A DNA stretch of 64,000 nucleotides from Acidobacteriota bacterium. Its GTDB lineage: Bacteria; Acidobacteriota; Thermoanaerobaculia; Multivoradales; J023. Below the pieces are notes generated by a model, which saw only the letters and a program-made list of their open reading frames with translations, searched no databases and was not told the origin of the DNA. Both the position numbers and the translations under genes were made by a program. The first letter of the stretch is position 1. Each line of letters opens with the position of its first letter. Below, piece by piece: positions 1 to 64,000 of the stretch. The stretch covers positions 177 to 64,176 of the forward strand of contig JAJCXQ010000686.1 of the NCBI GenBank assembly GCA_029263355.1. The letters are read 5' to 3'.

Positions 1-143
1 ACCACGCCTTTTCGAAGTTCGAAGGTCCCAGGAGTTTGGGCTGCGGCGCCGGTGACCCATAGGACGGCGAAAACGGTGCCTAGAACGGCAGCGCGTAGGC
101 CACGGGTAGCTTTTGGCTGGCCGGAGTCGATAATACGAGACAT
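1..143 (-). CDS. Hypothetical protein, 5' end only (runs off window start); N-terminus has a hydrophobic signal/TM-like segment (MSRIIDSGQPKATRGLRAAVLGTVFAVLWVTGAAAQ...)
   Basis: ATG at 143..141 preceded by GAGGAG 5-6 nt upstream on minus strand; open to window edge; not in ORF track because truncated. Confidence 0.45.
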   Translation of the reverse strand, partial: MSRIIDSGQPKATRGLRAAVLGTVFAVLWVTGAAAQTPGTFELRKGV

Positions 144-269
144 GCAGGTCTCCTCGTTGATGGAGCCGTCAATTCAGCAAGATTGAATTATACCCTTCTA
201 AACCTGTATATTCAATACATTCAGAAAGACAAGGCTGTCGTCGAGGAGAATCCGTTCGGAGGAGTAACC

Positions 270-3200
270 ATGATCCACACTTTATCGTCACGCCGCCCCT
301 CGATGTCCCTCAGGTGGGGATCAACTCTCCTGGCCACCGTTCTTCTGTCGGCAGCTCCGGGACACGCACAGCTACCGGGAAACTCCTGGAGCGGTGAGGG
401 GCCGACGCCGATCCACAACGGGCAGACCGAAGGCATCACCAACAACCCGGTGGCTGGCGCCATCAACACGGTTGCCGCACATCCGACCAACTCGGACATC
501 CTCTATGTCGGGTCGGTCAACGGCGGGATCTGGCGCACAACAAACGCCACCAGCGCGTCGCCAACTTGGACCCGCTTGACGTCCTCCGAAGCTTCACAGT
601 CCATTGGTACGATCGATTTTGATCCAACGGACGGCACCAACAACACGCTCCTCGCCGGCATCGGCCGCTTCAGCAGCTTCGCCTCGGTTGGCGGCAGCCG
701 CTCGGGGCTGCTGCGCACCACCGACGGCGTCAACTTCACCCTGATTAACGGCGGCATGGCGGGGCGCAACATCGTCGGTACGGCTGCACGCGGCACGACC
801 CTGGTTGCAGCAGTCAATATTGCGGACATTTTCAGCTGCGGCAACATCGGGGTCTGGCGATCCACCAACACTGGAGTGAGCTGGACGCAGGTCTTGGGCG
901 GCCTCGCCGACGCTCTCGCCAGCGACCCGAGCAGCACCACCACCCTCTACGCGAGCAAAGTTTTCGGTGCTGCCTGCGGCGCGGGCGTCAACGGCATCTT
1001 CAAGAGCACCGATACCGGCGCCACCTGGGCCAAGGTGAGCACAGCGGCGATGGACGCCCTGCTCAACAACAGCTCGGGCACCAACGTCGACATCGTGGTT
1101 GGCAACAGCAACAACGTCTTCGTCGCCATCGTAAATTCAGGGACCGGAGCCTACGGTGGAGTCTTCCGCTCCGGCAACGGAGGAACAACCTGGACACAGA
1201 TGGACGCTCCTGCGACCGCCGCTGGCACTCTTCACCCCGGTACTCAAGGCGGCACCCACACCTCGATCGCCGCCGACCCGACCAACTCCAACATCGTTTA
1301 TCTCGGCGGTGATCGCCAGGCCAGCCCGTTTCCCAACCCGGTCGGCGCGGTGAACTTCTCCGGCAACCTGGCACGCGGTGACGCGAGCTTAGCCCCGGGA
1401 TCCCAGTGGACGGCCCTAACCCACAGTGGCACCGCTTCGAACTCGTCGCCCCACGCCGACTCGCGCGACATGGTCTTCACGGCCGGCGGCGACCTCATCG
1501 AGACCGACGACGGCGGCATCTACCGCCGCACCTCGCCGACTTCCGCCACCGGCGACTGGTTCTCGCTCAACAACAACCTTCAGGTCACCGAACACCACGA
1601 CTCGGCCTACGACAGTCTCAACGACATCTTGATCGTCGGCAATCAGGATGTCGGGACCGCCGAGCAGACCGCCCCGCTCGGCCTGATCTGGAACCAGGTG
1701 ACCCAGGGTGACGGTGGCGACGTGATCTCCGGCCCCGGCGCCGTCGCTGGCCAAGAGGTGCGTTACTCGAGCTTTCAGAATCTGTCGTCGTTTCGCCGCC
1801 GGACGTTCAATTCCTCGAACACTCTCTTGTCGACAGTCTTTCCCGCTCTCGCCGGTGCCGCCTTCTCCCCGCAGTTCAGGACTCCTATCGCCATCAACGA
1901 GATCGCCCCCAACCGCCTGATCTTCGGCGGCGCCAACGGGGTTTTCGAGTCGCTGAACCGCGGCGATACGATCAGCCAGATCAGCAGTACAATCGTCACA
2001 GATATCTTCAACGGAGGCGGCGCCATCGCCGCGGGCGGAACCGGCAACGCCGACCTCGTCTACGTTGCTGGTGTGGCTGGCGGGACCAGCGCACTCTGGG
2101 CGCGGACGACCAGCGGCGGCGCCTTTTCGAACGTCCAAACCGCCGCCGGCGGCACAGCCATGGTCGGCGCCACCATCGATCCCGACGATGCGACCCATGG
2201 TTTCGGACTCGATTCGGCGAACGTCTACCGCACCACAAACACCGGCACAACCTTCTCCAACGTCACTGGCAACCTGCTCACGCTGAGCCCCGGCACCCTG
2301 CGCTCCATCGAATACATCAACAGCTCGTCGGGTGACGCTGTGGTCGTCGGCGCCGACCGGGGAACCTACATCGCGTCAGACAGCACCTCGTTCAGCACCT
2401 GGACAAAGTTTGGCGCGGGGATTCCGAACTCCCCCGTGTTCGAGCTCACCTACGACTCGGCAGCAGACGTTTTACTCGCGGGCACCATGGGGAGCGGCAG
2501 CTATCGGATGACGAGCCTGTCGGACACCTGCGCCGAGTCGATCGCCCTGGTCACGGGTCAGTGGAAACAGATCTCCTTAGCCTGTAATCCCGGCGGCTCC
2601 AATACTGTCGCCGATGTCTTCGGTGACGACCTCGGCGGGACCTACGACGTTGATTGGGTTGTCTTTCGGTACGACGCGTCGACCCAAACCCAGATCAAAC
2701 TGGCGACCACCGATACCCTAGCCGTCGGCGAAGGCTACTGGATCAGAACAAACCTCGGCTCACAAGTCGTCGACGTCTCGGGGACCGACAATGTGGTGAC
2801 CGACACGCCGCTCACGGGCGTCCTGGCCACCCCACCAGCGGGCTGCGCCAGCTCGGCGGGACGCTGTGGCATGGCCGGAAATCCACACGCCTACGACGTC
2901 TGCTGGGCGGACGTCCTGGTGGACGACGGCGGATTTATCAATGACTTGGCAACGGTCGATCCGGGCGGAATCTGCCAAACAACCGGCGGCGCAACGTGTG
3001 TCATGTCGCGGATCGGCCACAAGTGGACCGGCTCCGCCTACACCACTTTTGACGGCACCACCCCGGGCATGGAAGGTACCTTGGTGCCCTGGGACGCCTT
3101 CTGGATTTCGGCCAACAAGCCCGGCATCGAGCTACGCATACCGGAGACTCCAGGCGGCCCGGGCTTGCCCTGCGGACCACCCGCCAGGACTAGCGATCAA

Positions 3201-3686
3201 GGTGAAGGCTGGTTCATACGGCTGACCGCCGAGTCCGGGCAGCTGGTGGATTCCTTCAACGTTTTTGGTCAGCTTCCCGACAGCCATCGCGGGTACGATC
3301 CGCACGACCTTCAAGAGCTCGCTCCTTTTGGCACCCCGTACCTAACCGTGGTGTTCCCGCACGACAACTGGGGCGATCACGCAGGAGACTACGCATCGGA
3401 CTATCATTTGGCGCGCCCGGCGTCGCAGCCCGACGAGTGGCGATTCGACGTCCGCTCTTCGGAAACCAGTGCCGAGGTGACCTTGCGCTGGGACGGGCCA
3501 AGCTCGCGCCTCGACGGCTCGGTGCTGACCGATGTAGAGACAGGCGAACAAGTGGACGTTTCAGGCGATGGGAGCTACACCTTCGTGATGAACGGCAACA
3601 GTCGAAGTTTCCACTGGGTCTCACAGGCGGCAAGCCAGGGGCTCTTCGCGGACAGCTTCGAGTCGGGCGATACAAGCGCCTGGTAA
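270..3686 (+). CDS. Large secreted BNR/Asp-box repeat protein (~1138 aa) with C-terminal ~430-aa module shared with the 5854..8538 protein
   Basis: ATG at 270 with GGAGGAG RBS; signal peptide (RWGSTLLATVLLSAAPGHAQ); multiple S-x-D/N-x-G-x-T/S-W repeats (GGIWRTTN, STNTGVSWTQV, STDTGATWAKV, SGNGGTTWTQM, TTNTGTTFSNV); C-terminal region aligns with paralog (VDWVVFRYD.../GEGYWIRT; CVMSRIGHKWTGSAYTTFDG; FIRLTAESGQL...LTVVFPHDNW); ends ...FADSFESGDTSAW. Confidence 0.85.
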   Translation: MIHTLSSRRPSMSLRWGSTLLATVLLSAAPGHAQLPGNSWSGEGPTPIHNGQTEGITNNPVAGAINTVAAHPTNSDILYVGSVNGGIWRTTNATSASPTWTRLTSSEASQSIGTIDFDPTDGTNNTLLAGIGRFSSFASVGGSRSGLLRTTDGVNFTLINGGMAGRNIVGTAARGTTLVAAVNIADIFSCGNIGVWRSTNTGVSWTQVLGGLADALASDPSSTTTLYASKVFGAACGAGVNGIFKSTDTGATWAKVSTAAMDALLNNSSGTNVDIVVGNSNNVFVAIVNSGTGAYGGVFRSGNGGTTWTQMDAPATAAGTLHPGTQGGTHTSIAADPTNSNIVYLGGDRQASPFPNPVGAVNFSGNLARGDASLAPGSQWTALTHSGTASNSSPHADSRDMVFTAGGDLIETDDGGIYRRTSPTSATGDWFSLNNNLQVTEHHDSAYDSLNDILIVGNQDVGTAEQTAPLGLIWNQVTQGDGGDVISGPGAVAGQEVRYSSFQNLSSFRRRTFNSSNTLLSTVFPALAGAAFSPQFRTPIAINEIAPNRLIFGGANGVFESLNRGDTISQISSTIVTDIFNGGGAIAAGGTGNADLVYVAGVAGGTSALWARTTSGGAFSNVQTAAGGTAMVGATIDPDDATHGFGLDSANVYRTTNTGTTFSNVTGNLLTLSPGTLRSIEYINSSSGDAVVVGADRGTYIASDSTSFSTWTKFGAGIPNSPVFELTYDSAADVLLAGTMGSGSYRMTSLSDTCAESIALVTGQWKQISLACNPGGSNTVADVFGDDLGGTYDVDWVVFRYDASTQTQIKLATTDTLAVGEGYWIRTNLGSQVVDVSGTDNVVTDTPLTGVLATPPAGCASSAGRCGMAGNPHAYDVCWADVLVDDGGFINDLATVDPGGICQTTGGATCVMSRIGHKWTGSAYTTFDGTTPGMEGTLVPWDAFWISANKPGIELRIPETPGGPGLPCGPPARTSDQGEGWFIRLTAESGQLVDSFNVFGQLPDSHRGYDPHDLQELAPFGTPYLTVVFPHDNWGDHAGDYASDYHLARPASQPDEWRFDVRSSETSAEVTLRWDGPSSRLDGSVLTDVETGEQVDVSGDGSYTFVMNGNSRSFHWVSQAASQGLFADSFESGDTSAW

Positions 3687-3746
3687 CGGCGATACGAGCC
3701 CCTGATAGAATGGGGGCTCGACTGAGAACAGAAAACAAGGTGCGAC

Positions 3747-3914
3747 ATGGATATATTGAAATCTGATCCGGCGCTCGAGACGCCAGCAGCGGGGGAAGCG
3801 AGAGCTGCTGAGCGTCCCTCGCGCCCCTACCAGAAACCTGAACCCAAGCTTTATGGCCAAATCCGTCCCAGCTTGATCGGATCGCCGCCACCGCCGCCAG
3901 GCAAGGGTTTCTGA
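3747..3914 (+). CDS. Candidate 55-aa precursor-like peptide MDILKSDPALETPAAGEARAAERPSRPYQKPEPKLYGQIRPSLIGSPPPPPGKGF (small ORF, unannotated in ORF track)
   Basis: ATG with AAGGTG 4 nt upstream; AT-rich 5' codons in a GC-rich genome; stop 19 nt before the S24/S26-like peptidase gene on same strand; hydrophilic N-part with Y-x4-P-x-L-x-G reminiscent of RRE-binding leader motifs, Pro5 tail; adjacent to PqqD/HprK-like genes. Confidence 0.45.
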   Translation: MDILKSDPALETPAAGEARAAERPSRPYQKPEPKLYGQIRPSLIGSPPPPPGKGF

Positions 3915-3933
3915 TACGGCCCCTGCGGCCAGC

Positions 3934-4536
3934 ATGGGATTGAACATCGCCCCTAGGAACGTCGCGTTGGGGACAGCCGCCTCCGGAGAGATTGCGCAAC
4001 AGCTTCTAGCGCGGGCTTTGCGCGCCGAGAAGGCGGCTCGGCTCCAAGTTCGGGGCCGCTGCATGGAGCCCTTGATTCGCGACGGCGATTGGGTCGAGGT
4101 TCTGCCGCCCGGTGCAGCGCAACACGGCAGTATCGTCCTGGCCCGCAACAGCAGTGTCGTGTTGGCCGCAAGCGGCAGTGACGATCTGGTCTGTCACAGG
4201 GTCATTGCGCGGGACGGCGACAGCGTCTGGCTAGCCGGCGACCACTCGGTGGCGGTTGAAGAACACCTCCCAGAGAGTGTGCTCGGTAGGGTCATCAGCG
4301 TTGATCGAGGAGGCGTGGTGCAACACCTCGACGGACCGGCGGTCCGCGGTCTCGATCGACTCGAAGCCGGTTTGCACCGGCTCGCTTGGCAACATCGCGG
4401 CTCACTCGTGAGCCGCGTGCTGGAAAAGTTCCGGCGGGCGCTTCTGGAGTTGCGCGCTCAAGCCTGGGCAGCGGGCGCCAAACTAGCCAACAGAGCGGGC
4501 ACATCGTCCCGTTTCCGGCCGGCTTCCAGCCGGTAG
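3934..4536 (+). CDS. S24/S26-fold (LexA/signal-peptidase-like) peptidase homolog with Cys at the nucleophile position
   Basis: GRCMEPLIRDGDWVEV resembles SipW/Sec11-type box (SGSMEP..GD..V) with C for S; downstream LVCHRVIARDGDSVWLAGDHS resembles HRV and GDNN boxes; 3' end overlaps convergent HprK-like gene by 79 nt, so C-terminus/start uncertain. Confidence 0.6.
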   Translation: MGLNIAPRNVALGTAASGEIAQQLLARALRAEKAARLQVRGRCMEPLIRDGDWVEVLPPGAAQHGSIVLARNSSVVLAASGSDDLVCHRVIARDGDSVWLAGDHSVAVEEHLPESVLGRVISVDRGGVVQHLDGPAVRGLDRLEAGLHRLAWQHRGSLVSRVLEKFRRALLELRAQAWAAGAKLANRAGTSSRFRPASSR

Positions 4537-5336
4537 CCGGGAATCGACCGACCGAGCCTCACCAAGGCCCGGAATCGATCCCCGGCAGCGGCCCCAGAGC
4601 TCAGGAAACCGCTCTGCCCCACCAAAACGTCTACCAGATCCGGCAACATCAACGGCGAGACGACGCTGTCTTCATGGTCGACAATCTCAGGACAAACGAT
4701 CGCCTGGAGCTCGATGTTAGTGGTGGTCGGCCAGGGTACTGATCTGGTCGCCGCACCACGAGGAAAAGCCACCATGCGGGGGCCATCCTCGCCCGGAGCG
4801 AGCCACACCACATCGTCCGAGAGCACCTCGTGCCCGGCGCGGTGGACATTGCCAAAAATCGTCGACTTCCCGACGCCGCTCGGGCCGGGCAACAGGATCC
4901 CAAAACCATCAACCGCGACGCCAGCAGCGTGGATCCCGAACCAACCACGACTCGCGCCCAACTCGATGAGCATCGGCACGAGGGCCAGGCCGATGAAAAG
5001 ATCCAACTCACCATCGGAAGGGCTCTCGAGGCAGAGGCCACCCCGGCCCTCCGTCACATCACACCAGGCCAGTACCCTCGGCAGCTCGAAGAAGATTTGA
5101 TCCCCCGCTTGCCGAACAGTGAGCGGAGGCTCCTCGACGACCGTCCTCCCCCTCGGCAGCGGCGCCGCTGCTCGCGCTCCGACGCTCACCTCGACCGGTA
5201 AGCCGCTCGCCGCAACCGCACCATGGATGAAGTAGGCCAGGAACGCCTCGATACGCTGATGCAACGGCCTCGGCAGGGGGTCGAAACGAAAAACCAGACC
5301 GGATCCGATCGGGACCACCAGAGAGGCGCGGGTCAT
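4458..5336 (-). CDS. HPr kinase/phosphorylase C-terminal-domain-related P-loop protein (HprK-related kinase)
   Basis: GIHAAGVAVDGFGILLPGPSGVGKSTIFGNVHRAGHEVLSDDVVWL matches HprK C-domain (G.HA..V...G.G.L..G.SG.GKS....G..L.SDD.V); ATGA start/stop overlap with upstream PqqD-like gene. Confidence 0.8.
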   Translation of the reverse strand: MTRASLVVPIGSGLVFRFDPLPRPLHQRIEAFLAYFIHGAVAASGLPVEVSVGARAAAPLPRGRTVVEEPPLTVRQAGDQIFFELPRVLAWCDVTEGRGGLCLESPSDGELDLFIGLALVPMLIELGASRGWFGIHAAGVAVDGFGILLPGPSGVGKSTIFGNVHRAGHEVLSDDVVWLAPGEDGPRMVAFPRGAATRSVPWPTTTNIELQAIVCPEIVDHEDSVVSPLMLPDLVDVLVGQSGFLSSGAAAGDRFRALVRLGRSIPGYRLEAGRKRDDVPALLASLAPAAQA

Positions 5337-5644
5337 GGGGCGTCGACACGCTCGACCAAGCCAAGCTCATGGAGCCGGGTCACGAACTCGAGCAAATCGG
5401 AACTGGCGCGCGAAGCCTCGATGCCGAAGTGCCTGGCGACCGCTTCTCCGACAACCCGGAGCTCGGACTCACCGTCGAGACGGTCCCAGATGAAGCCCCC
5501 GGCCTCCCCCACACCGTAGTAGCTACCCGAGTCGAGATCCAGGATCAGATAGTCGCCGGGAGAGCTTTCGCCGGTTGACGCTTCGCCGCGGACAACTCGA
5601 TCCGTCAAGCTGAAGTTGGCTTCTTCGCCACCATGTGAGTGCAT
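5333..5644 (-). CDS. PqqD-family protein (RiPP recognition element-like peptide chaperone)
   Basis: 103 aa; DYLILDLDSGSYYGVGEAGGFIWDRLDG...SDLLEFVTRLHELGLVERV matches PqqD/RRE pattern (Y..LN.ta..iW.ll.g....e.......l.efl..L...GL); translationally coupled to HprK-like gene. Confidence 0.8.
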   Translation of the reverse strand: MHSHGGEEANFSLTDRVVRGEASTGESSPGDYLILDLDSGSYYGVGEAGGFIWDRLDGESELRVVGEAVARHFGIEASRASSDLLEFVTRLHELGLVERVDAP

Positions 5645-5853
5645 TGATTGGAAGGTTATCAGATCGTCTGCCTCGCACCGGCGTGCCTTGATTTCGACCA
5701 GAATTTTGCATATTCTCTAATCGAGGTAGATCTATCTGCCCAAATGTTACGGCCCACTTGGCGTGGATCCAAAATCTTCATCTAGCGGATGCGGGTCTTT
5801 ATCCAGAGTTCGAGTTCCGGGTCGATACTCATCTTATAGATGGAGGTTTTGTT

Positions 5854-8538
5854 TTGAGATTTCGCACGTTACTGATTGCAGCTTGCTTGCTGTTATCCTT
5901 TTTTGCAACGTCCGAGACCCATGCCGCGATTAGCGTCATCAACGTTTCGGTCCCGCAAGAGATTGCGCCGGGAGAATCCTTCAACGTCACCTACACCTTG
6001 AGCGGCACCAGCACGCTGGCGGTCGCCGAGTTGAGGTTCTACCTCGGCGCCTCTCCCACCAGCCGAGACTTTGGCCCTCTAAACGAGTCATTTCAACTCC
6101 CTTTGATCGGCACGTTCCCCTCGTTTGGTCCGCCAGCCGGCCCGCAGACACGGTTCATCCGGATGCCCACGTCCCTGCAGTCGTTTGGCTGTTTCCCTTC
6201 GGGCACTTGGTACTTCATCTTGCAGGTCGATAGCGGCTCACAAAATGCCGACAGCTTCCAGGTTGCACCGCTCTCGATCTCCAGCTTCACACCACAATCT
6301 GGCCCGCCCTGCACGCCAGTGACCGTCAACGGCAACAAGTTCGGTGACGTGAACGTGAACGTGAACGGCCTTTTCTTCAACGGCACTCCTGCCGTAGGAA
6401 CGTTTGTCAACGACACGACAATCACCACTAACGTGCCACCGGGCGCGACGACGGGACCCATTCAGCTCCCAAACTCATGCAGCCCCAACCCCGGCGTGTC
6501 CTCACCATCACCCTTCTTTGTGACGCCTTTCGCCAATCCGCCAGTCGTCAACAGTTTCACCCCTACCACGGCTTCGGTTGGCGCCTTTGTTCAGATCTTC
6601 GGTGAGAACTTTACAGACACCACCACTGCCGTGCTCTTCAATGGTACTCCGGCATCGCGCGTGTTCATCAATCCTCAGCTAATGGTCGCGTTTGTGCCCA
6701 ACGGTGCTACGGACGGTCCGATTACCGTGGGCTCAGTGTGCGAGGGATCCGATGTTTCGACATCCGACTTCATTGTCGACCCCCACTGTCTTTCCGCCGC
6801 CGAGTTTCTCAATGCCTCCCGCATTGACTCGGTAAGATTGGGCAATCTCGAGTATGTGAACAACGAGATGCCGAGTTGTACGTTCTACACCAACAACTCA
6901 GACCTCGTGACCCATGTCTTTCCCGGGCAGACCGGACTCCCGATCCAGATCGGACAAGGTTCTTGCGACGCCAACAACTTCAACAAGGTCACTAAGCTGT
7001 TCGTCGATTGGAATGGCGACACAGACTTCAGTGATCCTGGCGAGTTGGTGTTGACCGGACCTCCGTTTCCCAACGCGCTGCTGTCTGGCACCTTCAGTGT
7101 TCCGCCGTCGGCGGTCTTGGGCCCGGCCCGGATGCGGATTGTGACGCAGGCTGCCGCTTCGTCGGACGATGTCACCGACTGCGGCCTGTACAACTTCGGT
7201 GAAACTCAGGACTACACACTAGAAATCTCGGCGTGTGCCGGGTTCCGAGATTTGCCGGCAGGGAATTGGCACAGTATCTCCATACCTTGCGATCCCGGGC
7301 TCGAGAACACCGTGCAAGATCTCTTCGCCGACGATTTGAGCGGTGTTTATGGCATCGATTGGGCGCTTTTTACCTACGATGTGAACACCGGGCAGTCCTC
7401 GGTGATGGCTCTCGGCGATACCGTCGAGACGGGCCGGGGTTATTGGCTCAAAACTCGCGACGACGGCCAGAGTATCGGTCCTGGAGGAATCGTAAACCCG
7501 CAGGCGATCGGCATGGGTGGACAACCCAGCTCGATGACCGATATGTCCTTGGTCGCGGACCCGGCGGGCCGCTCCAATCTAGTTGGATTCCCCTACACCT
7601 TCAGTGTCGATTGGGCCGATGTGCAGGTGGTCGACGGTGGCAACGTCCTAACTCTCGATCAAGCCGATCCGGTGGTTGGGCTCGATCGCGCCTGCGATCT
7701 GGATCCACCCCACGCGAGCTGTGTCATGTCACGATTGCTCTACCGGTGGAACGGGGCGGCTTACGAGACATTCAACGGAGCGACCCCCGGCGCTGAAGGT
7801 GTGCTCAGCCCGCTGGATGGCTTGTGGGTCAAAGCGTTCAAGAGTGGTATTTCTCTGAGAATTCCCGCGGTTCCCTCGAGCCGGGATGCGGAGCGAGCGG
7901 GGGATGAAGTAGACCCGAACAGCTGGTTCATTCGGCTGATCGCAGAATCAGGAAATCTGCGGGACGCCGGCAACATCTTGGGCGAATCGGAGCAGAGCGT
8001 CGAAGGTTACGACCTCGACGACTTGGCCGAGCTGCCGCCGTTTGGGCAACCGAACCTGACCGTGGTTTTTCCACACCCGGATTGGGAGGAAAGGGCCGAC
8101 GACTATACGACGGACTTCCGCCCCTTGAATCTCGGTCTCGAGTCCGAGCCGACACTTTGGCACTTCGAGGTCCGATCCTCGGACCCCACCGCCGACGTGA
8201 CTCTGAGTTGGGAAGGATCCGGCACTCGGCTGCTCGGCTCGGAGCTGTTCGACGAGGAAACCGGCGAGCGGGTAACGATTCGCCCCGGCGCGAGCTACTC
8301 GTTCACCATGACCGGGCCGAGTCGTCACTTCGAGTGGTCGGTGCAGGGAGTGTCACCGTCGGCCGGTCAAATTTTCGCGGACGGATTCGAGTCGGGCAAT
8401 CTGGGCGCTTGGCAATCCCTGGGCTCGGGTCGATCCGCGAACACGCTGAAGGTCGAGTTCGAGAGTGACGTCCAACCACGACAACACGACTCAAAACTAG
8501 AACCGCGGAGCAGAGCGAGCGAGACGATCAGGCAGTAG
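5854..8538 (+). CDS. Large secreted protein with two IPT/TIG domains, a GEVED domain and the C-terminal module shared with 270..3686
   Basis: TTG start at 5854 with GGAGG 7 nt upstream (no in-frame ATG before signal peptide LRFRTLLIAACLLLSFFATSETHAA); IPT-like repeats (FTPQSGPPCTPVTVNGNKFG..., FTPTTASVGAFVQIFGENF...); GEVED-like motif CGLYNFGETQDYTLEI; C-terminal alignment with first protein; ends ...FADGFESGNLGAW + 48 aa. Confidence 0.8.
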   Translation: MRFRTLLIAACLLLSFFATSETHAAISVINVSVPQEIAPGESFNVTYTLSGTSTLAVAELRFYLGASPTSRDFGPLNESFQLPLIGTFPSFGPPAGPQTRFIRMPTSLQSFGCFPSGTWYFILQVDSGSQNADSFQVAPLSISSFTPQSGPPCTPVTVNGNKFGDVNVNVNGLFFNGTPAVGTFVNDTTITTNVPPGATTGPIQLPNSCSPNPGVSSPSPFFVTPFANPPVVNSFTPTTASVGAFVQIFGENFTDTTTAVLFNGTPASRVFINPQLMVAFVPNGATDGPITVGSVCEGSDVSTSDFIVDPHCLSAAEFLNASRIDSVRLGNLEYVNNEMPSCTFYTNNSDLVTHVFPGQTGLPIQIGQGSCDANNFNKVTKLFVDWNGDTDFSDPGELVLTGPPFPNALLSGTFSVPPSAVLGPARMRIVTQAAASSDDVTDCGLYNFGETQDYTLEISACAGFRDLPAGNWHSISIPCDPGLENTVQDLFADDLSGVYGIDWALFTYDVNTGQSSVMALGDTVETGRGYWLKTRDDGQSIGPGGIVNPQAIGMGGQPSSMTDMSLVADPAGRSNLVGFPYTFSVDWADVQVVDGGNVLTLDQADPVVGLDRACDLDPPHASCVMSRLLYRWNGAAYETFNGATPGAEGVLSPLDGLWVKAFKSGISLRIPAVPSSRDAERAGDEVDPNSWFIRLIAESGNLRDAGNILGESEQSVEGYDLDDLAELPPFGQPNLTVVFPHPDWEERADDYTTDFRPLNLGLESEPTLWHFEVRSSDPTADVTLSWEGSGTRLLGSELFDEETGERVTIRPGASYSFTMTGPSRHFEWSVQGVSPSAGQIFADGFESGNLGAWQSLGSGRSANTLKVEFESDVQPRQHDSKLEPRSRASETIRQ

Positions 8539-8554
8539 AGCGAACAGGCACGGT

Positions 8555-9685
8555 TTGCTCGCTGCACCGCGAGGCCCATACACTTCGCAGGTGGTCTTGC
8601 AAGTGTCCGTTGCCCCGCGGGGTCCATCAGCGGCCCGATACAGTTCTATTGAGCGACAACTGGTAGAACTGGTCGCGGCCATGACAGGTCGAGACGAGGC
8701 CTTCTCGCAGCAATGCGAGGAGGTCCGGAATTGGGAGCGTCTGCTCGAATCCGCGCTGGAGCACGGCGTCGCGGGTGTTCTGATGCAGCGCATCGCGGAC
8801 ACCGGCATTAGCCTACCGGCAAAACCTCGCGAGGCGATTGAGCAACGTCTCGCCGTCGACCGCCTGTGGCATCGCCACATGACGGGGGACCTCAGGCAGG
8901 TCCTGCAGGCGTTCGCGGAAGACGGGTTACATACCGTGACCTTGAAAGGACCGGTGCTGAGCGAACGTCTCTACCCACGGGCAGCGCTGCGTGCTTCGGG
9001 AGATCTCGACCTGTTGGTCCGCCCCGCGGACATGGCGCAAGCCCGGGAAACCTTGATCCGCATCGGCTATTCCCCCAGACCAGGAGCACCCCTTCTTCAC
9101 GCCAGCGTCTTCGACCACTCCGGTGGCGGCAATGTCGACCTGCACTATCGCGCCTCCGACGGCTTCGCCACAACCCTGGAGGCCGAAAACCTCGTCACCC
9201 GCTCGATCCCCTACGACACGGCGGACGCGGGAAGGGCGTGGATTCTGGCGCCGGAGGACGAATTCCTCTATCTCGCCGTTCACGCCGCGCGTCACCGATT
9301 TTTGCGACTACGCTGGCTCTACGATCTACATCTTTTTGCGCAGCATCATCCCGATCTCGCCTGGGAGACGATTGCCATCCGGGCCAAGGCGCACCACGTT
9401 CAACGGGCGGTTTCAACCACCTGCGAAGCGCTCGAAAGGCTGCTGCCGGAAACGCTTCCGGAGGCGGCAAAAGCCCACCTGCGACAAGAGCCCGTTCGGT
9501 CACGCATCGTGATGGCCGTGGCGTCGCTCTCTGCCGTGGCCGACGACAGCGTTTGGCGCAAAAGCTACCGAGTCTTCTGGCACGTCACCTATCACGCCCT
9601 CCTCGGCGAAAGCAGCGTCGCCAGCATCCGGTTCTGGTGGCAGTCCCTAGCGCAGGCTGCAGCGCGGCTCTGGCGCACGCGCTAG
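8555..9685 (+). CDS. Nucleotidyltransferase-family protein (PF14907-like 'uncharacterised nucleotidyltransferase')
   Basis: KGPVLSERLYPRAALRASGDLDLLVRPADMAQARETLIRIGYSP and DLHYR... fit the PF14907 pattern; start uncertain (TTG 8555 or ATG 8681). Confidence 0.65.
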   Translation: MLAAPRGPYTSQVVLQVSVAPRGPSAARYSSIERQLVELVAAMTGRDEAFSQQCEEVRNWERLLESALEHGVAGVLMQRIADTGISLPAKPREAIEQRLAVDRLWHRHMTGDLRQVLQAFAEDGLHTVTLKGPVLSERLYPRAALRASGDLDLLVRPADMAQARETLIRIGYSPRPGAPLLHASVFDHSGGGNVDLHYRASDGFATTLEAENLVTRSIPYDTADAGRAWILAPEDEFLYLAVHAARHRFLRLRWLYDLHLFAQHHPDLAWETIAIRAKAHHVQRAVSTTCEALERLLPETLPEAAKAHLRQEPVRSRIVMAVASLSAVADDSVWRKSYRVFWHVTYHALLGESSVASIRFWWQSLAQAAARLWRTR

Positions 9686-9703
9686 CCGACCTCAGGCGAT
9701 TCA

Positions 9704-10459
9704 TCACATCCATCCGCGCCAACGATAGACCACCATTCCAAGGTATTCTTTGATGGCGCGGGTGCTGCCTTCGAGCGCTTCGGCGTCAGGCAGCCATCCT
9801 ATCCCCTCCTCAACAATCTCAAAGTCGGTAGGGGCAGCAACCACATCGACCCCAGCGGCGCGAAAGGTGGCCAGAGCCCTTGGCATGTGCAGCGCAGAAG
9901 TCACCAGCAATACTGTCTGCGGCCCTCTCTGCTCGAGCAGCACTCGAGTGAAACGGGCGTTCTCGTAAGTGGTGCGGCTCTCAGCTTCGATCAAGATCGC
10001 GTTCCGTGGGACACCAAATTCGACCAAAAGATCTGCGATCAGACTCGCCTCAGAAGCCGCATCGGGCGGTCCTCCACCAGAGGCGACGATCAACGGCGCC
10101 TTGCCGGCGGCAAACAAATGTGCCGCGTGGCGGACGCGATCCGATGCCGCCGTCAGATTGCTGGTGAGCCGCGGTGGAATCGGCCCACCGACAAAGCCAC
10201 CGAGCACCACGATCACGTCTCTCTGCGGTAAGTCCTCCGCAGCGGAGGGCGGATAACGCTGCTCCAGGGAACCTCGCAGACCGACTGAAACCACGGGCAG
10301 CGAAGGCAGCCCGAGAGTCAGCAGAGCAAGCGCCAGGCAAACCGCCACCCACAGCCGGCGACGACGCCAAAGGGCCAGGGCGGCGAGGATCAACAGGCCG
10401 AGGCCTGCGGGCAGCGGATAAACCACTGCGGAGACGGCGCCGAAAAAGAAGTCAGTCAC
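9704..10459 (-). CDS. YdcF/DUF218 (SanA/ElyC-like) family membrane-anchored protein
   Basis: N-terminal TM; VIVVLGGFVGG...RVRHAAHLFAAGKAPLIVASGG...LLVTSALHMPRALATFRAAGVDVV characteristic of DUF218. Confidence 0.8.
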   Translation of the reverse strand: MTDFFFGAVSAVVYPLPAGLGLLILAALALWRRRRLWVAVCLALALLTLGLPSLPVVSVGLRGSLEQRYPPSAAEDLPQRDVIVVLGGFVGGPIPPRLTSNLTAASDRVRHAAHLFAAGKAPLIVASGGGPPDAASEASLIADLLVEFGVPRNAILIEAESRTTYENARFTRVLLEQRGPQTVLLVTSALHMPRALATFRAAGVDVVAAPTDFEIVEEGIGWLPDAEALEGSTRAIKEYLGMVVYRWRGWM

Positions 10460-10468
10460 TGCACGGTG

Positions 10469-11638
10469 CTACTGGAGAATCTCCGCCAAGATCTTCCATC
10501 GACCGTCCTCTTCCACCAGCTCGAGGATCTTGTTGGCGGCGACTTTGATGGTGTCGGATCGGTAGAGCTGCCGGAGCTGCACCCTTGCCGATCCAGCTTC
10601 CATGGCGAGAATCTCCGGATTCTCCACCGTCACCTCGATGAAGCTCGGACCTTGGATCCGGGCTCGTCGGTGACTCTCCCATTCACTGCGGCTCTGTCCT
10701 TCCGGCGGCTGGAATCCGGGAGCGTAGAAGGCGAGGTAGTCGTCCACTCGCTGATCCGACCAGGCCCCGGCCCAATCCCGAACCATGGCTAGGACTTTCG
10801 CCTTCCGTGACGCGGGCGCGTCCGGTTGGGGTAGCGATTCAGGTATCTCGGTCGTAGGTGTCTCGAGTTCAGGCGATCCACCCGTCTCAGGCGGCACCTC
10901 GTCTTCAGTCGACACCTCGATCTCAGGCGGCCCCTCGACCTCTGGCGACGCCTCAGTCTCTGGACAGCGTTCTGCTATCCGGAGCCGGCTCAACTCGGAC
11001 CGAGTGACAGCCAACTCGTCTAGCAGCTTCCGTTGCGCGATATCAGCCAACCCTAGCTGTCGCGTCAAACCGGCGATATCCGCCTGCGCCTTGTTCAGTT
11101 CGTCTTGTAGCGCTTGCTGCCTGGCAGCGAATTCCGCCGACTCCTCTTGATCCCTAGAAGCAACTTCCTCGGTCTCGGAACGAAGGGCCGACTCACTTTC
11201 AACGGTTAGCCCAGCCTCCTCCGAGCCGCTCGGGGGCCGGGGAAGATCAAACTCGACGAGATAGCTCGGACGCACCACAACCTCGCCGTTGATCTCCAGC
11301 AACGATTGAGAGTCTTCCACCTCGACCAGCGTCCCCTCGCCGACATCGATTCTCTTGGTCTCCGCGCCAACAGTGAGCTGATAATAAATCAGCCCGACAT
11401 CACCAACCTCAAGGCCCGCCATCCGACCCTTGTCGATGGTGGCAACACCTTGATGGACACTCGAGATCGTGACGATGAGCGTTAGGATTGTTTCGGTAAT
11501 CACCAATTTGACCCCTTCTAGAGCCATTATAGCGAGCAGCGTCGGATCGCCGATCCCGACTCCATCGAGCGCAGAGTGCTCGACTTTGAACGCTCCAGAA
11601 TCGCGTCGCGGAAGCTTGCAGAGGCCAGCTGGACCCAT
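10469..11638 (-). CDS. Hypothetical protein with coiled-coil centre, Pro/Glu-rich linker and C-terminal alpha+beta (NTF2/SnoaL-like?) domain; start uncertain
   Basis: Long ORF; QQALQDELNKAQADIAGLTRQLGLADIAQRKLLDELAVTRSELSRL coiled coil; C-term VLAMVRDWAGAWSDQRVDDYLAFYAPGF...WKI. Confidence 0.5.
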   Translation of the reverse strand: MGPAGLCKLPRRDSGAFKVEHSALDGVGIGDPTLLAIMALEGVKLVITETILTLIVTISSVHQGVATIDKGRMAGLEVGDVGLIYYQLTVGAETKRIDVGEGTLVEVEDSQSLLEINGEVVVRPSYLVEFDLPRPPSGSEEAGLTVESESALRSETEEVASRDQEESAEFAARQQALQDELNKAQADIAGLTRQLGLADIAQRKLLDELAVTRSELSRLRIAERCPETEASPEVEGPPEIEVSTEDEVPPETGGSPELETPTTEIPESLPQPDAPASRKAKVLAMVRDWAGAWSDQRVDDYLAFYAPGFQPPEGQSRSEWESHRRARIQGPSFIEVTVENPEILAMEAGSARVQLRQLYRSDTIKVAANKILELVEEDGRWKILAEILQ

Positions 11639-11686
11639 CAGAGCACAGCGCCTTTGCCTTGAATGAGGCTTTGCAGTCCGAAAAAT

Positions 11687-12100
11687 AACGTTCTAGTTTT
11701 TTCTAGCCGTTACTGACGTTTTACAACTAACGTTTCTGTTCATCTTGAACGTTATTGACATTTTACCAACAACCTTCAAGGCCAGGCGGAATAACTAATG
11801 ACGTTCTGCCAGTAACGCCACGGCCCAACTTGATCGTTATTGGCATTCTACTGAAAACGGTCAGGGCCAAGCCTGAACGCTATTGGCAAACGGCAATAAC
11901 AACTCAGTCGCTCTTGATCGTTATTGGCATTTTACCCAGTAACGTCACAGCGGATCTTGATCGTTATTGGCAAATTGCCAACAACAGCTCAAACGAACTT
12001 GATCGTTATTGGCATTTACCCAGTAACGATCCGGCTGGTCCTGAGCGTTATCGGCAAATTGCCAATAACGATCGAGACGTACTCAAACGTTATTAAAGCT
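11687..12100. repeat. AT-rich array of imperfect direct repeats built on a palindrome CGTTATTGGCAA-A-TTGCCAATAACG (12-bp arms), abutting the tRNA-Ser 3' end
   Basis: Copies of CTTGATCGTTATTGGCA at ~11829, 11914, 11958, 12000; near-perfect 25-bp palindrome at 12046..12070; variants CGTTATTGGCATTTTACCCAGTAACG; local GC ~45% vs ~65% flanks. Confidence 0.7.
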
Positions 12101-12105
12101 CTATG

Positions 12106-12195
12106 TGGCGGAGAGAGTGGGATTCGAACCCACGGACCACGTGAATGGTCAACGGTTTTCAAGACCGTCGCTTTCGGCCGCTCAGCCATCTCTCC
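12106..12195 (-). tRNA. tRNA-Ser (anticodon UGA), type II with long variable arm, CCA encoded
   Basis: 90-nt cloverleaf: acceptor GGAGAGA/TCTCTCC, anticodon stem ACGGT/ACCGT loop CTTGAAA (UGA), variable arm TGACCATTCACGTGGTCC, T-arm GTGGG-TTCGAAT-CCCAC, 3' GCCA. Confidence 0.93.
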
Positions 12196-12216
12196 GGCGA
12201 TTGGACCTGCCCCAGC

Positions 12217-13549
<1,333 letters not shown>

Positions 13550-13747
13550 CACGTTGTGGAGTTATTTATCTCATAGTATGAGCTGGTTCCACGCGGCTTG
13601 CCCATCCTCGAGCCGAGGATTCCAAACCTCGCTCATTCACACTAGAATATTGCCTGAGAGCATATTCAAGTACTCGCACCGGCCGCTTTCCTCGCTCAGC
13701 GACACCCATCTATCTCACTCTCGAGCTGCAACACCCGAGCCACCCTG

Positions 13748-14710
13748 ATGTCCGAATCCCTCGCCTTGAGCATCGTCGTGCCGATCTTCAACGAGCGCGA
13801 CAACTTACAAGATCTCCACGCTGAGCTGATGGGTGTCTTGGTCGATGGTTATGATGGCTACGAAGTGATCTATGTCGACGACGGCAGTACCGACGGCTCG
13901 GCAGCTATCCTGGCCGAGCTTGTCGCAAGCGAACCTACTGCGATCGCGGTGTTCCTGCGTCGCAACTACGGCCAGACCGCCGCCTTCGCAGCGGGCTTCG
14001 CTCAGGCGCGCGGAGAAATCGTGGTGACGATGGACGGTGATCTACAAAATGATCCCAAGGACATCCCGAACCTGCTCGCCAGGTTGGACGAAGGGGCCGA
14101 CGTGGTGAGCGGTTGGCGAGTGGATCGACAGGACACTCTGATACGGAGGCTGCCATCAATGCTGGCCAACCGCCTGATCTCGGCGGTGACCGGGGTTCAC
14201 CTGCACGACTATGGTTGTTCGCTCAAGGCCTATCGTTTGGAGATCTTGAAGGACGTGCGTCTATATGGCGAGATGCACCGATTCTTGCCAGCGCTGTGCC
14301 ACTGGCAAGGTGCGACGATCGCCGAGGTCGAAACCCGCCATCGCCCCCGTACCCGGGGCATCTCGAAGTACGGCATTGGCCGCACGCTGCGGGTGATCAT
14401 GGATCTGCTGACCGTCAAGTTCCTGATGAGTTTCTCTACCCGGCCCTTACACGTTTTCGGCAGTGTAGGCTTGATCTCGCTGGCGCTCGGAATGGCGGTC
14501 AACCTTTACCTCACTTTTCAGAAACTGGTACTCGGTATGGCGATCGGCAATCGGCCGTTGTTGCTGCTCGGTGTATTGTTGCTGTTCACTGGGTTTCAAT
14601 TCATGAGTATGGGCCTGCTGGGCGAGATGCTGGCCCGCATCTACCATGAGTCTCAGCAGAAGCCCATTTACTCGATTCGACGGATACTCTCGGGGACACC
14701 CAAAGTATGA
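13748..14710 (+). CDS. GT2 polyprenyl-phosphate glycosyltransferase (GtrB/ArnC/Dpm1-like)
   Basis: LSIVVPIFNERDNL...YEVIYVDDGSTDGS...TMDGDLQNDP; two C-terminal TM helices typical of GtrB-like enzymes. Confidence 0.88.
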   Translation: MSESLALSIVVPIFNERDNLQDLHAELMGVLVDGYDGYEVIYVDDGSTDGSAAILAELVASEPTAIAVFLRRNYGQTAAFAAGFAQARGEIVVTMDGDLQNDPKDIPNLLARLDEGADVVSGWRVDRQDTLIRRLPSMLANRLISAVTGVHLHDYGCSLKAYRLEILKDVRLYGEMHRFLPALCHWQGATIAEVETRHRPRTRGISKYGIGRTLRVIMDLLTVKFLMSFSTRPLHVFGSVGLISLALGMAVNLYLTFQKLVLGMAIGNRPLLLLGVLLLFTGFQFMSMGLLGEMLARIYHESQQKPIYSIRRILSGTPKV

Positions 14711-15405
14711 CCACTGTGCGTAGCTCGGAATATGCCGAGAAGGGCGACTATCACCGCCATCTCGATAAGAACTGGCGCTTCTACCCGATTTATGTCGCCA
14801 AGATGGCACGGGTACGCGAGCAACTTGAAAAACTGCCGGCAGACGCCAAGATCGCCGACCTGGGTTGTGGCGAAGGTATCCTGGTGGAAGAGCTACGAGA
14901 CCAGGGACGCGATGCGATCGGCATCGATCTCAACTACGAGTCTGAAGCTGTCATCAAAGATGACATCACCCAGACTCGGTTCGACAGTGAGTCATTCGAC
15001 GCCATTCTCTGTCTCGACGTGCTGGAGCATCTGCAGTTCGACGACCAAGTCAAAGCACTGAGTGAAATCTATCGCTTGCTGCGGCCAGGAGGTCGCTTGA
15101 TCGCGACGCTGCCCAACTTGGCGCATTTTTCGTCACGCTTCTCGTTCTTGCTGCTGGGACGGCTGCTGCGAACCTCGGAGGTCGAGCGCCACCCGGGGGA
15201 CCGTCCGATCGCCGAATACATTGATCTGATCGAGTCCAACTTCGTGATCGAGCACCGCAAAGGGATCTTCCCAACCTTCCCTTTGACACTCTACTTGACC
15301 GTCAAGATCCCCAGCAAAGTGGTGGGATGGCACCGCTTCCTCAACGCGTTTTTCGCGGTGCCCGGCTGGTGTTTCTTGAACCTGCTGGTCTGCCGCAAGA
15401 AATAA
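14707..15405 (+). CDS. Class I SAM-dependent methyltransferase
   Basis: IADLGCGEGILVEEL (motif I), LRPGGRLIATLPN; ATGA overlap with upstream GT2. Confidence 0.8.
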   Translation: MTTVRSSEYAEKGDYHRHLDKNWRFYPIYVAKMARVREQLEKLPADAKIADLGCGEGILVEELRDQGRDAIGIDLNYESEAVIKDDITQTRFDSESFDAILCLDVLEHLQFDDQVKALSEIYRLLRPGGRLIATLPNLAHFSSRFSFLLLGRLLRTSEVERHPGDRPIAEYIDLIESNFVIEHRKGIFPTFPLTLYLTVKIPSKVVGWHRFLNAFFAVPGWCFLNLLVCRKK

Positions 15406-15409
15406 CGCG

Positions 15410-17368
15410 TCACTCAACGTCGAAACGGATCGGCTCGATGCTCATCGGTAACGGGTAGAACATCGGATCACCTTCGAAGCGAACCACGACACGGACCTCG
15501 CCGATTCCGGGATCGTCTGCTCCCTCACCCGTGGCTGTGATCACATAACCCTCCCAGCCCGCGGTCAACGCGTCGCGACGGAAACTCTTCGCCACGTCGG
15601 TACGATGGACGCCGAGCACCAGCTCACCACAGATGGCGCCTCGACGATCGAGCACCAGAACCTCGGCAACCCTAGCGCCCGACCTGTAAGCCCAACCTCC
15701 AAGGCGAACAAAGTTCGCGCTGATCCGAGTCGAACGGTCGACGTAACCCGCCATGTCCTCTAGTAGCCGATCCGCCAGACGCTCAGGCTCGATCAGTTCA
15801 CCGAGACGCAGGGGCCAGGGGCGATCGAACGGCACGTGCCCCGTGCGCTCGAGGTAGGCGCGACGCATCCACACATGCTCAGGCCAGGGCGCGACTGTCG
15901 CCTCGATGATCTCGTTGTCTGGCACGCCGTGGACCACTGCAAGGGCAGCGACAGGCTGCCGTGCGCCCCGCGCCACAAAACGATCCACCACCGGACCTCC
16001 GCGAAGGTGCATCGCCGTCGCCAGCCCTGCCACCAACGCCAACAGCAGAACCGCACCTACGACCCGAACAGGCGGCTGGGAAGGCCGATAACGCCACGCC
16101 AGCAGCCCGATCGAGGTCAGCAGGCCGATCCAGAACAGTGCCGCCAGCGAGCCGTAACGAGACGACATCGCTTGCGCTTCGCCGAACCCGGAACGGCCGA
16201 CGGCAGTCATCAACGCGTTACCTAAACCGTAGGCCTGAATCATCAACCACGGCGCCATCTCGACACGTAAAGACTTAGAGCTGAACGATAGCAGGACACA
16301 GCCCGCGACCACCAAGCCACTGGCCGCGATCGCGATCAGCCCGATCGTCCGTGCGGTCACCAACTCGCCGGAGAAGATCGAGCCCAGATAAACCGCCGCG
16401 TAACGTAACAACGACGTGGGATGACGAGTCTGTAACTCAGGGTGGTAGGGCAGCGACTCGTAGGACAGAGCGAAGAGAGCGACCACCAAACCCATTCCGC
16501 CGCCGAGCAGTAACAGGCGACGCCAGCTCAAACGCAGAAACACCCCGCCAGCGATCAACACCGGCCACAGAATCAAGTGAGTGCTGTGGCTGAAGGCGGC
16601 GGCGATGCCGAACAACAGCACCGGCCATACCGCCCACATCGTGCCGATCTCGGCACGCCGAGTCAAAGCAACGATCGCAGCAACCGCCAGCACATTGGCA
16701 AAGAACCAAATACTGCCACTGAATCCCATCGCCACGTTATGCGCCGCAACTGGCGAAAAACAGAACAACGCCACACCCAAGCCGAAGGTGACCTTGCCCC
16801 AAGGGCTGGCACGAAGTGCCGATGGCAGAGCCGAGACCAAAAGCACCAGTTCCAAGGTCAACAGCAGCAGAGAGAAAAATGTCAGGCCAAGATTGTGGCC
16901 GTTGGTGAGCAGGATGTTGAGAGCGTAAACCAACAACGGCAGTGAAGCGCGGTGCTCGTTCGACTTCAGATTCAGCCAATGCACCGGATCAACCGACAGG
17001 CCACCGCCTTCAGCTTCGCCGCCAACTTCGATCATGTCGCCCAGGATGGCGTAATAATCGTTGTGCTGCATTCGGCCGAAGCTCGAAAATTCGCCTAGGT
17101 AAACGACGATCGGCGACACAATTATCAGCCAGGTCACCATGCTGACGAGCAGCTTCGATCGCCGAACTGCGGGCACAGATCCCGAATGAGATTCACCACG
17201 TGGCGAGTCGACACGTGGCGAGTCAGCTTGTGACGAAACGTCTTCAGAGGACATCATGAGCTCGATGCATCGGGTCTTGGCGTGGCGGATGGACGAATCG
17301 TCAGCGGGCAGGCGGGGGTGGGATGCCGATGCAGTGTAACCACCGCTTTCGAAAAGCGTCAATAGCAC
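15410..17368 (-). CDS. Polytopic membrane protein with C-terminal soluble domain (putative glycosyltransferase-like; paralog of 17382..19190); true start probably ~17260
   Basis: ~10 TM helices; strong similarity to adjacent paralog (PVAAHNVAMGFSGSIWFFANVLAVAAI... / HSTHLILWPVLIAGGVFLRL); 5' region contains the duplicated promoter-like motif. Confidence 0.6.
   Translation of the reverse strand: MLLTLFESGGYTASASHPRLPADDSSIRHAKTRCIELMMSSEDVSSQADSPRVDSPRGESHSGSVPAVRRSKLLVSMVTWLIIVSPIVVYLGEFSSFGRMQHNDYYAILGDMIEVGGEAEGGGLSVDPVHWLNLKSNEHRASLPLLVYALNILLTNGHNLGLTFFSLLLLTLELVLLVSALPSALRASPWGKVTFGLGVALFCFSPVAAHNVAMGFSGSIWFFANVLAVAAIVALTRRAEIGTMWAVWPVLLFGIAAAFSHSTHLILWPVLIAGGVFLRLSWRRLLLLGGGMGLVVALFALSYESLPYHPELQTRHPTSLLRYAAVYLGSIFSGELVTARTIGLIAIAASGLVVAGCVLLSFSSKSLRVEMAPWLMIQAYGLGNALMTAVGRSGFGEAQAMSSRYGSLAALFWIGLLTSIGLLAWRYRPSQPPVRVVGAVLLLALVAGLATAMHLRGGPVVDRFVARGARQPVAALAVVHGVPDNEIIEATVAPWPEHVWMRRAYLERTGHVPFDRPWPLRLGELIEPERLADRLLEDMAGYVDRSTRISANFVRLGGWAYRSGARVAEVLVLDRRGAICGELVLGVHRTDVAKSFRRDALTAGWEGYVITATGEGADDPGIGEVRVVVRFEGDPMFYPLPMSIEPIRFDVE
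17332..17363 (-). promoter_or_regulatory. Copy 2 of the 32-bp promoter-like motif (TTGACG-N18-TACACT) upstream of the membrane-protein gene
   Basis: CAGTGTAACCACCGCTTTCGAAAAGCGTCAAT (plus strand) vs copy 1 CAGTGTATCCACCGCTCGCGAAAAGCGTCAAT, 28/32 identical. Confidence 0.45.
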
Positions 17369-17381
17369 ACCGGATCCGTGG

Positions 17382-19190
17382 TTAGTTGCCGCCCTCAGGA
17401 CCGATGAGCAGTTGCTCAGTCACGCTCTCTCGGGTCGGCAACGGGTAGAAGAGAGGATCCCCGGCCAACCGCACCCAGGACCTGAGCTGCCCAGACTTGG
17501 AATCGACTCGGGCATATCCTTCCCAGCCGGCAACCAACGCCTCGTCTCCTACCCGCTGTCGCAGCTCCGGACGGTGAATGCCGGTGAATATCTCGCCCCG
17601 ATAGACCCCCCCTTTGTCCAGAACGATGACTTCGGCCACCGCCGACGATCGACTGTAGGCCCAACCGCTCGGCCGAACAAAGCCGCCGTGGAGACCCTGA
17701 GTCAAGCGCTCGAATTCGCCCTGGAGCTGAGGATGGGGCTGATCACTCAAGAGTGAGGCTTCGATCCGCTCACCTAGACGCCAACGATATGGGCGATGGA
17801 ACGGCACATGGCCAGAGGCCTTCATGAAGTTGTAGACACGGTACATTTGGCGCGGCGCGGGGGTGACAGCACGGCTGAAGATATAGTCGTCGGCGATACC
17901 CAAATGCAACGCCAAAGCCGCGACAGGCTGGCGACTTCCGCGTGCCAGAAAGCGGTCCATCACCGATGCCCCTCGAACATGCATCGCGACCGCCGCGCCC
18001 ACAGCCAGGCTGATCAGTCCCACCGCGACACCGACTCTGCCCAACCTCGAGTTGGGGCGCAGTCGCCAGCCTATGATGCCGAAAGGTATCAACAAGCCTA
18101 CCCAGAACAGAGCGGCCATCGACGCATAACGCGACGCCAACGCCTGCTCCATGCCGAACCCAGCGCGCCCGATAGCAGCCATGGCAGCGTTGCCAAGGCC
18201 ATAAAGCTGGATCATCAGCCAAGGCGCCAGGTCGGTACGCAAGTCCTTTGAGGGCAGTGTCTTCCATACCCATGGAAGACAGACCATGAGTGCCAGACTA
18301 ATGACGCTGCCAAGCATAGCGACACTTCCCACCACTCGAGCGAGGTTGACATCCGCACTGAACAGCCCTCCAAGATACACCGCCGTGTAGCTCAGCAGCG
18401 TCGATATTCCGCGGGTGGTCGGGGCAGGATGACTGGCGAGAGATTGGTAGGTAAAAACAAAGAGAGCCAGGATCCAAGTCGCGCCGGCGGCCAGGAGAAT
18501 CAGCCGGCGGAACCTCAAACGAAGAAACAGGGCTCCGACGAGCACAGCAGGCCACAACATCAGATGTGTGCTGTGGGTGAAGGCTCCCAAGGTACCCAGC
18601 AACAACACTGGCCACAGCGTCCAGTAGCTACCGCGCTCAGCCCTCCAACTCAAGACAGCAATAGCGGCAACGGACAACGCATTGGCAAAGAACCAAATGG
18701 ACCCGCTGAAGCCCATTGCCACGCTGTGCGCCGCAACCGGCGTAAAACAAAACAGCGCCAGCGTAAAACCGAAGCCGGTGCGTAGCCAACCGTTCGCTCG
18801 CAGGTCCGTCGGCAGCAGGCGCACCATGATAACCAGAGTGACCGCCAACAAGAGAAGCGAGAAGGCTGTCAAGCCGAGGTTGTGACCATCGGCTAGAGCC
18901 ATGTTCGCAACGTACACCAGCACCGGCAGGCTGACTCGATGTTCATTGGCTTTGAGGTTCAGCCAACGCGCCGGCTGGTACGAGATCTCCTCGCCCTCGA
19001 CAATACGATGCAAAATACCGTAGTAGTCATTACCCTGAAGCTCACCAAATTCTGGGACCTTGGCCAGGTAGACGGTCAGAGGTAAGAAGATGACGAGCCA
19101 TGTAAAGACGCTTAGACTCCAGGTCGCCGCACGACGCGGATACAGACTCGTCAAAACAAATTGGGTCCATTGGACAGAATGTTTCGTCAT
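17382..19190 (-). CDS. Polytopic membrane protein with C-terminal soluble domain (paralog of 15410..17368)
   Basis: PVAAHSVAMGFSGSIWFFANALSVAAIAVL..., HSTHLMLWPAVLVGALFLRL; C-terminal domain also conserved (AGWEGY...GDPLFYPLP). Confidence 0.65.
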   Translation of the reverse strand: MTKHSVQWTQFVLTSLYPRRAATWSLSVFTWLVIFLPLTVYLAKVPEFGELQGNDYYGILHRIVEGEEISYQPARWLNLKANEHRVSLPVLVYVANMALADGHNLGLTAFSLLLLAVTLVIMVRLLPTDLRANGWLRTGFGFTLALFCFTPVAAHSVAMGFSGSIWFFANALSVAAIAVLSWRAERGSYWTLWPVLLLGTLGAFTHSTHLMLWPAVLVGALFLRLRFRRLILLAAGATWILALFVFTYQSLASHPAPTTRGISTLLSYTAVYLGGLFSADVNLARVVGSVAMLGSVISLALMVCLPWVWKTLPSKDLRTDLAPWLMIQLYGLGNAAMAAIGRAGFGMEQALASRYASMAALFWVGLLIPFGIIGWRLRPNSRLGRVGVAVGLISLAVGAAVAMHVRGASVMDRFLARGSRQPVAALALHLGIADDYIFSRAVTPAPRQMYRVYNFMKASGHVPFHRPYRWRLGERIEASLLSDQPHPQLQGEFERLTQGLHGGFVRPSGWAYSRSSAVAEVIVLDKGGVYRGEIFTGIHRPELRQRVGDEALVAGWEGYARVDSKSGQLRSWVRLAGDPLFYPLPTRESVTEQLLIGPEGGN

Positions 19191-19236
19191 GTCTCGCTTT
19201 GATGAGGGCCAGGCTGAAATTATTGGGATAACGACT

Positions 19237-19253
19237 TATGCTTGAAAAGCATA
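19237..19253. promoter_or_regulatory. Perfect dyad TATGCTT-gaa-AAGCATA in divergent promoter region
   Basis: 7-bp inverted repeat with 3-bp spacer in AT-rich intergenic region between 17382..19190(-) and 19393..(+) operon. Confidence 0.35.
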
Positions 19254-19392
19254 TACGGTTCATGCCGTGTCTCCGTCACAGTTCCGACTTGGCGCTGTAG
19301 TCCGGGATACCGTCATCTGGGATACCGTCATCCGGGCTGCCACCAACCGACCCCAATCCTCCGGGACTAAAAACCTCGAGCTTGTTTCGACT

Positions 19393-21183
19393 ATGTCTTC
19401 GCTACCTGAACCTGAACGTCTCGCCATGCCACTCGCCGTCTGGCTGGCGGTTGCCGCCTACACCAGCAGCCAGCTCGACCCGGCTGGCAAAGCAGAAGGG
19501 GCATTCCTCGGGTTTTTGATCGCGGGTGTCGTCGCGGCGATTGCAGCGATCGGATCTCGGACCCCTGGACGCAGGACATCACCAGAGCTGGCGTTGACGG
19601 CTCTGCTGTCTACCGCAACCGTCTGGATCGCTTATCAGGGGCCTTCACGGGGTGCTGTGGTGTCGGTGATTTTGGTCCTCGGGTTGGGTCTCAGCACCGC
19701 GCGAGCCCTCTTCGATGGCGGTGGGCGATGGCGACTCGTGGACCGGCTCGATCCCGGTATCTCAGTACCGATCGCCCTCGGCTGCCAATGGCTGATGCGC
19801 GGTGACCTGCTGCTGGCGCCTCTGCTCGAGACCCGGTCTCTGGTCAGCTTGCTGATACTGCCAATGGTGGCTGGCGGTTCGATCAGCGTTCTGGCCAGCC
19901 GCTTTGGTGTCCAACGAGCGGTGCTCGCCGGCGGACTGGTGGTGGTTCTCGCACCGGGTTGGACGCTGACCTCGACCTTTGCGGTTGCAGCCTTGGCAGC
20001 GGGCACACTCATCGCTGACCGCAATAAATCCAGCGTTTTACGGTGGGGGGCCGTCGCCGGCCTCGTTTTGTTGCCACTGTGGAGCCTGCCGAAGGGGTTA
20101 TTGATGGTGCTCGCGGCGATAGCGACCACCGGCCTAGCCATCGCTCCCCTGCCGCTGTTGACCATCGCCGCTGCATTGGTCGCGATCATGAGTCCACAGA
20201 TGCAGAGCCCGAGAAGCGCCTTGCACGCCTGGGCTGGCGGCGCGGTGCTGTTGGTTCCGGCAGCTATCATGGCGCCGGCCGATGGACGCGGCCAGATGCG
20301 CCTGGGTGCCATCCTGGCATTGGCTGCGGCACTGATCTCACCCCACCAGGATGCGATGGCAGCCGGCGTCGCGGTCGCCGCACTTGGCACACCGATCGGC
20401 GGCGCCGTCGCCACCCTTCAGCGAGCTTGGTGCGCAACATTGGTGATTGGCACAGCGCTACTCAGTGCCTATCCCTGGGTGCGGCGTGATCCCCTCGAGG
20501 ACCTGATGGCACTGTTCGGTTGGCACACTGAAGCATTCGCGGTGCTGATGGTTGTGAGCGGTGTCGTCGGACTCGGCTTGTTGTTGGATTTGTGGCGCCG
20601 CACCTCGCCGCGTTGGGCGCCGCGCCCCGGAATCCTCGCCGCTGTGCTGCTCGCCATCGCGCTGCTGCTCGGCAACGGCGTGTTGGACATCAGCTCCGTG
20701 TCACATCGCGGGTTCGCTCCGACCGACGTCCCAATCAACAGCTACAGCCCGGTCAACCTCGACGCCGCAGCCACAACATGGCAGAAGACGTTCTCCGAGT
20801 CACCGATCACCACCCAGACGATAGCCGGACTGACGATAGCCGGACTGACGATAGACAGTCACCTGATTCGCGGTAGCCAGCTGATTCCGGGAACGACCGT
20901 TGCAACTGTCGAACTGCTCGGACCCAAAGGCGAAATCCTGGCAGAATGGCCTCTGCGGGCCAACGCCGAAACGGGAGAATGGTCTTCGGCTCGGGACGAT
21001 CTCGTGGCGCCTTCACATTGGATCACCCGGGTCGCCCCCGAAGGCACCTTCTTCGCCCGTAGCTACCGTGCCCGCTTCGAGCCTGCCAAGCCGCTAGAAG
21101 CGGTTCGCTTGAGAATCCGACGCGCTGCCGACCTGCCGCAAAAGACAGAGCTAAGGATCGTCCGGTTGGAGATTCGGCAATGA
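19393..21183 (+). CDS. Polytopic Ala/Leu-rich membrane protein with C-terminal soluble domain
   Basis: ATG 19393 (MSSLPEPERLAMPLAVWLAV...); >10 predicted TM segments; contains tandem peptide repeat TIAGLTIAGLTID; ATGA-coupled to downstream gene. Confidence 0.6.
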   Translation: MSSLPEPERLAMPLAVWLAVAAYTSSQLDPAGKAEGAFLGFLIAGVVAAIAAIGSRTPGRRTSPELALTALLSTATVWIAYQGPSRGAVVSVILVLGLGLSTARALFDGGGRWRLVDRLDPGISVPIALGCQWLMRGDLLLAPLLETRSLVSLLILPMVAGGSISVLASRFGVQRAVLAGGLVVVLAPGWTLTSTFAVAALAAGTLIADRNKSSVLRWGAVAGLVLLPLWSLPKGLLMVLAAIATTGLAIAPLPLLTIAAALVAIMSPQMQSPRSALHAWAGGAVLLVPAAIMAPADGRGQMRLGAILALAAALISPHQDAMAAGVAVAALGTPIGGAVATLQRAWCATLVIGTALLSAYPWVRRDPLEDLMALFGWHTEAFAVLMVVSGVVGLGLLLDLWRRTSPRWAPRPGILAAVLLAIALLLGNGVLDISSVSHRGFAPTDVPINSYSPVNLDAAATTWQKTFSESPITTQTIAGLTIAGLTIDSHLIRGSQLIPGTTVATVELLGPKGEILAEWPLRANAETGEWSSARDDLVAPSHWITRVAPEGTFFARSYRARFEPAKPLEAVRLRIRRAADLPQKTELRIVRLEIRQ

Positions 21184-23381
21184 CACCGGCGGACATGCGG
21201 TTCCGAACCCTGGCCGAGCTGGTCTCAGCGATCTTGGCAGCATGGGCACTCTCTTGGAGCCTCGATGCCGCCGATCCTTTTCGCGGCACTTTTGGAGTGC
21301 TCCCCTTGGTGGTTGCCGCGCTGCGTGCCATCGAGCGCCACAGTGTCGAGCTTCACAGTGTCGAGCGAAGGCGCGAAAGCTGGCTGTCGGCCCTAACTCT
21401 CGGCGGTTGGGTCCTCATCACGATCTATCGTCAACGGCTCGGCCTGGTAGCCACGGACTGGTTTTTGGCCGCCGGCTTTCTGCTGCTGCTCACCCAGCGG
21501 GTGGCGACACTGGTGATCAGACTCCGCCCCAGCCTCGGACGCAGCCTGCCTCGACGGCCACCAATCGCCTTCTTCGTGCTGCCCCTCGTGGTTTACCTGG
21601 CGATTCAGCCTTGGTCGAGCAGTCATCGACAACCGGATGGTGATGAGCCTTATTACCTGTTGGTAGCCCATAGCTTGGCCTACGACTTCGACGTTGATCT
21701 GAGCAACAACTACCAGGACGACTGGCAGCGCTTCATGAAGCGCCGGATCGAGCCTCAGCCCGGTGACCCGGTCGGTGACGATGGCGAGATCTACTCTCGC
21801 CACGGTTTCCTGCTGCCGCTGATCCTGACTCCCGCTTATCGCCTCGCCGGCCCTGCCGGCGCCATGTGGGTCATGGCCGCGCTGGCAGCCGCGCTCGCCT
21901 GGATGGTGCTGCGTCTCGCTCATCACTATGTGCCCCAATCGCCGGCAGGTGCGTTGTTGGCTTACGGTGTCGTCGCCTTCAGCCCACCGCTACTGCTCTA
22001 CAGCTACCAGATCTGGGTCGAAATACCGGCAGCCTTACTGCTGAGCCTGGCACTCGATCGCATCCTGTTGTTGCGCCAGCTCGATCGGCCGCGGCCCCTG
22101 CAACTGGCGATGCTGGCACTCCCGATCCTGTTACTGCCGATTCTCAAAATGCGTTTTGGGCTCTTGGTGGGGCCTTTGGTGCTGATCGCCGCTTGGCGGA
22201 CCCGAAAGATCTCGATCGGCTGGGTGGGCGGCGCCCTGGCGACGATGGCAGCAGGCCTGATGGCGTTTAATGCCCTGCGCTTCGGCAACCCCTTGCGGAT
22301 CTACTCCTGGAGCGAGCTTGATTTGCTGCAGTATTCGCTCGCGGATTTCGCTCGCGGCGGCTTCGGCATGTTCTATGACTGCGCCTTTGGCCTGTTTCCG
22401 AATGCACCGATCTGGTTTCTACTACTGCCTGCCTTTGGGCTTCTGATTCACCGCCGCGCATCTCTTGCCTCATCACCATCGCTGCTGTTCGACTTGCTGC
22501 TGATCTCGGGTCCGTACCTGCTGTTCATCGCTCCACGCATCGAGTGGTTCGGCGGTTGGGCGCCGCCGTTTCGTTACCCTTTGGTCTTCCTACCGCTGGT
22601 GGCGGTAGCCCTGGCGCCAATCCTCGACCAGCGGCGGCGTCCCGAGGTCCGTGCCCTGATCGCAGCGTTGGCAGCACTCACCCTGGTATTGACGGTGGTG
22701 TGGGTTGTCATTCCCGGCTGGACCTACAACTTCGCCGATGGACGCAGCCATCTCCTGGACCAGGCCGGCGAGCGCTTGAGTACCGATATCGCTCGATTCT
22801 TCCCCAGCACGGTGCGACCGCGTGCAGCCACCTGGCTGTGGATTGCCGTCTCCCTGTTGGCAATCCCCCTCGGAGCCCGATGGAGTGGTGGTTGGCAGGG
22901 TCGGCGCGGTACCCGGCGCGGCCGACCCGCCGCAGCTTGGGGCGTCACCGCGGTGCTGTTGCTTTTGCCGGCGTTGGTGTTCTTCAGCCACCGGTTACCG
23001 ACCGGGGTCGTCCACTTCGAAGATGCGTTTGTATTCCAACCACGCGGCAGCGTCTTTCCACCGCCCTGGGTGTTGCAACGGCCCAACTATACTGGCGGTT
23101 GGACGCTGCCCGCCGGCCGCTGGCTTGCTGCTCCGATCACCACCGGTGGCGAGCAGGTGACGATTCAGCTGTTCGCGCTGCCCAAGAAATCCAATCGCCC
23201 GGCACGGATATGGGTCGGAGCCGGTGACCACCAGCTGGCGATCCTCGACGCGCAGCAGACTGCGAATCAAGAATGGGTCACCACCACTCTCGGACCTGTC
23301 GACTGGCCCAGTGGCCAACCGCTAGTCGTCCGCACCCTCGAAGGGTCGCTAATCCTCGACCGAGCGGAGCTCACATGGTAG
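21180..23381 (+). CDS. GT-C superfamily glycosyltransferase-like membrane protein (ArnT/PMT-like, DE-motif loop)
   Basis: DGDEPYYLLVAHSLAYDFD loop after first TM resembles GT39/GT83 DE motif; many TM helices; C-terminal soluble domain. Confidence 0.6.
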   Translation: MTPADMRFRTLAELVSAILAAWALSWSLDAADPFRGTFGVLPLVVAALRAIERHSVELHSVERRRESWLSALTLGGWVLITIYRQRLGLVATDWFLAAGFLLLLTQRVATLVIRLRPSLGRSLPRRPPIAFFVLPLVVYLAIQPWSSSHRQPDGDEPYYLLVAHSLAYDFDVDLSNNYQDDWQRFMKRRIEPQPGDPVGDDGEIYSRHGFLLPLILTPAYRLAGPAGAMWVMAALAAALAWMVLRLAHHYVPQSPAGALLAYGVVAFSPPLLLYSYQIWVEIPAALLLSLALDRILLLRQLDRPRPLQLAMLALPILLLPILKMRFGLLVGPLVLIAAWRTRKISIGWVGGALATMAAGLMAFNALRFGNPLRIYSWSELDLLQYSLADFARGGFGMFYDCAFGLFPNAPIWFLLLPAFGLLIHRRASLASSPSLLFDLLLISGPYLLFIAPRIEWFGGWAPPFRYPLVFLPLVAVALAPILDQRRRPEVRALIAALAALTLVLTVVWVVIPGWTYNFADGRSHLLDQAGERLSTDIARFFPSTVRPRAATWLWIAVSLLAIPLGARWSGGWQGRRGTRRGRPAAAWGVTAVLLLLPALVFFSHRLPTGVVHFEDAFVFQPRGSVFPPPWVLQRPNYTGGWTLPAGRWLAAPITTGGEQVTIQLFALPKKSNRPARIWVGAGDHQLAILDAQQTANQEWVTTTLGPVDWPSGQPLVVRTLEGSLILDRAELTW

Positions 23382-24337
23382 TGACCGCCATCCCACCGAA
23401 ACTGAGTGTCATTGTCCCCACTTTAGGGTGGAGCCGGTGGCTGACCGACTGCCTCGATGCCCTACGCCGGCAGACCGACGATCTCGAAATACTGCTCGTC
23501 AGCCAGGGCGAGGGACGGCAACAAAGCCGCAAACACCGCGCCGAAGAACTCGCCGATGTGATTCTACAACTCGATGAAAACACCGGTTTCGCCACCGCCA
23601 ACAACCGTGGCCTGACCGCAGCCCGCGGCGACTACATTGCCACCGTCAATGATGATGCGATCGTTGAAGACGGGTGGTGTGACGCCCTTCTAACCGCCCT
23701 CGACAACGACCCTAGCCTCGCCGCGGCCCAGGGCATCAATCTCATGCTCGACGAGCCGTCACGGATCGATGGCGGTGGCCTGGCTTGGAATCGTCATTGG
23801 CAGGCCGTTCAGCTCGGTTACAACAAACCTCTCGCGACCTTGCCTGCCACGCCGACGGAAATTTTCGGTGTCTCGGCGACGGCGGCAATCTACCGCCGAT
23901 CTGCTCTCGAAAAAGTCGGTGGTCCCAAGTTCGAGGCTTTCGACCCACAGCTTTTCGCCTATTACGAAGACGTTGACCTCGCCTGTCGTCTAAGGGCTGC
24001 CGGCTATCGTTCGCAACGGGTACCGGTAGCACGGGCCCGGCATGCGGGTTCGGTCAGCGGCAGAAAGTTGGTGGGCGGCAGCCGGAGGTTGATCTACCGC
24101 AATCGGCATCTGGTGCTAGCTCGGCTACTGGGGCGCGCTTATTGGACCAACCTGCCACAAATCCTGGCCCGGGACGCTGCCGATCTATGGCAGGCTGCAA
24201 CAAGCCGAGATCGCTTTGCGGCCCTCGGCATCCTAACGGGTCTAGCCGGCGCCCTGCGTCACGGACTGCGCTTCGCCCATCTCGGTCCGACGACGATTCC
24301 GTTGGCGGAGATGAAACGATTCCAAGTCGACCGATGA
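23375..24337 (+). CDS. GT2 family glycosyltransferase (rhamnosyltransferase-like)
   Basis: LSVIVPTLGWSRWLTDCLDALRRQT...NTGFATANNRGL...DYIATVNDDAIVEDGW; start ATG overlaps previous stop (ATGGTAG). Confidence 0.85.
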   Translation: MVVTAIPPKLSVIVPTLGWSRWLTDCLDALRRQTDDLEILLVSQGEGRQQSRKHRAEELADVILQLDENTGFATANNRGLTAARGDYIATVNDDAIVEDGWCDALLTALDNDPSLAAAQGINLMLDEPSRIDGGGLAWNRHWQAVQLGYNKPLATLPATPTEIFGVSATAAIYRRSALEKVGGPKFEAFDPQLFAYYEDVDLACRLRAAGYRSQRVPVARARHAGSVSGRKLVGGSRRLIYRNRHLVLARLLGRAYWTNLPQILARDAADLWQAATSRDRFAALGILTGLAGALRHGLRFAHLGPTTIPLAEMKRFQVDR

Positions 24338-25272
24338 CACCGTCCAACCCCAGACTGAGTGCGGTGGTGATTCACTGGCGGGATGAGGACAACCTCACCG
24401 AGCTCGTCGCATCCTGGCCGCGAGATCCAGCTTTCGAGCTATTGGTGGTCGACAATAGCCGTTCACTCGGCGACCTCTCCGAGCCCGCACGACGACTCAC
24501 ACCCGGGTGCAACTTAGGCTTTGCAGGCGGCGTCAACTTCGGCGCCCGGGAGGCGCGTGCCCCTTGGATCCTGATCCTCAATGCCGACGCCCGCCCCGAA
24601 GACGGCGCCCTCGAAGCTCTGGTCGCAGCTTCCGAAGCCTACCCCGAGGCCGCCGGCATCGTACCCGCTCTGATCGGGGCGGAGGGCGGGTCGCAGCATC
24701 GCTGGCAGTTGCAGCCACTACCCACACTCGGGACCTTGGTGTTGCAAACGATGTTCATCGCCAGCCACCGAGGGCCAAGGGTCGCCCCAACTCGCGGCGC
24801 CACCATCGAACAACCCGCGGCAGCGGCGTTGGTTTTGCGTCGCGAGGTGCTGGATCAACTCGATGGCTTCGACGAAGGCTTCTTTCCCGCCTGGTTCGAA
24901 GACGTCGACCTCGCTCGACGGCTGGCTGATGGCGGTCATCACCTGATTTACGAGCCCGGAGCACAATTCAGGCATGCTGGCGGCGCCACCGTTCCGACCC
25001 TCGGTTACGGTCCCTTTCTGTGGATCTACTACCGCAATCTGTTGCGCTACTTGCGCCGACACCATGGTGGCGGATGGGCCTTTCTCGCACGCTGGACGTT
25101 ATTGTGCGGAGTGTCGCTGCGGCTCGTCACCCTGCCTTTGCGTCGACCACGCCGAGCACGGACTCGCTACCAAGCCGCTGCCGGTCTGCTGAGGGTGGTG
25201 GCCGGCGCGACCAGCGATTGGCGCTGGCCAACGAGTTATCGGCGCCGCTTCTCACGCGAGGATTTGGGATGA
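24334..25272 (+). CDS. GT2 family glycosyltransferase
   Basis: LSAVVIHWRDEDNL...NLGFAGGVNFGA...ILNADARPEDG; ATGA coupling both ends. Confidence 0.85.
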   Translation: MTPSNPRLSAVVIHWRDEDNLTELVASWPRDPAFELLVVDNSRSLGDLSEPARRLTPGCNLGFAGGVNFGAREARAPWILILNADARPEDGALEALVAASEAYPEAAGIVPALIGAEGGSQHRWQLQPLPTLGTLVLQTMFIASHRGPRVAPTRGATIEQPAAAALVLRREVLDQLDGFDEGFFPAWFEDVDLARRLADGGHHLIYEPGAQFRHAGGATVPTLGYGPFLWIYYRNLLRYLRRHHGGGWAFLARWTLLCGVSLRLVTLPLRRPRRARTRYQAAAGLLRVVAGATSDWRWPTSYRRRFSREDLG

Positions 25273-26288
25273 CGACCGGGCCGGGCGACCGCGTTGCCAT
25301 CTGCATCGTGACTTATGGTTCGGCGACGGACTTGCCCATGTGCTTCGCCACCATCGCCGAGCAAGATCATCGCCCGCTCGACTTGATTGTTGTCGACTGT
25401 GCCAGCACCGACGGCAGTGCTGAGGTTGCCCGTCAAACCGATGTTCCAGGGGTCCGCAAGCAGGTCATCGCGCTGGAGCAGAACCTGGGTTTTGCGGGCG
25501 GTATGAACACCGCCTTCCGACACACCGACGCCAACTTTCTACTGACGCTCAACGCCGACGCCAGACCCCAGCCCGAGTTCACCCGTCGTTTGTTGAAGAG
25601 ACTCACCAGCACCCCCCGTTGCGCCGCAGTCACCGGTCGCTTGGTGCGTCCTGCCGACCCGGCGACAGGAGAACGGCGGATCGACGCCTGCGGCATGCGG
25701 TTGATTCGCACTTGGCGTCATCTCGACCGTGGCTCGGAACAAATCGACCGCAGCCAGTGGAGCGAACCGCACGAGGTGTTCGGCGCCACCGGAGCCGCCA
25801 CCCTTTTTGCTCGCACGGCGCTCGACGACGTGGCTTTCAGGGAAACCGCGTCAAAGGGTGAAATCTTCGATCAAACGTTCCACTCGTTCCGTGAAGATGC
25901 CGAGCTCTGCTTCCGGCTTCAAGAGCGCGGCTGGAGAGTGATCTACGAGCCCGCCGCGGTAGCCGAACACCGTCGCCGAGTGCTGCCGACCCGTCGACGG
26001 CAGCTGCCAGCGGCAGTCAACTACCACTCGCTCAAGAACCGCTACCTGCTGCGGGCTTATCACCAGACCCGGGGCAATTTCTGGCGGACCTTGTTACCGA
26101 CCGCCGGTCGCGATCTGCAGGCGTTGATCTACGTGATGCTCTTCGAGCGCACGTCATGGTCGGCATACACCTGGCTGTGGCGTCACCGGCGACAAATCCT
26201 CGATCGACGTCGGGCGATTCAACGCCGTCGGACGGAGCCGACCGAAGCTCTGGATCGATGGTTCAACCGAGACAGCTTGCCACTGTAA
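25269..26288 (+). CDS. GT2 family glycosyltransferase
   Basis: VAICIVTYGSATDL...IVVDCASTDGS...NLGFAGGMNTAF...LNADARPQPEF; ATGA coupling. Confidence 0.85.
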   Translation: MTTGPGDRVAICIVTYGSATDLPMCFATIAEQDHRPLDLIVVDCASTDGSAEVARQTDVPGVRKQVIALEQNLGFAGGMNTAFRHTDANFLLTLNADARPQPEFTRRLLKRLTSTPRCAAVTGRLVRPADPATGERRIDACGMRLIRTWRHLDRGSEQIDRSQWSEPHEVFGATGAATLFARTALDDVAFRETASKGEIFDQTFHSFREDAELCFRLQERGWRVIYEPAAVAEHRRRVLPTRRRQLPAAVNYHSLKNRYLLRAYHQTRGNFWRTLLPTAGRDLQALIYVMLFERTSWSAYTWLWRHRRQILDRRRAIQRRRTEPTEALDRWFNRDSLPL

Positions 26289-26352
26289 GCAGAGAAGTCG
26301 CGAGCAGGAACAGGGAAATCGTGAGCCAGGCAGCCCGGGCAGAACTCGTCCC

Positions 26353-28509
26353 TCAGAACGTGAGCAGCTCACGGGCCGCAGCCAACACCTTGTCCGTCGA
26401 GGGCAGCAAGGCCTGTTCGAGATTTTTGGCAAAGGGCACGGCACGGTCGGGGTAGGCGACGCGCTTGACCGGTGCGTCGAGCCAGGAGAAGGCCTGGTCG
26501 GCGATGCGTGCGACCACTTCACCTCCAAAGCCCGCGGTTTCCTGAGCTTCGTGCACCACCAGCGCCCGCCCGGTCTTGCGGACCGACGTCAGTATGGCCT
26601 CTTCATCCAGGGGTACCAGGGTACGCAGATCAACCACCTCGACCTCGACTCCTTCTTTGGCAAGTGCGTCAGCGGCTTCGAGGCAAGTCCAGACACCGGA
26701 GCCGTAGGTCACCATCGTGAGATCCGTACCGACACGCCGAACAGTGGCAACTCCCAGCTCGAACACCTCGTCGGGACCGGGAAGCACCGCCTTGATCCGC
26801 CGATAAAGGAATTTGTGCTCGCAGAAGACAACCGGATTAGGATCTCGGATCGCCGCCTTGAGCAGACCTTTGGCATCCTCGGCGGTGGCTGGACACACCA
26901 CTTTGAGACCGGCGACGTGAGCGAACCAGGCTTCAGGATTCTGGGAGTGAAACGGACCAGCGCCGACACCTCCACCTGCCGGCAGGCGCACCACCAGTGG
27001 ACACGGAACCTGCCAACGATAGAAGAACTTGGCGATGACGTTGACCATCTGATTGAAGCCACAGGAGATGAAATCACCGAATTGCATCTCCACCACCGGT
27101 CGATAACCCAACAAGGCGGCTCCAGCAGCGATTCCCAAGGTACCGCTCTCCGCGATCGGGGTATCGAGCACCCGCTTCGGCCAACGTTTCCACAGCCCTT
27201 TTGTAATCCGGAAGGCGCCTTCGAAGGCGGCGATATCCTGGCCCATGAGTATCACTCGATCATCGCGTTCGAGTTCTTCCCGCAGCGCCTGGTGGATACC
27301 TTCGACGTAGGTTTCCGGCTGCGTATCCTCAACACCCGCCAGGGCACTCTCGGACGGTGCTCCATCAGACGACGCTTCCTTGGAAAGTATTTCCTCGGAT
27401 AGATCGATCTCGAGCTCTTCCGAGTCGACTGGAGGCGTTTGCTCAGGCAGCGACGATTCTCCAAACGATAGCGCCAGAGCGGGCCGGAATGCGATCTCGT
27501 CCTCAGGACCAGGAGCCTCGACCGCTCGTGCCACTGCTTCTTCCACTAATTCGGAAATCCGCCCTTCTAGGCGCGCCAGCAATTCGCTGTCGAGAACTCC
27601 CTTGGTGTCGAGTTGGCGGGCGTAGGCTGGCACCGGGTCCTGGCTCATATAGACCTCGAGCTCGGCTTCCGGGACAACTTTGAGGGAATCGTCACCTTCA
27701 CTGTGGCCGCGCATCCGGCCGAGCATCGCTTCGATCAAGGTCGGGCCGGCCCCGGACCGGGCGCGCTCCAAAGCTTCTGCCATCGCCACGCCAACACTCT
27801 CTGGATCATTACCATCAACGGTCACCGCGGCCATGCCATAGCCAATACCTCGATCGCTCAGGCGCTCGGCGGCATATTGATCCGAGGTTGGCGTCGAGAA
27901 CGCATAGCGGTTGTTCTCGATCACCAGAATCAACGGCAACTTCCAAACCGCGGCCATGTTGAGGCCCTCGTGGAAGTCGCCGGTGGAGGTGCCGCCGTCG
28001 CCAATGAAATTCAACGCCACCCGGTCGGTGCCGGCTTGCTTGAGTGCGAAGGCTGCACCCGCAGCGACAGGAATCATCGAACCAAGATGGCTGATCATGC
28101 CGATGTGGCGGATGCCTTGGCGCGGGTCCAGGTAACCGTAGTGAAACGACCGCTCGACGCCACTCGAGAAACCATCAGCCCGGCCGAGGAGCTGGCAACA
28201 CAGTCGGTAGAGCAACTCTCGCGGCTCCGGGCGGATGCCATCCGGCTCGCCGAACCCGAATCCGGGGAAAGCCCGCGCCGGGTCGAGATAAACCGACAGG
28301 ATGGCGCCAAGATCGCGGTGTAAAGAGCACAACACGTCCCCTGGCTCGAGGGCCAGCCCGGAAGCTACCGTCGTCGCTTCGCTGCCGATCTGGCTGTACC
28401 ATTTGGACAGACGTCCGGTACGCAACAACATCGCAAAACGAGTGTCGAGGTCGCGGGCGAACCGCATGTAAGCGTAGTGCAGCAGCCGCAGTGGGTCGAG
28501 GTCGCTCAT
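26353..28509 (-). CDS. 2-oxoacid dehydrogenase E1 component, fused alpha-beta subunits (TPP-dependent)
   Basis: N-half E1-alpha (YRLCCQLLGRADGFSSG...GDGGTSTGDFHEGLNMAAV) and C-half E1-beta (ILMGQDIA..GAFRITKGL...TPIAESGTLGIAAGAALLGYRPVVEMQFGDF) joined by acidic linker in one 718-aa ORF. Confidence 0.88.
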   Translation of the reverse strand: MSDLDPLRLLHYAYMRFARDLDTRFAMLLRTGRLSKWYSQIGSEATTVASGLALEPGDVLCSLHRDLGAILSVYLDPARAFPGFGFGEPDGIRPEPRELLYRLCCQLLGRADGFSSGVERSFHYGYLDPRQGIRHIGMISHLGSMIPVAAGAAFALKQAGTDRVALNFIGDGGTSTGDFHEGLNMAAVWKLPLILVIENNRYAFSTPTSDQYAAERLSDRGIGYGMAAVTVDGNDPESVGVAMAEALERARSGAGPTLIEAMLGRMRGHSEGDDSLKVVPEAELEVYMSQDPVPAYARQLDTKGVLDSELLARLEGRISELVEEAVARAVEAPGPEDEIAFRPALALSFGESSLPEQTPPVDSEELEIDLSEEILSKEASSDGAPSESALAGVEDTQPETYVEGIHQALREELERDDRVILMGQDIAAFEGAFRITKGLWKRWPKRVLDTPIAESGTLGIAAGAALLGYRPVVEMQFGDFISCGFNQMVNVIAKFFYRWQVPCPLVVRLPAGGGVGAGPFHSQNPEAWFAHVAGLKVVCPATAEDAKGLLKAAIRDPNPVVFCEHKFLYRRIKAVLPGPDEVFELGVATVRRVGTDLTMVTYGSGVWTCLEAADALAKEGVEVEVVDLRTLVPLDEEAILTSVRKTGRALVVHEAQETAGFGGEVVARIADQAFSWLDAPVKRVAYPDRAVPFAKNLEQALLPSTDKVLAAARELLTF

Positions 28510-28650
28510 GGCGCGCAGAGTTTACGGTGGGCGGTTACCGGCGGCAAGGATTTTTTGGACTCAGACGCCTGTCAGTCGAAAGCTTCAGCGTCGGTAGCTT
28601 CAGAGTCGGACGCTTCGGGGCCTCGTCCCACGACCAAGCACCAGCCATCT

Positions 28651-29532
28651 TCAGTCTCCGGCCGAAGGCAGTTGGGTCAGCGCCTCACACAGCTGAGTGA
28701 ACCATGTTTCATCCGACACTTCTTGGGGTCGATCGATCAGCTGATCGAGCGCTGGCGCTCGCCCTGATAGCCATTGCAAATGATCCAGCGTGGCGTCGGA
28801 CATCCCGCTATCCCGCACCTGAAACGCTGACCACATCAGCAGTTGGTGGTCGAACTCGATCAACTCGGCACGATGATTGATCTCGGCGACGTAGTCGTTG
28901 AATCGTTCAATCTCCGTCCAGATCTCCATCGCCCGCGTTGGATCGTGCTCGCCTTCGAGCCATTGATCTACCTGATCGCTGACCAAATGACAGCGCATTT
29001 GCTCATCGAGACGAATCTCTTCGAACGTCGGCGAGCTCTTGATCCATGCGAATCCGCGCGCCGCCATCGCTAGTCGATCGGCGACCTCACCATCGACGAT
29101 CGCCTGGCCAAGGCTGAGACGCAGCCGGAATTTGCCGAAAATTCGCCGAATACGGATTGCTGACGCCACCGCGGCGCGCTGATCTCGGGACGGTGGGCTC
29201 AGGCTCCTCGCTTGCTGAATATCGAAGTCCGGCACATGCGCTGTCGGCTGAGGCGGATCGCTGACGGAAGCTTCTTGTTTCCGCCTCTGATAGCGCTGGG
29301 CCCGTTCCAAGGTGCTCTCGATGACCCGGCCGTGCTGCTCCTTCATCGCCGCCCGCACCGACTCCACGTCCGACGGCTTTGGGGTCAAGAGCTTGTATTC
29401 CCGGGTCGCGACAATCTTACCGCCGACAAAAACTTCGGTCCGAATATAGAGATCCACCTTGCGGGTGAGCTCTGTCTGAAAATGGAAGGTCCGCCCGAGA
29501 ACGGTGACCTCCTGATTCAAGCCGCTAATCAT
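28651..29532 (-). CDS. Hypothetical protein
   Basis: Long ORF in coding-dense region; no confident family assignment. Confidence 0.4.
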   Translation of the reverse strand: MISGLNQEVTVLGRTFHFQTELTRKVDLYIRTEVFVGGKIVATREYKLLTPKPSDVESVRAAMKEQHGRVIESTLERAQRYQRRKQEASVSDPPQPTAHVPDFDIQQARSLSPPSRDQRAAVASAIRIRRIFGKFRLRLSLGQAIVDGEVADRLAMAARGFAWIKSSPTFEEIRLDEQMRCHLVSDQVDQWLEGEHDPTRAMEIWTEIERFNDYVAEINHRAELIEFDHQLLMWSAFQVRDSGMSDATLDHLQWLSGRAPALDQLIDRPQEVSDETWFTQLCEALTQLPSAGD

Positions 29533-29565
29533 CGTGCCAGATCGTATCGGTACTGGGGCCGTTTG

Positions 29566-30648
29566 TCAGAGCGATCTAACCCTATTTTCGAACTGAGTCA
29601 GGAGCTCCGGGTCGAGTTCGAGGTTGGTGAGTAGCTTGAGCGCCAGCTCTGCGCCGTTGCGGTCACCTCCAGCCAAGAACCGTTCGAGGGTGGCAATACC
29701 CTCTTCCAAACTCTGCTGCCGCCGCTGAACGGCCTCGTGCTCGTTGACCTGGCTGAAGAGTGCGGCGCCGCGCGGGCTGGTTGGAAACCGTTGACTGTAG
29801 CGCTGGGCCACCTCGCGTGCCGTTGGCCACTCACCCGCCGCCAGGTGGTGTTCGAACTCGGCGATAAAAAGCCTCGAGTCCGCTTCGTCGCGCACCCGCT
29901 CGCGGTGATCCACCAGCCGCTTGCGCAGAAAGTCGATGGTGACTTTTGGAATGTCCATCTGGCCGAGCTGCTCCATCTGCTGCTCGGCGGCATCGAGCTC
30001 ACCCCGAGCCAACAGCTCCTCGAGGCGCTGCTTTGAGCGATCGATATCCGCGCTCCTGGCCTGGCCTTGCTGAGCCTGCGCCAGTTCTGCCGCGAGTTGC
30101 TCCGTGGCACGTGAGGCCGGATCAACTTTGTTCAACGTCTCGAGGTGCTTCGTCGCTTTGGCGAAATCCTCGTTGATCACAGCCGTCCGCCCGGCCGCTA
30201 GCAGCTCATCGGCGCGGCGCTGGAGATCCACTTCTTGATCGAGATCCGCCACCCAAGTCGTGTAGTCGCTACGCCGTGGATGGTTCGGCGCCAACTCGAT
30301 CAAGGTCGTCAACGCCAGCTTGGCCAGCGGCTTTTTGCGCTGTTGGATGTAGCGGGTCAGCATCTCTTCGGTCGCCCTCAGGTTGGCCTGCAGCTTCTCG
30401 ACGTGAGCCGCAGCCTCGACCCGCTGCCGAAACAGGTCCAACCCTACCAGGCGAGGCGCTTTAGTCGTGAGCTGTTTGAGAACCCGTTGCGCTTGGTCGA
30501 GTTGCCCGTCCTTGAGCGCTTGCTCGCCGCGTTGCAGAATCCGCTCGGACGAAACAGTCCGGCTCGACTGCCGCTCGAGTTGCGCCAGAAGCTCCTTGCG
30601 TTCCTCCTTGGTCAAGCGAACGCCGCTCTTGCGTTGACCCTCCGACAC
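29566..30648 (-). CDS. Hypothetical alpha-helical/coiled-coil (TPR-like) protein
   Basis: Helical repeat composition (LAAELAQAQQGQARSADIDRSKQRLEELLARGELDAAEQQMEQLGQ). Confidence 0.45.
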   Translation of the reverse strand: MSEGQRKSGVRLTKEERKELLAQLERQSSRTVSSERILQRGEQALKDGQLDQAQRVLKQLTTKAPRLVGLDLFRQRVEAAAHVEKLQANLRATEEMLTRYIQQRKKPLAKLALTTLIELAPNHPRRSDYTTWVADLDQEVDLQRRADELLAAGRTAVINEDFAKATKHLETLNKVDPASRATEQLAAELAQAQQGQARSADIDRSKQRLEELLARGELDAAEQQMEQLGQMDIPKVTIDFLRKRLVDHRERVRDEADSRLFIAEFEHHLAAGEWPTAREVAQRYSQRFPTSPRGAALFSQVNEHEAVQRRQQSLEEGIATLERFLAGGDRNGAELALKLLTNLELDPELLTQFENRVRSL

Positions 30649-30844
30649 GCCCTTGTGACCTCCTCCGTGCCATAACTCTTGTGCTCAACAGCACACGTTA
30701 CCCTCGACGATCCACCATTGTAGGACAGACAGAGGCTTTGTAGGACAAGCGCAGGCGTTTCGCCCCTTCTGGATGCTTCACTCGTCGCTCTCCAGCACTC
30801 GAATTCCGATGTGGACACACCTCTCCTGTTAGCATTCCAAGCTT

Positions 30845-31978
30845 GTGAAGCGTTACCTCCCGCCAGTGCTGCTGGTCGTCGTCATCGTACTCGCCGCCCC
30901 ATTCATGGGGGTGATTCGCGACGTCCTCTTCGATCGTTTCGAGTCCACGACGATCCGCTATCTGGCGCGGTTTCTGATTCTGCTCGCCAGCGCCGCCTTC
31001 ATCTTCGCTCTGACGCGTATTCGCGAACACCGCGGATGGCGCTATGCGGGGCTTGCCGGGACGGCCGGCCTGTTGTGGATCGAGAGTGCCTACCTGAGCG
31101 CTCCGATCTCCGGCGGCGGTATCGCGGCGCGGGTCAGCGTAGCGGAGAAAATTCACCTGGTGGAATACGGCCTGTTAGCCCTCCTGCTCTATCTTGCCTG
31201 CAGACCGGCTGGCGATATTTCCATGCTGATTCTGCCGCTGCTTTGGGTGACCTTCGCCGGCGTGCTGGACGAGAGCATGCAATGGTGGGTGGCGACCCGG
31301 ACCGGAGATATCGACGATATTTTTCTCAATGTCTACGCTGGCCTTTGCGGTGTTCTTTTCAGCCTTGCTCTCGATCCGCCCAAGAGGATGCGATGGCGAC
31401 TCTCCCCAGCCAGTCGCCAGCACGTCACCGTCAGCGCGATGCTCGCCGTCGCCAGCCTCGGCTTATTCTTCGACACCGCCCACCTCGGTTACGAGCATCA
31501 CGATCCGGCCATCGGGCGCTTCCGTTCATGGCACACCGCAGATGAGCTGAGAGCCGCAGCAGCTGACCGGGCAATCCGTTGGCGCGTCGATCCTCCGACC
31601 GATCCCTCACCCTGGAAGGGGGAGGATCGCTATCTCGCCGAAGCGGGCTGGCACGCTGGCCATCGCAACGAGCGCTACGACGCTGGCGACATGTACCTAG
31701 CCGCCCAGGCCAACCGTATCCTCGAGACCTACTTCGGGCCCTACCTCGACCTCGAGTTTTTCCGTGGAAGCGGCAAACAACGGTACCCTCCCGAGATCCG
31801 CCGCGAGCTCGAAGCCAAGGCGCCCGTCCGCGATCCAGTCAACTATCTGAGCCCGGTGCTCATCGAGCGCATTTATCCCTGGCCTTCGAGGCGGCAATAC
31901 TACGCTGCTCTGGTGGCAGTGTTGCTTTTGATCTGGGTGGTGCCGCGATGGCTGTGGGGAAGGCGCCAAGCACCCTGA
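30845..31978 (+). CDS. VanZ-like family membrane protein with C-terminal extension
   Basis: N-terminal ~160 aa with 4 TM and VLDESMQWWVATRTGDIDDIFLNVYAGLCGVLFSL matching VanZ (PF04892) signature. Confidence 0.7.
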   Translation: MKRYLPPVLLVVVIVLAAPFMGVIRDVLFDRFESTTIRYLARFLILLASAAFIFALTRIREHRGWRYAGLAGTAGLLWIESAYLSAPISGGGIAARVSVAEKIHLVEYGLLALLLYLACRPAGDISMLILPLLWVTFAGVLDESMQWWVATRTGDIDDIFLNVYAGLCGVLFSLALDPPKRMRWRLSPASRQHVTVSAMLAVASLGLFFDTAHLGYEHHDPAIGRFRSWHTADELRAAAADRAIRWRVDPPTDPSPWKGEDRYLAEAGWHAGHRNERYDAGDMYLAAQANRILETYFGPYLDLEFFRGSGKQRYPPEIRRELEAKAPVRDPVNYLSPVLIERIYPWPSRRQYYAALVAVLLLIWVVPRWLWGRRQAP

Positions 31979-32050
31979 ACTGCGGGTTCTCGATTTCGCT
32001 CCGATGACATTTTGTGGCATCCTCGGGCGCGTCACTTGGAGGAGCCTACG

Positions 32051-34300
32051 ATGACGAATAAAGCGGCTACGGCGCCGGTCGGCGCCGCATCACAGGGGTT
32101 GGGCTTTGGGACAGCGCCGGTCTTCCTGGCGTCGATCAGCACCATTTTGGGCGCTATTCTCTTTCTGCGTTTCGGCTATGCGGTAGGCAGTGTCGGCGTA
32201 TTGGGAGCGTTGCTGATCATTGTCCTCGGACACTTGGTCACGATTCCGACATCCCTAGCCATCGCCGAGATCGCCACCAATCGCCGCGTCGAAGGCGGTG
32301 GCGAGTACTTCATTATTTCGCGCTCCTTTGGCACTACCATCGGTGGCGCCATTGGCCTCGCTCTTTACATGTCTCAAGCGGTATCGGTGGCCTTCTACAT
32401 GATCGCCTTCGCCGAGGCGTTCCGTCCCCTCGAAGGGTGGATCGAGAGCCAACTGGGTCAGCCTTTCGACCCGCGCATGGTGTCGGTGCCCGGCACCCTG
32501 CTGCTGATCTTGTTGATGGTGACCCGTGGCGCCGCTCTCGGCGTCAAAGCGCTGTGGGTGGTCGCCATCGTGCTTGGTTCGTCTCTGTTGTTGTTCTTTT
32601 TGGGATTGCCCCTCGAAGGCGCTGACCCCGGCCTCGACCTAATGAATCCAGTCGCCAATGCCGACCCTTTCATGCTGGTGTTCGCGATCGTCTTCCCGGC
32701 CTTCACCGGGATGACCGCCGGTGTTGGACTCTCGGGTGACTTGGCCAACCCACGCACCTCGATTCCCCGCGGCATCCTCTCCGCCACTCTCGCTGGCATG
32801 GCGATCTACGTCGCCATCGCCTTCAAGTTGGCGAGCGCTGCACCCCCCGAGATCTTGGCCACCGACCAGCTGGTGATGGCGCGCATCGCCCTATGGGGAC
32901 CGATCATTCCCATCGGGTTGGCCTGCGCGTGCATCTCGTCAGCGATCGGCTCGATCCTGGTGGCTCCGCGTACCTTGCAGGCTTTGGCCAGCGACCGCGT
33001 GGTTCCGGCCGAACGCATCAACAGCATGCTGGCGGCCGGCGTCGGTGAAGCCAATGAGCCGCGCAACGCCACCTTGCTCACTGCCGTCTTCGCGTTCGTC
33101 ACCGTCGCCCTCGGCAATGTCGACTTCGTCGCCCGGATCATTTCCATGTTCTTCATGGTGACTTACGGCTCGCTGTGTGCGATCAGCTTCCTGGAACACT
33201 TCGCCGCTCGTCCGAGCTATCGACCGAGCTTTCGCTCCAAGTGGTATATCAGTCTGGTCGGCGCGTTCACTTGCCTGTTTTTGATGTTCCAGATGGACCC
33301 GCTTTACGCTCTGCTGGCGATCGTCGCCATGTTGGCGCTGTACACGTTGATTCGGGCCAGCAAAAAAGGTGGAGCGGACGACCTCGGGGTGATCATCCAG
33401 GGGGTCATGACCCAAGCCACCCGTTTCCTGCAGGTCAAACTACAAAAGAAGACACCGAGCTCACGTGAAGAGTGGCGACCCTCGATCATCATGGTCAACG
33501 GTCGCACCTTCGATCGCAAGTCTCCGCTGCAGTTCCTGAGCTGGCTCTGCGACCGCTACGCCGTCGGCACCTACCTACATTTCATACCCGGCCAGCTCAA
33601 CCGCGAGACTTTCTCGGACGGTCGCCGCAAGCTCTCCGAGCTGATCGACTCGATGCAGATCGACCGCAGCAACCTCTTCGTCGAGACCATGATCAGTCCA
33701 TCGATGCGCTCCGCTCTCGCCCAGAGCTTGCAAGTGCCAGGGATCTCTGGAGTAGAGAACAACACTGCTCTATTCGAGTTCTCCCAACACGACCCCGAGG
33801 AGGTCCTCGAAGAGGTCAAGGACGGCTGCCACATGGCCTGGGGCACCGCCATGGACACTCTTGTGTTGCGCCACGGCGACCACTTCTTCGGCCATCGTCG
33901 CCGCGTCCACCTATGGCTCACCTGGCACGATGACCGCAACGCCAACCTGATGATCCTCCTTGCCTACATCCTGCTTGGCCATCAAGACTGGCACGACGCC
34001 GAGATCAGCGTCTTCGCCGCTTATCCCAAGGAACGGGTCAAGGCGGAGAGCGCCAAGCTGCTCGAGATGGCGCAGACGGGTCGAGTTTCGATCAGCCCAC
34101 GCAACCTCACCGTCATCGCCACCGACGACCGGGGTAACTTCGATGAACTGGTCGCTAAGCGTTCAGCCAAAGCCGATTTGGTGATCCGCGGCTTCGTCGA
34201 AGAGAAGCTCCGTGATCATGGCTGCAAATTCTTCGAGCGCCACCCCGAGCTGAAAGACGTCCTCTTCGTCGCTGCCCGCCAGCGCATCGAGATCGATTAA
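32051..34300 (+). CDS. Cation-chloride cotransporter (SLC12/CCC family, APC superfamily) homolog with C-terminal cytoplasmic domain
   Basis: LGFGTAPVFLASISTILGAILFLRFGYAVGSVG matches SLC12 signature (GTF.GV..P....I.G.ILFLR..W.VG.AG); 12-TM APC core plus ~300-aa C-terminal soluble domain; start at MTNKAAT with GGAG RBS. Confidence 0.8.
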   Translation: MTNKAATAPVGAASQGLGFGTAPVFLASISTILGAILFLRFGYAVGSVGVLGALLIIVLGHLVTIPTSLAIAEIATNRRVEGGGEYFIISRSFGTTIGGAIGLALYMSQAVSVAFYMIAFAEAFRPLEGWIESQLGQPFDPRMVSVPGTLLLILLMVTRGAALGVKALWVVAIVLGSSLLLFFLGLPLEGADPGLDLMNPVANADPFMLVFAIVFPAFTGMTAGVGLSGDLANPRTSIPRGILSATLAGMAIYVAIAFKLASAAPPEILATDQLVMARIALWGPIIPIGLACACISSAIGSILVAPRTLQALASDRVVPAERINSMLAAGVGEANEPRNATLLTAVFAFVTVALGNVDFVARIISMFFMVTYGSLCAISFLEHFAARPSYRPSFRSKWYISLVGAFTCLFLMFQMDPLYALLAIVAMLALYTLIRASKKGGADDLGVIIQGVMTQATRFLQVKLQKKTPSSREEWRPSIIMVNGRTFDRKSPLQFLSWLCDRYAVGTYLHFIPGQLNRETFSDGRRKLSELIDSMQIDRSNLFVETMISPSMRSALAQSLQVPGISGVENNTALFEFSQHDPEEVLEEVKDGCHMAWGTAMDTLVLRHGDHFFGHRRRVHLWLTWHDDRNANLMILLAYILLGHQDWHDAEISVFAAYPKERVKAESAKLLEMAQTGRVSISPRNLTVIATDDRGNFDELVAKRSAKADLVIRGFVEEKLRDHGCKFFERHPELKDVLFVAARQRIEID

Positions 34301-34317
34301 CAGGCCAAGACTCGAAT

Positions 34318-34674
34318 CTAACCGTCGAGCTTCGCGTCCAGGTACTCGACGAGGGCTGCAGCGTTGGAAATACGCTCAGCCCTGGCGCCAAAGAGCAGGG
34401 TGACCGGACCTGCTTTGACACGGTCGACGAGATCTGCGATCGCCTCGGGCTGGGCGTCGAGCTCGAGAAAGTAGCGGGCTTTGAATTCCGACCACTTGGC
34501 GGGATCGTGCTGGAACCAGCGGCGTAGCTCAGTGCTGGGGGCGATGTCTTTGAGCCAGATATCAAATTGGACCTGGTCTTTCCTGAGACCGCGAGGCCAC
34601 AGTCGGTCGATCAACACCCTATAGCCCTCATCGTTCATCGGTGGTTCGTAAACTCGGCGAATATTGATCGTCAT
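34318..34674 (-). CDS. DUF488 family protein
   Basis: RVYEPP..DGYRVLIDRLWPRGLRKDQ...DIWLKDIAPSTELRRWFQHDPAKWSEF typical of DUF488. Confidence 0.8.
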   Translation of the reverse strand: MTINIRRVYEPPMNDEGYRVLIDRLWPRGLRKDQVQFDIWLKDIAPSTELRRWFQHDPAKWSEFKARYFLELDAQPEAIADLVDRVKAGPVTLLFGARAERISNAAALVEYLDAKLDG

Positions 34675-34778
34675 CGTGGGCTTCCTGGGTGCTGTAACAA
34701 AGGCTGTGACAGAGGCTGTAACGCCGACAGGTGCAATGACATCCTACTAGGCGTTCAACCGACACAAGGAGAGAGTTC

Positions 34779-35972
34779 ATGGCTGACGACAAGCTTGAGT
34801 TGTACGGCGCCAACTGGTGTGGCGATTGCCGACGGGCGAAGAAATTCCTGGGCGAGCAGCGAATCCACTACGATTGGCTCGACATCACCGACAATGACGA
34901 GGCGATCGCTTTCGTCGAGAGCGTGAATGACGGCAAGCGCCGCATCCCCACCATCGTGCTGCCGGACGATCGGGTGTTGTCGAACCCTTCCAACGCCGAA
35001 TTGGCGGCCGCCTTGGGACTGCGCACTCAGGCGAAGATGAACTACTACGACACGATCATCGTCGGCAGCGGGCCGGCGGGTCTCACTGCGGCGCTATACC
35101 TAGCACGCGAAGGATTCGAAGTGCTGGTGATCGAGAAGAGCGGCCTCGGCGGCCAGACCGGAATCACCGACCGCCTGGACAACTTCCCGGGATTTCCCGA
35201 GGGCATCACCGGTGGCGAATTCGCCGACCGATTGGTGCAGCAGGCGAAACGCTTCGGCGTCGAGATCTTACAAGCTCAAGCGGTCACTGGCCTGCGGCCC
35301 GAGGCCGAGTCGCGTTATGTCACTACCTCCGACGGCCAGGAGTACGGAGCACGAGCAGTGGTGATCGCCACCGGCTCGACCTACAAGCGGCTCGAGGTCC
35401 CTGGCGAAGAAGAGCTGCTCGGCGCTGGGGTGCATTTCTGCGCCACCTGCGATGGCCCGTTCTACCGCGGTGAGCACGTCGCCGTGGTGGGCGGCGGCGC
35501 TAGCGCTGCCGAGGAGAGCTTGTTCCTGACCCGATTCGTCGATCAGGTGACCCTGCTGGTCCGCGGCGACACCCTCAAGGCTGCACCAGTGGTGATCGAC
35601 AAAGTCCATGAGAACAACAAGATCGAGGTGCGCTACAACACCAGCGTGCGGGAATTGCAGGGCGCCAACAAGCTCGAGGGATTGATCGTCGGCGCGACGG
35701 ATGGCGATGCGACCGTTAACGGTGCAGAGACCCTGAACCCGGCGGCGGTATTCCTCTTCGTCGGGTTGTCACCCAATAGCGGTTGGCTACCGGACAACAT
35801 AGAGCGCAACGATCACGGTTTTTTATGCACCGACAAGACGCTGCAAACCACGACCCCTGGTGTCTTCGCCGCGGGTGACGTGCGCCACGGCGCAACCAAC
35901 CAAGCCGCCAGCGCAGCTGGCGAAGGGGCTACGGTCGCCTTGATGGTGCGGGAATATCTAAAAGAGGCTTAA
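34779..35972 (+). CDS. trxB: Glutaredoxin-like domain fused to thioredoxin-disulfide reductase
   Basis: N-term LELYGANWCGDCRRAKKFL (CxxC Grx/NrdH-like) then TrxR body (IIVGSGPAGLTAALY..., CATCDGPFY active site, VVGGGASAAEE NADPH site). Confidence 0.88.
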   Translation: MADDKLELYGANWCGDCRRAKKFLGEQRIHYDWLDITDNDEAIAFVESVNDGKRRIPTIVLPDDRVLSNPSNAELAAALGLRTQAKMNYYDTIIVGSGPAGLTAALYLAREGFEVLVIEKSGLGGQTGITDRLDNFPGFPEGITGGEFADRLVQQAKRFGVEILQAQAVTGLRPEAESRYVTTSDGQEYGARAVVIATGSTYKRLEVPGEEELLGAGVHFCATCDGPFYRGEHVAVVGGGASAAEESLFLTRFVDQVTLLVRGDTLKAAPVVIDKVHENNKIEVRYNTSVRELQGANKLEGLIVGATDGDATVNGAETLNPAAVFLFVGLSPNSGWLPDNIERNDHGFLCTDKTLQTTTPGVFAAGDVRHGATNQAASAAGEGATVALMVREYLKEA

Positions 35973-35986
35973 ACCGATCAAATATC

Positions 35987-36064
35987 CACGGGCCTAAAGG
36001 CCCGTGCTATCGAGGACGCCGGCTTCAGCCGGCGTCGTTCATAGCCCGGGGATTTATCCCCGGG
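35987..36064. terminator. Three consecutive GC-rich hairpins between convergent genes (probable bidirectional terminators/REP-like)
   Basis: CACGGGCC-taaa-GGCCCGTG (35987..36006); GACGCCGGC-ttca-GCCGGCGTC (36014..36035); CCCGGGGA-ttta-TCCCCGGG (36045..36064). Confidence 0.6.
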
Positions 36065-36070
36065 GTTCGG

Positions 36071-37009
36071 CTACTTAGACTCGGCAGCAGCCTTCTTGGC
36101 CGCCTCGATCAACGGCTCGAAGGCCGCCAACGGCTGCGCACCGTTCACGAAACGGCCGTTGACGAAAAAGCCCGGGGTACCGGAGACGCCACGCTTGCCG
36201 CCATTGGCCATCGACAAATCCACCGCCGCCAAAGCTTCCTTGTACTCGGCAGACTCTTTGTCCTCCGCGCACGTGGTGTACTTGGCCATGTCGATACCGC
36301 TGTTGGCCAGGTACTCTTTGCTCTTTTCGAGCACGTTGTCAGGAGTCAATGCCTTCTGATTCTCGAAGTAGCTGTCGTGCAGGCTCCAGAACGCGTCGCC
36401 GTTCTGCAGGCCGACACAGTGTGCGGCGATCGCGGCAGGTTTGGCCCACGGGTGGACGCTCAGCGGGACGTGCTGGAAGACCACTTTGACGTCCTCCGGG
36501 TACTTCTCGAGGATCTCTTCGATGGTCGCGGCGCCGCGGGAGCAGTAGGGGCACTGGAAGTCAGAGTACTCGACGATCGTCACCGGCGCGTCAGCGTTAC
36601 CGCGAAATGGCAGGCCAGCGACCTCGGCCTCAATCTCTTTGGCGAGCTCAGCAGCTTTGACGGCCGCCTCGGCCTCTTGCTTCTCGGCCTCGACCTGGAG
36701 CTCGCCAGCGTCGCGGCTGACATCGATCGGGTCGGAAATCATGAACAGCGCCGTGTTGTCGCTCGACACCAAGAACTTCTGGGTCTGACGGTTGCTGATC
36801 GTGAAGCTGCCACGGTCGAGGTCGCCATAACCGGAGGCTTCGAGATCAGCCATGGTGATGGGGGCTTGCTTGAGCTGCGGGAACTTCGATTGCAGATTGG
36901 CGAGGATCTGCTGCTTGCGCTCCTCGCTGTTGTCGGTGTCGGCAAAAGCTACCGCACTGAGACCCAGGCAGAGGATCGTCAAAAGCAACAAAGTGGACAC
37001 TTTTTTCAT
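36071..37009 (-). CDS. Secreted DsbA-family thiol:disulfide oxidoreductase (with N-terminal extra domain)
   Basis: Signal peptide MKKVSTLLLLTILCLGLSAVAFA; thioredoxin-fold active site EYSDFQCPYCSRG; DsbA-like C-terminal region. Confidence 0.85.
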   Translation of the reverse strand: MKKVSTLLLLTILCLGLSAVAFADTDNSEERKQQILANLQSKFPQLKQAPITMADLEASGYGDLDRGSFTISNRQTQKFLVSSDNTALFMISDPIDVSRDAGELQVEAEKQEAEAAVKAAELAKEIEAEVAGLPFRGNADAPVTIVEYSDFQCPYCSRGAATIEEILEKYPEDVKVVFQHVPLSVHPWAKPAAIAAHCVGLQNGDAFWSLHDSYFENQKALTPDNVLEKSKEYLANSGIDMAKYTTCAEDKESAEYKEALAAVDLSMANGGKRGVSGTPGFFVNGRFVNGAQPLAAFEPLIEAAKKAAAESK

Positions 37010-37254
37010 GTTTGAGCTCCTTTCGGGAGTGTGAAGGGGCGGAATCTTGATGGCAGATGGATCGCCTGCCGGGCTGAGTCTTGATTGGGCCGCGAGGTAG
37101 GGCTAGCGGCGCTAGGGGCGCTCATTCGCACGGAATTTCGCGACATGCGCGGCGCCTTCCTGGCCGGATCGGTTGCAAAGCATAGACCAAACCCCTGGCT
37201 GGGGCCTAGAGAACCTCGCTCCGGCGGGTAAAAAACCCGTAAAAGGGCACCTCG

Positions 37255-38676
37255 TCAGAAGTTGATCGTACGTTTGTCGACGGCCAACGCCGCCTCTTTG
37301 AGGGCCTCCGCGAGGGTGGGGTGAGCGTGGACGGAACGGGCGATATCTTCGCTCGAGGCGCCAAACTCTATCGCCACCGCCGCCTCAGCGATCAAGTCTC
37401 CGGCCCGCGGCCCAATGATGTGGACCCCGAGCACACGATCGGTCTCGGCGTCGGCGAGGACTTTGACCTGACCTTCAGTTTGATTCAAGGCCTTGGCCCG
37501 GCCGTTGGCCGAGAACGGGAACTTACCCTTGCGGTATTTGATACCGGCTTCTTTGAGCTGTTCCTCGCTCTTGCCGACGGTGGCGATCTCTGGATGGGTG
37601 TAGACGATACCCGGGATAGCATCGTAGTTGACGTGGCCGAACCCGGTGGCCAAGAACTCAGCACACGCCACCCCCTCGTGTTCGGCCTTGTGCGCCAACA
37701 TCGGCCCGGCGATAACGTCTCCGAGGGCGTAGACACCCGCGGCAGAGGTTTGGAAGTGCTCGTCGACTGGAATGCGACCCCGCTCGTCGAGCTCGACACC
37801 CACCGACGCCAACCCGAGGTCGTTGGTGTAAGGACGACGGCCGACGGCAACCAGCACTCGGTCGCACTCGATCGGTTCCATACCTTCAGCTTCAACGACA
37901 CAGCCCTCACCGACAACAACTCGCGCGCCGGTGACCCGGGTGCCGAGGCGAAACTCGATGCCCTGCTTCTTGAAGATCTGACGGGCACGTTTGGCGGTAT
38001 CGGCATCCATGCCTGGCAGGATACGGTCGAGATACTCGAGCACCGTGACCTTGGCGCCCAACCGGGCCCACACCGAGCCGAGCTCGAGACCGATGTAGCC
38101 GGCTCCAATCACCACCAGATGCTCCGGAACCTCCGGATAGGACAACGCCTCGGTGGACGAGCCGATGCGATCCCAGTCCATCTCGACCCCCGGAAGGGTC
38201 GCAACCTCGGAGCCAGTGGCCAAAATGACATGTTTGGCGAGCAATTTGACCACCGTCTCAGTGTTCCCCGCTTCGTCGGCCCCGCCTTCCGACTCGACGA
38301 TCACACTTCCCGGACCCTCGAGGCGTCCATGACCCCTGTAGCGGGTGATTTTGTTCTTCTTGAACAGACCCGCCACTCCACCAGTGAGGGCAGTAACGAT
38401 GTTGTCCTTGTGCTGCAGCATGGCGCCGAGGTCGAATCCGACCCCTTCGACGGTGACGCCGAAGGCTGCCAAGCCATGTTTGGTCTCCTCGTAACGCTCG
38501 CTCGCTTCCAACAGGGCCTTCGTAGGGATGCAGCCGTCTCGCAGGCAGGTCCCTCCGAGCGCCGGTTCCTTCTCGACGCAAGCGGTGTCCAGGCCCAACT
38601 GGGCGGCGCGGATTGCGGCGACATAACCACCGGGACCCGAGCCGATAATCACTAGATCGTGCTCGTGCTCTTCCAT
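37255..38676 (-). CDS. lpd: Dihydrolipoyl dehydrogenase (E3)
   Basis: DLVIIGSGPGGYVAAIRAAQLG, GGTCLRDGCIPTK redox-active disulfide, NAD site VVIGAGYIGLE, C-terminal HAHPTLAE. Confidence 0.93.
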   Translation of the reverse strand: MEEHEHDLVIIGSGPGGYVAAIRAAQLGLDTACVEKEPALGGTCLRDGCIPTKALLEASERYEETKHGLAAFGVTVEGVGFDLGAMLQHKDNIVTALTGGVAGLFKKNKITRYRGHGRLEGPGSVIVESEGGADEAGNTETVVKLLAKHVILATGSEVATLPGVEMDWDRIGSSTEALSYPEVPEHLVVIGAGYIGLELGSVWARLGAKVTVLEYLDRILPGMDADTAKRARQIFKKQGIEFRLGTRVTGARVVVGEGCVVEAEGMEPIECDRVLVAVGRRPYTNDLGLASVGVELDERGRIPVDEHFQTSAAGVYALGDVIAGPMLAHKAEHEGVACAEFLATGFGHVNYDAIPGIVYTHPEIATVGKSEEQLKEAGIKYRKGKFPFSANGRAKALNQTEGQVKVLADAETDRVLGVHIIGPRAGDLIAEAAVAIEFGASSEDIARSVHAHPTLAEALKEAALAVDKRTINF

Positions 38677-38731
38677 ACGTCCTCGAATTCGGTTTCTGGC
38701 TTCGGGCCAAGAGGCGCCGAGGCCGAGATGA

Positions 38732-40057
38732 TCAGATTTCCAGCAAGATCCGCGTTGGATCCTCCAAACGCTCCTTCACGCGGATCAGAAACGTCACCGC
38801 CTCGCGACCGTCGACCAAGCGATGATCGTAGGTCAGAGCGAGGTACATCATCGGCCGAATCACCACCTCACCATCAACCGCCACCGGACGATCCTGGATT
38901 TTGTGCATCCCGAGGATGCCGCTCTGAGGCGGATTGACGATCGGCGTCGACAGCAAAGAACCGTAGATGCCGCCATTCGAGATCGTGAAGGTGCCGCCTT
39001 GCAATTCTTCGAGTTTGAGCTTGCCGTCCCGCGCCCGAACCGCGTAGTCAGCGATGGTCTTCTCGACCTCGGCGAAGCTCAGACGCTCAGCATTGCGGAT
39101 GATGGGCACCACCAATCCCTTGCCGCCACCGACCGCGATCCCAATGTCCTGATAGTTGCGGTAGACGATCTCGTTGCCCCGCACCTCGGCGTTGACTTGC
39201 GGCACGTCTTTCAGCGCCTCGACCACCGCCTTGACGAAAAACGACATGAAGCCGACCTTGATGCCGTATTTGGCGATAAAGGTCTCTTGATACTCCTTGC
39301 GCAGCGCCTTGATGCTCGACATGTCGACTTCGTTGAAGGTGGTGAGCAACGCCGCCGTTTGCTGAGCCTCGACCAAACGCTCGGCCACTCGGCGACGCAA
39401 TGGCGTCATACGCACAACCTCTTCTTGTCGTGAGCCGGCGCCTGGCGCGGAAGGGGCGGCAGGCACAGGCGGTTTGGCAGCTGGAGCAGACGCGGCAGCT
39501 GGAGCAGACGCGGCGGCAGGAGCAGTCGCGGCAGGCGTAGCACGGTGGCGTAAGACGTCCTCTTTCAACAGCCTGCCGCCGGGCCCCGTCGCCGTCACCT
39601 CGGAGGCATCGAGTCCTCTCTCCGCCAATGCCCGACGCGCCGCTGGCATGATGCGCTGGTCGCCGTCGAAGGTCTCGTCGCGAGCGGCGCCTTCTGGCGC
39701 CGAAGTCCCTGCCGAAGCATCTGTCGTTGACTCCGCTGGCTCCTCTGTTGCCGAAGGCTCCTCTGTCGCCGCGGGCTCCGCCAGCTCCGCCGGCTCCGCT
39801 GGCGCGTCGCCAGGCTTCTCGCCCGCTTCCATCAGACCGACGATATCGCCGACTTCGGCGTCGTCACCTTCCTTCTTGAGGATCTGCTTCAGGACGCCAC
39901 TCTCGGGCGCCGGCAGCTCGACGTTGACCTTGTCGGTTTCGATAATCACCAACGGCTCGTCCTCGGCGACCCAATCGCCCTCGGCCTTGAGCCACTCGCC
40001 GATCATCACCTCGGTGATCGACTCCCCCACCGTCGGAATTTTCAACTCGATCGCCAT
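38732..40057 (-). CDS. 2-oxoacid dehydrogenase E2 (dihydrolipoamide acyltransferase; SucB/BkdB-like)
   Basis: Lipoyl domain ([18 protein letters not shown]), Ala/Pro linker, E3-binding domain ([32 protein letters not shown]), catalytic domain with DHRLVDG; start at MAIELKIP. Confidence 0.9.
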
Positions 40058-40280
40058 GCTCGTTCCCCAAAGCTCTACTGTGGAGCTCGTTCCTCGGACG
40101 TCTATGATTTCTTCGGACCCACGCAACTCGGATCCCAAGTTGGCCATCCCATTCGCTGGGATGTTATGTCAGTTGATTCCGCAGTCCAAGCACAACGCCA
40201 TCCCCCACCCCCGTCGAGCGACAGAACAGTGGAGCGTTATACTCTGAGCATCCCGCGACACCAGCCTTCAGCTCCAGCAG

Positions 40281-41486
40281 ATGAGAAAGACATCCAAGGT
40301 CCGCAACACCAAGGTCAACGGTTGTCTCATCGTTGGCTTCTTTGGCATCTTCGCGATCGTGGGCCTTGCCGCAGCCTACTTTCTGACCTGGAAGCCGATC
40401 TCCAGAATCGTCGCGGCTCGAGAATGGGTCGAGACCGAGTGCGTCGTCGTCTCGAGCGATGTCGAAGCCCACCAGGGCAGCGATAGCACCACCTATCGCG
40501 TCGACATCCACTACACCTACGAAGCCGAGTGGCAGACCTACGATGGTCATCGTTACGACTTCAGCGTCGGGTCGTCCAGCGGTTACGATGGTAAAGCGCG
40601 GGTTGTCGAGTCCTTGCCGCCGGGCAGCGAAGCCAGCTGTTACTACAATCCCCTGAAGCCAAGCGAGTCGGTGATCAATCGCGAGCCCGGCTCCTACTTG
40701 TGGTGGGGCCTGTTTCCCTTACCCTTTCTGGCGGTGGGCCTCGGTGGCCTCATCGCCTCGTTGTTCTCATTGAAGTCAGGCGGTGCCCACCCCGGGCGTG
40801 GCGCTGGCCGGCAACCTACGGCGCGTCCCAAACCTCGAGGGTTTCATGCCTCGAGTCAGTCTTCGGGATCAGGCTCTAGGGGCACCTTGGTGCTCGAAAC
40901 CCAGGCCTCTCCGACCACCAAAGTGATCGGCACTTTAGTGTTTGCTATTCTCTGGAATGGCATCGTCAGCCTATTCGTGTTCGGAGACTTCACTTCGAGC
41001 TTCGGTGAAAGTTGGTTCGCCGTGGTTCCGATCCTCTTCCTGACCCCGTTTGTCCTCATCGGGATCGGGCTCATCGGCTTGTTCTTCTACATGGTGCTCG
41101 CCTGGTTCAATCCCCGGCCCAGCTTGACCCTGGCCAACGGTCATCTGACGCCCGGTCAAACGACAACTCTAAGCTGGCAGTTCAACGGCAGCGCGGGACG
41201 CCTTACGAAGCTCACCATCGAGCTTCGGGGCTCCGAAGAGGTACGCTATCGCCGCGGAACCGATACCAAAACCGAGACCCACGTCTTCTACAGCCAACGG
41301 CTGGTGACGGCGGAGCACTTCTCAGTCATCCACCGCGGCCAGGTTGAGATGAATATTCCAGAGGGCACCATGCCGACATTTGATGCCAATAACAACGACA
41401 TCAAGTGGAGCCTGGTGATTTCTGGCGACATTCCACGGTGGCCCGATGTGGACGAAAACTTTCCGATCACGGTTTATCCAGGCTGA
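40281..41486 (+). CDS. DUF3592-domain membrane protein (two-domain)
   Basis: TM helix then W..TEC.V.SS.V......DSTTYRVDIHYTYEA...YNPLKPSESV pattern typical of DUF3592; additional TM pair and second domain. Confidence 0.6.
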   Translation: MRKTSKVRNTKVNGCLIVGFFGIFAIVGLAAAYFLTWKPISRIVAAREWVETECVVVSSDVEAHQGSDSTTYRVDIHYTYEAEWQTYDGHRYDFSVGSSSGYDGKARVVESLPPGSEASCYYNPLKPSESVINREPGSYLWWGLFPLPFLAVGLGGLIASLFSLKSGGAHPGRGAGRQPTARPKPRGFHASSQSSGSGSRGTLVLETQASPTTKVIGTLVFAILWNGIVSLFVFGDFTSSFGESWFAVVPILFLTPFVLIGIGLIGLFFYMVLAWFNPRPSLTLANGHLTPGQTTTLSWQFNGSAGRLTKLTIELRGSEEVRYRRGTDTKTETHVFYSQRLVTAEHFSVIHRGQVEMNIPEGTMPTFDANNNDIKWSLVISGDIPRWPDVDENFPITVYPG

Positions 41487-41842
41487 TGACCCTTCAGATC
41501 CATCTCGACGACCCCAACGCCTATCAACCGGGTGACGAAATTCGCGGCCGGGTCACCTGGCAATCGCTGCAACGTCAACCCAAGTCGGTGTTGATCAGCT
41601 TGCTGTGGCACACCGAAGGTAAGGGTACTGAGGACGTCGAGATCATCGAGCAAATCACCGTCGACGGCCCATCAGCTTCGGGCAGTCGCGAGATCAGTTT
41701 CATCTTGCCAGGCTTCCCGTGGAGTTTCTCGGGAACCCTGCTGTCACTAGTGTGGGCGATCGAAGCCAGCCTGGAACCCGCCGGCGAGGTGACACGGGTC
41801 AACATCGTCTCGGCTCCAGGAGCCGAGGAGATTCAATTGTGA
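41486..41842 (+). CDS. Hypothetical small beta-rich protein
   Basis: ATG overlaps upstream stop (TGATG); MTLQIHLDDPNAYQPGDEIRGRVTWQS...; coupled GTGA to downstream gene. Confidence 0.5.
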   Translation: MTLQIHLDDPNAYQPGDEIRGRVTWQSLQRQPKSVLISLLWHTEGKGTEDVEIIEQITVDGPSASGSREISFILPGFPWSFSGTLLSLVWAIEASLEPAGEVTRVNIVSAPGAEEIQL

Positions 41843-42498
41843 ACGAGCAACCCTTGAGGCGAGCACGCGACAACCCGTTTCGGGTGAGCAGAGTCCACAG
41901 CCTGCGTTACCGCCTCGACGATCCGGACTGGCAGATACTGCTCGATCGATTGGCGCGGCACAGCTATCGCGCCGCCCTCGTCGGGCCTAAAGGCAGTGGT
42001 AAAACGACCCTGCTCGAGGAGTTGGAACAGCGCATCGAAGCGCGCGGTTGGCGTATCGCGCCGGTCCGACTGAGCCGGGAGCGCCGGCGCCCCACCAATG
42101 AGGAGTGGCGACGCTTGAGCGATGCCGGACCCCGGCATCTCGTCACGGTGGATGGTGTTGAGCAGCTCAGCTGGTGGAACTGGCGCGGACTGTCGAGACG
42201 TTGCTGTGGTGCTGGCGGTTTGATCGTCACCAGCCACACACCTGGCCGACTGCCGACCCTGCGTCAGCACCGAACCAACTCAGGCCTCCTAGTCGAACTG
42301 GTGGCCGAACTGCTGACTCCAACCCAGGCCTCGCAACTACGTCCGCATCTCGATCAGCTCTTCGAGCATCATCAGGGTAATCTGCGCGACTGCCTACGCA
42401 GCCTCTATGATGCCTGGGCTCGCGGCGAACACGAGGGGGCGCTCGCGACTCGCGATGACACGGTGAATGCGGTGGACACAAGCCGAAGCGCTGCATAA
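41839..42498 (+). CDS. P-loop NTPase-like hypothetical protein
   Basis: GTG start overlapping upstream stop; Walker A VGPKGSGKTTLLEEL; Walker B-like LVTVDGVEQL. Confidence 0.5.
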   Translation: MNEQPLRRARDNPFRVSRVHSLRYRLDDPDWQILLDRLARHSYRAALVGPKGSGKTTLLEELEQRIEARGWRIAPVRLSRERRRPTNEEWRRLSDAGPRHLVTVDGVEQLSWWNWRGLSRRCCGAGGLIVTSHTPGRLPTLRQHRTNSGLLVELVAELLTPTQASQLRPHLDQLFEHHQGNLRDCLRSLYDAWARGEHEGALATRDDTVNAVDTSRSAA

Positions 42499-42510
42499 TC
42501 AAGACTCCCA

Positions 42511-43791
42511 ATGCCAGATCGACGAATGCCGGATCAACAAATGCCCGCTCCCAGATTGTCGCTGCCGCCGGGTCAACGCGCGGCGGACCGCTTCCCACGT
42601 TTCGGAGCCATCACGCGACCATTGCCCGAAGCGCCCGGCGAGCCTCGGCTACGAATCTCGGGAGCGGTCGAGACAGAGTTCACCTTCGGCCTCGAAGAAC
42701 TTCGTGTCTTGCCGCGGCATGAGCAGGAAAGCGCCTTGCATTGCGTGACCACCTGGACCAAAGAGGGTCTATCCTGGAGCGGTTGGCGGCTCGCCGATCT
42801 GTATCGTCACGTGATCGAGCCGCGCTGTCGGCCTCGGCCGGAGGTCCGGTACCTGATCCTCTTCGGTGACGATGGGTATCGTTGCAGCCTGCATCTCGAC
42901 GACGTTCTTGGAGACAACGCGCTCGCTGATCCAATTCTGATCGCCGACACCCTCGACGGCGAACCGTTGTCATCTATCCACGGCGCGCCGTTGCGCGTCG
43001 TCAGCCCGGGTCAATACGGCTACAAGAACTTGAAACACCTGGCTGGTATCGGGTTGCGCGCCAAACCGATCACCTCGCCCCTGGGTCTCGAACATCCGCG
43101 CGGCCGAGTCGATCATCAGGAGCGCAATGCTCGGTATCCAGCCTGGCTCGTCCGCCGGCCTTATCGGGCGCTGATCGGCGCCACCGCGTTCTTCCAACAT
43201 CGTGGCATCCGCAGCAGGCACTTCGTCGGCCGCCCAACGCTGCTCGACGAACTGATGCCAAACGACGAACATTTCGAGGTCCACGACATCTGGCTCGACG
43301 CCAGCCCGGACGAAGCCTATCGGGCACTGCTCACACTCCGAGGTGACGAGATCCGTCTCCTGCGTCCACTGATGGCGCTGCGGGAGCTACCGGCGCGACT
43401 GGTCGGCCGCACTGTCGGCGGCGATCGCAACGCTCCGGTGCTCGAATCCTTGGTCGCTGGCGGTTTCGTCAAGCTCGCCGAAGAGCCGGGTCGCGAGATT
43501 GTCCTCGGTGTTGTCGGGCGATTTTGGAAACTCACCGGCAATGCTCCGGTGCGTTCCGTCCACGATCGCCAAACCTTCACCGCCTTCAACCAACAGGGCT
43601 ACGCCAAGGCAGCGATGAATCTCTTGGTGCGGGCCGAAGGCCGTGGCAGCCGGCTGATCACCGAAACCCGGATCGATACCACCGACCCAACTGCTGCACG
43701 AAGCTTCCGTCGCTACTGGCGCTGGGTTCGGCCTGGCAGCGGTCTCATCCGTCGCAGCTGGCTCAAAGCAGTCCAGCGACGTTTGATCTAA
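42511..43791 (+). CDS. Molybdopterin-dependent oxidoreductase (sulfite-oxidase/MsrP-like catalytic domain) with C-terminal extra domain
   Basis: RISGAVETEFTFGLEELRVLPRHEQESALHCVTTWTKEGLSWSGWRLADL...DGEPLSSIHGAPLRVVSPGQYGYKNLKHLAGI matches SO-family Moco domain. Confidence 0.75.
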   Translation: MPDRRMPDQQMPAPRLSLPPGQRAADRFPRFGAITRPLPEAPGEPRLRISGAVETEFTFGLEELRVLPRHEQESALHCVTTWTKEGLSWSGWRLADLYRHVIEPRCRPRPEVRYLILFGDDGYRCSLHLDDVLGDNALADPILIADTLDGEPLSSIHGAPLRVVSPGQYGYKNLKHLAGIGLRAKPITSPLGLEHPRGRVDHQERNARYPAWLVRRPYRALIGATAFFQHRGIRSRHFVGRPTLLDELMPNDEHFEVHDIWLDASPDEAYRALLTLRGDEIRLLRPLMALRELPARLVGRTVGGDRNAPVLESLVAGGFVKLAEEPGREIVLGVVGRFWKLTGNAPVRSVHDRQTFTAFNQQGYAKAAMNLLVRAEGRGSRLITETRIDTTDPTAARSFRRYWRWVRPGSGLIRRSWLKAVQRRLI

Positions 43792-44046
43792 ACAGGCCGC
43801 GTCACGACAAAGCCGGCCTTTCGCTTGATCGTGTCTAGCCTCTACACGAAAAAGCGCGACACAGGCTTGATACAAATACTGTAGGGCCCAAGGCTTGTCG
43901 TGCGAACCGCCTGCCGCCGCTCGTTGCTCATCGGCCAGCTTGCATCCCACAAAAACAACCGCGGCGCTTCCGCCGCGGCTCGCGATCAAACCACCCGAGC
44001 GGTCAATGTGAGACGACTCGGGTGCCCTACGGCTCCAGCTGAGGCG

Positions 44047-47000
44047 TCAGGGCTCGAATCGGATATCTGCTTGACCGTACATGCGGCTAGTAACGGTCCG
44101 GGTCGGCCGGGCACTGGGGTTGCTCTGGGTACTGATATAGGTGGACCCTTCGATCCTGATCGGCCCATAAACTTGCGGCAAGGAGGTGATTCCATTGCGG
44201 TAGGAGCCTCCGGATCCGGCGAGGTAAACGGCGACGGTGTAGGTTGTTTCCCCCTGCAACGCTACCGGCGTGATTGGAACATACGCCCAGTCGTTGGCGG
44301 CGGTAACGCTGGCCTGCGCCAGCAGCGCCCCGGTGCTCTTGTTGAAGAGCCTGACGATCTTGGTGCCGTTGAAGAAACCGCCGAGCTCGGTCACCGAGCC
44401 AGCCTTTTCCGGCGTGAAGTGATAGCCCATAGCGTAATTCCAGTTGAGGTTTGTGGCGAGGCTGCCATTGGCGTTCTCTCGCCAGGGTTGTATGCCCGAG
44501 ACGGCGCCGGAGGTGACCGCGATCGTCACCGTCGCGGTATCGGTCAGCCCGCCGACGGCGCGGTCGGCGACGGTGTACGTGAAGGTGTCGGTGCCGACGT
44601 ATCCCGCCGGCGGCGTGTAGTTGAAACCGCCGACATGTCCGGTGTCATTGGTGCCGCCCGCGGCCGTCTCCTGCTCGTAGTCCCTAAGGTACAGGGCGTC
44701 GCCGTCCGGGTCGGAGTCGTTGCCTAGGATCGCTCCAAGCGGAATGGACAGCCGCGTGTCTCGAGGCGTCGTCAAGAAGTCGTCCACGGCCTGCGGCGCC
44801 CGGTTGAGCACGGTGAGGCACGAACCGGAGCTGGCGACGAAGCTGGTGATCGCGGAGATGGACACCGGGTGGAAGGCAGTGGTCGGATTCTGGATCGATC
44901 CACACATCACAGGCCCGCCTTGGATAGGTGTCGGATCCGGGCAGGTGCTGGCTCCGCAGTCGACGTCGGGGCACTCCATTTCGAATTCAGGCTCGGGCAG
45001 CGTGACCTCCAAATGGCGCGCATTGAAGGCGTGCCCGAGTTCGTGGGAAACCAGCCCAGCCTCACGATAGTCGGTCGAAAGCACATAGGCTCGGTCTCGA
45101 TCGCAGATGGTGCCGGCTAGGCCGGAAGTGCCTCGGACGCGAAACTCCCCACCTTGGCTGCTGTCCAAGTAAAGCGCCTTGCCGCTGAAGAGATAGGCGA
45201 CGTCGCGCGCCACATGCTGGCGGTTGGTCTCCCACTCTCGCCAGAGCTCGCACCACTGGCCGTAGGTATGGCAGGTTTCGTAAGGGTCGCCACCCTGCGA
45301 GTCAAAGGTCCGTTGTGAGGTGACTGTGAAGACCAGCCCCGCGTCAGCATAGAAGCCATTGACCATGTTCAATACGCCGAGGATGTGGTTGTTGGTGTTG
45401 CTGCCGTGGATGTCCCAGTACTCGTAATCTGCGTCGGTTGCAATCTCGACCCGGCGCATCGTTTCGAGGTTCTTCTCGAGGCCCGTGAACTGCAGGGCAA
45501 GACCATCGGACTCACTCGCATCCCACAGCCGGTCAGCGTGCTCGTGGAGCTCGGTAACGGCGCAGGAGACGCCGGCGGCCTGCTGGCGCAGGTCGCCGTC
45601 CTCGTAGACCACCACACGGTCGGCGCCACCGCCGGGAACAAATTTATAGGCCGGGTCGACGAAGAACCTCTTGCCGTCGAGCTCCACGTAGCCCATGACA
45701 AGCTCGGCATCGACCAACAGGCGGACGTCGCTTCCGGGATAGCCGGCGACGTGGCCCGCGAACGTATTGACCGCAGCCCGCGGCACATCGATATCACCCT
45801 CCGCAGTCACGATCGTCTCCTGATAGGACGATGCACGAAGTTCATTCGGCTCCAGCACCAGCTCGTAGGGTGAGCCATTGAGAAACATAGTCATCCGGCC
45901 CTTGGCGTCGAGATCGCGGCGCAGGCTGTCCAGATCGATAGATTCCAAAGTGTAGTGAACAAAAGATTCGATCAGTTTCTGGTGGATCTCGAAGTCGCTA
46001 GCGGGCTCAAGGAGCCTTCCGAAACGCTTGCCGCCGCGGCTGAGGTCGCAGGGCCGCGACTCGACTTGGTTCTGGATCGGACACGTCGCCGCGAACACTC
46101 GGTATGGACCACCATCCCAGAAACCGACGCGGTCGGTTCGATCTTTGGCGCATAGGTAGAGGTGGTTGTCACCTGGCGGCACGGTGAGCACACCGCCGGC
46201 GGTGGTCGCAGTACCCGTGGTGCAGGAGCCGTTGTGCGCCACGTTCCATCGGTAGCGCACTTCCGCCAGACCGGAGTTCGCCGCAGTGCCGGAGATGGCG
46301 TCGGCGGCGGTGACGGTCGCGGTGCGCGAGGTGAACCACTCTGTTGAAGCGTTGTCAGCGCTGACGGTAGGGTTGTGACGGTCGACCCGGACGTAGCGCG
46401 GCGTGTTCCAGGGACTCCAGTTGCCGACATTATCCTTCACGCGCACCCAGTATGCACGGCGGAATCCATTCGCCGGCAGCTCGGCGCCGCTGACTGTAAA
46501 CGACGTGCCGCCGCTGGTTGTCAATGTCGACTGGCAGCCGGCAAAGCCACCAGGGGAGTCGTGGCTTCGACACCAGTTGTAGGACTCAGCGTCGACTCCA
46601 GAACCGCTGTCGCTCGCTGGCGCAACGGTAGCGGTGAAACTGCCGGTCACCCAACATTGACCGGGCTCACTGTAGGCGCAGCTGATGGTTGTCGGTCCGG
46701 GAGCCGAAGGGCCGGTCAGGTCCATCTGAACATAGACCTCGTCGTTTTCCGCCCACGTCGAGCAATCGCTGCTAGCGTCGCAAGCGCCGATGTAGTAAGC
46801 ACGACGGAAACCATCCGACGGCAGGTGGCTGCCATCGACGGTGTAGGTGGGGCCGGTGTTGCTGGTCATTACGACGTTGCAGCCGCCCCAGCCGCTGGTG
46901 TCGTTGCTGCGACAGATCCGGTAGTAGTGTGCTCCCGGAGAAAAGTAAAAAAGGGTGAAGCTGCCGTCGACATAACACCTGCCACCGTTGGCGACCGCGT

Positions 47001-47166
47001 CGCACGACGCTGCGGCCCTGTCCGGCGCTGGCGGCGCCGCGGTGGCGGCGCCAGCGCAAAGGACGAGGGAGAGGAGAGTAAGGACGGTCACTGGTCTCAG
47101 AAGAGTGTCGAGCTTCCGACATGCCGGGTTCGGCAAATAGCGAGGACTCGAGGCAATTGCTTTCAT
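44047..47166 (-). CDS. Secreted multidomain zinc metalloprotease-like protein (HExxH...H) with Ig/cadherin-like domain and C-terminal DUF4082
   Basis: Signal peptide; zincin motif VSHELGHAFNARH; VDDFLTTPRDTRLSIPLGAILGNDSDPDGDALYL...TFTYTVAD (Ig/cadherin-like); C-terminal NLNWNYAMGYHFTPEKAGSVTELGGFFNG...TYTVAVYLAGSGGSY (DUF4082-like). Confidence 0.75.
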   Translation of the reverse strand: MKAIASSPRYLPNPACRKLDTLLRPVTVLTLLSLVLCAGAATAAPPAPDRAAASCDAVANGGRCYVDGSFTLFYFSPGAHYYRICRSNDTSGWGGCNVVMTSNTGPTYTVDGSHLPSDGFRRAYYIGACDASSDCSTWAENDEVYVQMDLTGPSAPGPTTISCAYSEPGQCWVTGSFTATVAPASDSGSGVDAESYNWCRSHDSPGGFAGCQSTLTTSGGTSFTVSGAELPANGFRRAYWVRVKDNVGNWSPWNTPRYVRVDRHNPTVSADNASTEWFTSRTATVTAADAISGTAANSGLAEVRYRWNVAHNGSCTTGTATTAGGVLTVPPGDNHLYLCAKDRTDRVGFWDGGPYRVFAATCPIQNQVESRPCDLSRGGKRFGRLLEPASDFEIHQKLIESFVHYTLESIDLDSLRRDLDAKGRMTMFLNGSPYELVLEPNELRASSYQETIVTAEGDIDVPRAAVNTFAGHVAGYPGSDVRLLVDAELVMGYVELDGKRFFVDPAYKFVPGGGADRVVVYEDGDLRQQAAGVSCAVTELHEHADRLWDASESDGLALQFTGLEKNLETMRRVEIATDADYEYWDIHGSNTNNHILGVLNMVNGFYADAGLVFTVTSQRTFDSQGGDPYETCHTYGQWCELWREWETNRQHVARDVAYLFSGKALYLDSSQGGEFRVRGTSGLAGTICDRDRAYVLSTDYREAGLVSHELGHAFNARHLEVTLPEPEFEMECPDVDCGASTCPDPTPIQGGPVMCGSIQNPTTAFHPVSISAITSFVASSGSCLTVLNRAPQAVDDFLTTPRDTRLSIPLGAILGNDSDPDGDALYLRDYEQETAAGGTNDTGHVGGFNYTPPAGYVGTDTFTYTVADRAVGGLTDTATVTIAVTSGAVSGIQPWRENANGSLATNLNWNYAMGYHFTPEKAGSVTELGGFFNGTKIVRLFNKSTGALLAQASVTAANDWAYVPITPVALQGETTYTVAVYLAGSGGSYRNGITSLPQVYGPIRIEGSTYISTQSNPSARPTRTVTSRMYGQADIRFEP

Positions 47167-47655
47167 TTGCTTGCTCCCATAAATCGTACCGGGCGTCGAC
47201 CCGAGCCGACGTAGATAAATCAAAACGAAGGTGCTCAGAGCATCCTCCACGCCACTATTTAGCAAGGTTAATGCCAGGTTGAAAACAGACAGCTGGAGGT
47301 GTGTACCTCAGCGACCGGCACAGCCCAAAAAGCCTTAACACAAAGGGGCAACGGCCTCCCGAGGCCCGGCAGCATTCCATGGCTGCAGATGTCGTCAGCG
47401 CCGGCGGTGGCTTCGCAGCATGCCCACTGCGTGTGCGCGGAGCACACGTCGTGGGCATCTCAAAAGTTTCTAATCTTTCCCAGGAACAACCACAGTCGTA
47501 TCGGCCTTCGTATCACGGGCCTACGTCAAAACCTCTGTTCCTTGGCGACGAAGCGCCAACGGGGCGCCGGTGCTGGATGGACCGGGCGGCCGATCTTCCG
47601 GCTGGACTGCACACCCACACGGAAAAGGTGGCTGCGCGGAGCGTATTTGATACCC

Positions 47656-48411
47656 CTAAGCCTCGTCCGAACCCTCCTGGACGACACCGACCATGTCATC
47701 ACAATCGTTGATCTCGAGCTCGAATCGCCAGCCTTCGTAGCTCATCAACATGCGCCCCATCTCGTACCACGAGATATCACGTCCGTCGATGACCAAACGA
47801 GGGAGGTCGCCGTCGGTCTCTTCGTCCCACTCGATCTGGCCACGGACATTACCCTCAGCAATCTGTGGCTGCTCATCCGTCGTGAGGTATTTCTTCCCCA
47901 ACTCGTCACGCATCCGCTGGTACAAGACTCGAAATAGATCCATAGGATCTTTCTCAGCATCGCCGAGGACGCTGAACTCGTAGCCTTTGACCTCACCTTG
48001 ACGCACCTCGAGGGCGTCAATCTTGACCACCTCGCCGTGGAGATGGGTTCGAAACTCGAAGTCGTGCTCGGCGCCCGTGCTGTCTGCGACACTGATCGGC
48101 ACGAAGTCGGGGTGTTCAAAATCGAGCTCCATGGTGACGCTCATCATTTCGTTGTAACAGCGACCACAGAGCAGGGTTCCAGGATCACCCTGCTCGCGCA
48201 AAAGCTGGACGCCATCATGGGAGCGGATGACCTTGTTGCAGTTTTGGCAGCGATCTTTCAACCCAAAGCCTCCGCGATCAAACGAGCCTGTTCTTGCTTG
48301 TGGGCTGCCGCCGAACCCGTCGCCGGACTGGCCGACTCTGGGCGGGTGACGGCCTCCAGCGGCCACCGACCAAAAAGCTGGCGACTGAGGCGCAATAACA
48401 GGAAGCTCCAA
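47656..48411 (-). CDS. Hypothetical protein with CxxC...CxxC zinc-ribbon; start uncertain (5' part overlaps sucA 3' end)
   Basis: CQNCNKVIRSHDG...LLCGRCYNEM; ORF overlaps 48258..48411 of the sucA-like gene, so true start likely downstream. Confidence 0.4.
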   Translation of the reverse strand: MELPVIAPQSPAFWSVAAGGRHPPRVGQSGDGFGGSPQARTGSFDRGGFGLKDRCQNCNKVIRSHDGVQLLREQGDPGTLLCGRCYNEMMSVTMELDFEHPDFVPISVADSTGAEHDFEFRTHLHGEVVKIDALEVRQGEVKGYEFSVLGDAEKDPMDLFRVLYQRMRDELGKKYLTTDEQPQIAEGNVRGQIEWDEETDGDLPRLVIDGRDISWYEMGRMLMSYEGWRFELEINDCDDMVGVVQEGSDEA

Positions 48412-51400
48412 GCGCCCATGTTGCGTGGCTCTTCTTGTACCCAGACGATCGGCGTACCGTCGGCATAGGGAGACAACGCGGCTTCGAGAAGATCTGTGGA
48501 CAGCGGGTAGTACTGCTCGAGTCGAACGATCGCCACGTCGTCGCGCTCACCTTCCTGTCGCGCGGACTCGAGCTCGTAGTAGACCTTGCCGCTGGTGAGC
48601 AGCACTCGTTTGACGCCTGCCGGGTCGACCTGGTCGTCGGCGATGACCCGTTGAAACCGCCCCTCGGCGAGCTGATCCATACTCGAGACCGCCTGCGGAT
48701 GGCGCAACAGGCTCTTGGGCGACATCACGATCAACGGTTTTCGCCAGGGCCGCAGCACCTGGCGTCGCAAGCAGTGGAAAAACTGCGCCGGTGTCGTCAG
48801 ATTGACAACTTGAATGTTGTCTTCCGCTGCCAGATTTAGAAACCGCTCGAGGCGAGCAGAGGAATGCTCCGGCCCCTGGCCCTCGAAGCCGTGGGGCAAC
48901 AACATCACGAGGCTCGACAGCCGCCGCCACTTGTCTTCACCCGAGGTGATGAACTGATCGATGATCACCTGCGCACAATTCGAGAAGTCTCCAAACTGTG
49001 CCTCCCACACGTTCAAACCTTCCGGTGTATCGAGACTGAAGCCGTACTCGAATCCGACGACGCTGACCTCGGACAACGGACTATCCCAGACGTGGACCTC
49101 GGCCTGTCCCGCCGCCAAGTGTTGCAACGGCACATGGACTTCACCACTTTGCGAGTCGTAGAGCAACGCGTGGCGGTGGCTGAACGTGCCGCGCCCGGAG
49201 TCCTGGCCACTGAATCGCACCGGCGAGCCTTCGACCGCCAAGGACGCCAGGGTCAGAGTCTCGGTCGCACCCCAATCGAGAGGCTGCTCCCCCGCCGCCA
49301 TTTTGAGCCGATTGTTGAAAATCCGCTTCAGGGTTTTGTGAATGTTGAAATCGGGTGGAATCTCGGTGCTCTTTCTCAGCAGCGCAGCGAGCTTTTCCTT
49401 TGCGACACCGGTCTCGACCTCGGGTGAGTCGCGGTCCGCACCGCCGCGGTAGCCGTGCCACAGCCCCTCTCCCGAACGCGGCCCACCCAGCTTGTACTCC
49501 GGATCCTGCGCCATGCTGAGCTCGTCGTCCAAAACTCGAGACCGCTGCTCTTTGATCTTCTGCGCCTCTTCGCGCCGGATCCCGCCGAGCTCCAGGAGAT
49601 AGTCGAGGTAACCCTCTCGGACCGTCTTGCGTTGGCGAATGACCTCGTACAGCAGCGGCTGGGTGAACCTCGGCTCATCACCTTCGTTGTGGCCGTGACG
49701 CCGGTAGCAGTACATGTCGATGATGACGTCCTGTTGAAACTCGCGTCGGAAATCCATCGCCGTACGCACCACCCGGGCGACGGCTTCCGGGTCTTCACCG
49801 TTGACGTGGAACACCGGGGTCTGGACCATGCGAGCGACGTCGGTGGCGTAATGGGTCGAACGCGCCATCTCCGGCGAGGTCGTAAAACCGATCTGGTTGT
49901 TGACGATGACGTGCAACGTGCCGCCGGTGCGATAACCCGGTAGGTCCGCCATGTTGAACAGCTCCTGGATCACCCCTTGGCCAGCAAAAGCCGCGTCACC
50001 GTGTACCAAGATGCCGAGGCAGCGGCGATGCTCAGTATCACCGAAACGCTGCTGCTTGGCCCGCACTCGCCCCTGGAGCACCGGGTTGACGAACTCCAAA
50101 TGACTGGGATTGAAGCACAGCGACAAGTGCATCTGGCGACCGTCTTCCGTAGCTCGGTCGGAGCTGTAGCCGAGGTGGTATTTGACATCACCACGGCCGA
50201 TGAACTCCTCAGCGTGATCGTCGGCGAATTCGCGAAAAATCTCGCGTGGGCTCTTGCCCATGATGTTGACCAAAACATTGAGACGCCCACGATGGGCCAT
50301 GCCGAGGACCACCTCTTCGACGCCTTGATCACCGGCCTCTTCGAGGGCGAGATCGAGCAATGGAATCAGGGTCTCTGCCCCCTCCAGCGAGAAGCGCTTG
50401 GCGCCCAGAAACTTCTTGTGGATAAATTGCTCGAAGAGCTCAGCATCGGTCAGCTTGGTCAAGATCCGCAATTTCTCATCGCGACTCAACTGACGATGAT
50501 GGTTGGAATCTTCGAGGCGGTTGATCAGCCAGTTCTTGGCATGCACGTCGTCGATGTGCATGAATTGCACGCCGATCGAGCGGCAATAAGCAGACTCGAG
50601 CAAAGCCAGGATATCGCGCAAGGTCAGGACGGTGGTTCCAGCGATCGTGGTCGATGAGAACAGCGAGTCGAGATCTTTCTCCGACAAGCCCCAATGCTCG
50701 AGCTCGAGCTCCGGATTCGAGCCTCTTGGACGACCGAGGGGATCGAGCTTCGCCAACAGGTGGCCACGCACCCGATAAGCGTGAATCAAACGGTTGACCC
50801 GATCCTGGCGGGAGCTGCGCTCGCGCAGACGCAGAGACAGCATCCGGAGGAAACCACGGTTGAGTGCCGGGCGGCGTTCGAGTTGCACCAACAGATCAGC
50901 CCGCGACAGACTCAGGGTGGTGACATTGCCGTGGGCTACGATGTCGGCAGACCGTGGTTGAGCATCGAGCACCGACATCTCGCCAACCACATCACCGGGG
51001 TGCAAGGTGATAATGATCTCGTCCTTGCGCCGCGCCGAAAGCTCGCCCTCGATCAACAAGAACAGACGGTCACCCTCTTCCGCTTCCCGGCACAGGAACT
51101 CGCCGTCGGCGAAACGCTCTTCGACCGCCAGCACTGCCAAGGCGGCAATTTCTTCCCGCGGCAGTCCTTTGAAGAGCTTCAGTTTTTGTAGAAACTCGAT
51201 CCTCTCGGCCACCTCGCGGGAGATCGCCACCGGCGCTTCGGCGGCGGAGGCGGCTCCGGTCGCTGAGGCACCAACGGTAGCCGACACTCCAGTTGTCGAC
51301 ACTCTAGCCGTCGACCCTCCAGCCATCGACTTCGGCGCTACAGCACTGACATCACTCGGTGGATCGAAAATGCTGGCGGCTTTGAAACTCGGACCGTCCA

Positions 51401-51560
51401 CCGAGCGGCGCGCCGCCCGGGCGTCGCCATCCTCAGCCGCCCAATTTTCGAAGTAAAGGCGCCAGTCGGCATCAACCGACGCTGGGTCCTCGAGATAGTC
51501 CGCATACAGCCCCTCGACAAAAGCGAGGTTGGATCCGGTCAACGAATCGTCGCGTGTCAT
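48258..51560 (-). CDS. sucA: 2-oxoglutarate dehydrogenase E1 component (SucA-type) with an inserted cyclic-nucleotide-binding (CAP-effector) domain
   Basis: N-terminal OGDH motif LAFVEGLYADYLEDPASVDADWRLYFENW; then CNB domain (FKGLPREEI...GEFLCREAEEGDRLFLLIEGEL...GDVVGEMSVLDAQPRSADIVAHGNVTTLSLSRADL); then canonical E1o core (GMAHRGRLNVL, TPP-binding, C-terminal OGDH_C). Confidence 0.88.
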   Translation of the reverse strand: MTRDDSLTGSNLAFVEGLYADYLEDPASVDADWRLYFENWAAEDGDARAARRSVDGPSFKAASIFDPPSDVSAVAPKSMAGGSTARVSTTGVSATVGASATGAASAAEAPVAISREVAERIEFLQKLKLFKGLPREEIAALAVLAVEERFADGEFLCREAEEGDRLFLLIEGELSARRKDEIIITLHPGDVVGEMSVLDAQPRSADIVAHGNVTTLSLSRADLLVQLERRPALNRGFLRMLSLRLRERSSRQDRVNRLIHAYRVRGHLLAKLDPLGRPRGSNPELELEHWGLSEKDLDSLFSSTTIAGTTVLTLRDILALLESAYCRSIGVQFMHIDDVHAKNWLINRLEDSNHHRQLSRDEKLRILTKLTDAELFEQFIHKKFLGAKRFSLEGAETLIPLLDLALEEAGDQGVEEVVLGMAHRGRLNVLVNIMGKSPREIFREFADDHAEEFIGRGDVKYHLGYSSDRATEDGRQMHLSLCFNPSHLEFVNPVLQGRVRAKQQRFGDTEHRRCLGILVHGDAAFAGQGVIQELFNMADLPGYRTGGTLHVIVNNQIGFTTSPEMARSTHYATDVARMVQTPVFHVNGEDPEAVARVVRTAMDFRREFQQDVIIDMYCYRRHGHNEGDEPRFTQPLLYEVIRQRKTVREGYLDYLLELGGIRREEAQKIKEQRSRVLDDELSMAQDPEYKLGGPRSGEGLWHGYRGGADRDSPEVETGVAKEKLAALLRKSTEIPPDFNIHKTLKRIFNNRLKMAAGEQPLDWGATETLTLASLAVEGSPVRFSGQDSGRGTFSHRHALLYDSQSGEVHVPLQHLAAGQAEVHVWDSPLSEVSVVGFEYGFSLDTPEGLNVWEAQFGDFSNCAQVIIDQFITSGEDKWRRLSSLVMLLPHGFEGQGPEHSSARLERFLNLAAEDNIQVVNLTTPAQFFHCLRRQVLRPWRKPLIVMSPKSLLRHPQAVSSMDQLAEGRFQRVIADDQVDPAGVKRVLLTSGKVYYELESARQEGERDDVAIVRLEQYYPLSTDLLEAALSPYADGTPIVWVQEEPRNMGAWSFLLLRLSRQLFGRWPLEAVTRPESASPATGSAAAHKQEQARLIAEALG

Positions 51561-51647
51561 GTCTGCTCCTGAATAGGATCTGCGTCTGAAATCGGCCGAG
51601 CGCCTCGCCGAGGGTCTCTATTCTGTCCGATGTTGCGCGCGGATCGT

Positions 51648-53636
51648 CTATTCTGCCTGATCATCCCCAGTTCGATCCGGCTCATCCGGCAAATCTTCGG
51701 GCTCGACGGCCTTGCCGGATTCGAATCGGGCTCCTCCAAAGGTAACGATGCTCCCCTTGTGAAAAAAATGTTCTCCGGCGTCACGCCAGCGCGGCATCTC
51801 GCCCTTCGCCACATCGATATTGATCCGGTAAAGGTAAATCGAGAACACCCGTGACCATTCGGCCCGTGCCCGCTCCTTACGGACCTGGCTCGGCCGCGAC
51901 GGCGCCAGCGTAATCCGCTGCGACTCGGGGCCGGCGTTGATCTGTACCACCGAATCTTCGATCCGCACCGTCACGTTGTTGTCGGAGACCTCGCTGCGGA
52001 CATCGAGCCACAGCTCCACCACCGGCTCGAGACTCTGCAGCCAAACCTCGTTGCCCTGGCGTCCCGAGATCCACATCTCCTCACCTTCGACCCGGAAATG
52101 ATCTTTGCGGCCACTGAAATAGACTCCTTCGTGCGCTAGCCCCAAATACCCAGGAATCTCAGGTAACGAGTGTTCAAACGGGAACAGCTTGAAAGGAGGA
52201 TTACGGACATGGGCCTGCAGGGTCGGAGATGGCACGACAAGCCCAAAAGGCGATAGCTGCAGTGAGCCGACGAGTAGTCCCCCGATCGCGAAGGTGGGAA
52301 TGACGATCCATGGTGGACGAATGCGCGTCACCAAAAAGAGGAACGCCGGATAAACCATCACAAAGTATCGATTGCCGACGAAGCCGCCACCACCATGCCA
52401 GTTGTGCTGCAAGAACAGCAGCAGGAACATGGCAACGAAGCCCAGCGAGGCAATGACCACCCAACGCACCGGGCCTCCGCGGCCGAAAGCCAGTCCCGGC
52501 GTCGCCAGAAAGAGGATCAACGCCAAAAGCGCGAAGGGCTGATAGACAAACAGTCCGGTATGGCGACCGACGAAGAAGTAGACCAGATCCTCACTCAGCT
52601 CGGCGAACGTGAACTGTGGTACTTGGAAAATCCACCACCAGCCTGCGGTCTCGCGACCGAGCTCCCGCCGCTCACCTTGAACCGGCGGCGGGTCTGGCTC
52701 CATCGGCATCTCATGCGGGCTATCGATGTTGTAGCCCTGGCGATCGATACCTAGATACGCGGTCGGATGGCCGGTGAATATCACCGAGACTCCGGCTAGA
52801 ACCGCCATCGCCACAACTGCGCTGAGCAACCAGATCCCGAGCTCCCGCCAGCGGCGATGGTGCAGCAGGCGAAAACAGACGGGTAACCCGATCGCCGCTA
52901 GCATAGGTTTGTTGTAAACCCCGAGCGCAAGCGTCGAGGCCGACCACACCAATGCCGCATGATTGGACGTCAGTCTGCTCCATAGCCGCCATCGTGTCCC
53001 ACGCGACGCCCCTCGCTCGGATGCGCCTGGGCCACCGGGATCGAAGACATGCAGCCCGAAGAATAGGCATCCCGCAGTGGCAAACATGTTGAGCAACTCG
53101 GGCTGCATCCAGTAGACATAACGGTAGGTGGTGCTCAGCAGGTAAAAACCGACGGCAAAAAGAGCCGCAAGCCAATCTGGGTTGTAGCGCCGGAGATAAA
53201 GGAAACCCATCCAGATCATCGCCACCATCAGCAGCGAGTTGAAAACCACCAGACCGTTCGCTCCCCACAGCGCCGCTAGGGGCGCCGCCAGGAAGGCGAA
53301 AATGTAGGGTTTGCCGAAATAGACGGTCCGCCAGCCATCGTCGGTCGACAGGATAAGGTTCTGTATCGACGTATAGGGAAATTCTTGGTAGAGGCGCGCC
53401 AAGTCCCGCGGCTCACATCGTAAGTCGCCGTCTTTCACCAGGCTCAGCGCCGCCAGGAAGTAGGCGGGCTCGTCCGCCTTGAGGGTGGCGGGCATTCCCG
53501 GCTTGCGGTGGGTCAGCGGCAGGAGAATCAGCACCAAAGAAAGACAGAGTAGGCTGTGCGCCACTGTCCGTTGCAGCGCCCGAGATCCTGGGGCTGGTAA
53601 CGTGCCCACGGCGGGTTGGGTCGCAAAAACGGCCAT
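51648..53636 (-). CDS. GT-C superfamily (ArnT/PMT-like) membrane glycosyltransferase homolog
   Basis: KADEPAYFLAALSLVKDGDLR DE-motif loop; many TM helices; start taken at MAVFATQ (ORF track extends to 53777 via alternative start). Confidence 0.6.
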   Translation of the reverse strand: MAVFATQPAVGTLPAPGSRALQRTVAHSLLCLSLVLILLPLTHRKPGMPATLKADEPAYFLAALSLVKDGDLRCEPRDLARLYQEFPYTSIQNLILSTDDGWRTVYFGKPYIFAFLAAPLAALWGANGLVVFNSLLMVAMIWMGFLYLRRYNPDWLAALFAVGFYLLSTTYRYVYWMQPELLNMFATAGCLFFGLHVFDPGGPGASERGASRGTRWRLWSRLTSNHAALVWSASTLALGVYNKPMLAAIGLPVCFRLLHHRRWRELGIWLLSAVVAMAVLAGVSVIFTGHPTAYLGIDRQGYNIDSPHEMPMEPDPPPVQGERRELGRETAGWWWIFQVPQFTFAELSEDLVYFFVGRHTGLFVYQPFALLALILFLATPGLAFGRGGPVRWVVIASLGFVAMFLLLFLQHNWHGGGGFVGNRYFVMVYPAFLFLVTRIRPPWIVIPTFAIGGLLVGSLQLSPFGLVVPSPTLQAHVRNPPFKLFPFEHSLPEIPGYLGLAHEGVYFSGRKDHFRVEGEEMWISGRQGNEVWLQSLEPVVELWLDVRSEVSDNNVTVRIEDSVVQINAGPESQRITLAPSRPSQVRKERARAEWSRVFSIYLYRINIDVAKGEMPRWRDAGEHFFHKGSIVTFGGARFESGKAVEPEDLPDEPDRTGDDQAE

Positions 53637-53796
53637 AAGACGCGAGCATACGCCGCCCCGACACCCGATGGCTACGGTTTGGTGATATTTGACAGCTTCC
53701 GCGAGCCCACGATAGCTTCCGTACCGAGCCTCGCCGACCTCGACCGGCGGTCGGTTCTGCCGTCCACGGTCCCCCAACCCCTCAGGAGATCATGCC

Positions 53797-54564
53797 ATGA
53801 AAGCGGTCATTCTCGCGGGCGGCCGCGGTACCCGCCTGTCCGAAGAAACGGTCAGCCGCCCCAAGCCCATGGTGGAGATCGGCGGCAAGCCGATTCTGTG
53901 GCACATCATGAAAATCTACTCCGCCCACGGTATCCAAGACTTCGTCATCTGCTGTGGCTACAAGGGGTACATGATCAAGGAGTACTTCGCCAACTACTTC
54001 CTCCACAACTCCGACGTCACCTTCGATCTGGCGAAGAACGATCTCACCATCCACCAGAGCACTTCCGAGCCGTGGCGCGTCACCTTGCTCGACACCGGCG
54101 ACGAAACCGGCACCGGCGGTCGTCTAAAGCTCGCCAGCGACCACCTCGACGACGATTTCTGCTTCACCTACGGCGATGCCGTATCCAACGTCGATATCAC
54201 GGCTCTTATCGCCTTCCACAAGTCGCATGGCAAGTTGGCGACCATGACCACCATCCAGCCGCCGTCCAGATATGGCGTGTTGGCTTTCGATGGCGACCGC
54301 ATCACCGACTTCCAAGAGAAGCCGCCCGGCGAAGGTGGTTGGATCAACGGTGGCTTCTTCGTGTTATCGCCGAAAGTCATCGACACCATCGAGACCCTCG
54401 CCACCCACTGGGAGATCGCACCTTTGCACCGGCTGGTCAACGAGGGCCAGCTTGCCGCCCACTTCCACAAGGGCTTCTGGCAATGTATGGACACCTTACG
54501 CGACAAGAACCATCTCGAAGAACATTGGAGCTCCGAGCAGCCGCCGTGGAAAATCTGGGATTGA
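53797..54564 (+). CDS. rfbF: Glucose-1-phosphate cytidylyltransferase
   Basis: MKAVILAGGRGTRLSEETVSRPKPMVEIGGKPILWHIMKIYSAHGIQDFVICCGYKGYMIKEYFANY near-canonical RfbF/DdhA N-terminus; full-length 255 aa. Confidence 0.92.
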   Translation: MKAVILAGGRGTRLSEETVSRPKPMVEIGGKPILWHIMKIYSAHGIQDFVICCGYKGYMIKEYFANYFLHNSDVTFDLAKNDLTIHQSTSEPWRVTLLDTGDETGTGGRLKLASDHLDDDFCFTYGDAVSNVDITALIAFHKSHGKLATMTTIQPPSRYGVLAFDGDRITDFQEKPPGEGGWINGGFFVLSPKVIDTIETLATHWEIAPLHRLVNEGQLAAHFHKGFWQCMDTLRDKNHLEEHWSSEQPPWKIWD

Positions 54565-54757
54565 GGAGTGCCGCTTAACAGGCCGGGGTCGGACGGCGCC
54601 AGCCGTCTCCATTGGTTTTGGTAGGGTTCGAGATTCGGCGGCGCTCCGTTGAGTACCTCGAGAAAGACCAACAGGTCCCGCGACCACCACGCAAGTCGAA
54701 CCGGCGATCTGGCACGGCGACCCTGAGCAGGATCCACGACGTCTGATCGCCGAAGTA

Positions 54758-55516
54758 TTGGCGCGCCCGGAACTGCAGCGCCAGGAAACCGTCGTCCGCT
54801 GGCGGCTGCGCAAAGATCTGCTTGAGGGGTTCGAGGGCAGGGAAGAGGGTGACTCGTTGCCCAATACCGCTCTGATGTGGCTGGCGCAGGCCATCGCGAT
54901 GCTGGGTGAGCCCCTGCTGTGGCTGGCTGCGGCTGGATTGTTGGTCCTGCTGATCCGCGCAATGTGGCGTCACTTGAGCCTGGACACCGATCCGAAGCCG
55001 CGTCCAGATAGCCCAATCGTGAAACACATCGCGGGCCTCGATTTGCGGCCGGAGACCTTACCCGATGACATCCCAGGGAGCGCAGCCCAGCTGTGGCATG
55101 ATGGCAAACCTGCGGCAGCGTTGAGCCTGCTCTATCGCGGCGCGGTGGCACGGCTCGTGGAAGAAGGATTGGAGCTGCGAGAAAGCTCCACCGAAGACGA
55201 CTGTCTGAGCTCGGCTCGATTACGCGACGAAGACACGGACGAATTACTGCCAACGATCCATGCGTTGCGCCGACGGCATCTGGTGCTGGTCGCCAGCACC
55301 CGTGAATTGGCGTTAGGAACGCTGCGCGATCAAGCGATCACAAGTCACAGCTCGGCGCTCGACGTCAGCGCCACCCATCATTACCTTGCCGCCCGCACCC
55401 ACGCACACGCCGCGGTGCGTGCCGCTGGCGCCATGGTTCTCGACGTCGAGCCGCCGTTGCTGCCGGTGGCTTTGGCAACCCGCTACCTGGACATCAAACG
55501 AGCCGGCCAGCTCTGA
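54758..55516 (+). CDS. Hypothetical protein (possibly DUF4129-like)
   Basis: ORF with TM-like segment LLWLAAAGLLVLLI; weak resemblance only. Confidence 0.35.
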   Translation: MARPELQRQETVVRWRLRKDLLEGFEGREEGDSLPNTALMWLAQAIAMLGEPLLWLAAAGLLVLLIRAMWRHLSLDTDPKPRPDSPIVKHIAGLDLRPETLPDDIPGSAAQLWHDGKPAAALSLLYRGAVARLVEEGLELRESSTEDDCLSSARLRDEDTDELLPTIHALRRRHLVLVASTRELALGTLRDQAITSHSSALDVSATHHYLAARTHAHAAVRAAGAMVLDVEPPLLPVALATRYLDIKRAGQL

Positions 55517-55782
55517 GCAGGTCGGAATTCTTCTTGGAGAAGCATGACTTGACTGATCAATTCGAGCCTATAGCTGTTGCCGAAGCCGTCAACCCCTACG
55601 CCCCGCCACAAGCGGCAATCACTCCCGGCATGACGGACGTGCCGAGCGACGCAGACGATACTACTCGCCAGCTTCGTCGTAGTTGCCGTCTTCATAGCGA
55701 TGCAGTAAATGTCGCGGCCGGGTGGCGGGATCTCACACAAACAGTGCGTGGTATGCTTTAAGGGTCGTTTCTCGAGGCCATC

Positions 55783-56079
55783 ATGCAAGTCCCAGTCATC
55801 ATCCAGGCCGAAGGCGAAGACCTCTACTCAGCTGAGCCGCTCGGCAAATCCGAGCTAAGAGTCGAAGCTGTCTCCGAGGCCGAGGCCCTGCGCAAGCTCA
55901 CCAGCTCTCTAAAAGAGTGGCTGGAGTCAGCCAAGTTGATTCAACTCGACATTTCTATGGACTCGGAAGCGCGGCCCAATCCATGGCTTGATACCTGCGG
56001 TCGATCCGCTGACGATCCAGACTTCGACGATTACGTCGCTGAGATCGAACAAGCTCGGGCTGCGGATGATCTCGGATGA
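55783..56079 (+). CDS. Antitoxin-like protein with HicB/UPF0150-fold N-terminal domain
   Basis: MQVPVIIQAEGEDLYSAEPLGKSELRVEAVSEAEALRKLTSSLKEWLE matches HicB-like pattern (M.YPVVIE.d.dG.Y.A.vPdLPGC...G.T.EEAL.N..EAI..YLE); immediately upstream of PIN gene. Confidence 0.6.
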   Translation: MQVPVIIQAEGEDLYSAEPLGKSELRVEAVSEAEALRKLTSSLKEWLESAKLIQLDISMDSEARPNPWLDTCGRSADDPDFDDYVAEIEQARAADDLG

Positions 56080-56085
56080 TCTCGG

Positions 56086-56529
56086 ATGACTCGCTGGCTG
56101 CTAGATACCGACCACGTCAGCCCACAAGAACGCGGCCATCAACTCCTGAAAGAGCGGCTGGCAGTAACGCCACCGAACAGCATCGCTATCAGCGTCATCA
56201 CGATGGAGGAGATGCTTCGCGGCCGCCTAGCGATTCTAGCTCGGCATCAAAGCGGCGAGCGCCGGGTCAACGCATACCTACGGCTGACCGAGACCGTACG
56301 GTTCTTCAGCTTGGTTCCGGTGATGCCCTTTGACCTGGCAGCCGAGAGCAAGTTCACTGCACTGCGGGCACAACACCTAAAAGTCGGCAGTCAAGATATG
56401 CGAATTTCAGCGATCGCCCAGACTCGGGACTTGATTGTTGTAACCCGCAATCGAAAGACTTTGGGCGAATTCCTGGCCTTCGAATCGAAGACTGGACAAT
56501 TTAGCCACGATACATCGCCCGGTTTGTGA
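56086..56529 (+). CDS. PIN-domain ribonuclease toxin (VapC-like)
   Basis: MTRWLLDTDHVS...ISVITMEEMLRG...DMRISAIAQTRDLIVVTRNRKTLGEF: PIN acidic residues D-E-D-N pattern. Confidence 0.8.
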   Translation: MTRWLLDTDHVSPQERGHQLLKERLAVTPPNSIAISVITMEEMLRGRLAILARHQSGERRVNAYLRLTETVRFFSLVPVMPFDLAAESKFTALRAQHLKVGSQDMRISAIAQTRDLIVVTRNRKTLGEFLAFESKTGQFSHDTSPGL

Positions 56530-56695
56530 TCGGTTTCATCCGTCGCGACGGAGGGCGCTGGGCGAGACAACTCTCTTGAGGGACTTTCGTAACGTCTTAC
56601 GTGAGTCTCTATGGGGGTTGTTCCATTCACAGGGTCGAGTCGGCTTTCCAGGTGACATGCGCCTTGATCAGGCTCGTGAGCAAAGGAGATCATCA

Positions 56696-59600
56696 ATGTC
56701 GAAGACACCACTCTCGATCCAAAGGTTCGGAGTCCTATTCCTAGTGTGGGGCGGGTTGTGCCCCGCGGCGCAGCTTGACGCGCAGAGCTCAGAGTCTTTT
56801 CGTAAGCTCGAGCCAACGGCCACGGTGACGCCTTTCGCTTCGCCACGGTTACGCCTTACACCCATTTTGAAACAACATCGCGCCGACGATTGGGATTCGG
56901 CACTCGAGAATCCTGCTCTGGCACGATTCAAATCCCTCCACGGCTCGGATTGGGAGATCCGTTGGGATCGATCGAGCGATCGACCACATCTCATCCAGGG
57001 GAAAGGCATTCCCTTGATCTTCGCCGACGGCGAAACCTCTGCCCGCCAGCCCGGTCGCGGTTTCGATCCAGCCGAACGTGCGACCCGCCTGGGCGCTATG
57101 AGCCTGCAGGACTTGGAGACTGCGGCGCGACACTTCCTGGGAACCGTCTCCGACCTGCTGCGGGTCGATCCGTCGACCCTGATGCTCGATCATCAACGCA
57201 GCCAGTCGGCGGGCCAGCAGCGCCAACTGTGGCATTTGGAGTTTCTGCAAACCCACTCAGGGCTCCCGGTCGCAGGGGCACGTGTCTTCCTGCGCGTCAG
57301 CCATGGCCGGGTTGTCCAATTCGGGACCGAGAACATCACCGAGGTGAACCTGCCCGTAGAGCCCTGGGTTTCACGCGAGGAGGCCCTACCTCGGGCGCTC
57401 GCAGGGTTGTCTCTTGCCGCTGACGCGCTCTCGATGACTGCGTCGGCCGAGTTGAAGATCTTGCCGGTGATGGACAACGTTTCGCCCTGGACCGGAGATC
57501 GTGAGACGATCAGCCATCTGTTGGTTTGGGAGATGACAGCTTTACGCGATCTCGATGGCGCAACTTTTCGTCTCCGTCTCGACGCCCACAGTGGCGAGCT
57601 GCTGGAGGTCGTTGACCTCCGAGTGTTTGGCGAAGCCTCTGCTCGGATCCATCTCCCAATGGCGCCACAACCGATCCCCGCACCGCTACCACGGTTGTGG
57701 GTCGACCACCTGGGTCCACGCCAAACTGACGAGTACGGATTCTTCGAATATCAGGGAGGCGAGGCATCAGCAGGCCTCAGTGGCGCCTTGATCGAAGTGA
57801 TTGACGCTTGCGGTCCTTCCTACCTCAGTACTTGGGATGGAGACCTCGACTTCGGAGGTACGAACGGAACAGATTGTTCGACGCCGGCAACCGGCGGGGC
57901 AGGAAATACCCAAGCCGCACGAGACGCCTATTACCATCTCACTCACAGCATCCAAGCAGTACTCGACCGCTATTCCGACGATGTCCTGCCGATCACCCTG
58001 GTCGCACGCACCAATCAACCGAACATGAGCTGCGCGGCGTATTGGAGCGAAACTCTGGGAATCTTTGCCTTCGGCCAAGCGAGCGCCGAATGCGCCAACA
58101 TTGGCGAGAACCCCGGCATCTTGACCCACGAAGTTGGCCATGCGGCAGACTCGTTGCTGGGTGGAACCGCCTCGGACGGGGCTTCGGGGGAAGCTCAAGC
58201 CGACATCTTCGCTTTTCTCCAGACCGGCGACACGTGCATTGGACGCGGCTTGAGGCCGGGCACTCCCTGTTACGGCTGTGACGACCTTTGCACCGGCATC
58301 CGAGATCTCGGGCTGTTCGCCGCTGGCGGCGCAGCACCCCTCGCAAGCCCGGCAACCCTAGACGCCGCGGACGGCCTGAGCTGCGACCGCTTCGACTGCC
58401 CGTACCCCGGAGGGAGCTCGTTTCAGGGCCCCCTCGGCTTCCAGGCGCACTGCGAGAGTCAGATCGCCAGCTCAGCGATGCTCGATCTCTATCGTCGATT
58501 GGCCGCGGCACGGGGAGAGGCGGGACGAGAGACCTTCGAAGACCTGTGGTTTGCAAGTCTCCCCGGCCTCGGTGAAGCTTATCGTTTGGTCAGCCCCGAC
58601 CAACTCTGTACGGCGGACGATCAGGCGGTGGACGGCTGCGGCGCGAACAATTGGTATTCCGTGCTGCTAGCGTCGGATGACGACGACGGCAACTTGGCCA
58701 ACGGCACCCCGAACGGCTGTCTGATCTGGCAAGCGTTCAACGACCACGGCATCGCTTGCGGCGCCAGCCCAGCCTGTTTCTGCAAGGGTGGGGGCAGCCT
58801 GGCGGACGCTGGCCCGGACGTCACAATTTGTCGAGGGGAGGAAGCCACCCTGGGTACCTTCAGTAACCAAGCCAGAACGTACTTGTGGCAGCCGGGGGGA
58901 GAACGAACACCCCAAATTATCGTGGCGCCCGACCTGACCACTGAGTACACCCTGACCGCGGTTGATTCCTGCGGCGAAACCCGAGATACCGTGACGGTCA
59001 ACGTGGTGGCCTGCGATGGGTTCGAAGAGGACTTCGAATCAGGAAGTGACGGCTGGACAACGTCAGGACTCTGGCACGCGGTGACCAGCACCTCATGCGC
59101 GTCGCCTCCGGCCGCCGACGGAACCGGGGCGATGTACTACGGTAGCGACGAGACGTGTGGTGTCGAAACCGGCAGTTGGAGCTCCGGCGACATGATCTCC
59201 CCACCGATTGCCATCACGGAAAGCCAGAACACGTTGAGCTTCGATTTTTATCTCGGTCAGGCGCAGCCCTTGCCCTTGGGCCGGGCGGAAGTCGCTACCA
59301 AAACCGAGAGTGGCGACTGGGTGCCGCGCTGGGCAGTCGAAATCAACGACCTCGATATCGATGGCTGGCAGACCAGTCCGCAGATTTCCTTGACCCCAGA
59401 CCATGGATCCACGGTCCAGTTGCGATTCCGCTTCGAAACCTACTCGCGAGATAGAAAATCCGAGCCTTACTCGGGATGGTTGATCGACAATGTCAAGATC
59501 CTCCAGGGTCCCAATCCAGGCAGCGGCGCCGCCCCGACGATAAACCTGGTCGAGGCGCCTACCCAGCCGCTGTCGAAGTGCGAATGTGTACGCTGCCGGT

Positions 59601-59869
59601 TCCGGGCAGAAGACGCGGACGGTCGCGACCTGAGTATGCTGATGACTTGGTCCTCCGACCTCGACGGTGTGGTGGGAACCGGCAGTCCATCGGCCTTGAT
59701 TTTATCCCCCGGCGATCACGTGCTCACTGGCACGGTGGTCGACTACGACGGGCGCTCCAGCTCGCTCTCGGTGCCCATTGCAATTGTTGAAGATTCCGTC
59801 AACTGCGGCCTCGACGACTGGCCACCAGCGGAGCCGCGGCTTCACTGTTCAGACGACGATGACGCTTGA
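56696..59869 (+). CDS. Large secreted HExxH metalloprotease-like protein with C-terminal MAM-like domain
   Basis: AAGGAG RBS before ATG 56696; signal peptide MSKTPLSIQRFGVLFLVWGGLCPAAQ; zincin motif GILTHEVGHAADSL; MAM-like CDGFEEDFESGSDGWTTSGLWHAV...FDFYLG...WLIDNVKI. Confidence 0.7.
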   Translation: MSKTPLSIQRFGVLFLVWGGLCPAAQLDAQSSESFRKLEPTATVTPFASPRLRLTPILKQHRADDWDSALENPALARFKSLHGSDWEIRWDRSSDRPHLIQGKGIPLIFADGETSARQPGRGFDPAERATRLGAMSLQDLETAARHFLGTVSDLLRVDPSTLMLDHQRSQSAGQQRQLWHLEFLQTHSGLPVAGARVFLRVSHGRVVQFGTENITEVNLPVEPWVSREEALPRALAGLSLAADALSMTASAELKILPVMDNVSPWTGDRETISHLLVWEMTALRDLDGATFRLRLDAHSGELLEVVDLRVFGEASARIHLPMAPQPIPAPLPRLWVDHLGPRQTDEYGFFEYQGGEASAGLSGALIEVIDACGPSYLSTWDGDLDFGGTNGTDCSTPATGGAGNTQAARDAYYHLTHSIQAVLDRYSDDVLPITLVARTNQPNMSCAAYWSETLGIFAFGQASAECANIGENPGILTHEVGHAADSLLGGTASDGASGEAQADIFAFLQTGDTCIGRGLRPGTPCYGCDDLCTGIRDLGLFAAGGAAPLASPATLDAADGLSCDRFDCPYPGGSSFQGPLGFQAHCESQIASSAMLDLYRRLAAARGEAGRETFEDLWFASLPGLGEAYRLVSPDQLCTADDQAVDGCGANNWYSVLLASDDDDGNLANGTPNGCLIWQAFNDHGIACGASPACFCKGGGSLADAGPDVTICRGEEATLGTFSNQARTYLWQPGGERTPQIIVAPDLTTEYTLTAVDSCGETRDTVTVNVVACDGFEEDFESGSDGWTTSGLWHAVTSTSCASPPAADGTGAMYYGSDETCGVETGSWSSGDMISPPIAITESQNTLSFDFYLGQAQPLPLGRAEVATKTESGDWVPRWAVEINDLDIDGWQTSPQISLTPDHGSTVQLRFRFETYSRDRKSEPYSGWLIDNVKILQGPNPGSGAAPTINLVEAPTQPLSKCECVRCRFRAEDADGRDLSMLMTWSSDLDGVVGTGSPSALILSPGDHVLTGTVVDYDGRSSSLSVPIAIVEDSVNCGLDDWPPAEPRLHCSDDDDA

Positions 59870-60079
59870 GTCGAGCAGAACTTTATCTCGAGGCACGCGA
59901 CCCAACTTGATCGCATCCAAAAAACGCATTTTCGAGTCCGTGAGGTCGCGCTGATGGAGCGAGCACAGGCGAGTATGTTTGAGCAAGACACCAATAGCTG
60001 GCCTCCAGTGCATTGTAAACAATGAAGTTGGAAGACTCGGCGCTGCCAAGGCGAGTTGCGCAGCGCTGCCCGCAGCCCA

Positions 60080-62854
60080 TCAGCGCGACCGGCAGACGGT
60101 CAGTATCGGATGGCACCTAGCTACAGCTGCGATGGTCGCTGGAGCCTCGTCACCGAGGTCCTCCCTGAGTTGAGCGAGGGCCTCGGTCAGCAGCTTCTCG
60201 CCATCCTTTTCGCGGCCCAAGGCAATCCAACATGAGCCGAGCCAACTTCTTGTCTCGGCAGTTCGCCAATGATCAGGTCGCTGCTCTTGACGGATATCGA
60301 GCGCCTCCCGCAACAAAGGTTCGGCCCCTCTTGGATCTCCATCTTCTAAACGGGATTGTCCCAGCCGAGAGAGCGGAAACGAGAGCCGCCAATGGCCTGA
60401 TGGGTAGAGGCGCCGCGACAGGGTGAGAGCCTCCTCGTACACCTTTTCCGCCTGTCCACGATCCCCTTGACCGATCAGCGCGTCACCTAGATTCCTGAGG
60501 ATGAAGGCCAACTTCTTGTTGTCCGCGCCATAGGCTCGACGGGTCGCCGCCACCGCCTGCCGATAGAGATCGAGCGCTGCATCCCCATCACCTCGCATCT
60601 GAACAGCTCGCGCCAAATTGCTGAGGCCGTCGGCGTAGGCTGGATGGTTGATCCCCTGGATCTTGCGGATGATCTCCAAGGCTTCTGACAAATACTCGAC
60701 AGCGGCCGGCAAGTCGCCACGCCGCCGACATAGCTCTCCCAAGTTGTTGAGAATCTGTGCGACCGACGGATGCTCATCCCCATAGAGCACTCGACGGATC
60801 TCCAGAGCGCTCTCCAGTAGCTCGGCTGCCTCCTCATGATCCGCTTGTGCAAGGCGCAGAACTCCGAGAGAGCTGAGAGTGATCGCCAGGTGGGGATGAT
60901 TGGCCCCCAACAGTCGGCGGTGCAGCTCGAGAGCCTGGCGCAACGGAACCTCGGCAGCGTCGAGCTCACCGCGGGCGTAGAGCGCGACCCCCAGATCGTT
61001 GAGACCGGTGGCGACCTGAGGATGTTCGTCGCCGTGTAGTTCCCGCCGAATCTCGAGCGCCCGGCGGAACAAGTCTTCAGCCTCGTCGATTCGCCCCTGA
61101 TCGTAACGCAGGTCGCCCAAAGCGCCCAAAGCCTCCGCGTGCTGTGAGACCTCGCCAACCCCGGCATCGCTCAGCGTTCGAAGAAGAGACTCAAACGTCG
61201 CCTCGGCTTGTGCATAATCACCCACCGCATGGTGCCACCGCCCACGATGCAAACGGCTGGTGAGGCTCTCGGCGGACTGCTCGCCGAACTGCGCGCGGCG
61301 GAGGTCTTCCGAGACCCTCAGCAGCGGGTCCGCATCCTCGGTGAGCCCCAGGTCCAGATACACCGAGCCCATGAGGTCCATCAGCTCTGCTCGCACCTCC
61401 GGCTGATCCGCGAGCTCGGTATTGATACGGGCCGCGCCTTGATCCAACAGCTCACGAGCCGTGACCTGGGGACCCCGTGCCGGATCAGCGTTCTCGAACA
61501 GGCCACGCAGGAAGGCCGCCACCTGTTGGGATTTGTGACCCTCGATCCGCGCCCGGTTGCGTTCAGAAGCTAGCCGCACGGTGTAAAACGTCACCAGCGC
61601 AGTGAGGACAATCACCGCCACCGAGGTACCGGCAACCGCAAGCCGATGTCGACGCAAGAATTTGCGGGTCCGATAGGCGAAAGAGTCGCTACGCGCACGG
61701 ACCGTCAGACCTTGGAGATGGCGCTGCAGGTCGTCGGCAAATCGCTCCACGGAGGCATAACGACGACGTTCATCGCGCTGTATGGCCGTCAGCACGATCG
61801 CGTCCAGATCCCCCTGTAATCTGCGCCTCCGTGCTCTAACCAAGGCTGACCTGACCTCAGCAGACCCGACCTCGTCAGCCCCAGCGTCGATGCACTCACT
61901 GGGCGGCGGCGGGTCCTGCTCACAGATGGCCGACTCCAACTCGAGCCGACTCAGATCACTGTCGTGAGGGCGTCTGTCGGTCAGTAGCTCAAAGAGCAGA
62001 ACCCCCAACGAGTAGACATCGGAAGCGGTGTTGAGCGGGCGCCCAAGAATCTGCTCGGGGCTGGCATAGTTGAGAGTAAAGAATCGCAGTGCCGCCGAGG
62101 TGGCGCCAAACTCGGCGGCGCGCTCGGGATCTAGGAGCTTGGCGATACCAAAATCTAGTAATTTGACCTCTCCGCTCCCAGTCACCAGGATGTTGGCCGG
62201 CTTGAGATCGCGATGGACCACCAAATTTCGATGCGCATACTCCACCGCTGTCAGGACGTCGCGAAACAAAGCGAGCCGCCCTTCGACCGAGACACGTAGA
62301 CGGCGGCAATACTGATCAATCGGCTCACCATCCACATACTCCATGACGAAGTAGGGCCGCCCGTCTTCGGTATTGCCGCCGTCCAGAAGCCGGGAGATAT
62401 GGGGGTGCTCGAGTTGGGCCAAGATCTGCCGCTCCTGGCGAAGCCGCCGCAGGATCTCGCCGGTATCCATACCGCGCTTGACAACCTTGATCGCCACCAG
62501 CTTGCGGTAATGTTCATCCGCCCGTTCCGCCAGATAAACGGTGCTCATGCCGCCGCGGCCGAGCTCACGTAGGATCTTGTAATTGCCGACCCGCGCCAGG
62601 CCGGACGTGGTCGCGGGCTTGTCCTGCGCCACCAGTTGGATCGTGCTGGCGATCACCCCTTCGATGCGTCGGTCGGCGTCAGCCTCCGCGCCCAGCAGGC
62701 GTTCGACCTCGAGGGCCCAGGCGAGATCGCCAGCGCAGGCCCGCACCAGGAAGGCCTTGCGCTCGTCTTCCGGCAACTCCGCGGCAGCGTAGAAAAGCTC
62801 TTCCGTCCGCTGCCACGAATGACGCGCGTCTTCGACTGTGGTGAGAGGAGACAT
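60080..62854 (-). CDS. Ser/Thr protein kinase with TM segment and C-terminal TPR repeats
   Basis: Hanks kinase motifs (LGRGGMSTVY, AIKVVK, HRDLKPANILV, DFGIAKLL, ASPEQ); TM helix (LAVAGTSVAVIVLTALVTFYTV); multiple TPR_12-like repeats. Confidence 0.88.
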   Translation of the reverse strand: MSPLTTVEDARHSWQRTEELFYAAAELPEDERKAFLVRACAGDLAWALEVERLLGAEADADRRIEGVIASTIQLVAQDKPATTSGLARVGNYKILRELGRGGMSTVYLAERADEHYRKLVAIKVVKRGMDTGEILRRLRQERQILAQLEHPHISRLLDGGNTEDGRPYFVMEYVDGEPIDQYCRRLRVSVEGRLALFRDVLTAVEYAHRNLVVHRDLKPANILVTGSGEVKLLDFGIAKLLDPERAAEFGATSAALRFFTLNYASPEQILGRPLNTASDVYSLGVLLFELLTDRRPHDSDLSRLELESAICEQDPPPPSECIDAGADEVGSAEVRSALVRARRRRLQGDLDAIVLTAIQRDERRRYASVERFADDLQRHLQGLTVRARSDSFAYRTRKFLRRHRLAVAGTSVAVIVLTALVTFYTVRLASERNRARIEGHKSQQVAAFLRGLFENADPARGPQVTARELLDQGAARINTELADQPEVRAELMDLMGSVYLDLGLTEDADPLLRVSEDLRRAQFGEQSAESLTSRLHRGRWHHAVGDYAQAEATFESLLRTLSDAGVGEVSQHAEALGALGDLRYDQGRIDEAEDLFRRALEIRRELHGDEHPQVATGLNDLGVALYARGELDAAEVPLRQALELHRRLLGANHPHLAITLSSLGVLRLAQADHEEAAELLESALEIRRVLYGDEHPSVAQILNNLGELCRRRGDLPAAVEYLSEALEIIRKIQGINHPAYADGLSNLARAVQMRGDGDAALDLYRQAVAATRRAYGADNKKLAFILRNLGDALIGQGDRGQAEKVYEEALTLSRRLYPSGHWRLSFPLSRLGQSRLEDGDPRGAEPLLREALDIRQEQRPDHWRTAETRSWLGSCWIALGREKDGEKLLTEALAQLREDLGDEAPATIAAVARCHPILTVCRSR

Positions 62855-62981
62855 CCGTGCGCGTACCCGTCAATACGAAAGACAAGCCTGGTAGACCCAA
62901 CGAGTATAGCCCTTCGAAGACGCAGGTCATGGAGACTCGGGAGAAGTACCGTCAGATGATCACCAACAACCGATCAGGGTT

Positions 62982-63272
62982 TCAGCAGGGTATCTCCGGA
63001 ACGCAGAAGTGGCCTTGAAAGCTCCACCATGTGCGACCAGTGGACAAATCGACTTCACACAGCCAGCTCTCATACCTGGCGGCGTCTGGAGTTCCAGGCT
63101 CTTGGCAACACCCTGCCCGGACGTTTTTTGTCGAATCAGCGAAGCAGCCGAAACCAGGCCCCGGCAAATGTGCGCTGGCGGGCGGTACGACAAGCAATGA
63201 GATCAAAGCAACGGAGCCCGTGATCATTGCGATCAGGGCGAAGTGACTAACGCGTTTCCATCCTCTTTCCAT
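62982..63272 (-). CDS. Small Cys-rich secreted hypothetical protein
   Basis: Signal peptide-like N-terminus (VSHFALIAMITGSVALISLLVVPPASA) and 7 Cys in 96 aa; weak. Confidence 0.3.
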   Translation of the reverse strand: MERGWKRVSHFALIAMITGSVALISLLVVPPASAHLPGPGFGCFADSTKNVRAGCCQEPGTPDAARYESWLCEVDLSTGRTWWSFQGHFCVPEIPC

Positions 63273-63410
63273 GGGTTTCTCCTAGGTGTATTGAGTTATT
63301 CGATCCGCGTGAACAGACCTGTTCTTCTCCCGAGTCCGATGCTGAATTTGGTGCTGTGAGTGGGGTCCACTCGAAGTTGGCGAATCTCGCCAGGTGAGGT
63401 CGCGACCCTC

Positions 63411-63995
63411 TCATTCGACGGTCTCGAACGCCTGAGCGAGAGCTTCCAGAGATGGGACTCCCACCCATCTGCGACCATTGATGAACAAGGTTGGGGTACC
63501 CGGAATGTCGAGCTTGCGAGCGACCTCGAGATCTCGTTCGACGACGGCTTTGCTGGCGTCAGCAACGAGGCAACGCTCGAACTCATTCGAGTCGAGCCCC
63601 ATCGCGGCAGCGAGTTGCAGAAGATCACCGGTTGGCGGCGGCGATCCGACCGAGCCGAAGATCGCGTCGTGCATCAGCCAGAAGGCGTCCTGGCTGCGGG
63701 CGCATTCCGCCGCGATAGCGAGGTCCATCGACGGCCCTGAAGGGCGTAATGGAAAGTACTTGAAGACCAAACGCGCCCGGTCTCCATAACGCGTCATGAG
63801 CTCGCCTAGGACCGGTTGCAGCTCTCGGCAAGCGCCGCAGGTGAAGTCGGAGAACTCTACAATCGTCACCGCCGGCTGAGGCGCTCCTTTAGTAGGACTG
63901 TCTCCAAGCTCTATGTTGGCTATGTCCTCAGCGAGCAGACCGGCTTTCGCTGCAGGTGGCGTCACACCTGCCAGCAGTGCATTGACGCGGACCAC
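63411..63995 (-). CDS. DsbA/thioredoxin-family oxidoreductase (probably 5'-truncated by window end)
   Basis: IVEFSDFTCGACREL CxxC active site; DsbA-like helical insert; reading frame open to window edge. Confidence 0.75.
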   Translation of the reverse strand: MVRVNALLAGVTPPAAKAGLLAEDIANIELGDSPTKGAPQPAVTIVEFSDFTCGACRELQPVLGELMTRYGDRARLVFKYFPLRPSGPSMDLAIAAECARSQDAFWLMHDAIFGSVGSPPPTGDLLQLAAAMGLDSNEFERCLVADASKAVVERDLEVARKLDIPGTPTLFINGRRWVGVPSLEALAQAFETVE

Positions 63996-64000
63996 CAGAA

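Follow-up and report, generated by a model that had tools for sequence, protein, structure and literature searches.

The window analyzed here is a stretch of 64,000 nucleotides from an Acidobacteriota bacterium, and the analysis concerns a small peptidase encoded in it, together with the neighbors of that gene. The relevant features, with coordinates of the window, are:

183..3686, + strand: large secreted Sortilin/BNR-like protein, 1167 a.a., directly upstream of the candidate precursor; weak Sortilin-Vps10 match
3747..3914, + strand: candidate precursor peptide, 55 a.a., MDILKSDPALETPAAGEARAAERPSRPYQKPEPKLYGQIRPSLIGSPPPPPGKGF; a conserved small ORF upstream of the peptidase
3828..3857, + strand: lasso-type leader motif Y28-Q-K-P31-E-P33-K-L-Y-G37, corresponding to Y(-17)xxP(-14)x[L/P](-12)xxxG(-8)
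3879..3911, + strand: predicted core G45-S46-P-P-P-P-P-G-K-G-F; register taken from the lasso leader rule, with Y at -17
3934..4536, + strand: soluble S24/S26-fold peptidase of the Cys/His(/Glu) type, 200 a.a.; from ORF, Pfam, homologs, AlphaFold2, Foldseek and SEC11 profile match
4054..4089, + strand: nucleophile box G41-R-C43-M44-E-P46-L-I-R-D-G51-D52; from alignment to SEC11A and SpsB
4192..4200, + strand: C87-H88-R89 box, with His88 as predicted general base; from alignment to SEC11A and SpsB
4237..4260, + strand: G102-D103-H-S-V-A-V-E109 box; counterpart of GD116NNAVDD122 in SEC11A, which supplies the acid partners of the His
4458..5336, - strand: HPr-kinase-related P-loop kinase (ScmC-like), 292 a.a.; convergent with the peptidase gene, which it overlaps by 79 nt
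5333..5644, - strand: PqqD-family RRE (peptide-leader binding) protein, 103 a.a.; PF05402, 54 bits; syntenic
5758..8538, + strand: second large secreted protein, 926 a.a., with TIG and GEVED domains; between the PqqD and nucleotidyltransferase genes
8555..9685, + strand: NTP_transf_5 nucleotidyltransferase, 376 a.a.; PF14907, 159 bits; a frequent, not universal, member of the cassette

The peptidase ORF begins at the first start codon following a stop. According to the AlphaFold2 model (pLDDT 85.8, pTM 0.80), an N-terminal helix (residues 8-30) precedes a beta core (35-131), which is followed by two long C-terminal helices (135-189). These helices are amphipathic and Arg-rich. With a 19-residue window, Kyte-Doolittle hydropathy peaks at 1.02 and no hydrophobic segment is seen; the protein has neither a membrane anchor nor a signal peptide. 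A sequence-only reading of this DNA had held that the protein has no DNA-binding N-terminal domain, and the Pfam scan and the model agree: a lone helix lies ahead of the core, and no helix-turn-helix (HTH) match was found. The same reading had asked whether the true start might lie downstream of the C-M-E-P box. Indeed, 8 of the 24 close homologs from the first search, and 19 of 163 relatives, are annotated from Met44. These starts are gene-calling artefacts, because the upstream frame is open and conserved in loci L002 and L031 (..LLARAL..RL.V.G.CMEP); the N-terminal 40 residues are conserved at the protein level, and a Met44 start is thus ruled out. A conserved C-terminal tail, 'RPASSR', was likewise rejected as a feature of the peptidase, as it arises from the 79 nt that the gene shares with the convergent kinase gene; the kinase motif YRLEAG is kept even in loci without the overlap.

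The fold is that of the S24/S26 peptidases, as had been proposed from the sequence. Pfam Peptidase_S24 (PF00717) matches at 29.5 bits against a cut-off of 23.3, and the best PDB matches of the model (Foldseek) are the LexA C-domain, lambda cI, UmuD', SEC11, and SpsB, those to LexA, UmuD and cI covering about 98 aligned columns with target-normalised TM-scores of 0.6-0.68. Searched as a single sequence, the peptidase finds its top PDB matches in LexA C-domains. The profile built from 51 relatives ranks SEC11 above LexA, reaching human SEC11C (E = 1.3e-9) and SEC11A (E = 6e-9) with all three boxes in one block. In this alignment, Cys43 corresponds to SEC11A Ser56 (the residue changed to Ala in entry 9rjb), His88 to His96, Asp103 to Asp116, and Glu109 to Asp122. 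The nucleophile box aligns with S-G-S56-M-E-P...G-D of SEC11A and G-E-S-M-D-P of SpsB, and the C87-H88-R89 box with IVH96RV and YVK-RV, respectively; position 87 is Val95 in SEC11A, and Cys87 is clade-specific. The S26B/SipW-type order of boxes, the Cys at the nucleophile position, the His in the base box, and the GDHS box (G102-D103, codons 4237-4242, to E109, codon 4258-4260) all hold up as first described. By this alignment, Cys43 is predicted to be the nucleophile, His88 the general base, and Glu109 and Asp103 the acid partners.

Position 43 is occupied by Cys in 75, Ser in 68, and Gly in 1 of the 144 relatives that cover the column (163 relatives in total); the counts rest on cluster representatives, at least 75 of which carry Cys. 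Apart from the single Gly, then, Cys alternates only with Ser, which answers the question of whether Cys is kept in homologs or the protein is a scaffold that has neither residue. The Cys43 codon is TGC (4060-4062), as it is in every Cys-type locus, and Cys43 is a conserved trait rather than a sequencing error. The surrounding positions are conserved at 96% or more each: His88 and Arg89 in 161 of 163 relatives, Met44 in 160, Pro46 in 162, and Asp103 in 157, with Glu in 4 more. At position 109, an acidic residue is present in 128 of the 163 relatives (79%; Glu in 70, Asp in 58). On a rough tree, at least 13 switches between Ser and Cys are required, compared with about 47 when the states are shuffled, and the nearest relatives of the window peptidase (P0002-4 and P0025) carry Ser. 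The restriction of position 43 to Ser or Cys, combined with at least 13 interchanges, argues for a live nucleophile rather than a dead scaffold. Position 87 is Cys in 105 of 163 relatives and otherwise Val, Leu, Ala or Ile. A metal site formed by Cys43 and Cys87 is unlikely, given that 14 relatives pair Ser43 with Cys87; a regulatory Cys43-Cys87 disulfide is possible.

The sequence-only reading had also pointed to a candidate precursor adjoining the peptidase, and this small ORF proves to be one of a conserved family whose members carry a lasso-type motif for RRE recognition. The ORF is conserved in 8 loci, in two of which (L013 and L027) it is annotated as a gene, and a profile search assigns at least 31 small proteins to its family. 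The family pattern Y..P.....G.I.P.L.GSPP.PP is invariant, as are the Tyr, Pro and Gly of the leader motif in the precursor alignment, while at position -12 the window precursor has Pro and those of L001, L015 and L026 have Leu. Both the motif and its spacing agree with the lasso leader rule, Tyr-17/Pro-14/Leu-12 (PMC10368454). The part of the peptide N-terminal to this region is variable, low-complexity and charged. In contrast, the C-terminal G-S-P-P-x-P-P is invariant in 7 of 7 sequences and near-invariant in 31, 18 of which stop right after the final PP. Ser46, at position +2, is the sole conserved hydroxyl of the core and thus a candidate phosphorylation site. From the lasso register, the cut would fall between Ile44 (3876-3878) and Gly45. 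This site is uncertain, because some precursors (..SLQLGSPP..) have a spacing of 18 rather than 17, and because type I signal peptidases follow a rule of small residues at -1/-3, to which a Leu/Ile-Gly site does not conform.

The genes around the precursor recur as a cassette. Of 11 independent close loci, 9 have a PqqD RRE and an HPr-kinase-like kinase adjoining the precursor. The full set of precursor, peptidase, kinase and PqqD protein occurs in the window and in L001, L002, L004, L005, L015, L026, L027, L028 and L031, with no clean precursor ORF identified in L004 and L005; in L001, the precursor adjoins the PqqD gene, with the peptidase still part of that locus. The kinase, syntenic in 9 loci, matches Hpr_kinase_C, HprK_rel_A/B and ScmC weakly, below the curated-family cut-off, and a precomputed PF27840 ScmC match is found in homologous loci. 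Among NCBIfam models, the PqqD protein comes closest to NF033536, the lasso PqqD chaperone (E = 1e-10), without reaching the cut-off. NTP_transf_5 genes are present in L002, L005, L006, L027, L028, L029 and L030. Homologs of the 1167-a.a. protein lie upstream of the peptidase in L001, L004, L015, L026, L027 and L028 and are absent from L031 and L005; the protein is an equally persistent neighbor in Thermoanaerobaculia-like loci, so far a recurrent neighbor and a putative, unproven member of the system. It shares a C-terminal module of about 450 a.a. with the 926-a.a. protein, both have signal-like N-terminal sequences, and both cross-match the same ORFs in other loci.

Some relatives of the peptidase are themselves fused to tailoring domains: NTP_transf_5 (P0140), sulfotransferase (P0083) and GNAT (P0125, P0153, P0161). 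The Ser-type relatives in L029 and L030 are likewise found in RRE clusters, whose precursors are of the YxxPxL or WxxPxL type; the relative in L030 belongs to a ScmC/ScmD/radical SAM-type cluster, and that in L029 is followed by a C25-like protein of 1077 a.a. Two close relatives occur in unrelated contexts, one beside a Pup ligase and DnaE (L014) and one fused to a solute-binding domain (L017), so the peptidase family is not strictly tied to the cassette. Pattern scans of metagenome and genome collections returned few close loci. A Pfam scan of 37 window ORFs, together with the annotated flanks of the close loci, revealed no lasso cyclase or B2. Transglut_core3 was found neither in the scanned window ORFs nor in the flanks of L001, L015, L026, L027, L028 and L031, and the scanned window ORFs lack Asn_synthase and radical SAM genes; the only Asn_synthase seen, in L031, is accompanied by GATase domains inside a glycan locus. 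No exporter is present in the cassette, and PADLOC defence-system models gave no meaningful match. Four window ORFs of 602-733 a.a. (15410-23381) are without any Pfam match.

Given its neighbors, a conserved gene for a small peptide and genes for peptide modification, the peptidase most likely trims this peptide as part of a lasso-related pathway that has not been described before. In the model that we favor and consider reasonably probable, the protein is a soluble, cytoplasmic Cys/His peptidase of clan SF that is dedicated to leader removal in a lasso-related, RiPP-like cassette without a cyclase. The PqqD RRE protein would bind the 55-a.a. precursor through its Y(-17)xxP(-14) leader motif, and the HPr-kinase-like enzyme, with the NTP_transf_5 enzyme where present, would modify the core. 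The Cys/His peptidase would then stand in for the lasso B2 protease and remove the leader, probably by cutting Leu/Ile(-1)-Gly(+1), such that a short proline-rich G-S-P-P-x-P-P peptide would be released. A dedicated leader peptidase was what the sequence-only reading had suggested; gene context and domain fusions now support that role, whereas the cleavage of the peptide is a step that we infer and not an experimental result. Library searches found no literature linking S24 peptidases to RiPPs, and nothing relevant on PF14907, SynChlorMet, or natural Cys variants of clan SF.

Several other roles for the protein can be considered. The enzyme could be active on another protein, such as the large Sortilin/BNR-like one, or have a housekeeping substrate, with the PqqD and kinase genes forming a separate unit. 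A large secreted protein does lie directly upstream in the window and in L001, L004, L015, L026, L027 and L028, the C25-like protein follows the Ser-type relative in L029, and some relatives are without the cassette. This possibility is nevertheless unlikely, as the large proteins have signal-like N-termini whereas the peptidase has neither signal peptide nor anchor, L031, L005 and L030 keep the cassette without such a large protein, and the known fusions are to peptide-tailoring enzymes rather than secretion components; in L001, where the precursor is beside the PqqD gene, the peptidase is still in the locus. A substrate within the cassette could also be handled differently. Thioester intermediates favor aminolysis, and the thiol might serve transpeptidation of the sortase-like or butelase-like type: a thioester would form with the N-terminal part of the precursor, GSPPxPP would act as recognition and leaving tag, and the acyl group would pass to an amine acceptor. 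The size of the Cys clade and the contrast between a nearly invariant C-terminal GSPPxPP and a variable N-terminal part are what a recognition tag would produce. Yet the nearest relatives switch freely between Ser and Cys, an acceptor has not been identified, the variable part is low-complexity, charged and leader-like, and the YxxP RRE motif immediately precedes the proposed cut, which is just the arrangement of lasso leaders, all of which makes transpeptidation quite improbable.

Loss of catalysis must be weighed as well, since inactive members of the fold exist; in SipA of Streptococcus pyogenes, Asp takes the place of the Ser and Gly that of the Lys (PMC4049620). If Cys for Ser were read as lost function, the protein might be a SipA-like, peptide-binding scaffold that holds the precursor for the kinase and nucleotidyltransferase. 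Such a role is very doubtful in view of a position 43 held to Ser or Cys, the near-complete conservation of His88, Arg89, Asp103, Met44 and Pro46, and the acidic character of position 109. Furthermore, the leader peptidase of E. coli reportedly keeps its activity when Cys replaces Ser90. Finally, S24 is the best Pfam model and LexA C-domains the best single-sequence structural matches, from which a LexA/UmuD-like self-cleaving regulator could be imagined. Ahead of the core there is just a helix of 35 residues, with neither a linker bearing an Ala/Cys-Gly cleavage site nor a conserved A-G, and the family profile, the missing DNA-binding domain, and the use of His rather than Lys as base argue so strongly in the other direction that we regard self-cleavage as extremely improbable.

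Peptidases of clan SF, including LexA, UmuD and the type I signal peptidases, are textbook serine enzymes, whereas the chymotrypsin clan is a mixed-nucleophile fold. Taken as a whole, the data can be read, tentatively and with somewhat more doubt than belief, as the first natural Cys-nucleophile lineage of clan SF combined with a new RiPP-like pathway. In such a pathway the leader, RRE and kinase logic of lasso systems would have been kept, B2 swapped for a Cys/His enzyme, and the cyclase lost; the product would be a Gly-Ser-Pro-Pro-x-Pro-Pro peptide, conserved and phosphorylated, perhaps phosphoglycosylated or nucleotidylated, that acts as a signal or cofactor-like molecule and not as an antibiotic. 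If this is true, clan SF would join the chymotrypsin clan as a fold with mixed nucleophiles. Ser and Cys chemistry could then be compared in a natural system on one scaffold, since the two residues alternate among close relatives. The data further suggest that RRE-dependent leader peptidases include an unrecognised class, one that lies outside current RiPP genome-mining rules. They also suggest that Acidobacteriota-like and other uncultured bacteria carry a family of such cassettes, lasso-derived but cyclase-less, whose proline-rich product is unusually conserved. The components are all small, soluble and inexpensive to test in vitro.

Among known enzymes, the S26B peptidases (Sec11, SEC11A/C, SipW) share with this protein the fold, the order of the boxes (SM-x-P, x-H-R-V and G-D...D/E) and a His base. 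They differ in having a Ser nucleophile where the peptidase has Cys43, a membrane anchor with the active site on the trans side where the peptidase is soluble, and a context of protein secretion rather than a peptide-modification cassette; the peptidase also has one extra N-terminal and two extra C-terminal helices. S26B enzymes cut Sec signal peptides behind small residues at -3/-1, a pattern that the predicted Leu/Ile-Gly site lacks. The S24 family (LexA, UmuD, lambda cI) resembles it in the above-threshold Pfam match and in the G-x-S/C-M box, similar to G-D-S-M, but uses a Ser/Lys dyad in place of Cys43/His88. While the base is Lys in LexA and LepB, it is His here, as in the ER-type and SipW-type enzymes. 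The Ser90Cys form of E. coli LepB is a laboratory mutant of a Ser/Lys enzyme, whereas the Cys described here is natural and paired with His.

A functional parallel can be drawn with lasso B2, through the proposed RRE-assisted leader removal, the Y(-17)xxP(-14)xL(-12) motif, a hydrophobic residue or Thr at -2, and Gly at +1; Ile or Val at -2 is known from lasso clusters of Acidobacteria and Bradymonadales (PMC8498205, PMC10368454). Both enzymes have thiol nucleophiles, and fusions to NTP_transf_5-type nucleotidyltransferases occur in both families; lasso clusters are reported to contain B2-nucleotidyltransferase fusions along with kinase, nucleotidyltransferase and sulfotransferase accessories (PMC8498205). 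However, B2 is a transglutaminase-like Cys protease and the peptidase has an unrelated fold, so it would therefore be a non-homologous replacement. Of the hallmarks of a lasso cluster, the leader motif and the PqqD RRE are present, but B2, the cyclase, and an Asp/Glu at positions 7-9 are not. Because GSPPPPPGKGF has no acidic residue, and hence no Asp/Glu at those positions, the core cannot form a lasso. The clusters of paeninodin, pseudomycoidin and Bradymonas bsf likewise combine a PqqD B1 with an HPr-kinase homolog and a nucleotidyltransferase, and in phosphorylated lasso clusters the kinase acts on the linear precursor with the help of B1 (PMC8498205, PMC10368454). Those clusters have B2, C, and D (exporter), whereas the present cassette has none of them and its core is a near-invariant, 7-residue, proline-rich sequence.

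In comparison with SynChlorMet-type clusters, the ScmC-like and PqqD proteins of the window both match weakly, below cut-off, and no radical SAM gene occurs among the scanned window ORFs to provide the radical SAM/SPASM component. The PQQ and mycofactocin systems, in which a PqqD-family RRE accompanies a precursor with a nearly invariant C-terminal core, are similar to the present cassette in these two traits. They differ in their tailoring enzymes and peptidase, and the cassette has no radical SAM enzyme. A near-invariant core is atypical for antimicrobial RiPPs, and it suggests that the product is small and itself conserved, not a toxin that varies.

The peptidase ORF (200 aa) is the longest reading possible at its site, and its translation contains the motifs named in the sequence-only reading where that reading had placed them.

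Features of the peptidase locus (window positions).
183-3686, Sortilin/BNR-like secreted protein, 1167 aa
3747-3914, forward strand, candidate precursor ORF, 55 aa
3934-4536, forward strand, peptidase
4054-4089, forward strand, nucleophile box G41-R-C43-M-E-P46-L-I-R-D-G51-D52 (Cys43 codon TGC at 4060-4062)
4192-4200, forward strand, C87-H88-R89 of the base box L-V-C87-H88-R89-V-I
4237-4248, forward strand, G102-D103-H-S box
4458-5336, convergent to the peptidase, HPr-kinase-related P-loop protein
5333-5644, PqqD-family protein
5758-8538, second large secreted protein
8555-9685, NTP_transf_5 nucleotidyltransferase
after NTP_transf_5, DUF218 and Cds6_C genes

A start at Met44 is annotated in 8 of the 24 close homologs from the first search. 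Translation upstream of Met44 in two related loci, L002 and L031, finds the frame open and the N-terminal helix conserved (..ARRLLARALEADKPARLQVRGSCMEP..), so these starts are miscalls and Met44 is ruled out as the true start; the nucleophile box therefore lies inside the true reading frame, not upstream of its start. The peptidase gene shares 79 nt (4458-4536), taking in its last 26 codons, with the convergent kinase gene, and such an overlap is also found in L002, L026, and L027 (82-169 nt in other loci). Read on the opposite strand, the conserved peptidase tail 'RPASSR' corresponds to the kinase motif YRLEAG, which the kinase retains even in loci without gene overlap. With an AlphaFold2 pLDDT of ~61, the tail is probably unstructured read-through. 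The peptidase stop codon falls on the conserved Tyr codon of the kinase. The window peptidase also has an 8-residue insertion (residues 72-79; 4147-4170), about VVLAASGS within N-S-S-V-V-L-A-A-S-G-S-D-D, which sits between two core strands with a low pLDDT (68) and is absent from all 23 close homologs.

The Pfam Peptidase_S24 model matches the peptidase at 29.5 bits (cut-off 23.3), the S26 match is just under threshold, and the only NCBIfam matches are weak ones, to signal-peptidase I and LexA. A word-indexed search returned the 24 close homologs, and an exhaustive profile search 16,535 cluster representatives at E<=1e-3 (2,976 at E<=1e-10). The peptidase is thus part of a large family for which no curated model is specific. 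An AlphaFold2 model based on the 24-sequence alignment (mean pLDDT 85.8, pTM 0.80) has a helix (8-30), a beta core (35-131), and two long helices (135-189). Foldseek matches this model in the PDB to, in order, LexA C-domains (6a2s, 3k2z, 1jhf), lambda cI, UmuD', human SEC11C/A, S. aureus SpsB, and S. pyogenes SipA; every match listed for the model belongs to the LexA/signal-peptidase fold, in support of the S24/S26-type fold predicted earlier. With a profile of 51 diverse relatives, the top matches are human SEC11C (E=1.3e-9) and SEC11A (6e-9), ahead of SpsB and LexA. Because this alignment sets position 43 opposite SEC11A Ser56 (changed to Ala in entry 9rjb), His88 opposite His96 (IVHRV), Asp103 opposite Asp116 (GDNN), and Glu109 opposite Asp122, the proposed S26B-type boxes are correctly assigned. 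The SpsB catalytic Lys (YVKRV) aligns with His88. The SEC11A triad reportedly consists of Ser56, His96, and Asp122 (Liaci et al. 2021).

Of 163 relatives aligned to the family HMM, 75 have Cys at position 43, 68 have Ser, and 1 has Gly, while 19 that were gene-called from Met44 lack the position; Cys is thus conserved at the nucleophile position, with Ser (or the single Gly) otherwise. His88 and Arg89 are each found in 161 of the 163, Asp103 in 157 (Glu in 4 more), Met44 in 160, Pro46 in 162, Gly51 in 153, Asp52 in 159, and Glu or Asp at position 109 in 128. The ~100 best matches are mostly Cys-type and more distant relatives Ser-type, yet the states are interleaved: parsimony counts at least 13 Ser/Cys changes on a rough tree (neighbour-joining, 140 sequences), vs. 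~47 with shuffled states. The four nearest relatives of the window protein (P0002, P0003, P0004, P0025) carry Ser (codon TCG), and TGC encodes Cys in all Cys-type loci. SipA, an inactive member of the fold, has Asp and Gly at catalytic positions (PMC4049620), whereas the peptidase family has Ser or Cys in an otherwise intact constellation. Tolerance of only these two nucleophilic residues is the signature of an active enzyme, and it is quite likely that the window protein is an active Cys/His peptidase. Position 87, directly before His88, is Cys in 105 of the 163 and V, L, A, or I elsewhere; this second clade marker aligns with SEC11A Val95 and co-occurs with Ser43 in 14 sequences. We read Cys87 as a pocket-lining residue, and a regulatory Cys87-Cys43 disulfide is possible. 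A literature search found neither natural Cys variants of this clan nor a link between S24/S26 peptidases and RiPPs, and the only precedent known to us for Cys at this position is the engineered Ser90Cys leader peptidase.

The absence of a hydrophobic segment (maximum Kyte-Doolittle 1.02 over a 19-residue window; >1.6 in only 17 of the 163 relatives) points to a soluble, presumably cytoplasmic protein, unlike signal peptidases. Neither a DNA-binding domain nor a linker with an Ala-Gly site, both present in LexA, was found in the peptidase, as the sequence-only reading had held for the N-terminal domain.

Homologs of the 55-aa precursor, which carries a lasso-type RRE-recognition motif, occur in every well-assembled close locus, usually directly upstream of the peptidase (upstream of PqqD in L001). 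A precursor profile search yielded 31 small proteins (37-114 aa) with variable, charged N-terminal halves and C-terminal halves of the form R-P-Y-x-K-P-x-x-x-x-x-G-x-I-x-P-S-L-(Q)-L-G-S-P-P-x-P-P; the sequence ends right after the second Pro-Pro in 18. With Tyr set as -17, 6 of 7 aligned precursors have Leu at -2 and an invariant Gly-Ser at +1/+2 (a few precursors carry one extra residue), and the window peptide reads Y28, P31, G37, L43, I44 / G45, S46. A core this close to invariant points to a conserved product with a signalling or cofactor-like role, not to a variable toxin. In L004 (~8960-9120, forward strand), a precursor-like stretch (..SSIEPSLGGRPPAQ..) without a start codon follows a stop codon, possibly a decayed or mis-assembled gene in that MAG.

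Precursor, peptidase, kinase, and PqqD recur together in L001/L003 (a Candidatus Multivoradales MAG, Acidobacteriota), L002, L004, L005, L015/L016, L026, L027, L028, and L031, many of these cassettes with NTP_transf_5; the close relatives L014 and L017 have unrelated neighbourhoods. The top NCBIfam match of the window PqqD is the lasso PqqD chaperone, below cut-off. Pfam scans of 30 other large window ORFs (37 ORFs scanned in all) found no Asn-synthase-like cyclase, transglutaminase-like B2 (the lasso leader peptidase), or radical SAM protein; 7 of the 30 had no Pfam match. A large protein is present in most Thermoanaerobaculia-like loci and absent from L031 and L005. A C-terminal module of ~450 aa, with conserved pairs of Cys, is common to the two large window proteins, one with Sortilin/BNR-like repeats and the other with TIG and GEVED domains. 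Both proteins end in or near F-A-D-[SG]-F-E-S-G-[DN]-x-x-A-W, and in most related loci the cassette is flanked by homologs of the module. These persistent neighbours are a weak point, as a leader-peptidase model does not explain them. Glycan-biosynthesis genes (GT2/GT4 glycosyltransferases, methyltransferase, epimerase, carbamoyltransferase) adjoin the cassette in the window (13748-26288) and L031 (11815-20165), and the lone family member in L017 (2246-7963), which hints at a tie to cell-surface polysaccharide or glycosylation loci. Four consecutive large ORFs at 15410-23381 (652, 602, 638, and 733 aa) have no Pfam match at E<=1e-3. A tandem repeat array (11827-12094; period 42/84 bp, ~3-6 copies, 74-80% matches) directly adjoins a minus-strand tRNA-Ser(TGA) (12106-12195), upstream of the seryl-tRNA synthetase gene (12217-13548, minus).

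Ser-type relatives are publicly annotated only as 'signal peptidase I', 'S24/S26 family peptidase', or hypothetical. Two were viewed in context, with no lasso cyclase visible in either locus. In L029, the peptidase follows an HPr-kinase-like gene and a 66-aa ORF (F-Y-S-K-P-V-L...T-V / L-G-T-G-C, giving Tyr-17, Pro-14, Leu-12, and Thr-2). In L030, it lies between PqqD and radical SAM genes, in a cluster with a radical-SAM-ScmC fusion, NTP_transf_5, an ABC ATPase, and a Cys-rich precursor starting M-K-T-W-S-K-P-Q-L. The L029 region (655-6816), with its lasso-like precursor and kinase-like gene, also encodes a 1077-aa C25-peptidase-like protein, and L030 (3529-11957) three further radical SAM genes. 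The tie of the family to RRE-dependent peptides thus extends beyond the Cys-type clade. It is supported by fusions of the peptidase to NTP_transf_5 (P0140), a sulfotransferase (P0083, Cys-type), and GNAT acetyltransferase (P0125, P0153, P0161), which are the same tailoring activities as those found alongside B2, or fused to it, in lasso clusters. The peptidase domain is also fused to DUF192 and solute-binding (SBP_bac_5) domains (P0088/P0090 and P0061).

In the mechanism we propose, PqqD would bind the precursor leader, the kinase would place a phosphate on Ser46, and NTP_transf_5 may build further on this modification. His88, oriented by Glu109 and Asp103, would then activate the Cys43 thiolate for attack on the Leu/Ile(-1)-Gly(+1) bond, releasing a short G-S-P-P-x-P-P peptide. 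We lean modestly toward this full leader-peptidase model. Its weak points are a predicted cut site that departs from the signal-peptidase rule of small residues at -1 and -3, the lack of an exporter in the cassette, and the occurrence of some family members away from cassettes of this kind.

Lasso precursors have Thr at -2 and Gly at +1; Ile/Val takes the place of this Thr in the phosphorylated lasso peptides of Bradymonadales, Acidobacteriaceae, and Sphingomonadales (PMC10368454). HPr-kinase homologs in lasso clusters phosphorylate a Ser of the linear precursor with help from the RRE protein B1, and a nucleotidyltransferase, sometimes fused to B2, adds a hexose to the phosphate; sulfotransferases are further accessories (PMC8498205, PMC10368454). 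The cassette thus has the leader motif, RRE, kinase, and nucleotidyltransferase in common with phosphorylated lasso clusters, but lacks their defining B2, cyclase, and core features. Compared with S26B peptidases, the enzyme lacks the Ser nucleophile and membrane anchor and would otherwise work alike, and, while it matches the S24 Pfam model, it has neither the Ser/Lys dyad nor the self-cleavage architecture.

Follow-up and report, generated by a model that had tools for sequence, protein, structure and literature searches.

We identified a SucA-type 2-oxoglutarate dehydrogenase E1 component in which a complete cyclic nucleotide-binding (CNB) domain follows the N-terminal E2-docking motif and precedes an intact E1o core, an architecture recovered by Pfam, NCBIfam, AF2 and Foldseek and in agreement with the initial annotation of the sequence. 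The protein is encoded on the reverse strand of the window, the 64,000-nucleotide stretch of Acidobacteriota DNA that was analysed here. We lean towards reading it as a true E1o whose tether holds a rigidly coupled cNMP sensor, which would tune catalysis. The arrangement had not been recognised as a described one in the initial annotation, and our full-text literature search aimed at the fusion likewise found no paper describing or testing it; the accessible part of the 2007 CNB census mentions no dehydrogenase, and comparison with the PDB found no sensor domain on a solved SucA. What is new is the recognition of the fusion and its implied function rather than the sequences, as public databases already contain many proteins of this architecture, named only '2-oxoglutarate dehydrogenase E1 component'.

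Architecture of the CNB-SucA protein

The CNB-SucA gene (48258..51560, reverse strand) starts with ATG and encodes 1100 residues plus a stop in a single uninterrupted frame with no internal stops. Sequence inspection revealed a good ribosome-binding site, the Shine-Dalgarno sequence AGGAG (51566..51570, reverse strand), 5 nt 5' of the ATG. The GC content along the gene is flat (0.57-0.62), and the public collection has an identical protein (P0113) from a 67.6-kb NCBI contig. The full SucA domain set was detected by Pfam, each domain above its gathering score. The N-terminal motif PF16078 (2-oxogl_dehyd_N; 1.4e-12) spans aa 6-40 (51441..51545, reverse strand), a region in which AF2 places helices at residues 12-24 and 31-43; canonical E1o uses this segment to dock onto E2o. 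It is followed by a flexible, Ala/Ser/Thr/Gly-rich linker of variable length (aa 41-114; 51219..51440, reverse strand), which was delimited by AF2 and alignment, has a pLDDT below 50 at aa 67-109 and shows a mean pairwise identity of 0.35 in the fusion alignment. The complete ThDP-dependent E1o core occupies aa 251-1100 (48261..50810, reverse strand; NCBIfam, PDB and Foldseek), with E1_dh at aa 376-686, Transket_pyr at aa 760-953 and OxoGdeHyase_C at aa 958-1099. In close SucA relatives without the CNB domain, one clean block of about 150-170 residues is missing between 'SIFxPP' and 'SRQDRVNQLIHAYRVRGH', and 'inserted module' is therefore an accurate term.

The CNB domain itself comprises N-terminal helices, a beta-barrel and the B and C helices (aa 115-250; 50811..51218, reverse strand), as delimited by PF00027, AF2 and Foldseek. 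A PF00027 search, which had been proposed as the check on this domain, gave a significant match at aa 148-228 (E 8.7e-16; 58.1 bits against a gathering score of 27.5) covering profile positions 2-87 of 89. AF2 models the region with a pLDDT of about 80-92 and with the order of elements expected of the CNB fold, that is, a beta-barrel between helices (helix 135-144; strands 146-150, 155-157, 165-178 and 181-186), a short cassette helix (194-199) and, after the last strand (206-219), the B and C helices (220-229 and 231 onward). Foldseek matched the region to M. tuberculosis CRP, GlxR and the S. coelicolor regulator 2pqq (TM 0.79-0.85). By sequence, its closest solved relatives are PKG, PKA-R, M. 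tuberculosis Crp and MloK1, all proven cNMP binders.

The hallmark phosphate-binding cassette that had been claimed for this domain, GDVVGEMSVLDAQPRSADIVA, was found intact at aa 189-209 (50934..50996, reverse strand), delimited by conservation in 111 fusions and by the PKG alignment, in which it matches the cassettes of Plasmodium PKG residue for residue. In such cassettes, the Gly-Glu pair contacts the ribose 2'-OH, and the Arg-[Ser/Thr/Ala]-Ala motif contacts the cyclic phosphate; the window protein carries both, as G193-E194 and R203-S204-A205. Among the 111 fusions, G189 is conserved in 97%, G193 in 100%, E194 in 98%, P202 in 96%, R203 in 96%, S204 in 71% and A205 in 99%, and the mean identity of the domain as a whole is only 44%, against the 96-100% of the cassette residues other than S204. 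From this pattern we infer that the domain binds a 3',5'-cyclic nucleotide. As to which, cAMP would be our default guess and cGMP is also possible, since the sequence assigns neither; no cyclase or phosphodiesterase gene was found within the window. About 4% of the fusion members have a degenerate cassette, the Arg or Glu being lost in P0143 (PHSS), P0149 and P0152 (PWSA) and P0207 (GG), and in these few members the CNB domain is thus retained even where canonical binding is doubtful.

The two sides of the module differ in how they are joined to their neighbors. On the core side, the spacing from Arg203 to Tyr262 is exactly 59 residues in 106 of 106 aligned fusions and in all 136 matched by motif, and the DSSP assignment of the AF2 monomer prediction shows one unbroken helix (aa 231-269; 50754..50870, reverse strand; pLDDT 76 at aa 241-250) that runs from the C-helix of the sensor into the first helix of the E1o small helical domain. 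On the N-terminal side, the distance from Tyr19 to Arg120 varies from 58 to 113 residues among the fusions. The model and these spacings are best read as a sensor that is rigidly coupled to the core, with a floppy, variable linker on the sensor's N-terminal side.

SucA identity, distribution and genomic context

Several comparisons bear on the identity of the core. The window protein scored 1234.9 bits against the NCBIfam SucA equivalog NF006914 (cut-off 764), with the core alignment starting at aa 248 (profile position 74), and 1078 bits against TIGR00239 (cut-off 770). The crystal structures 6km9 and 2jgd align from aa 249-251, and Foldseek placed the core on V. vulnificus SucA (6kma/6km9; E 1e-86, TMt 0.94) and on 2jgd (TMt 0.92-0.93). 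H423 (in GMAHRGRLN) and H462 (in GDVKYH) align to E. coli E1o positions 260 and 298 and are invariant in 112 sequences; we take the E. coli residues His260 and His298 to recognise the distal carboxylate of 2-oxoglutarate. The sequence is best read as that of the organism's genuine 2-oxoglutarate dehydrogenase E1 component (SucA).

A survey of how widely the fusion is spread, as the initial annotation had suggested, recovered it in at least 160 protein clusters (at 90% identity) from Acidobacteriota, Myxococcota and two Acidiferrobacterales MAGs, and the cultured hosts include Sulfidibacter corallicola, where it lies on an 11.8-Mb contig, and Acanthopleuribacter pedis. Fusions were found in NCBI, ENA, JGI and Logan assemblies, some of them on contigs several Mb long. 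They make up 111 of the best 120 clusters for the window protein and all of the best 120 for an Acidiferrobacterales member that is 52% identical to it. Among the database entries, a few (P0001 and P0003) are fragments that are truncated or carry frameshifts. Relatives without the CNB domain nest within the fusion clade and do not form a parallel paralogue lineage; one of them, P0134, has lost the domain while its core is 87% identical to those of fusion proteins, so the module is cleanly removable. In Acidobacteriota and Myxococcota, the CNB-SucA fusion is of old standing and is kept under purifying selection.

Genes for the partner subunits lie on the same strand of the window. About 8 kb downstream of sucA, sucB (38732..40147, reverse strand) encodes an E2o succinyltransferase with lipoyl, E3-binding and catalytic domains in Pfam (NF004309, 571 bits against a cut-off of 449; TIGR01347, 525 bits), and lpd (37255..38676, reverse strand) encodes the E3 dihydrolipoyl dehydrogenase (TIGR01350, 559 bits). 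In related loci, sucB is immediately downstream of CNB-sucA in three (L083, L006 and L003) and not adjacent to it in three others (L001, L084 and L085). The TTG start of a 201-residue DUF7685/DUF7686/DUF7713 gene (47656..48261, reverse strand) overlaps the sucA stop codon (TTGA), and the two genes are probably co-translated; this neighbor is kept only in the nearest relative (L082).

Proposed gating of E1o and alternative explanations

E1o has a documented resting/active switch under allosteric control (PMC10415282). In the mechanism that we propose, E1o would have gained a canonical CNB domain within its tether, the normally disordered stretch from the E2o-docking motif to the catalytic core. 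Ligand binding would rearrange the cassette and the B and C helices, as in other CNB proteins, and this movement would pass through the rigid helix to the E1o small helical domain, where it would shift the same resting/active equilibrium that is targeted by acetyl-CoA and GarA/OdhI in actinobacterial KGD/OdhA. A second messenger could thereby directly set the 2-oxoglutarate flux, by activation or by inhibition. We consider the chances about even that the 2-oxoglutarate dehydrogenase of this clade is gated in this way, directly by a cyclic nucleotide on its E1 subunit and through a rigid signalling helix acting on the resting/active switch; this would then be the first instance of a second-messenger receptor built into a 2-oxoacid dehydrogenase complex, and a single protein would connect cAMP/cGMP signalling with the carbon/nitrogen node at 2-oxoglutarate.

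The position of the insertion, exactly in the tether from PF16078 to the core, would also suit a control of assembly rather than of catalysis, in which the ligand exposes or masks the N-terminal E2o-docking helices, or alters the reach of the tether, and so governs E1o recruitment to the SucB core. The N-terminal segment has been implicated in inter-component contacts of the actinobacterial, human and bovine enzymes (PMC10415282), and the docking motif is conserved among the fusions (mean identity 0.49). We regard this reading as unlikely, as the link from the docking motif to the CNB domain is the disordered linker of variable length described above, a poor transmitter of conformational change, whereas it is the link from the CNB domain to the core that has a constant length. 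We give similarly little weight to the idea that the fold senses some further ligand, be it a nucleoside, a metabolite or a nucleotide distinct from cAMP and cGMP, or is a purely structural, dimerising module, with its C-helices pairing between the two subunits of the E1o homodimer as those of CRP do. It draws on the best structural matches being CRP-family sensor domains, in which the long C-helix is the dimer interface, on E1o being an obligate dimer (PMC10415282), and on the degenerate cassettes of some members; the diversity of CNB ligands is further documented (PMC2246266; PMC10959531), as CNB folds of the CRP/FNR superfamily can bind molecules that are not cyclic nucleotides, and trypanosome PKA reportedly binds nucleosides (PMC10959531). 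Set against this is the 96-100% conservation in the G-E...P-R-S-A cassette, with its ribose and cyclic phosphate contacts; such a cassette marks true cNMP binders, and CNB-like sensors of other ligands, CooA for example, have usually lost it (PMC2246266).

More doubtful still is a specialised paralogue beside a normal SucA, such as a 2-oxoglutarate decarboxylase or an enzyme of the 2-oxoadipate type, reserved for a condition that is signalled by a cNMP. The gene does stand alone, away from sucB, in L001, L084 and L085, but the score far above the SucA equivalog cut-off, the invariant 2-oxoglutarate-recognising histidines, the canonical sucA-sucB adjacency in the three other loci and the placement of CNB-less relatives inside the clade all speak against it. 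A contaminating insertion or frameshift, which the initial annotation had named as a possible refutation, can be dismissed, and the probability that we assign to any artefact (frameshift, mis-assembly or a chimera of a CNB gene and sucA) is negligible. Although the window derives from a metagenome-type contig and fragment entries exist, the gene is a single ORF with a ribosome-binding site, the junction length is invariant, and the architecture recurs in independent assemblies across the at least 160 clusters, with isolate-named entries from the two cultured hosts among them.

2-Oxoglutarate is a meeting point of carbon and nitrogen metabolism, and flux is controlled to a major extent at its dehydrogenase. 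To our knowledge, the known controls of bacterial OGDH are indirect or act via separate regulators, namely transcription and sRNAs in enterobacteria, and GarA/OdhI with PknG, and acetyl-CoA, in actinobacteria. The conserved built-in sensor suggests direct second-messenger control of this branch point; if our favored reading is true, a cyclic-nucleotide receptor fused in cis would add a third and much more direct route, and the known outputs of bacterial cNMP signalling, which are transcription factors, channels and acetyltransferases, would come to include a central enzyme of the TCA cycle. The fusion would also offer a compact natural system for following how ligand binding at a CNB domain is relayed to a large ThDP enzyme by way of a rigid helix, and the module is possibly transplantable as a ligand-controlled switch for TCA flux engineering. 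With Sulfidibacter corallicola and Acanthopleuribacter pedis in culture, the idea is directly testable.

Comparison with known systems

Canonical E1o (E. coli 2JGD and Vibrio vulnificus 6KM9) shares with the window protein the docking motif, the small helical domain, the ThDP fold, the C-terminal domain and the sucB and lpd partners, with a core identity of 45-49%, a TMt of 0.92-0.94 and the substrate histidines kept; it differs in its short disordered tether (aa ~40-85), which is replaced here by a linker of about 75 residues and a 135-residue CNB domain. Actinobacterial KGD/OdhA likewise carries an extra function fused directly N-terminal to the small helical domain of E1o, and its E1o activity is allosterically set by the resting/active switch (PMC10415282), as we propose for the window protein. 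The fused unit there is an E2o succinyltransferase domain on a 17-residue linker, and the regulators are separate (acetyl-CoA and phospho-dependent OdhI), whereas here the fused module itself is the predicted small-molecule sensor and the junction a predicted rigid helix. The window protein exceeded the cut-off of NF008907 (PRK12270; 1158 bits against 878), but the alignment is confined to profile positions 394-1239, which are the SucA part, and Pfam found in the protein no E2o succinyltransferase domain (PF00198), the one that multifunctional KGD/OdhA carries at its N-terminus.

Mycobacterial Pat (Rv0998/MSMEG_5458) carries an N-terminal CNB domain in cis on an enzyme, which gives cAMP a direct effect on a metabolic regulator, and the CNB region here gives a partial match to NF058543 (positions 1-117, 30 bits). 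Pat has a GNAT acetyltransferase catalytic domain and not a ThDP enzyme, and it acts indirectly by acetylating enzymes; at 30 bits against a cut-off of 460, the window protein is not a member of its family. The cAMP receptor domains of CRP and GlxR resemble the sensor (TMq 0.83-0.85) in their long C-helix and RSA-type cassette, but their C-helix leads into a DNA-binding domain and that of the window protein into an enzyme. Pfam detected no helix-turn-helix domain in it, and its score of 16.4 bits against NF008732 (CRP; cut-off 266) also sets it apart from the CRP/FNR transcription factors. CNB domains have further been grafted onto a structural protein, the family 2B encapsulin shell protein (NF041163, partial match; PMC11550324), and onto a metabolic-type one, a trypanosome PGK-like protein (PMC7729029). 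Both hosts are unrelated to SucA, and the catalytic residues are gone from the PGK-like protein, in contrast to the intact E1o core of the window protein.

Domain architecture of CNB-SucA

The fusion of a 2-oxoglutarate dehydrogenase E1 (E1o, SucA) with a cyclic-nucleotide-binding (CNB) domain is encoded at 48258-51560 on the minus strand by one open reading frame of 1100 codons, which has an ATG start, a ribosome-binding site (AGGAG) 5 bases 5' of it, and a uniform base composition along its length. Pfam searches identified, in order, the SucA N-terminal motif (PF16078, aa 6-40), cNMP_binding (PF00027, aa 148-228), E1_dh (aa 376-686), Transket_pyr (aa 760-953), and OxoGdeHyase_C (aa 958-1099). 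The PF00027 match spans 86 of the 89 profile positions with an E-value of 8.7e-16 and a score of 58 bits (gathering score, 27.5), as the initial annotation had proposed to verify. The NCBIfam SucA equivalogs scored 1235 and 1078 bits, far over their cut-offs, with the core alignment beginning at aa 248 (profile position 74). This domain order and these scores confirm, as originally written, a SucA-type E1 with a complete inserted CNB domain, and the hallmark phosphate-binding cassette that had been pointed out was located at aa 189-209, where it aligns exactly with the cassettes of PKG. Every sequence and fold criterion examined agreed with membership of both families, and by sequence the protein is a SucA family member that contains a PF00027 family member. 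Assignment as a CRP/FNR-type transcription factor was rejected, as there is no HTH domain, and so was an actinobacterial two-in-one KGD, as there is no E2 domain; the score against the two-in-one model PRK12270 exceeds its cut-off through the SucA part alone.

Structural comparison with Foldseek matched the E1o core to solved SucA structures with a TMt of 0.94. His423 and His462, both invariant, align to His260 and His298 of the E. coli enzyme, which we take to be the histidines recognizing the distal carboxylate of 2-oxoglutarate. Judged from alignment and model, the core looks functional. In near relatives that do not carry the CNB domain, one clean block is absent between the conserved 'SIFxPP' and 'SRQDRVNQLIHAYRVRGH'. 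One of them, P0134, has a core 87% identical to that of the fusion proteins and retains a C-helix remnant (…RQRERGSRQDKVN…), and therefore represents a secondary loss of the CNB domain inside the fusion clade.

Recurrence of the fusion and its genomic neighborhood

With the first 338 residues as query, no match reached 600 aa, all being fragments, frameshifted entries, or N-termini of ordinary SucA proteins, and the rarity hinted at by this query was overturned by the full-length search. The latter recovered an identical protein (P0113, from a 67.6-kb NCBI contig) and the same five-domain architecture in 111 of the 120 best clusters at 90% identity, down to 54% identity. When a 52%-identical member from an Acidiferrobacterales metagenome-assembled genome (MAG) served as a second query, all 120 best matches were fusions, 56 of them new. 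Thus, the survey suggested by the initial annotation yielded at least 160 clusters at 90% identity from both searches combined. In the library at 50% identity, the family is reduced to roughly twelve representatives, with many fragments among them, since core identity never drops below 57%. A genome-contig search with a CNB-plus-junction profile gave 7 fusions in 80 loci among the matches listed, most of the others being stand-alone CNB proteins. Representative matches to the CNB region also include three giant proteins (P0238, P0244, and P0246; 2651-3779 aa), in each of which CNB-domain matches occur 12-14 times in tandem.

Among the matches listed, the fusion occurs in Acidobacteriota MAGs, including Thermoanaerobaculia and 'Candidatus Multivoradales', in MAGs labeled Myxococcota, Myxococcales, or Deltaproteobacteria, and in two Acidiferrobacterales MAGs. 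The cultured hosts are the Holophagae Sulfidibacter corallicola (11.8-Mb genome) and Acanthopleuribacter pedis. The nearest named relatives, P0115 (83%) and L002 (79%), are both from Acidobacteriota, and all named entries are annotated at source just as '2-oxoglutarate dehydrogenase E1 component'. Recurrence of the architecture in independent assemblies rules out a chimera or a frameshift, the latter named in the initial annotation among the refuting conditions, and an assembly artefact is effectively excluded.

The genes for E2o (sucB, 38732-40147; NF004309, 571 bits) and E3 (lpd, 37255-38676) lie on the same minus strand, about 8 kb downstream of sucA. The intervening region begins with a 201-aa DUF7685/DUF7686/DUF7713 gene (47656-48261, minus strand) encoding an N-terminal CxxC...CxxC, whose TTG start codon shares bases with the TGA stop codon of sucA (TTGA), suggesting that the two are translationally coupled. 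This gene has the same arrangement at L082, the locus of the nearest relative (84% identity), and was not found by tblastn beside sucA in the other fusion loci examined (L001-L007, L014, and L083-L085). It is followed by a 1072-aa reprolysin/M12-like metalloprotease with cadherin-like/Big_9 domains (44047-47265, minus strand) and by a plus-strand block (40281-43791) encoding a DUF3592 protein, an AAA_16 NTPase, and a molybdopterin oxidoreductase. L082 displays this gene order, with a 118-aa ORF without Pfam match added to the three-gene block, and lacks the metalloprotease, which therefore looks like a recent insertion splitting the suc neighborhood. At L083, L006, and L003, sucB directly follows the fusion gene as in a canonical sucAB operon, while at L001, L084 (S. 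corallicola), and L085 the fusion gene stands alone. By its sucB and lpd neighbors, the enzyme looks part of the complex.

The window also encodes a second 2-oxoacid dehydrogenase E1, a 718-aa polypeptide (26353-28509, minus strand) in which PDH-type E1 alpha and E1 beta are fused (E1_dh, Transket_pyr, and Transketolase_C). Upstream of sucA by 8.5 kb, the same strand encodes a Ser/Thr protein kinase with eight TPR repeats behind the kinase domain (60080-62854, minus strand). Its layout bears a superficial likeness to PknG, and kinases of that type control OGDH in Actinobacteria, but the likeness is probably coincidental. A scan of window ORFs down to about 200 aa in length found no cyclase or phosphodiesterase gene. 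On the TARA marine scaffold L001, a stand-alone 170-aa CNB protein is encoded at 18782-19294 (minus strand), about 5.5 kb from the fusion gene and adjoining a large MFS/TLC/HEAT transporter-like gene.

The CNB sensor and its junction with the E1o core

Across the 111 fusions, mean identity is 66% in the core, 44% in the CNB region, and 35% in the linker, and the ligand-contacting positions are highly conserved (G172 and G193 100%, A205 99%, E194 98%, G189 97%, P202 and R203 96%). The solved proteins closest in sequence to the CNB region, namely Plasmodium PKG, PKA regulatory subunits, M. tuberculosis Crp, and MloK1, are proven cyclic-nucleotide binders. AlphaFold2 (AF2) modeled the domain with a pLDDT of about 80-92 within the full-length protein and a mean of 85.6 alone. 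Its Foldseek matches were likewise sensor domains, that of M. tuberculosis CRP at a TMq of 0.85, that of GlxR at 0.83, and that of a Streptomyces regulator at 0.79-0.82. On these grounds, the sensor looks functional. Its 'RSA' cassette is known in cAMP and cGMP binders alike and, being common to both, does not assign either ligand from sequence. A few members (P0143, P0149, P0152, and P0207) have lost the cassette Arg (as PHSS or PWSA) or Glu (as GG) while keeping the domain and its exact 59-residue spacing, which hints at a structural role independent of ligand binding.

The two sides of the sensor are attached differently. On the N-side, aa 67-109 are predicted to be disordered and the Tyr19-to-Arg120 distance varies from 58 to 113 residues among fusions, so the sensor appears loosely tethered to the docking motif. 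On the C-side, exactly 59 residues separate the cassette Arg203 from Tyr262 of the core 'AYR' motif in all aligned (106/106) and motif-matched (136/136) fusions, and aa 231-269 form a single helix in the AF2 model, which runs from the CNB C-helix through the initial helix of the small helical domain of E1o; the joint would therefore be fixed in length and helical register. Such loose N-side and fixed C-side attachment is the pattern expected for a signaling helix.

We lean, by a modest degree, toward a true E1o with catalytic activity that is adjusted through this helix: a cyclic nucleotide would bind the fused sensor, and the signal would pass along the rigid helix into E1o. The sensor could instead govern docking of E1o onto SucB, a form of assembly control that we regard as unlikely and against which the floppy N-side linker speaks. 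We hold about the same doubt toward a sensor that binds a ligand other than a cyclic nucleotide or serves mainly as a dimerizing module. The resemblance of the C-helix to that of CRP and the small number of degenerate cassettes speak for this reading, and the general conservation of the cassette speaks against it. A specialized paralogue would fit the three stand-alone loci but seems quite improbable, given that the substrate histidines never vary and that three loci show the canonical sucA-sucB order; this reading overlaps the others, so that the probabilities need not add up to certainty.

Relation to known regulated enzymes

The initial annotation did not recognize this as a described arrangement, and our search agrees: no description of the fusion was found in the full-text literature searched, whose coverage is incomplete, so that a mention elsewhere is possible, and the 2007 CNB census by Kannan (PMC2246266) mentions no dehydrogenase. 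The protein joins two well-known modules, whose combination appears not to have been described and has clear mechanistic implications, and the two cultured hosts, S. corallicola and A. pedis, are open to experiment.

With respect to domain organization, the closest functional analogy is mycobacterial Pat, a cAMP-regulated enzyme that likewise carries its CNB domain fused in cis. With respect to regulation through an E1o conformational switch, it is actinobacterial KGD/OdhA. E1o enzymes switch between resting and active conformations, and in KGD/OdhA acetyl-CoA stabilizes the active state while GarA/OdhI stabilizes the resting state (PMC10415282). There, an E2o domain is fused to E1o through a 17-residue linker (PMC10415282), whereas CNB-SucA carries a different module, a sensor, at the same point.
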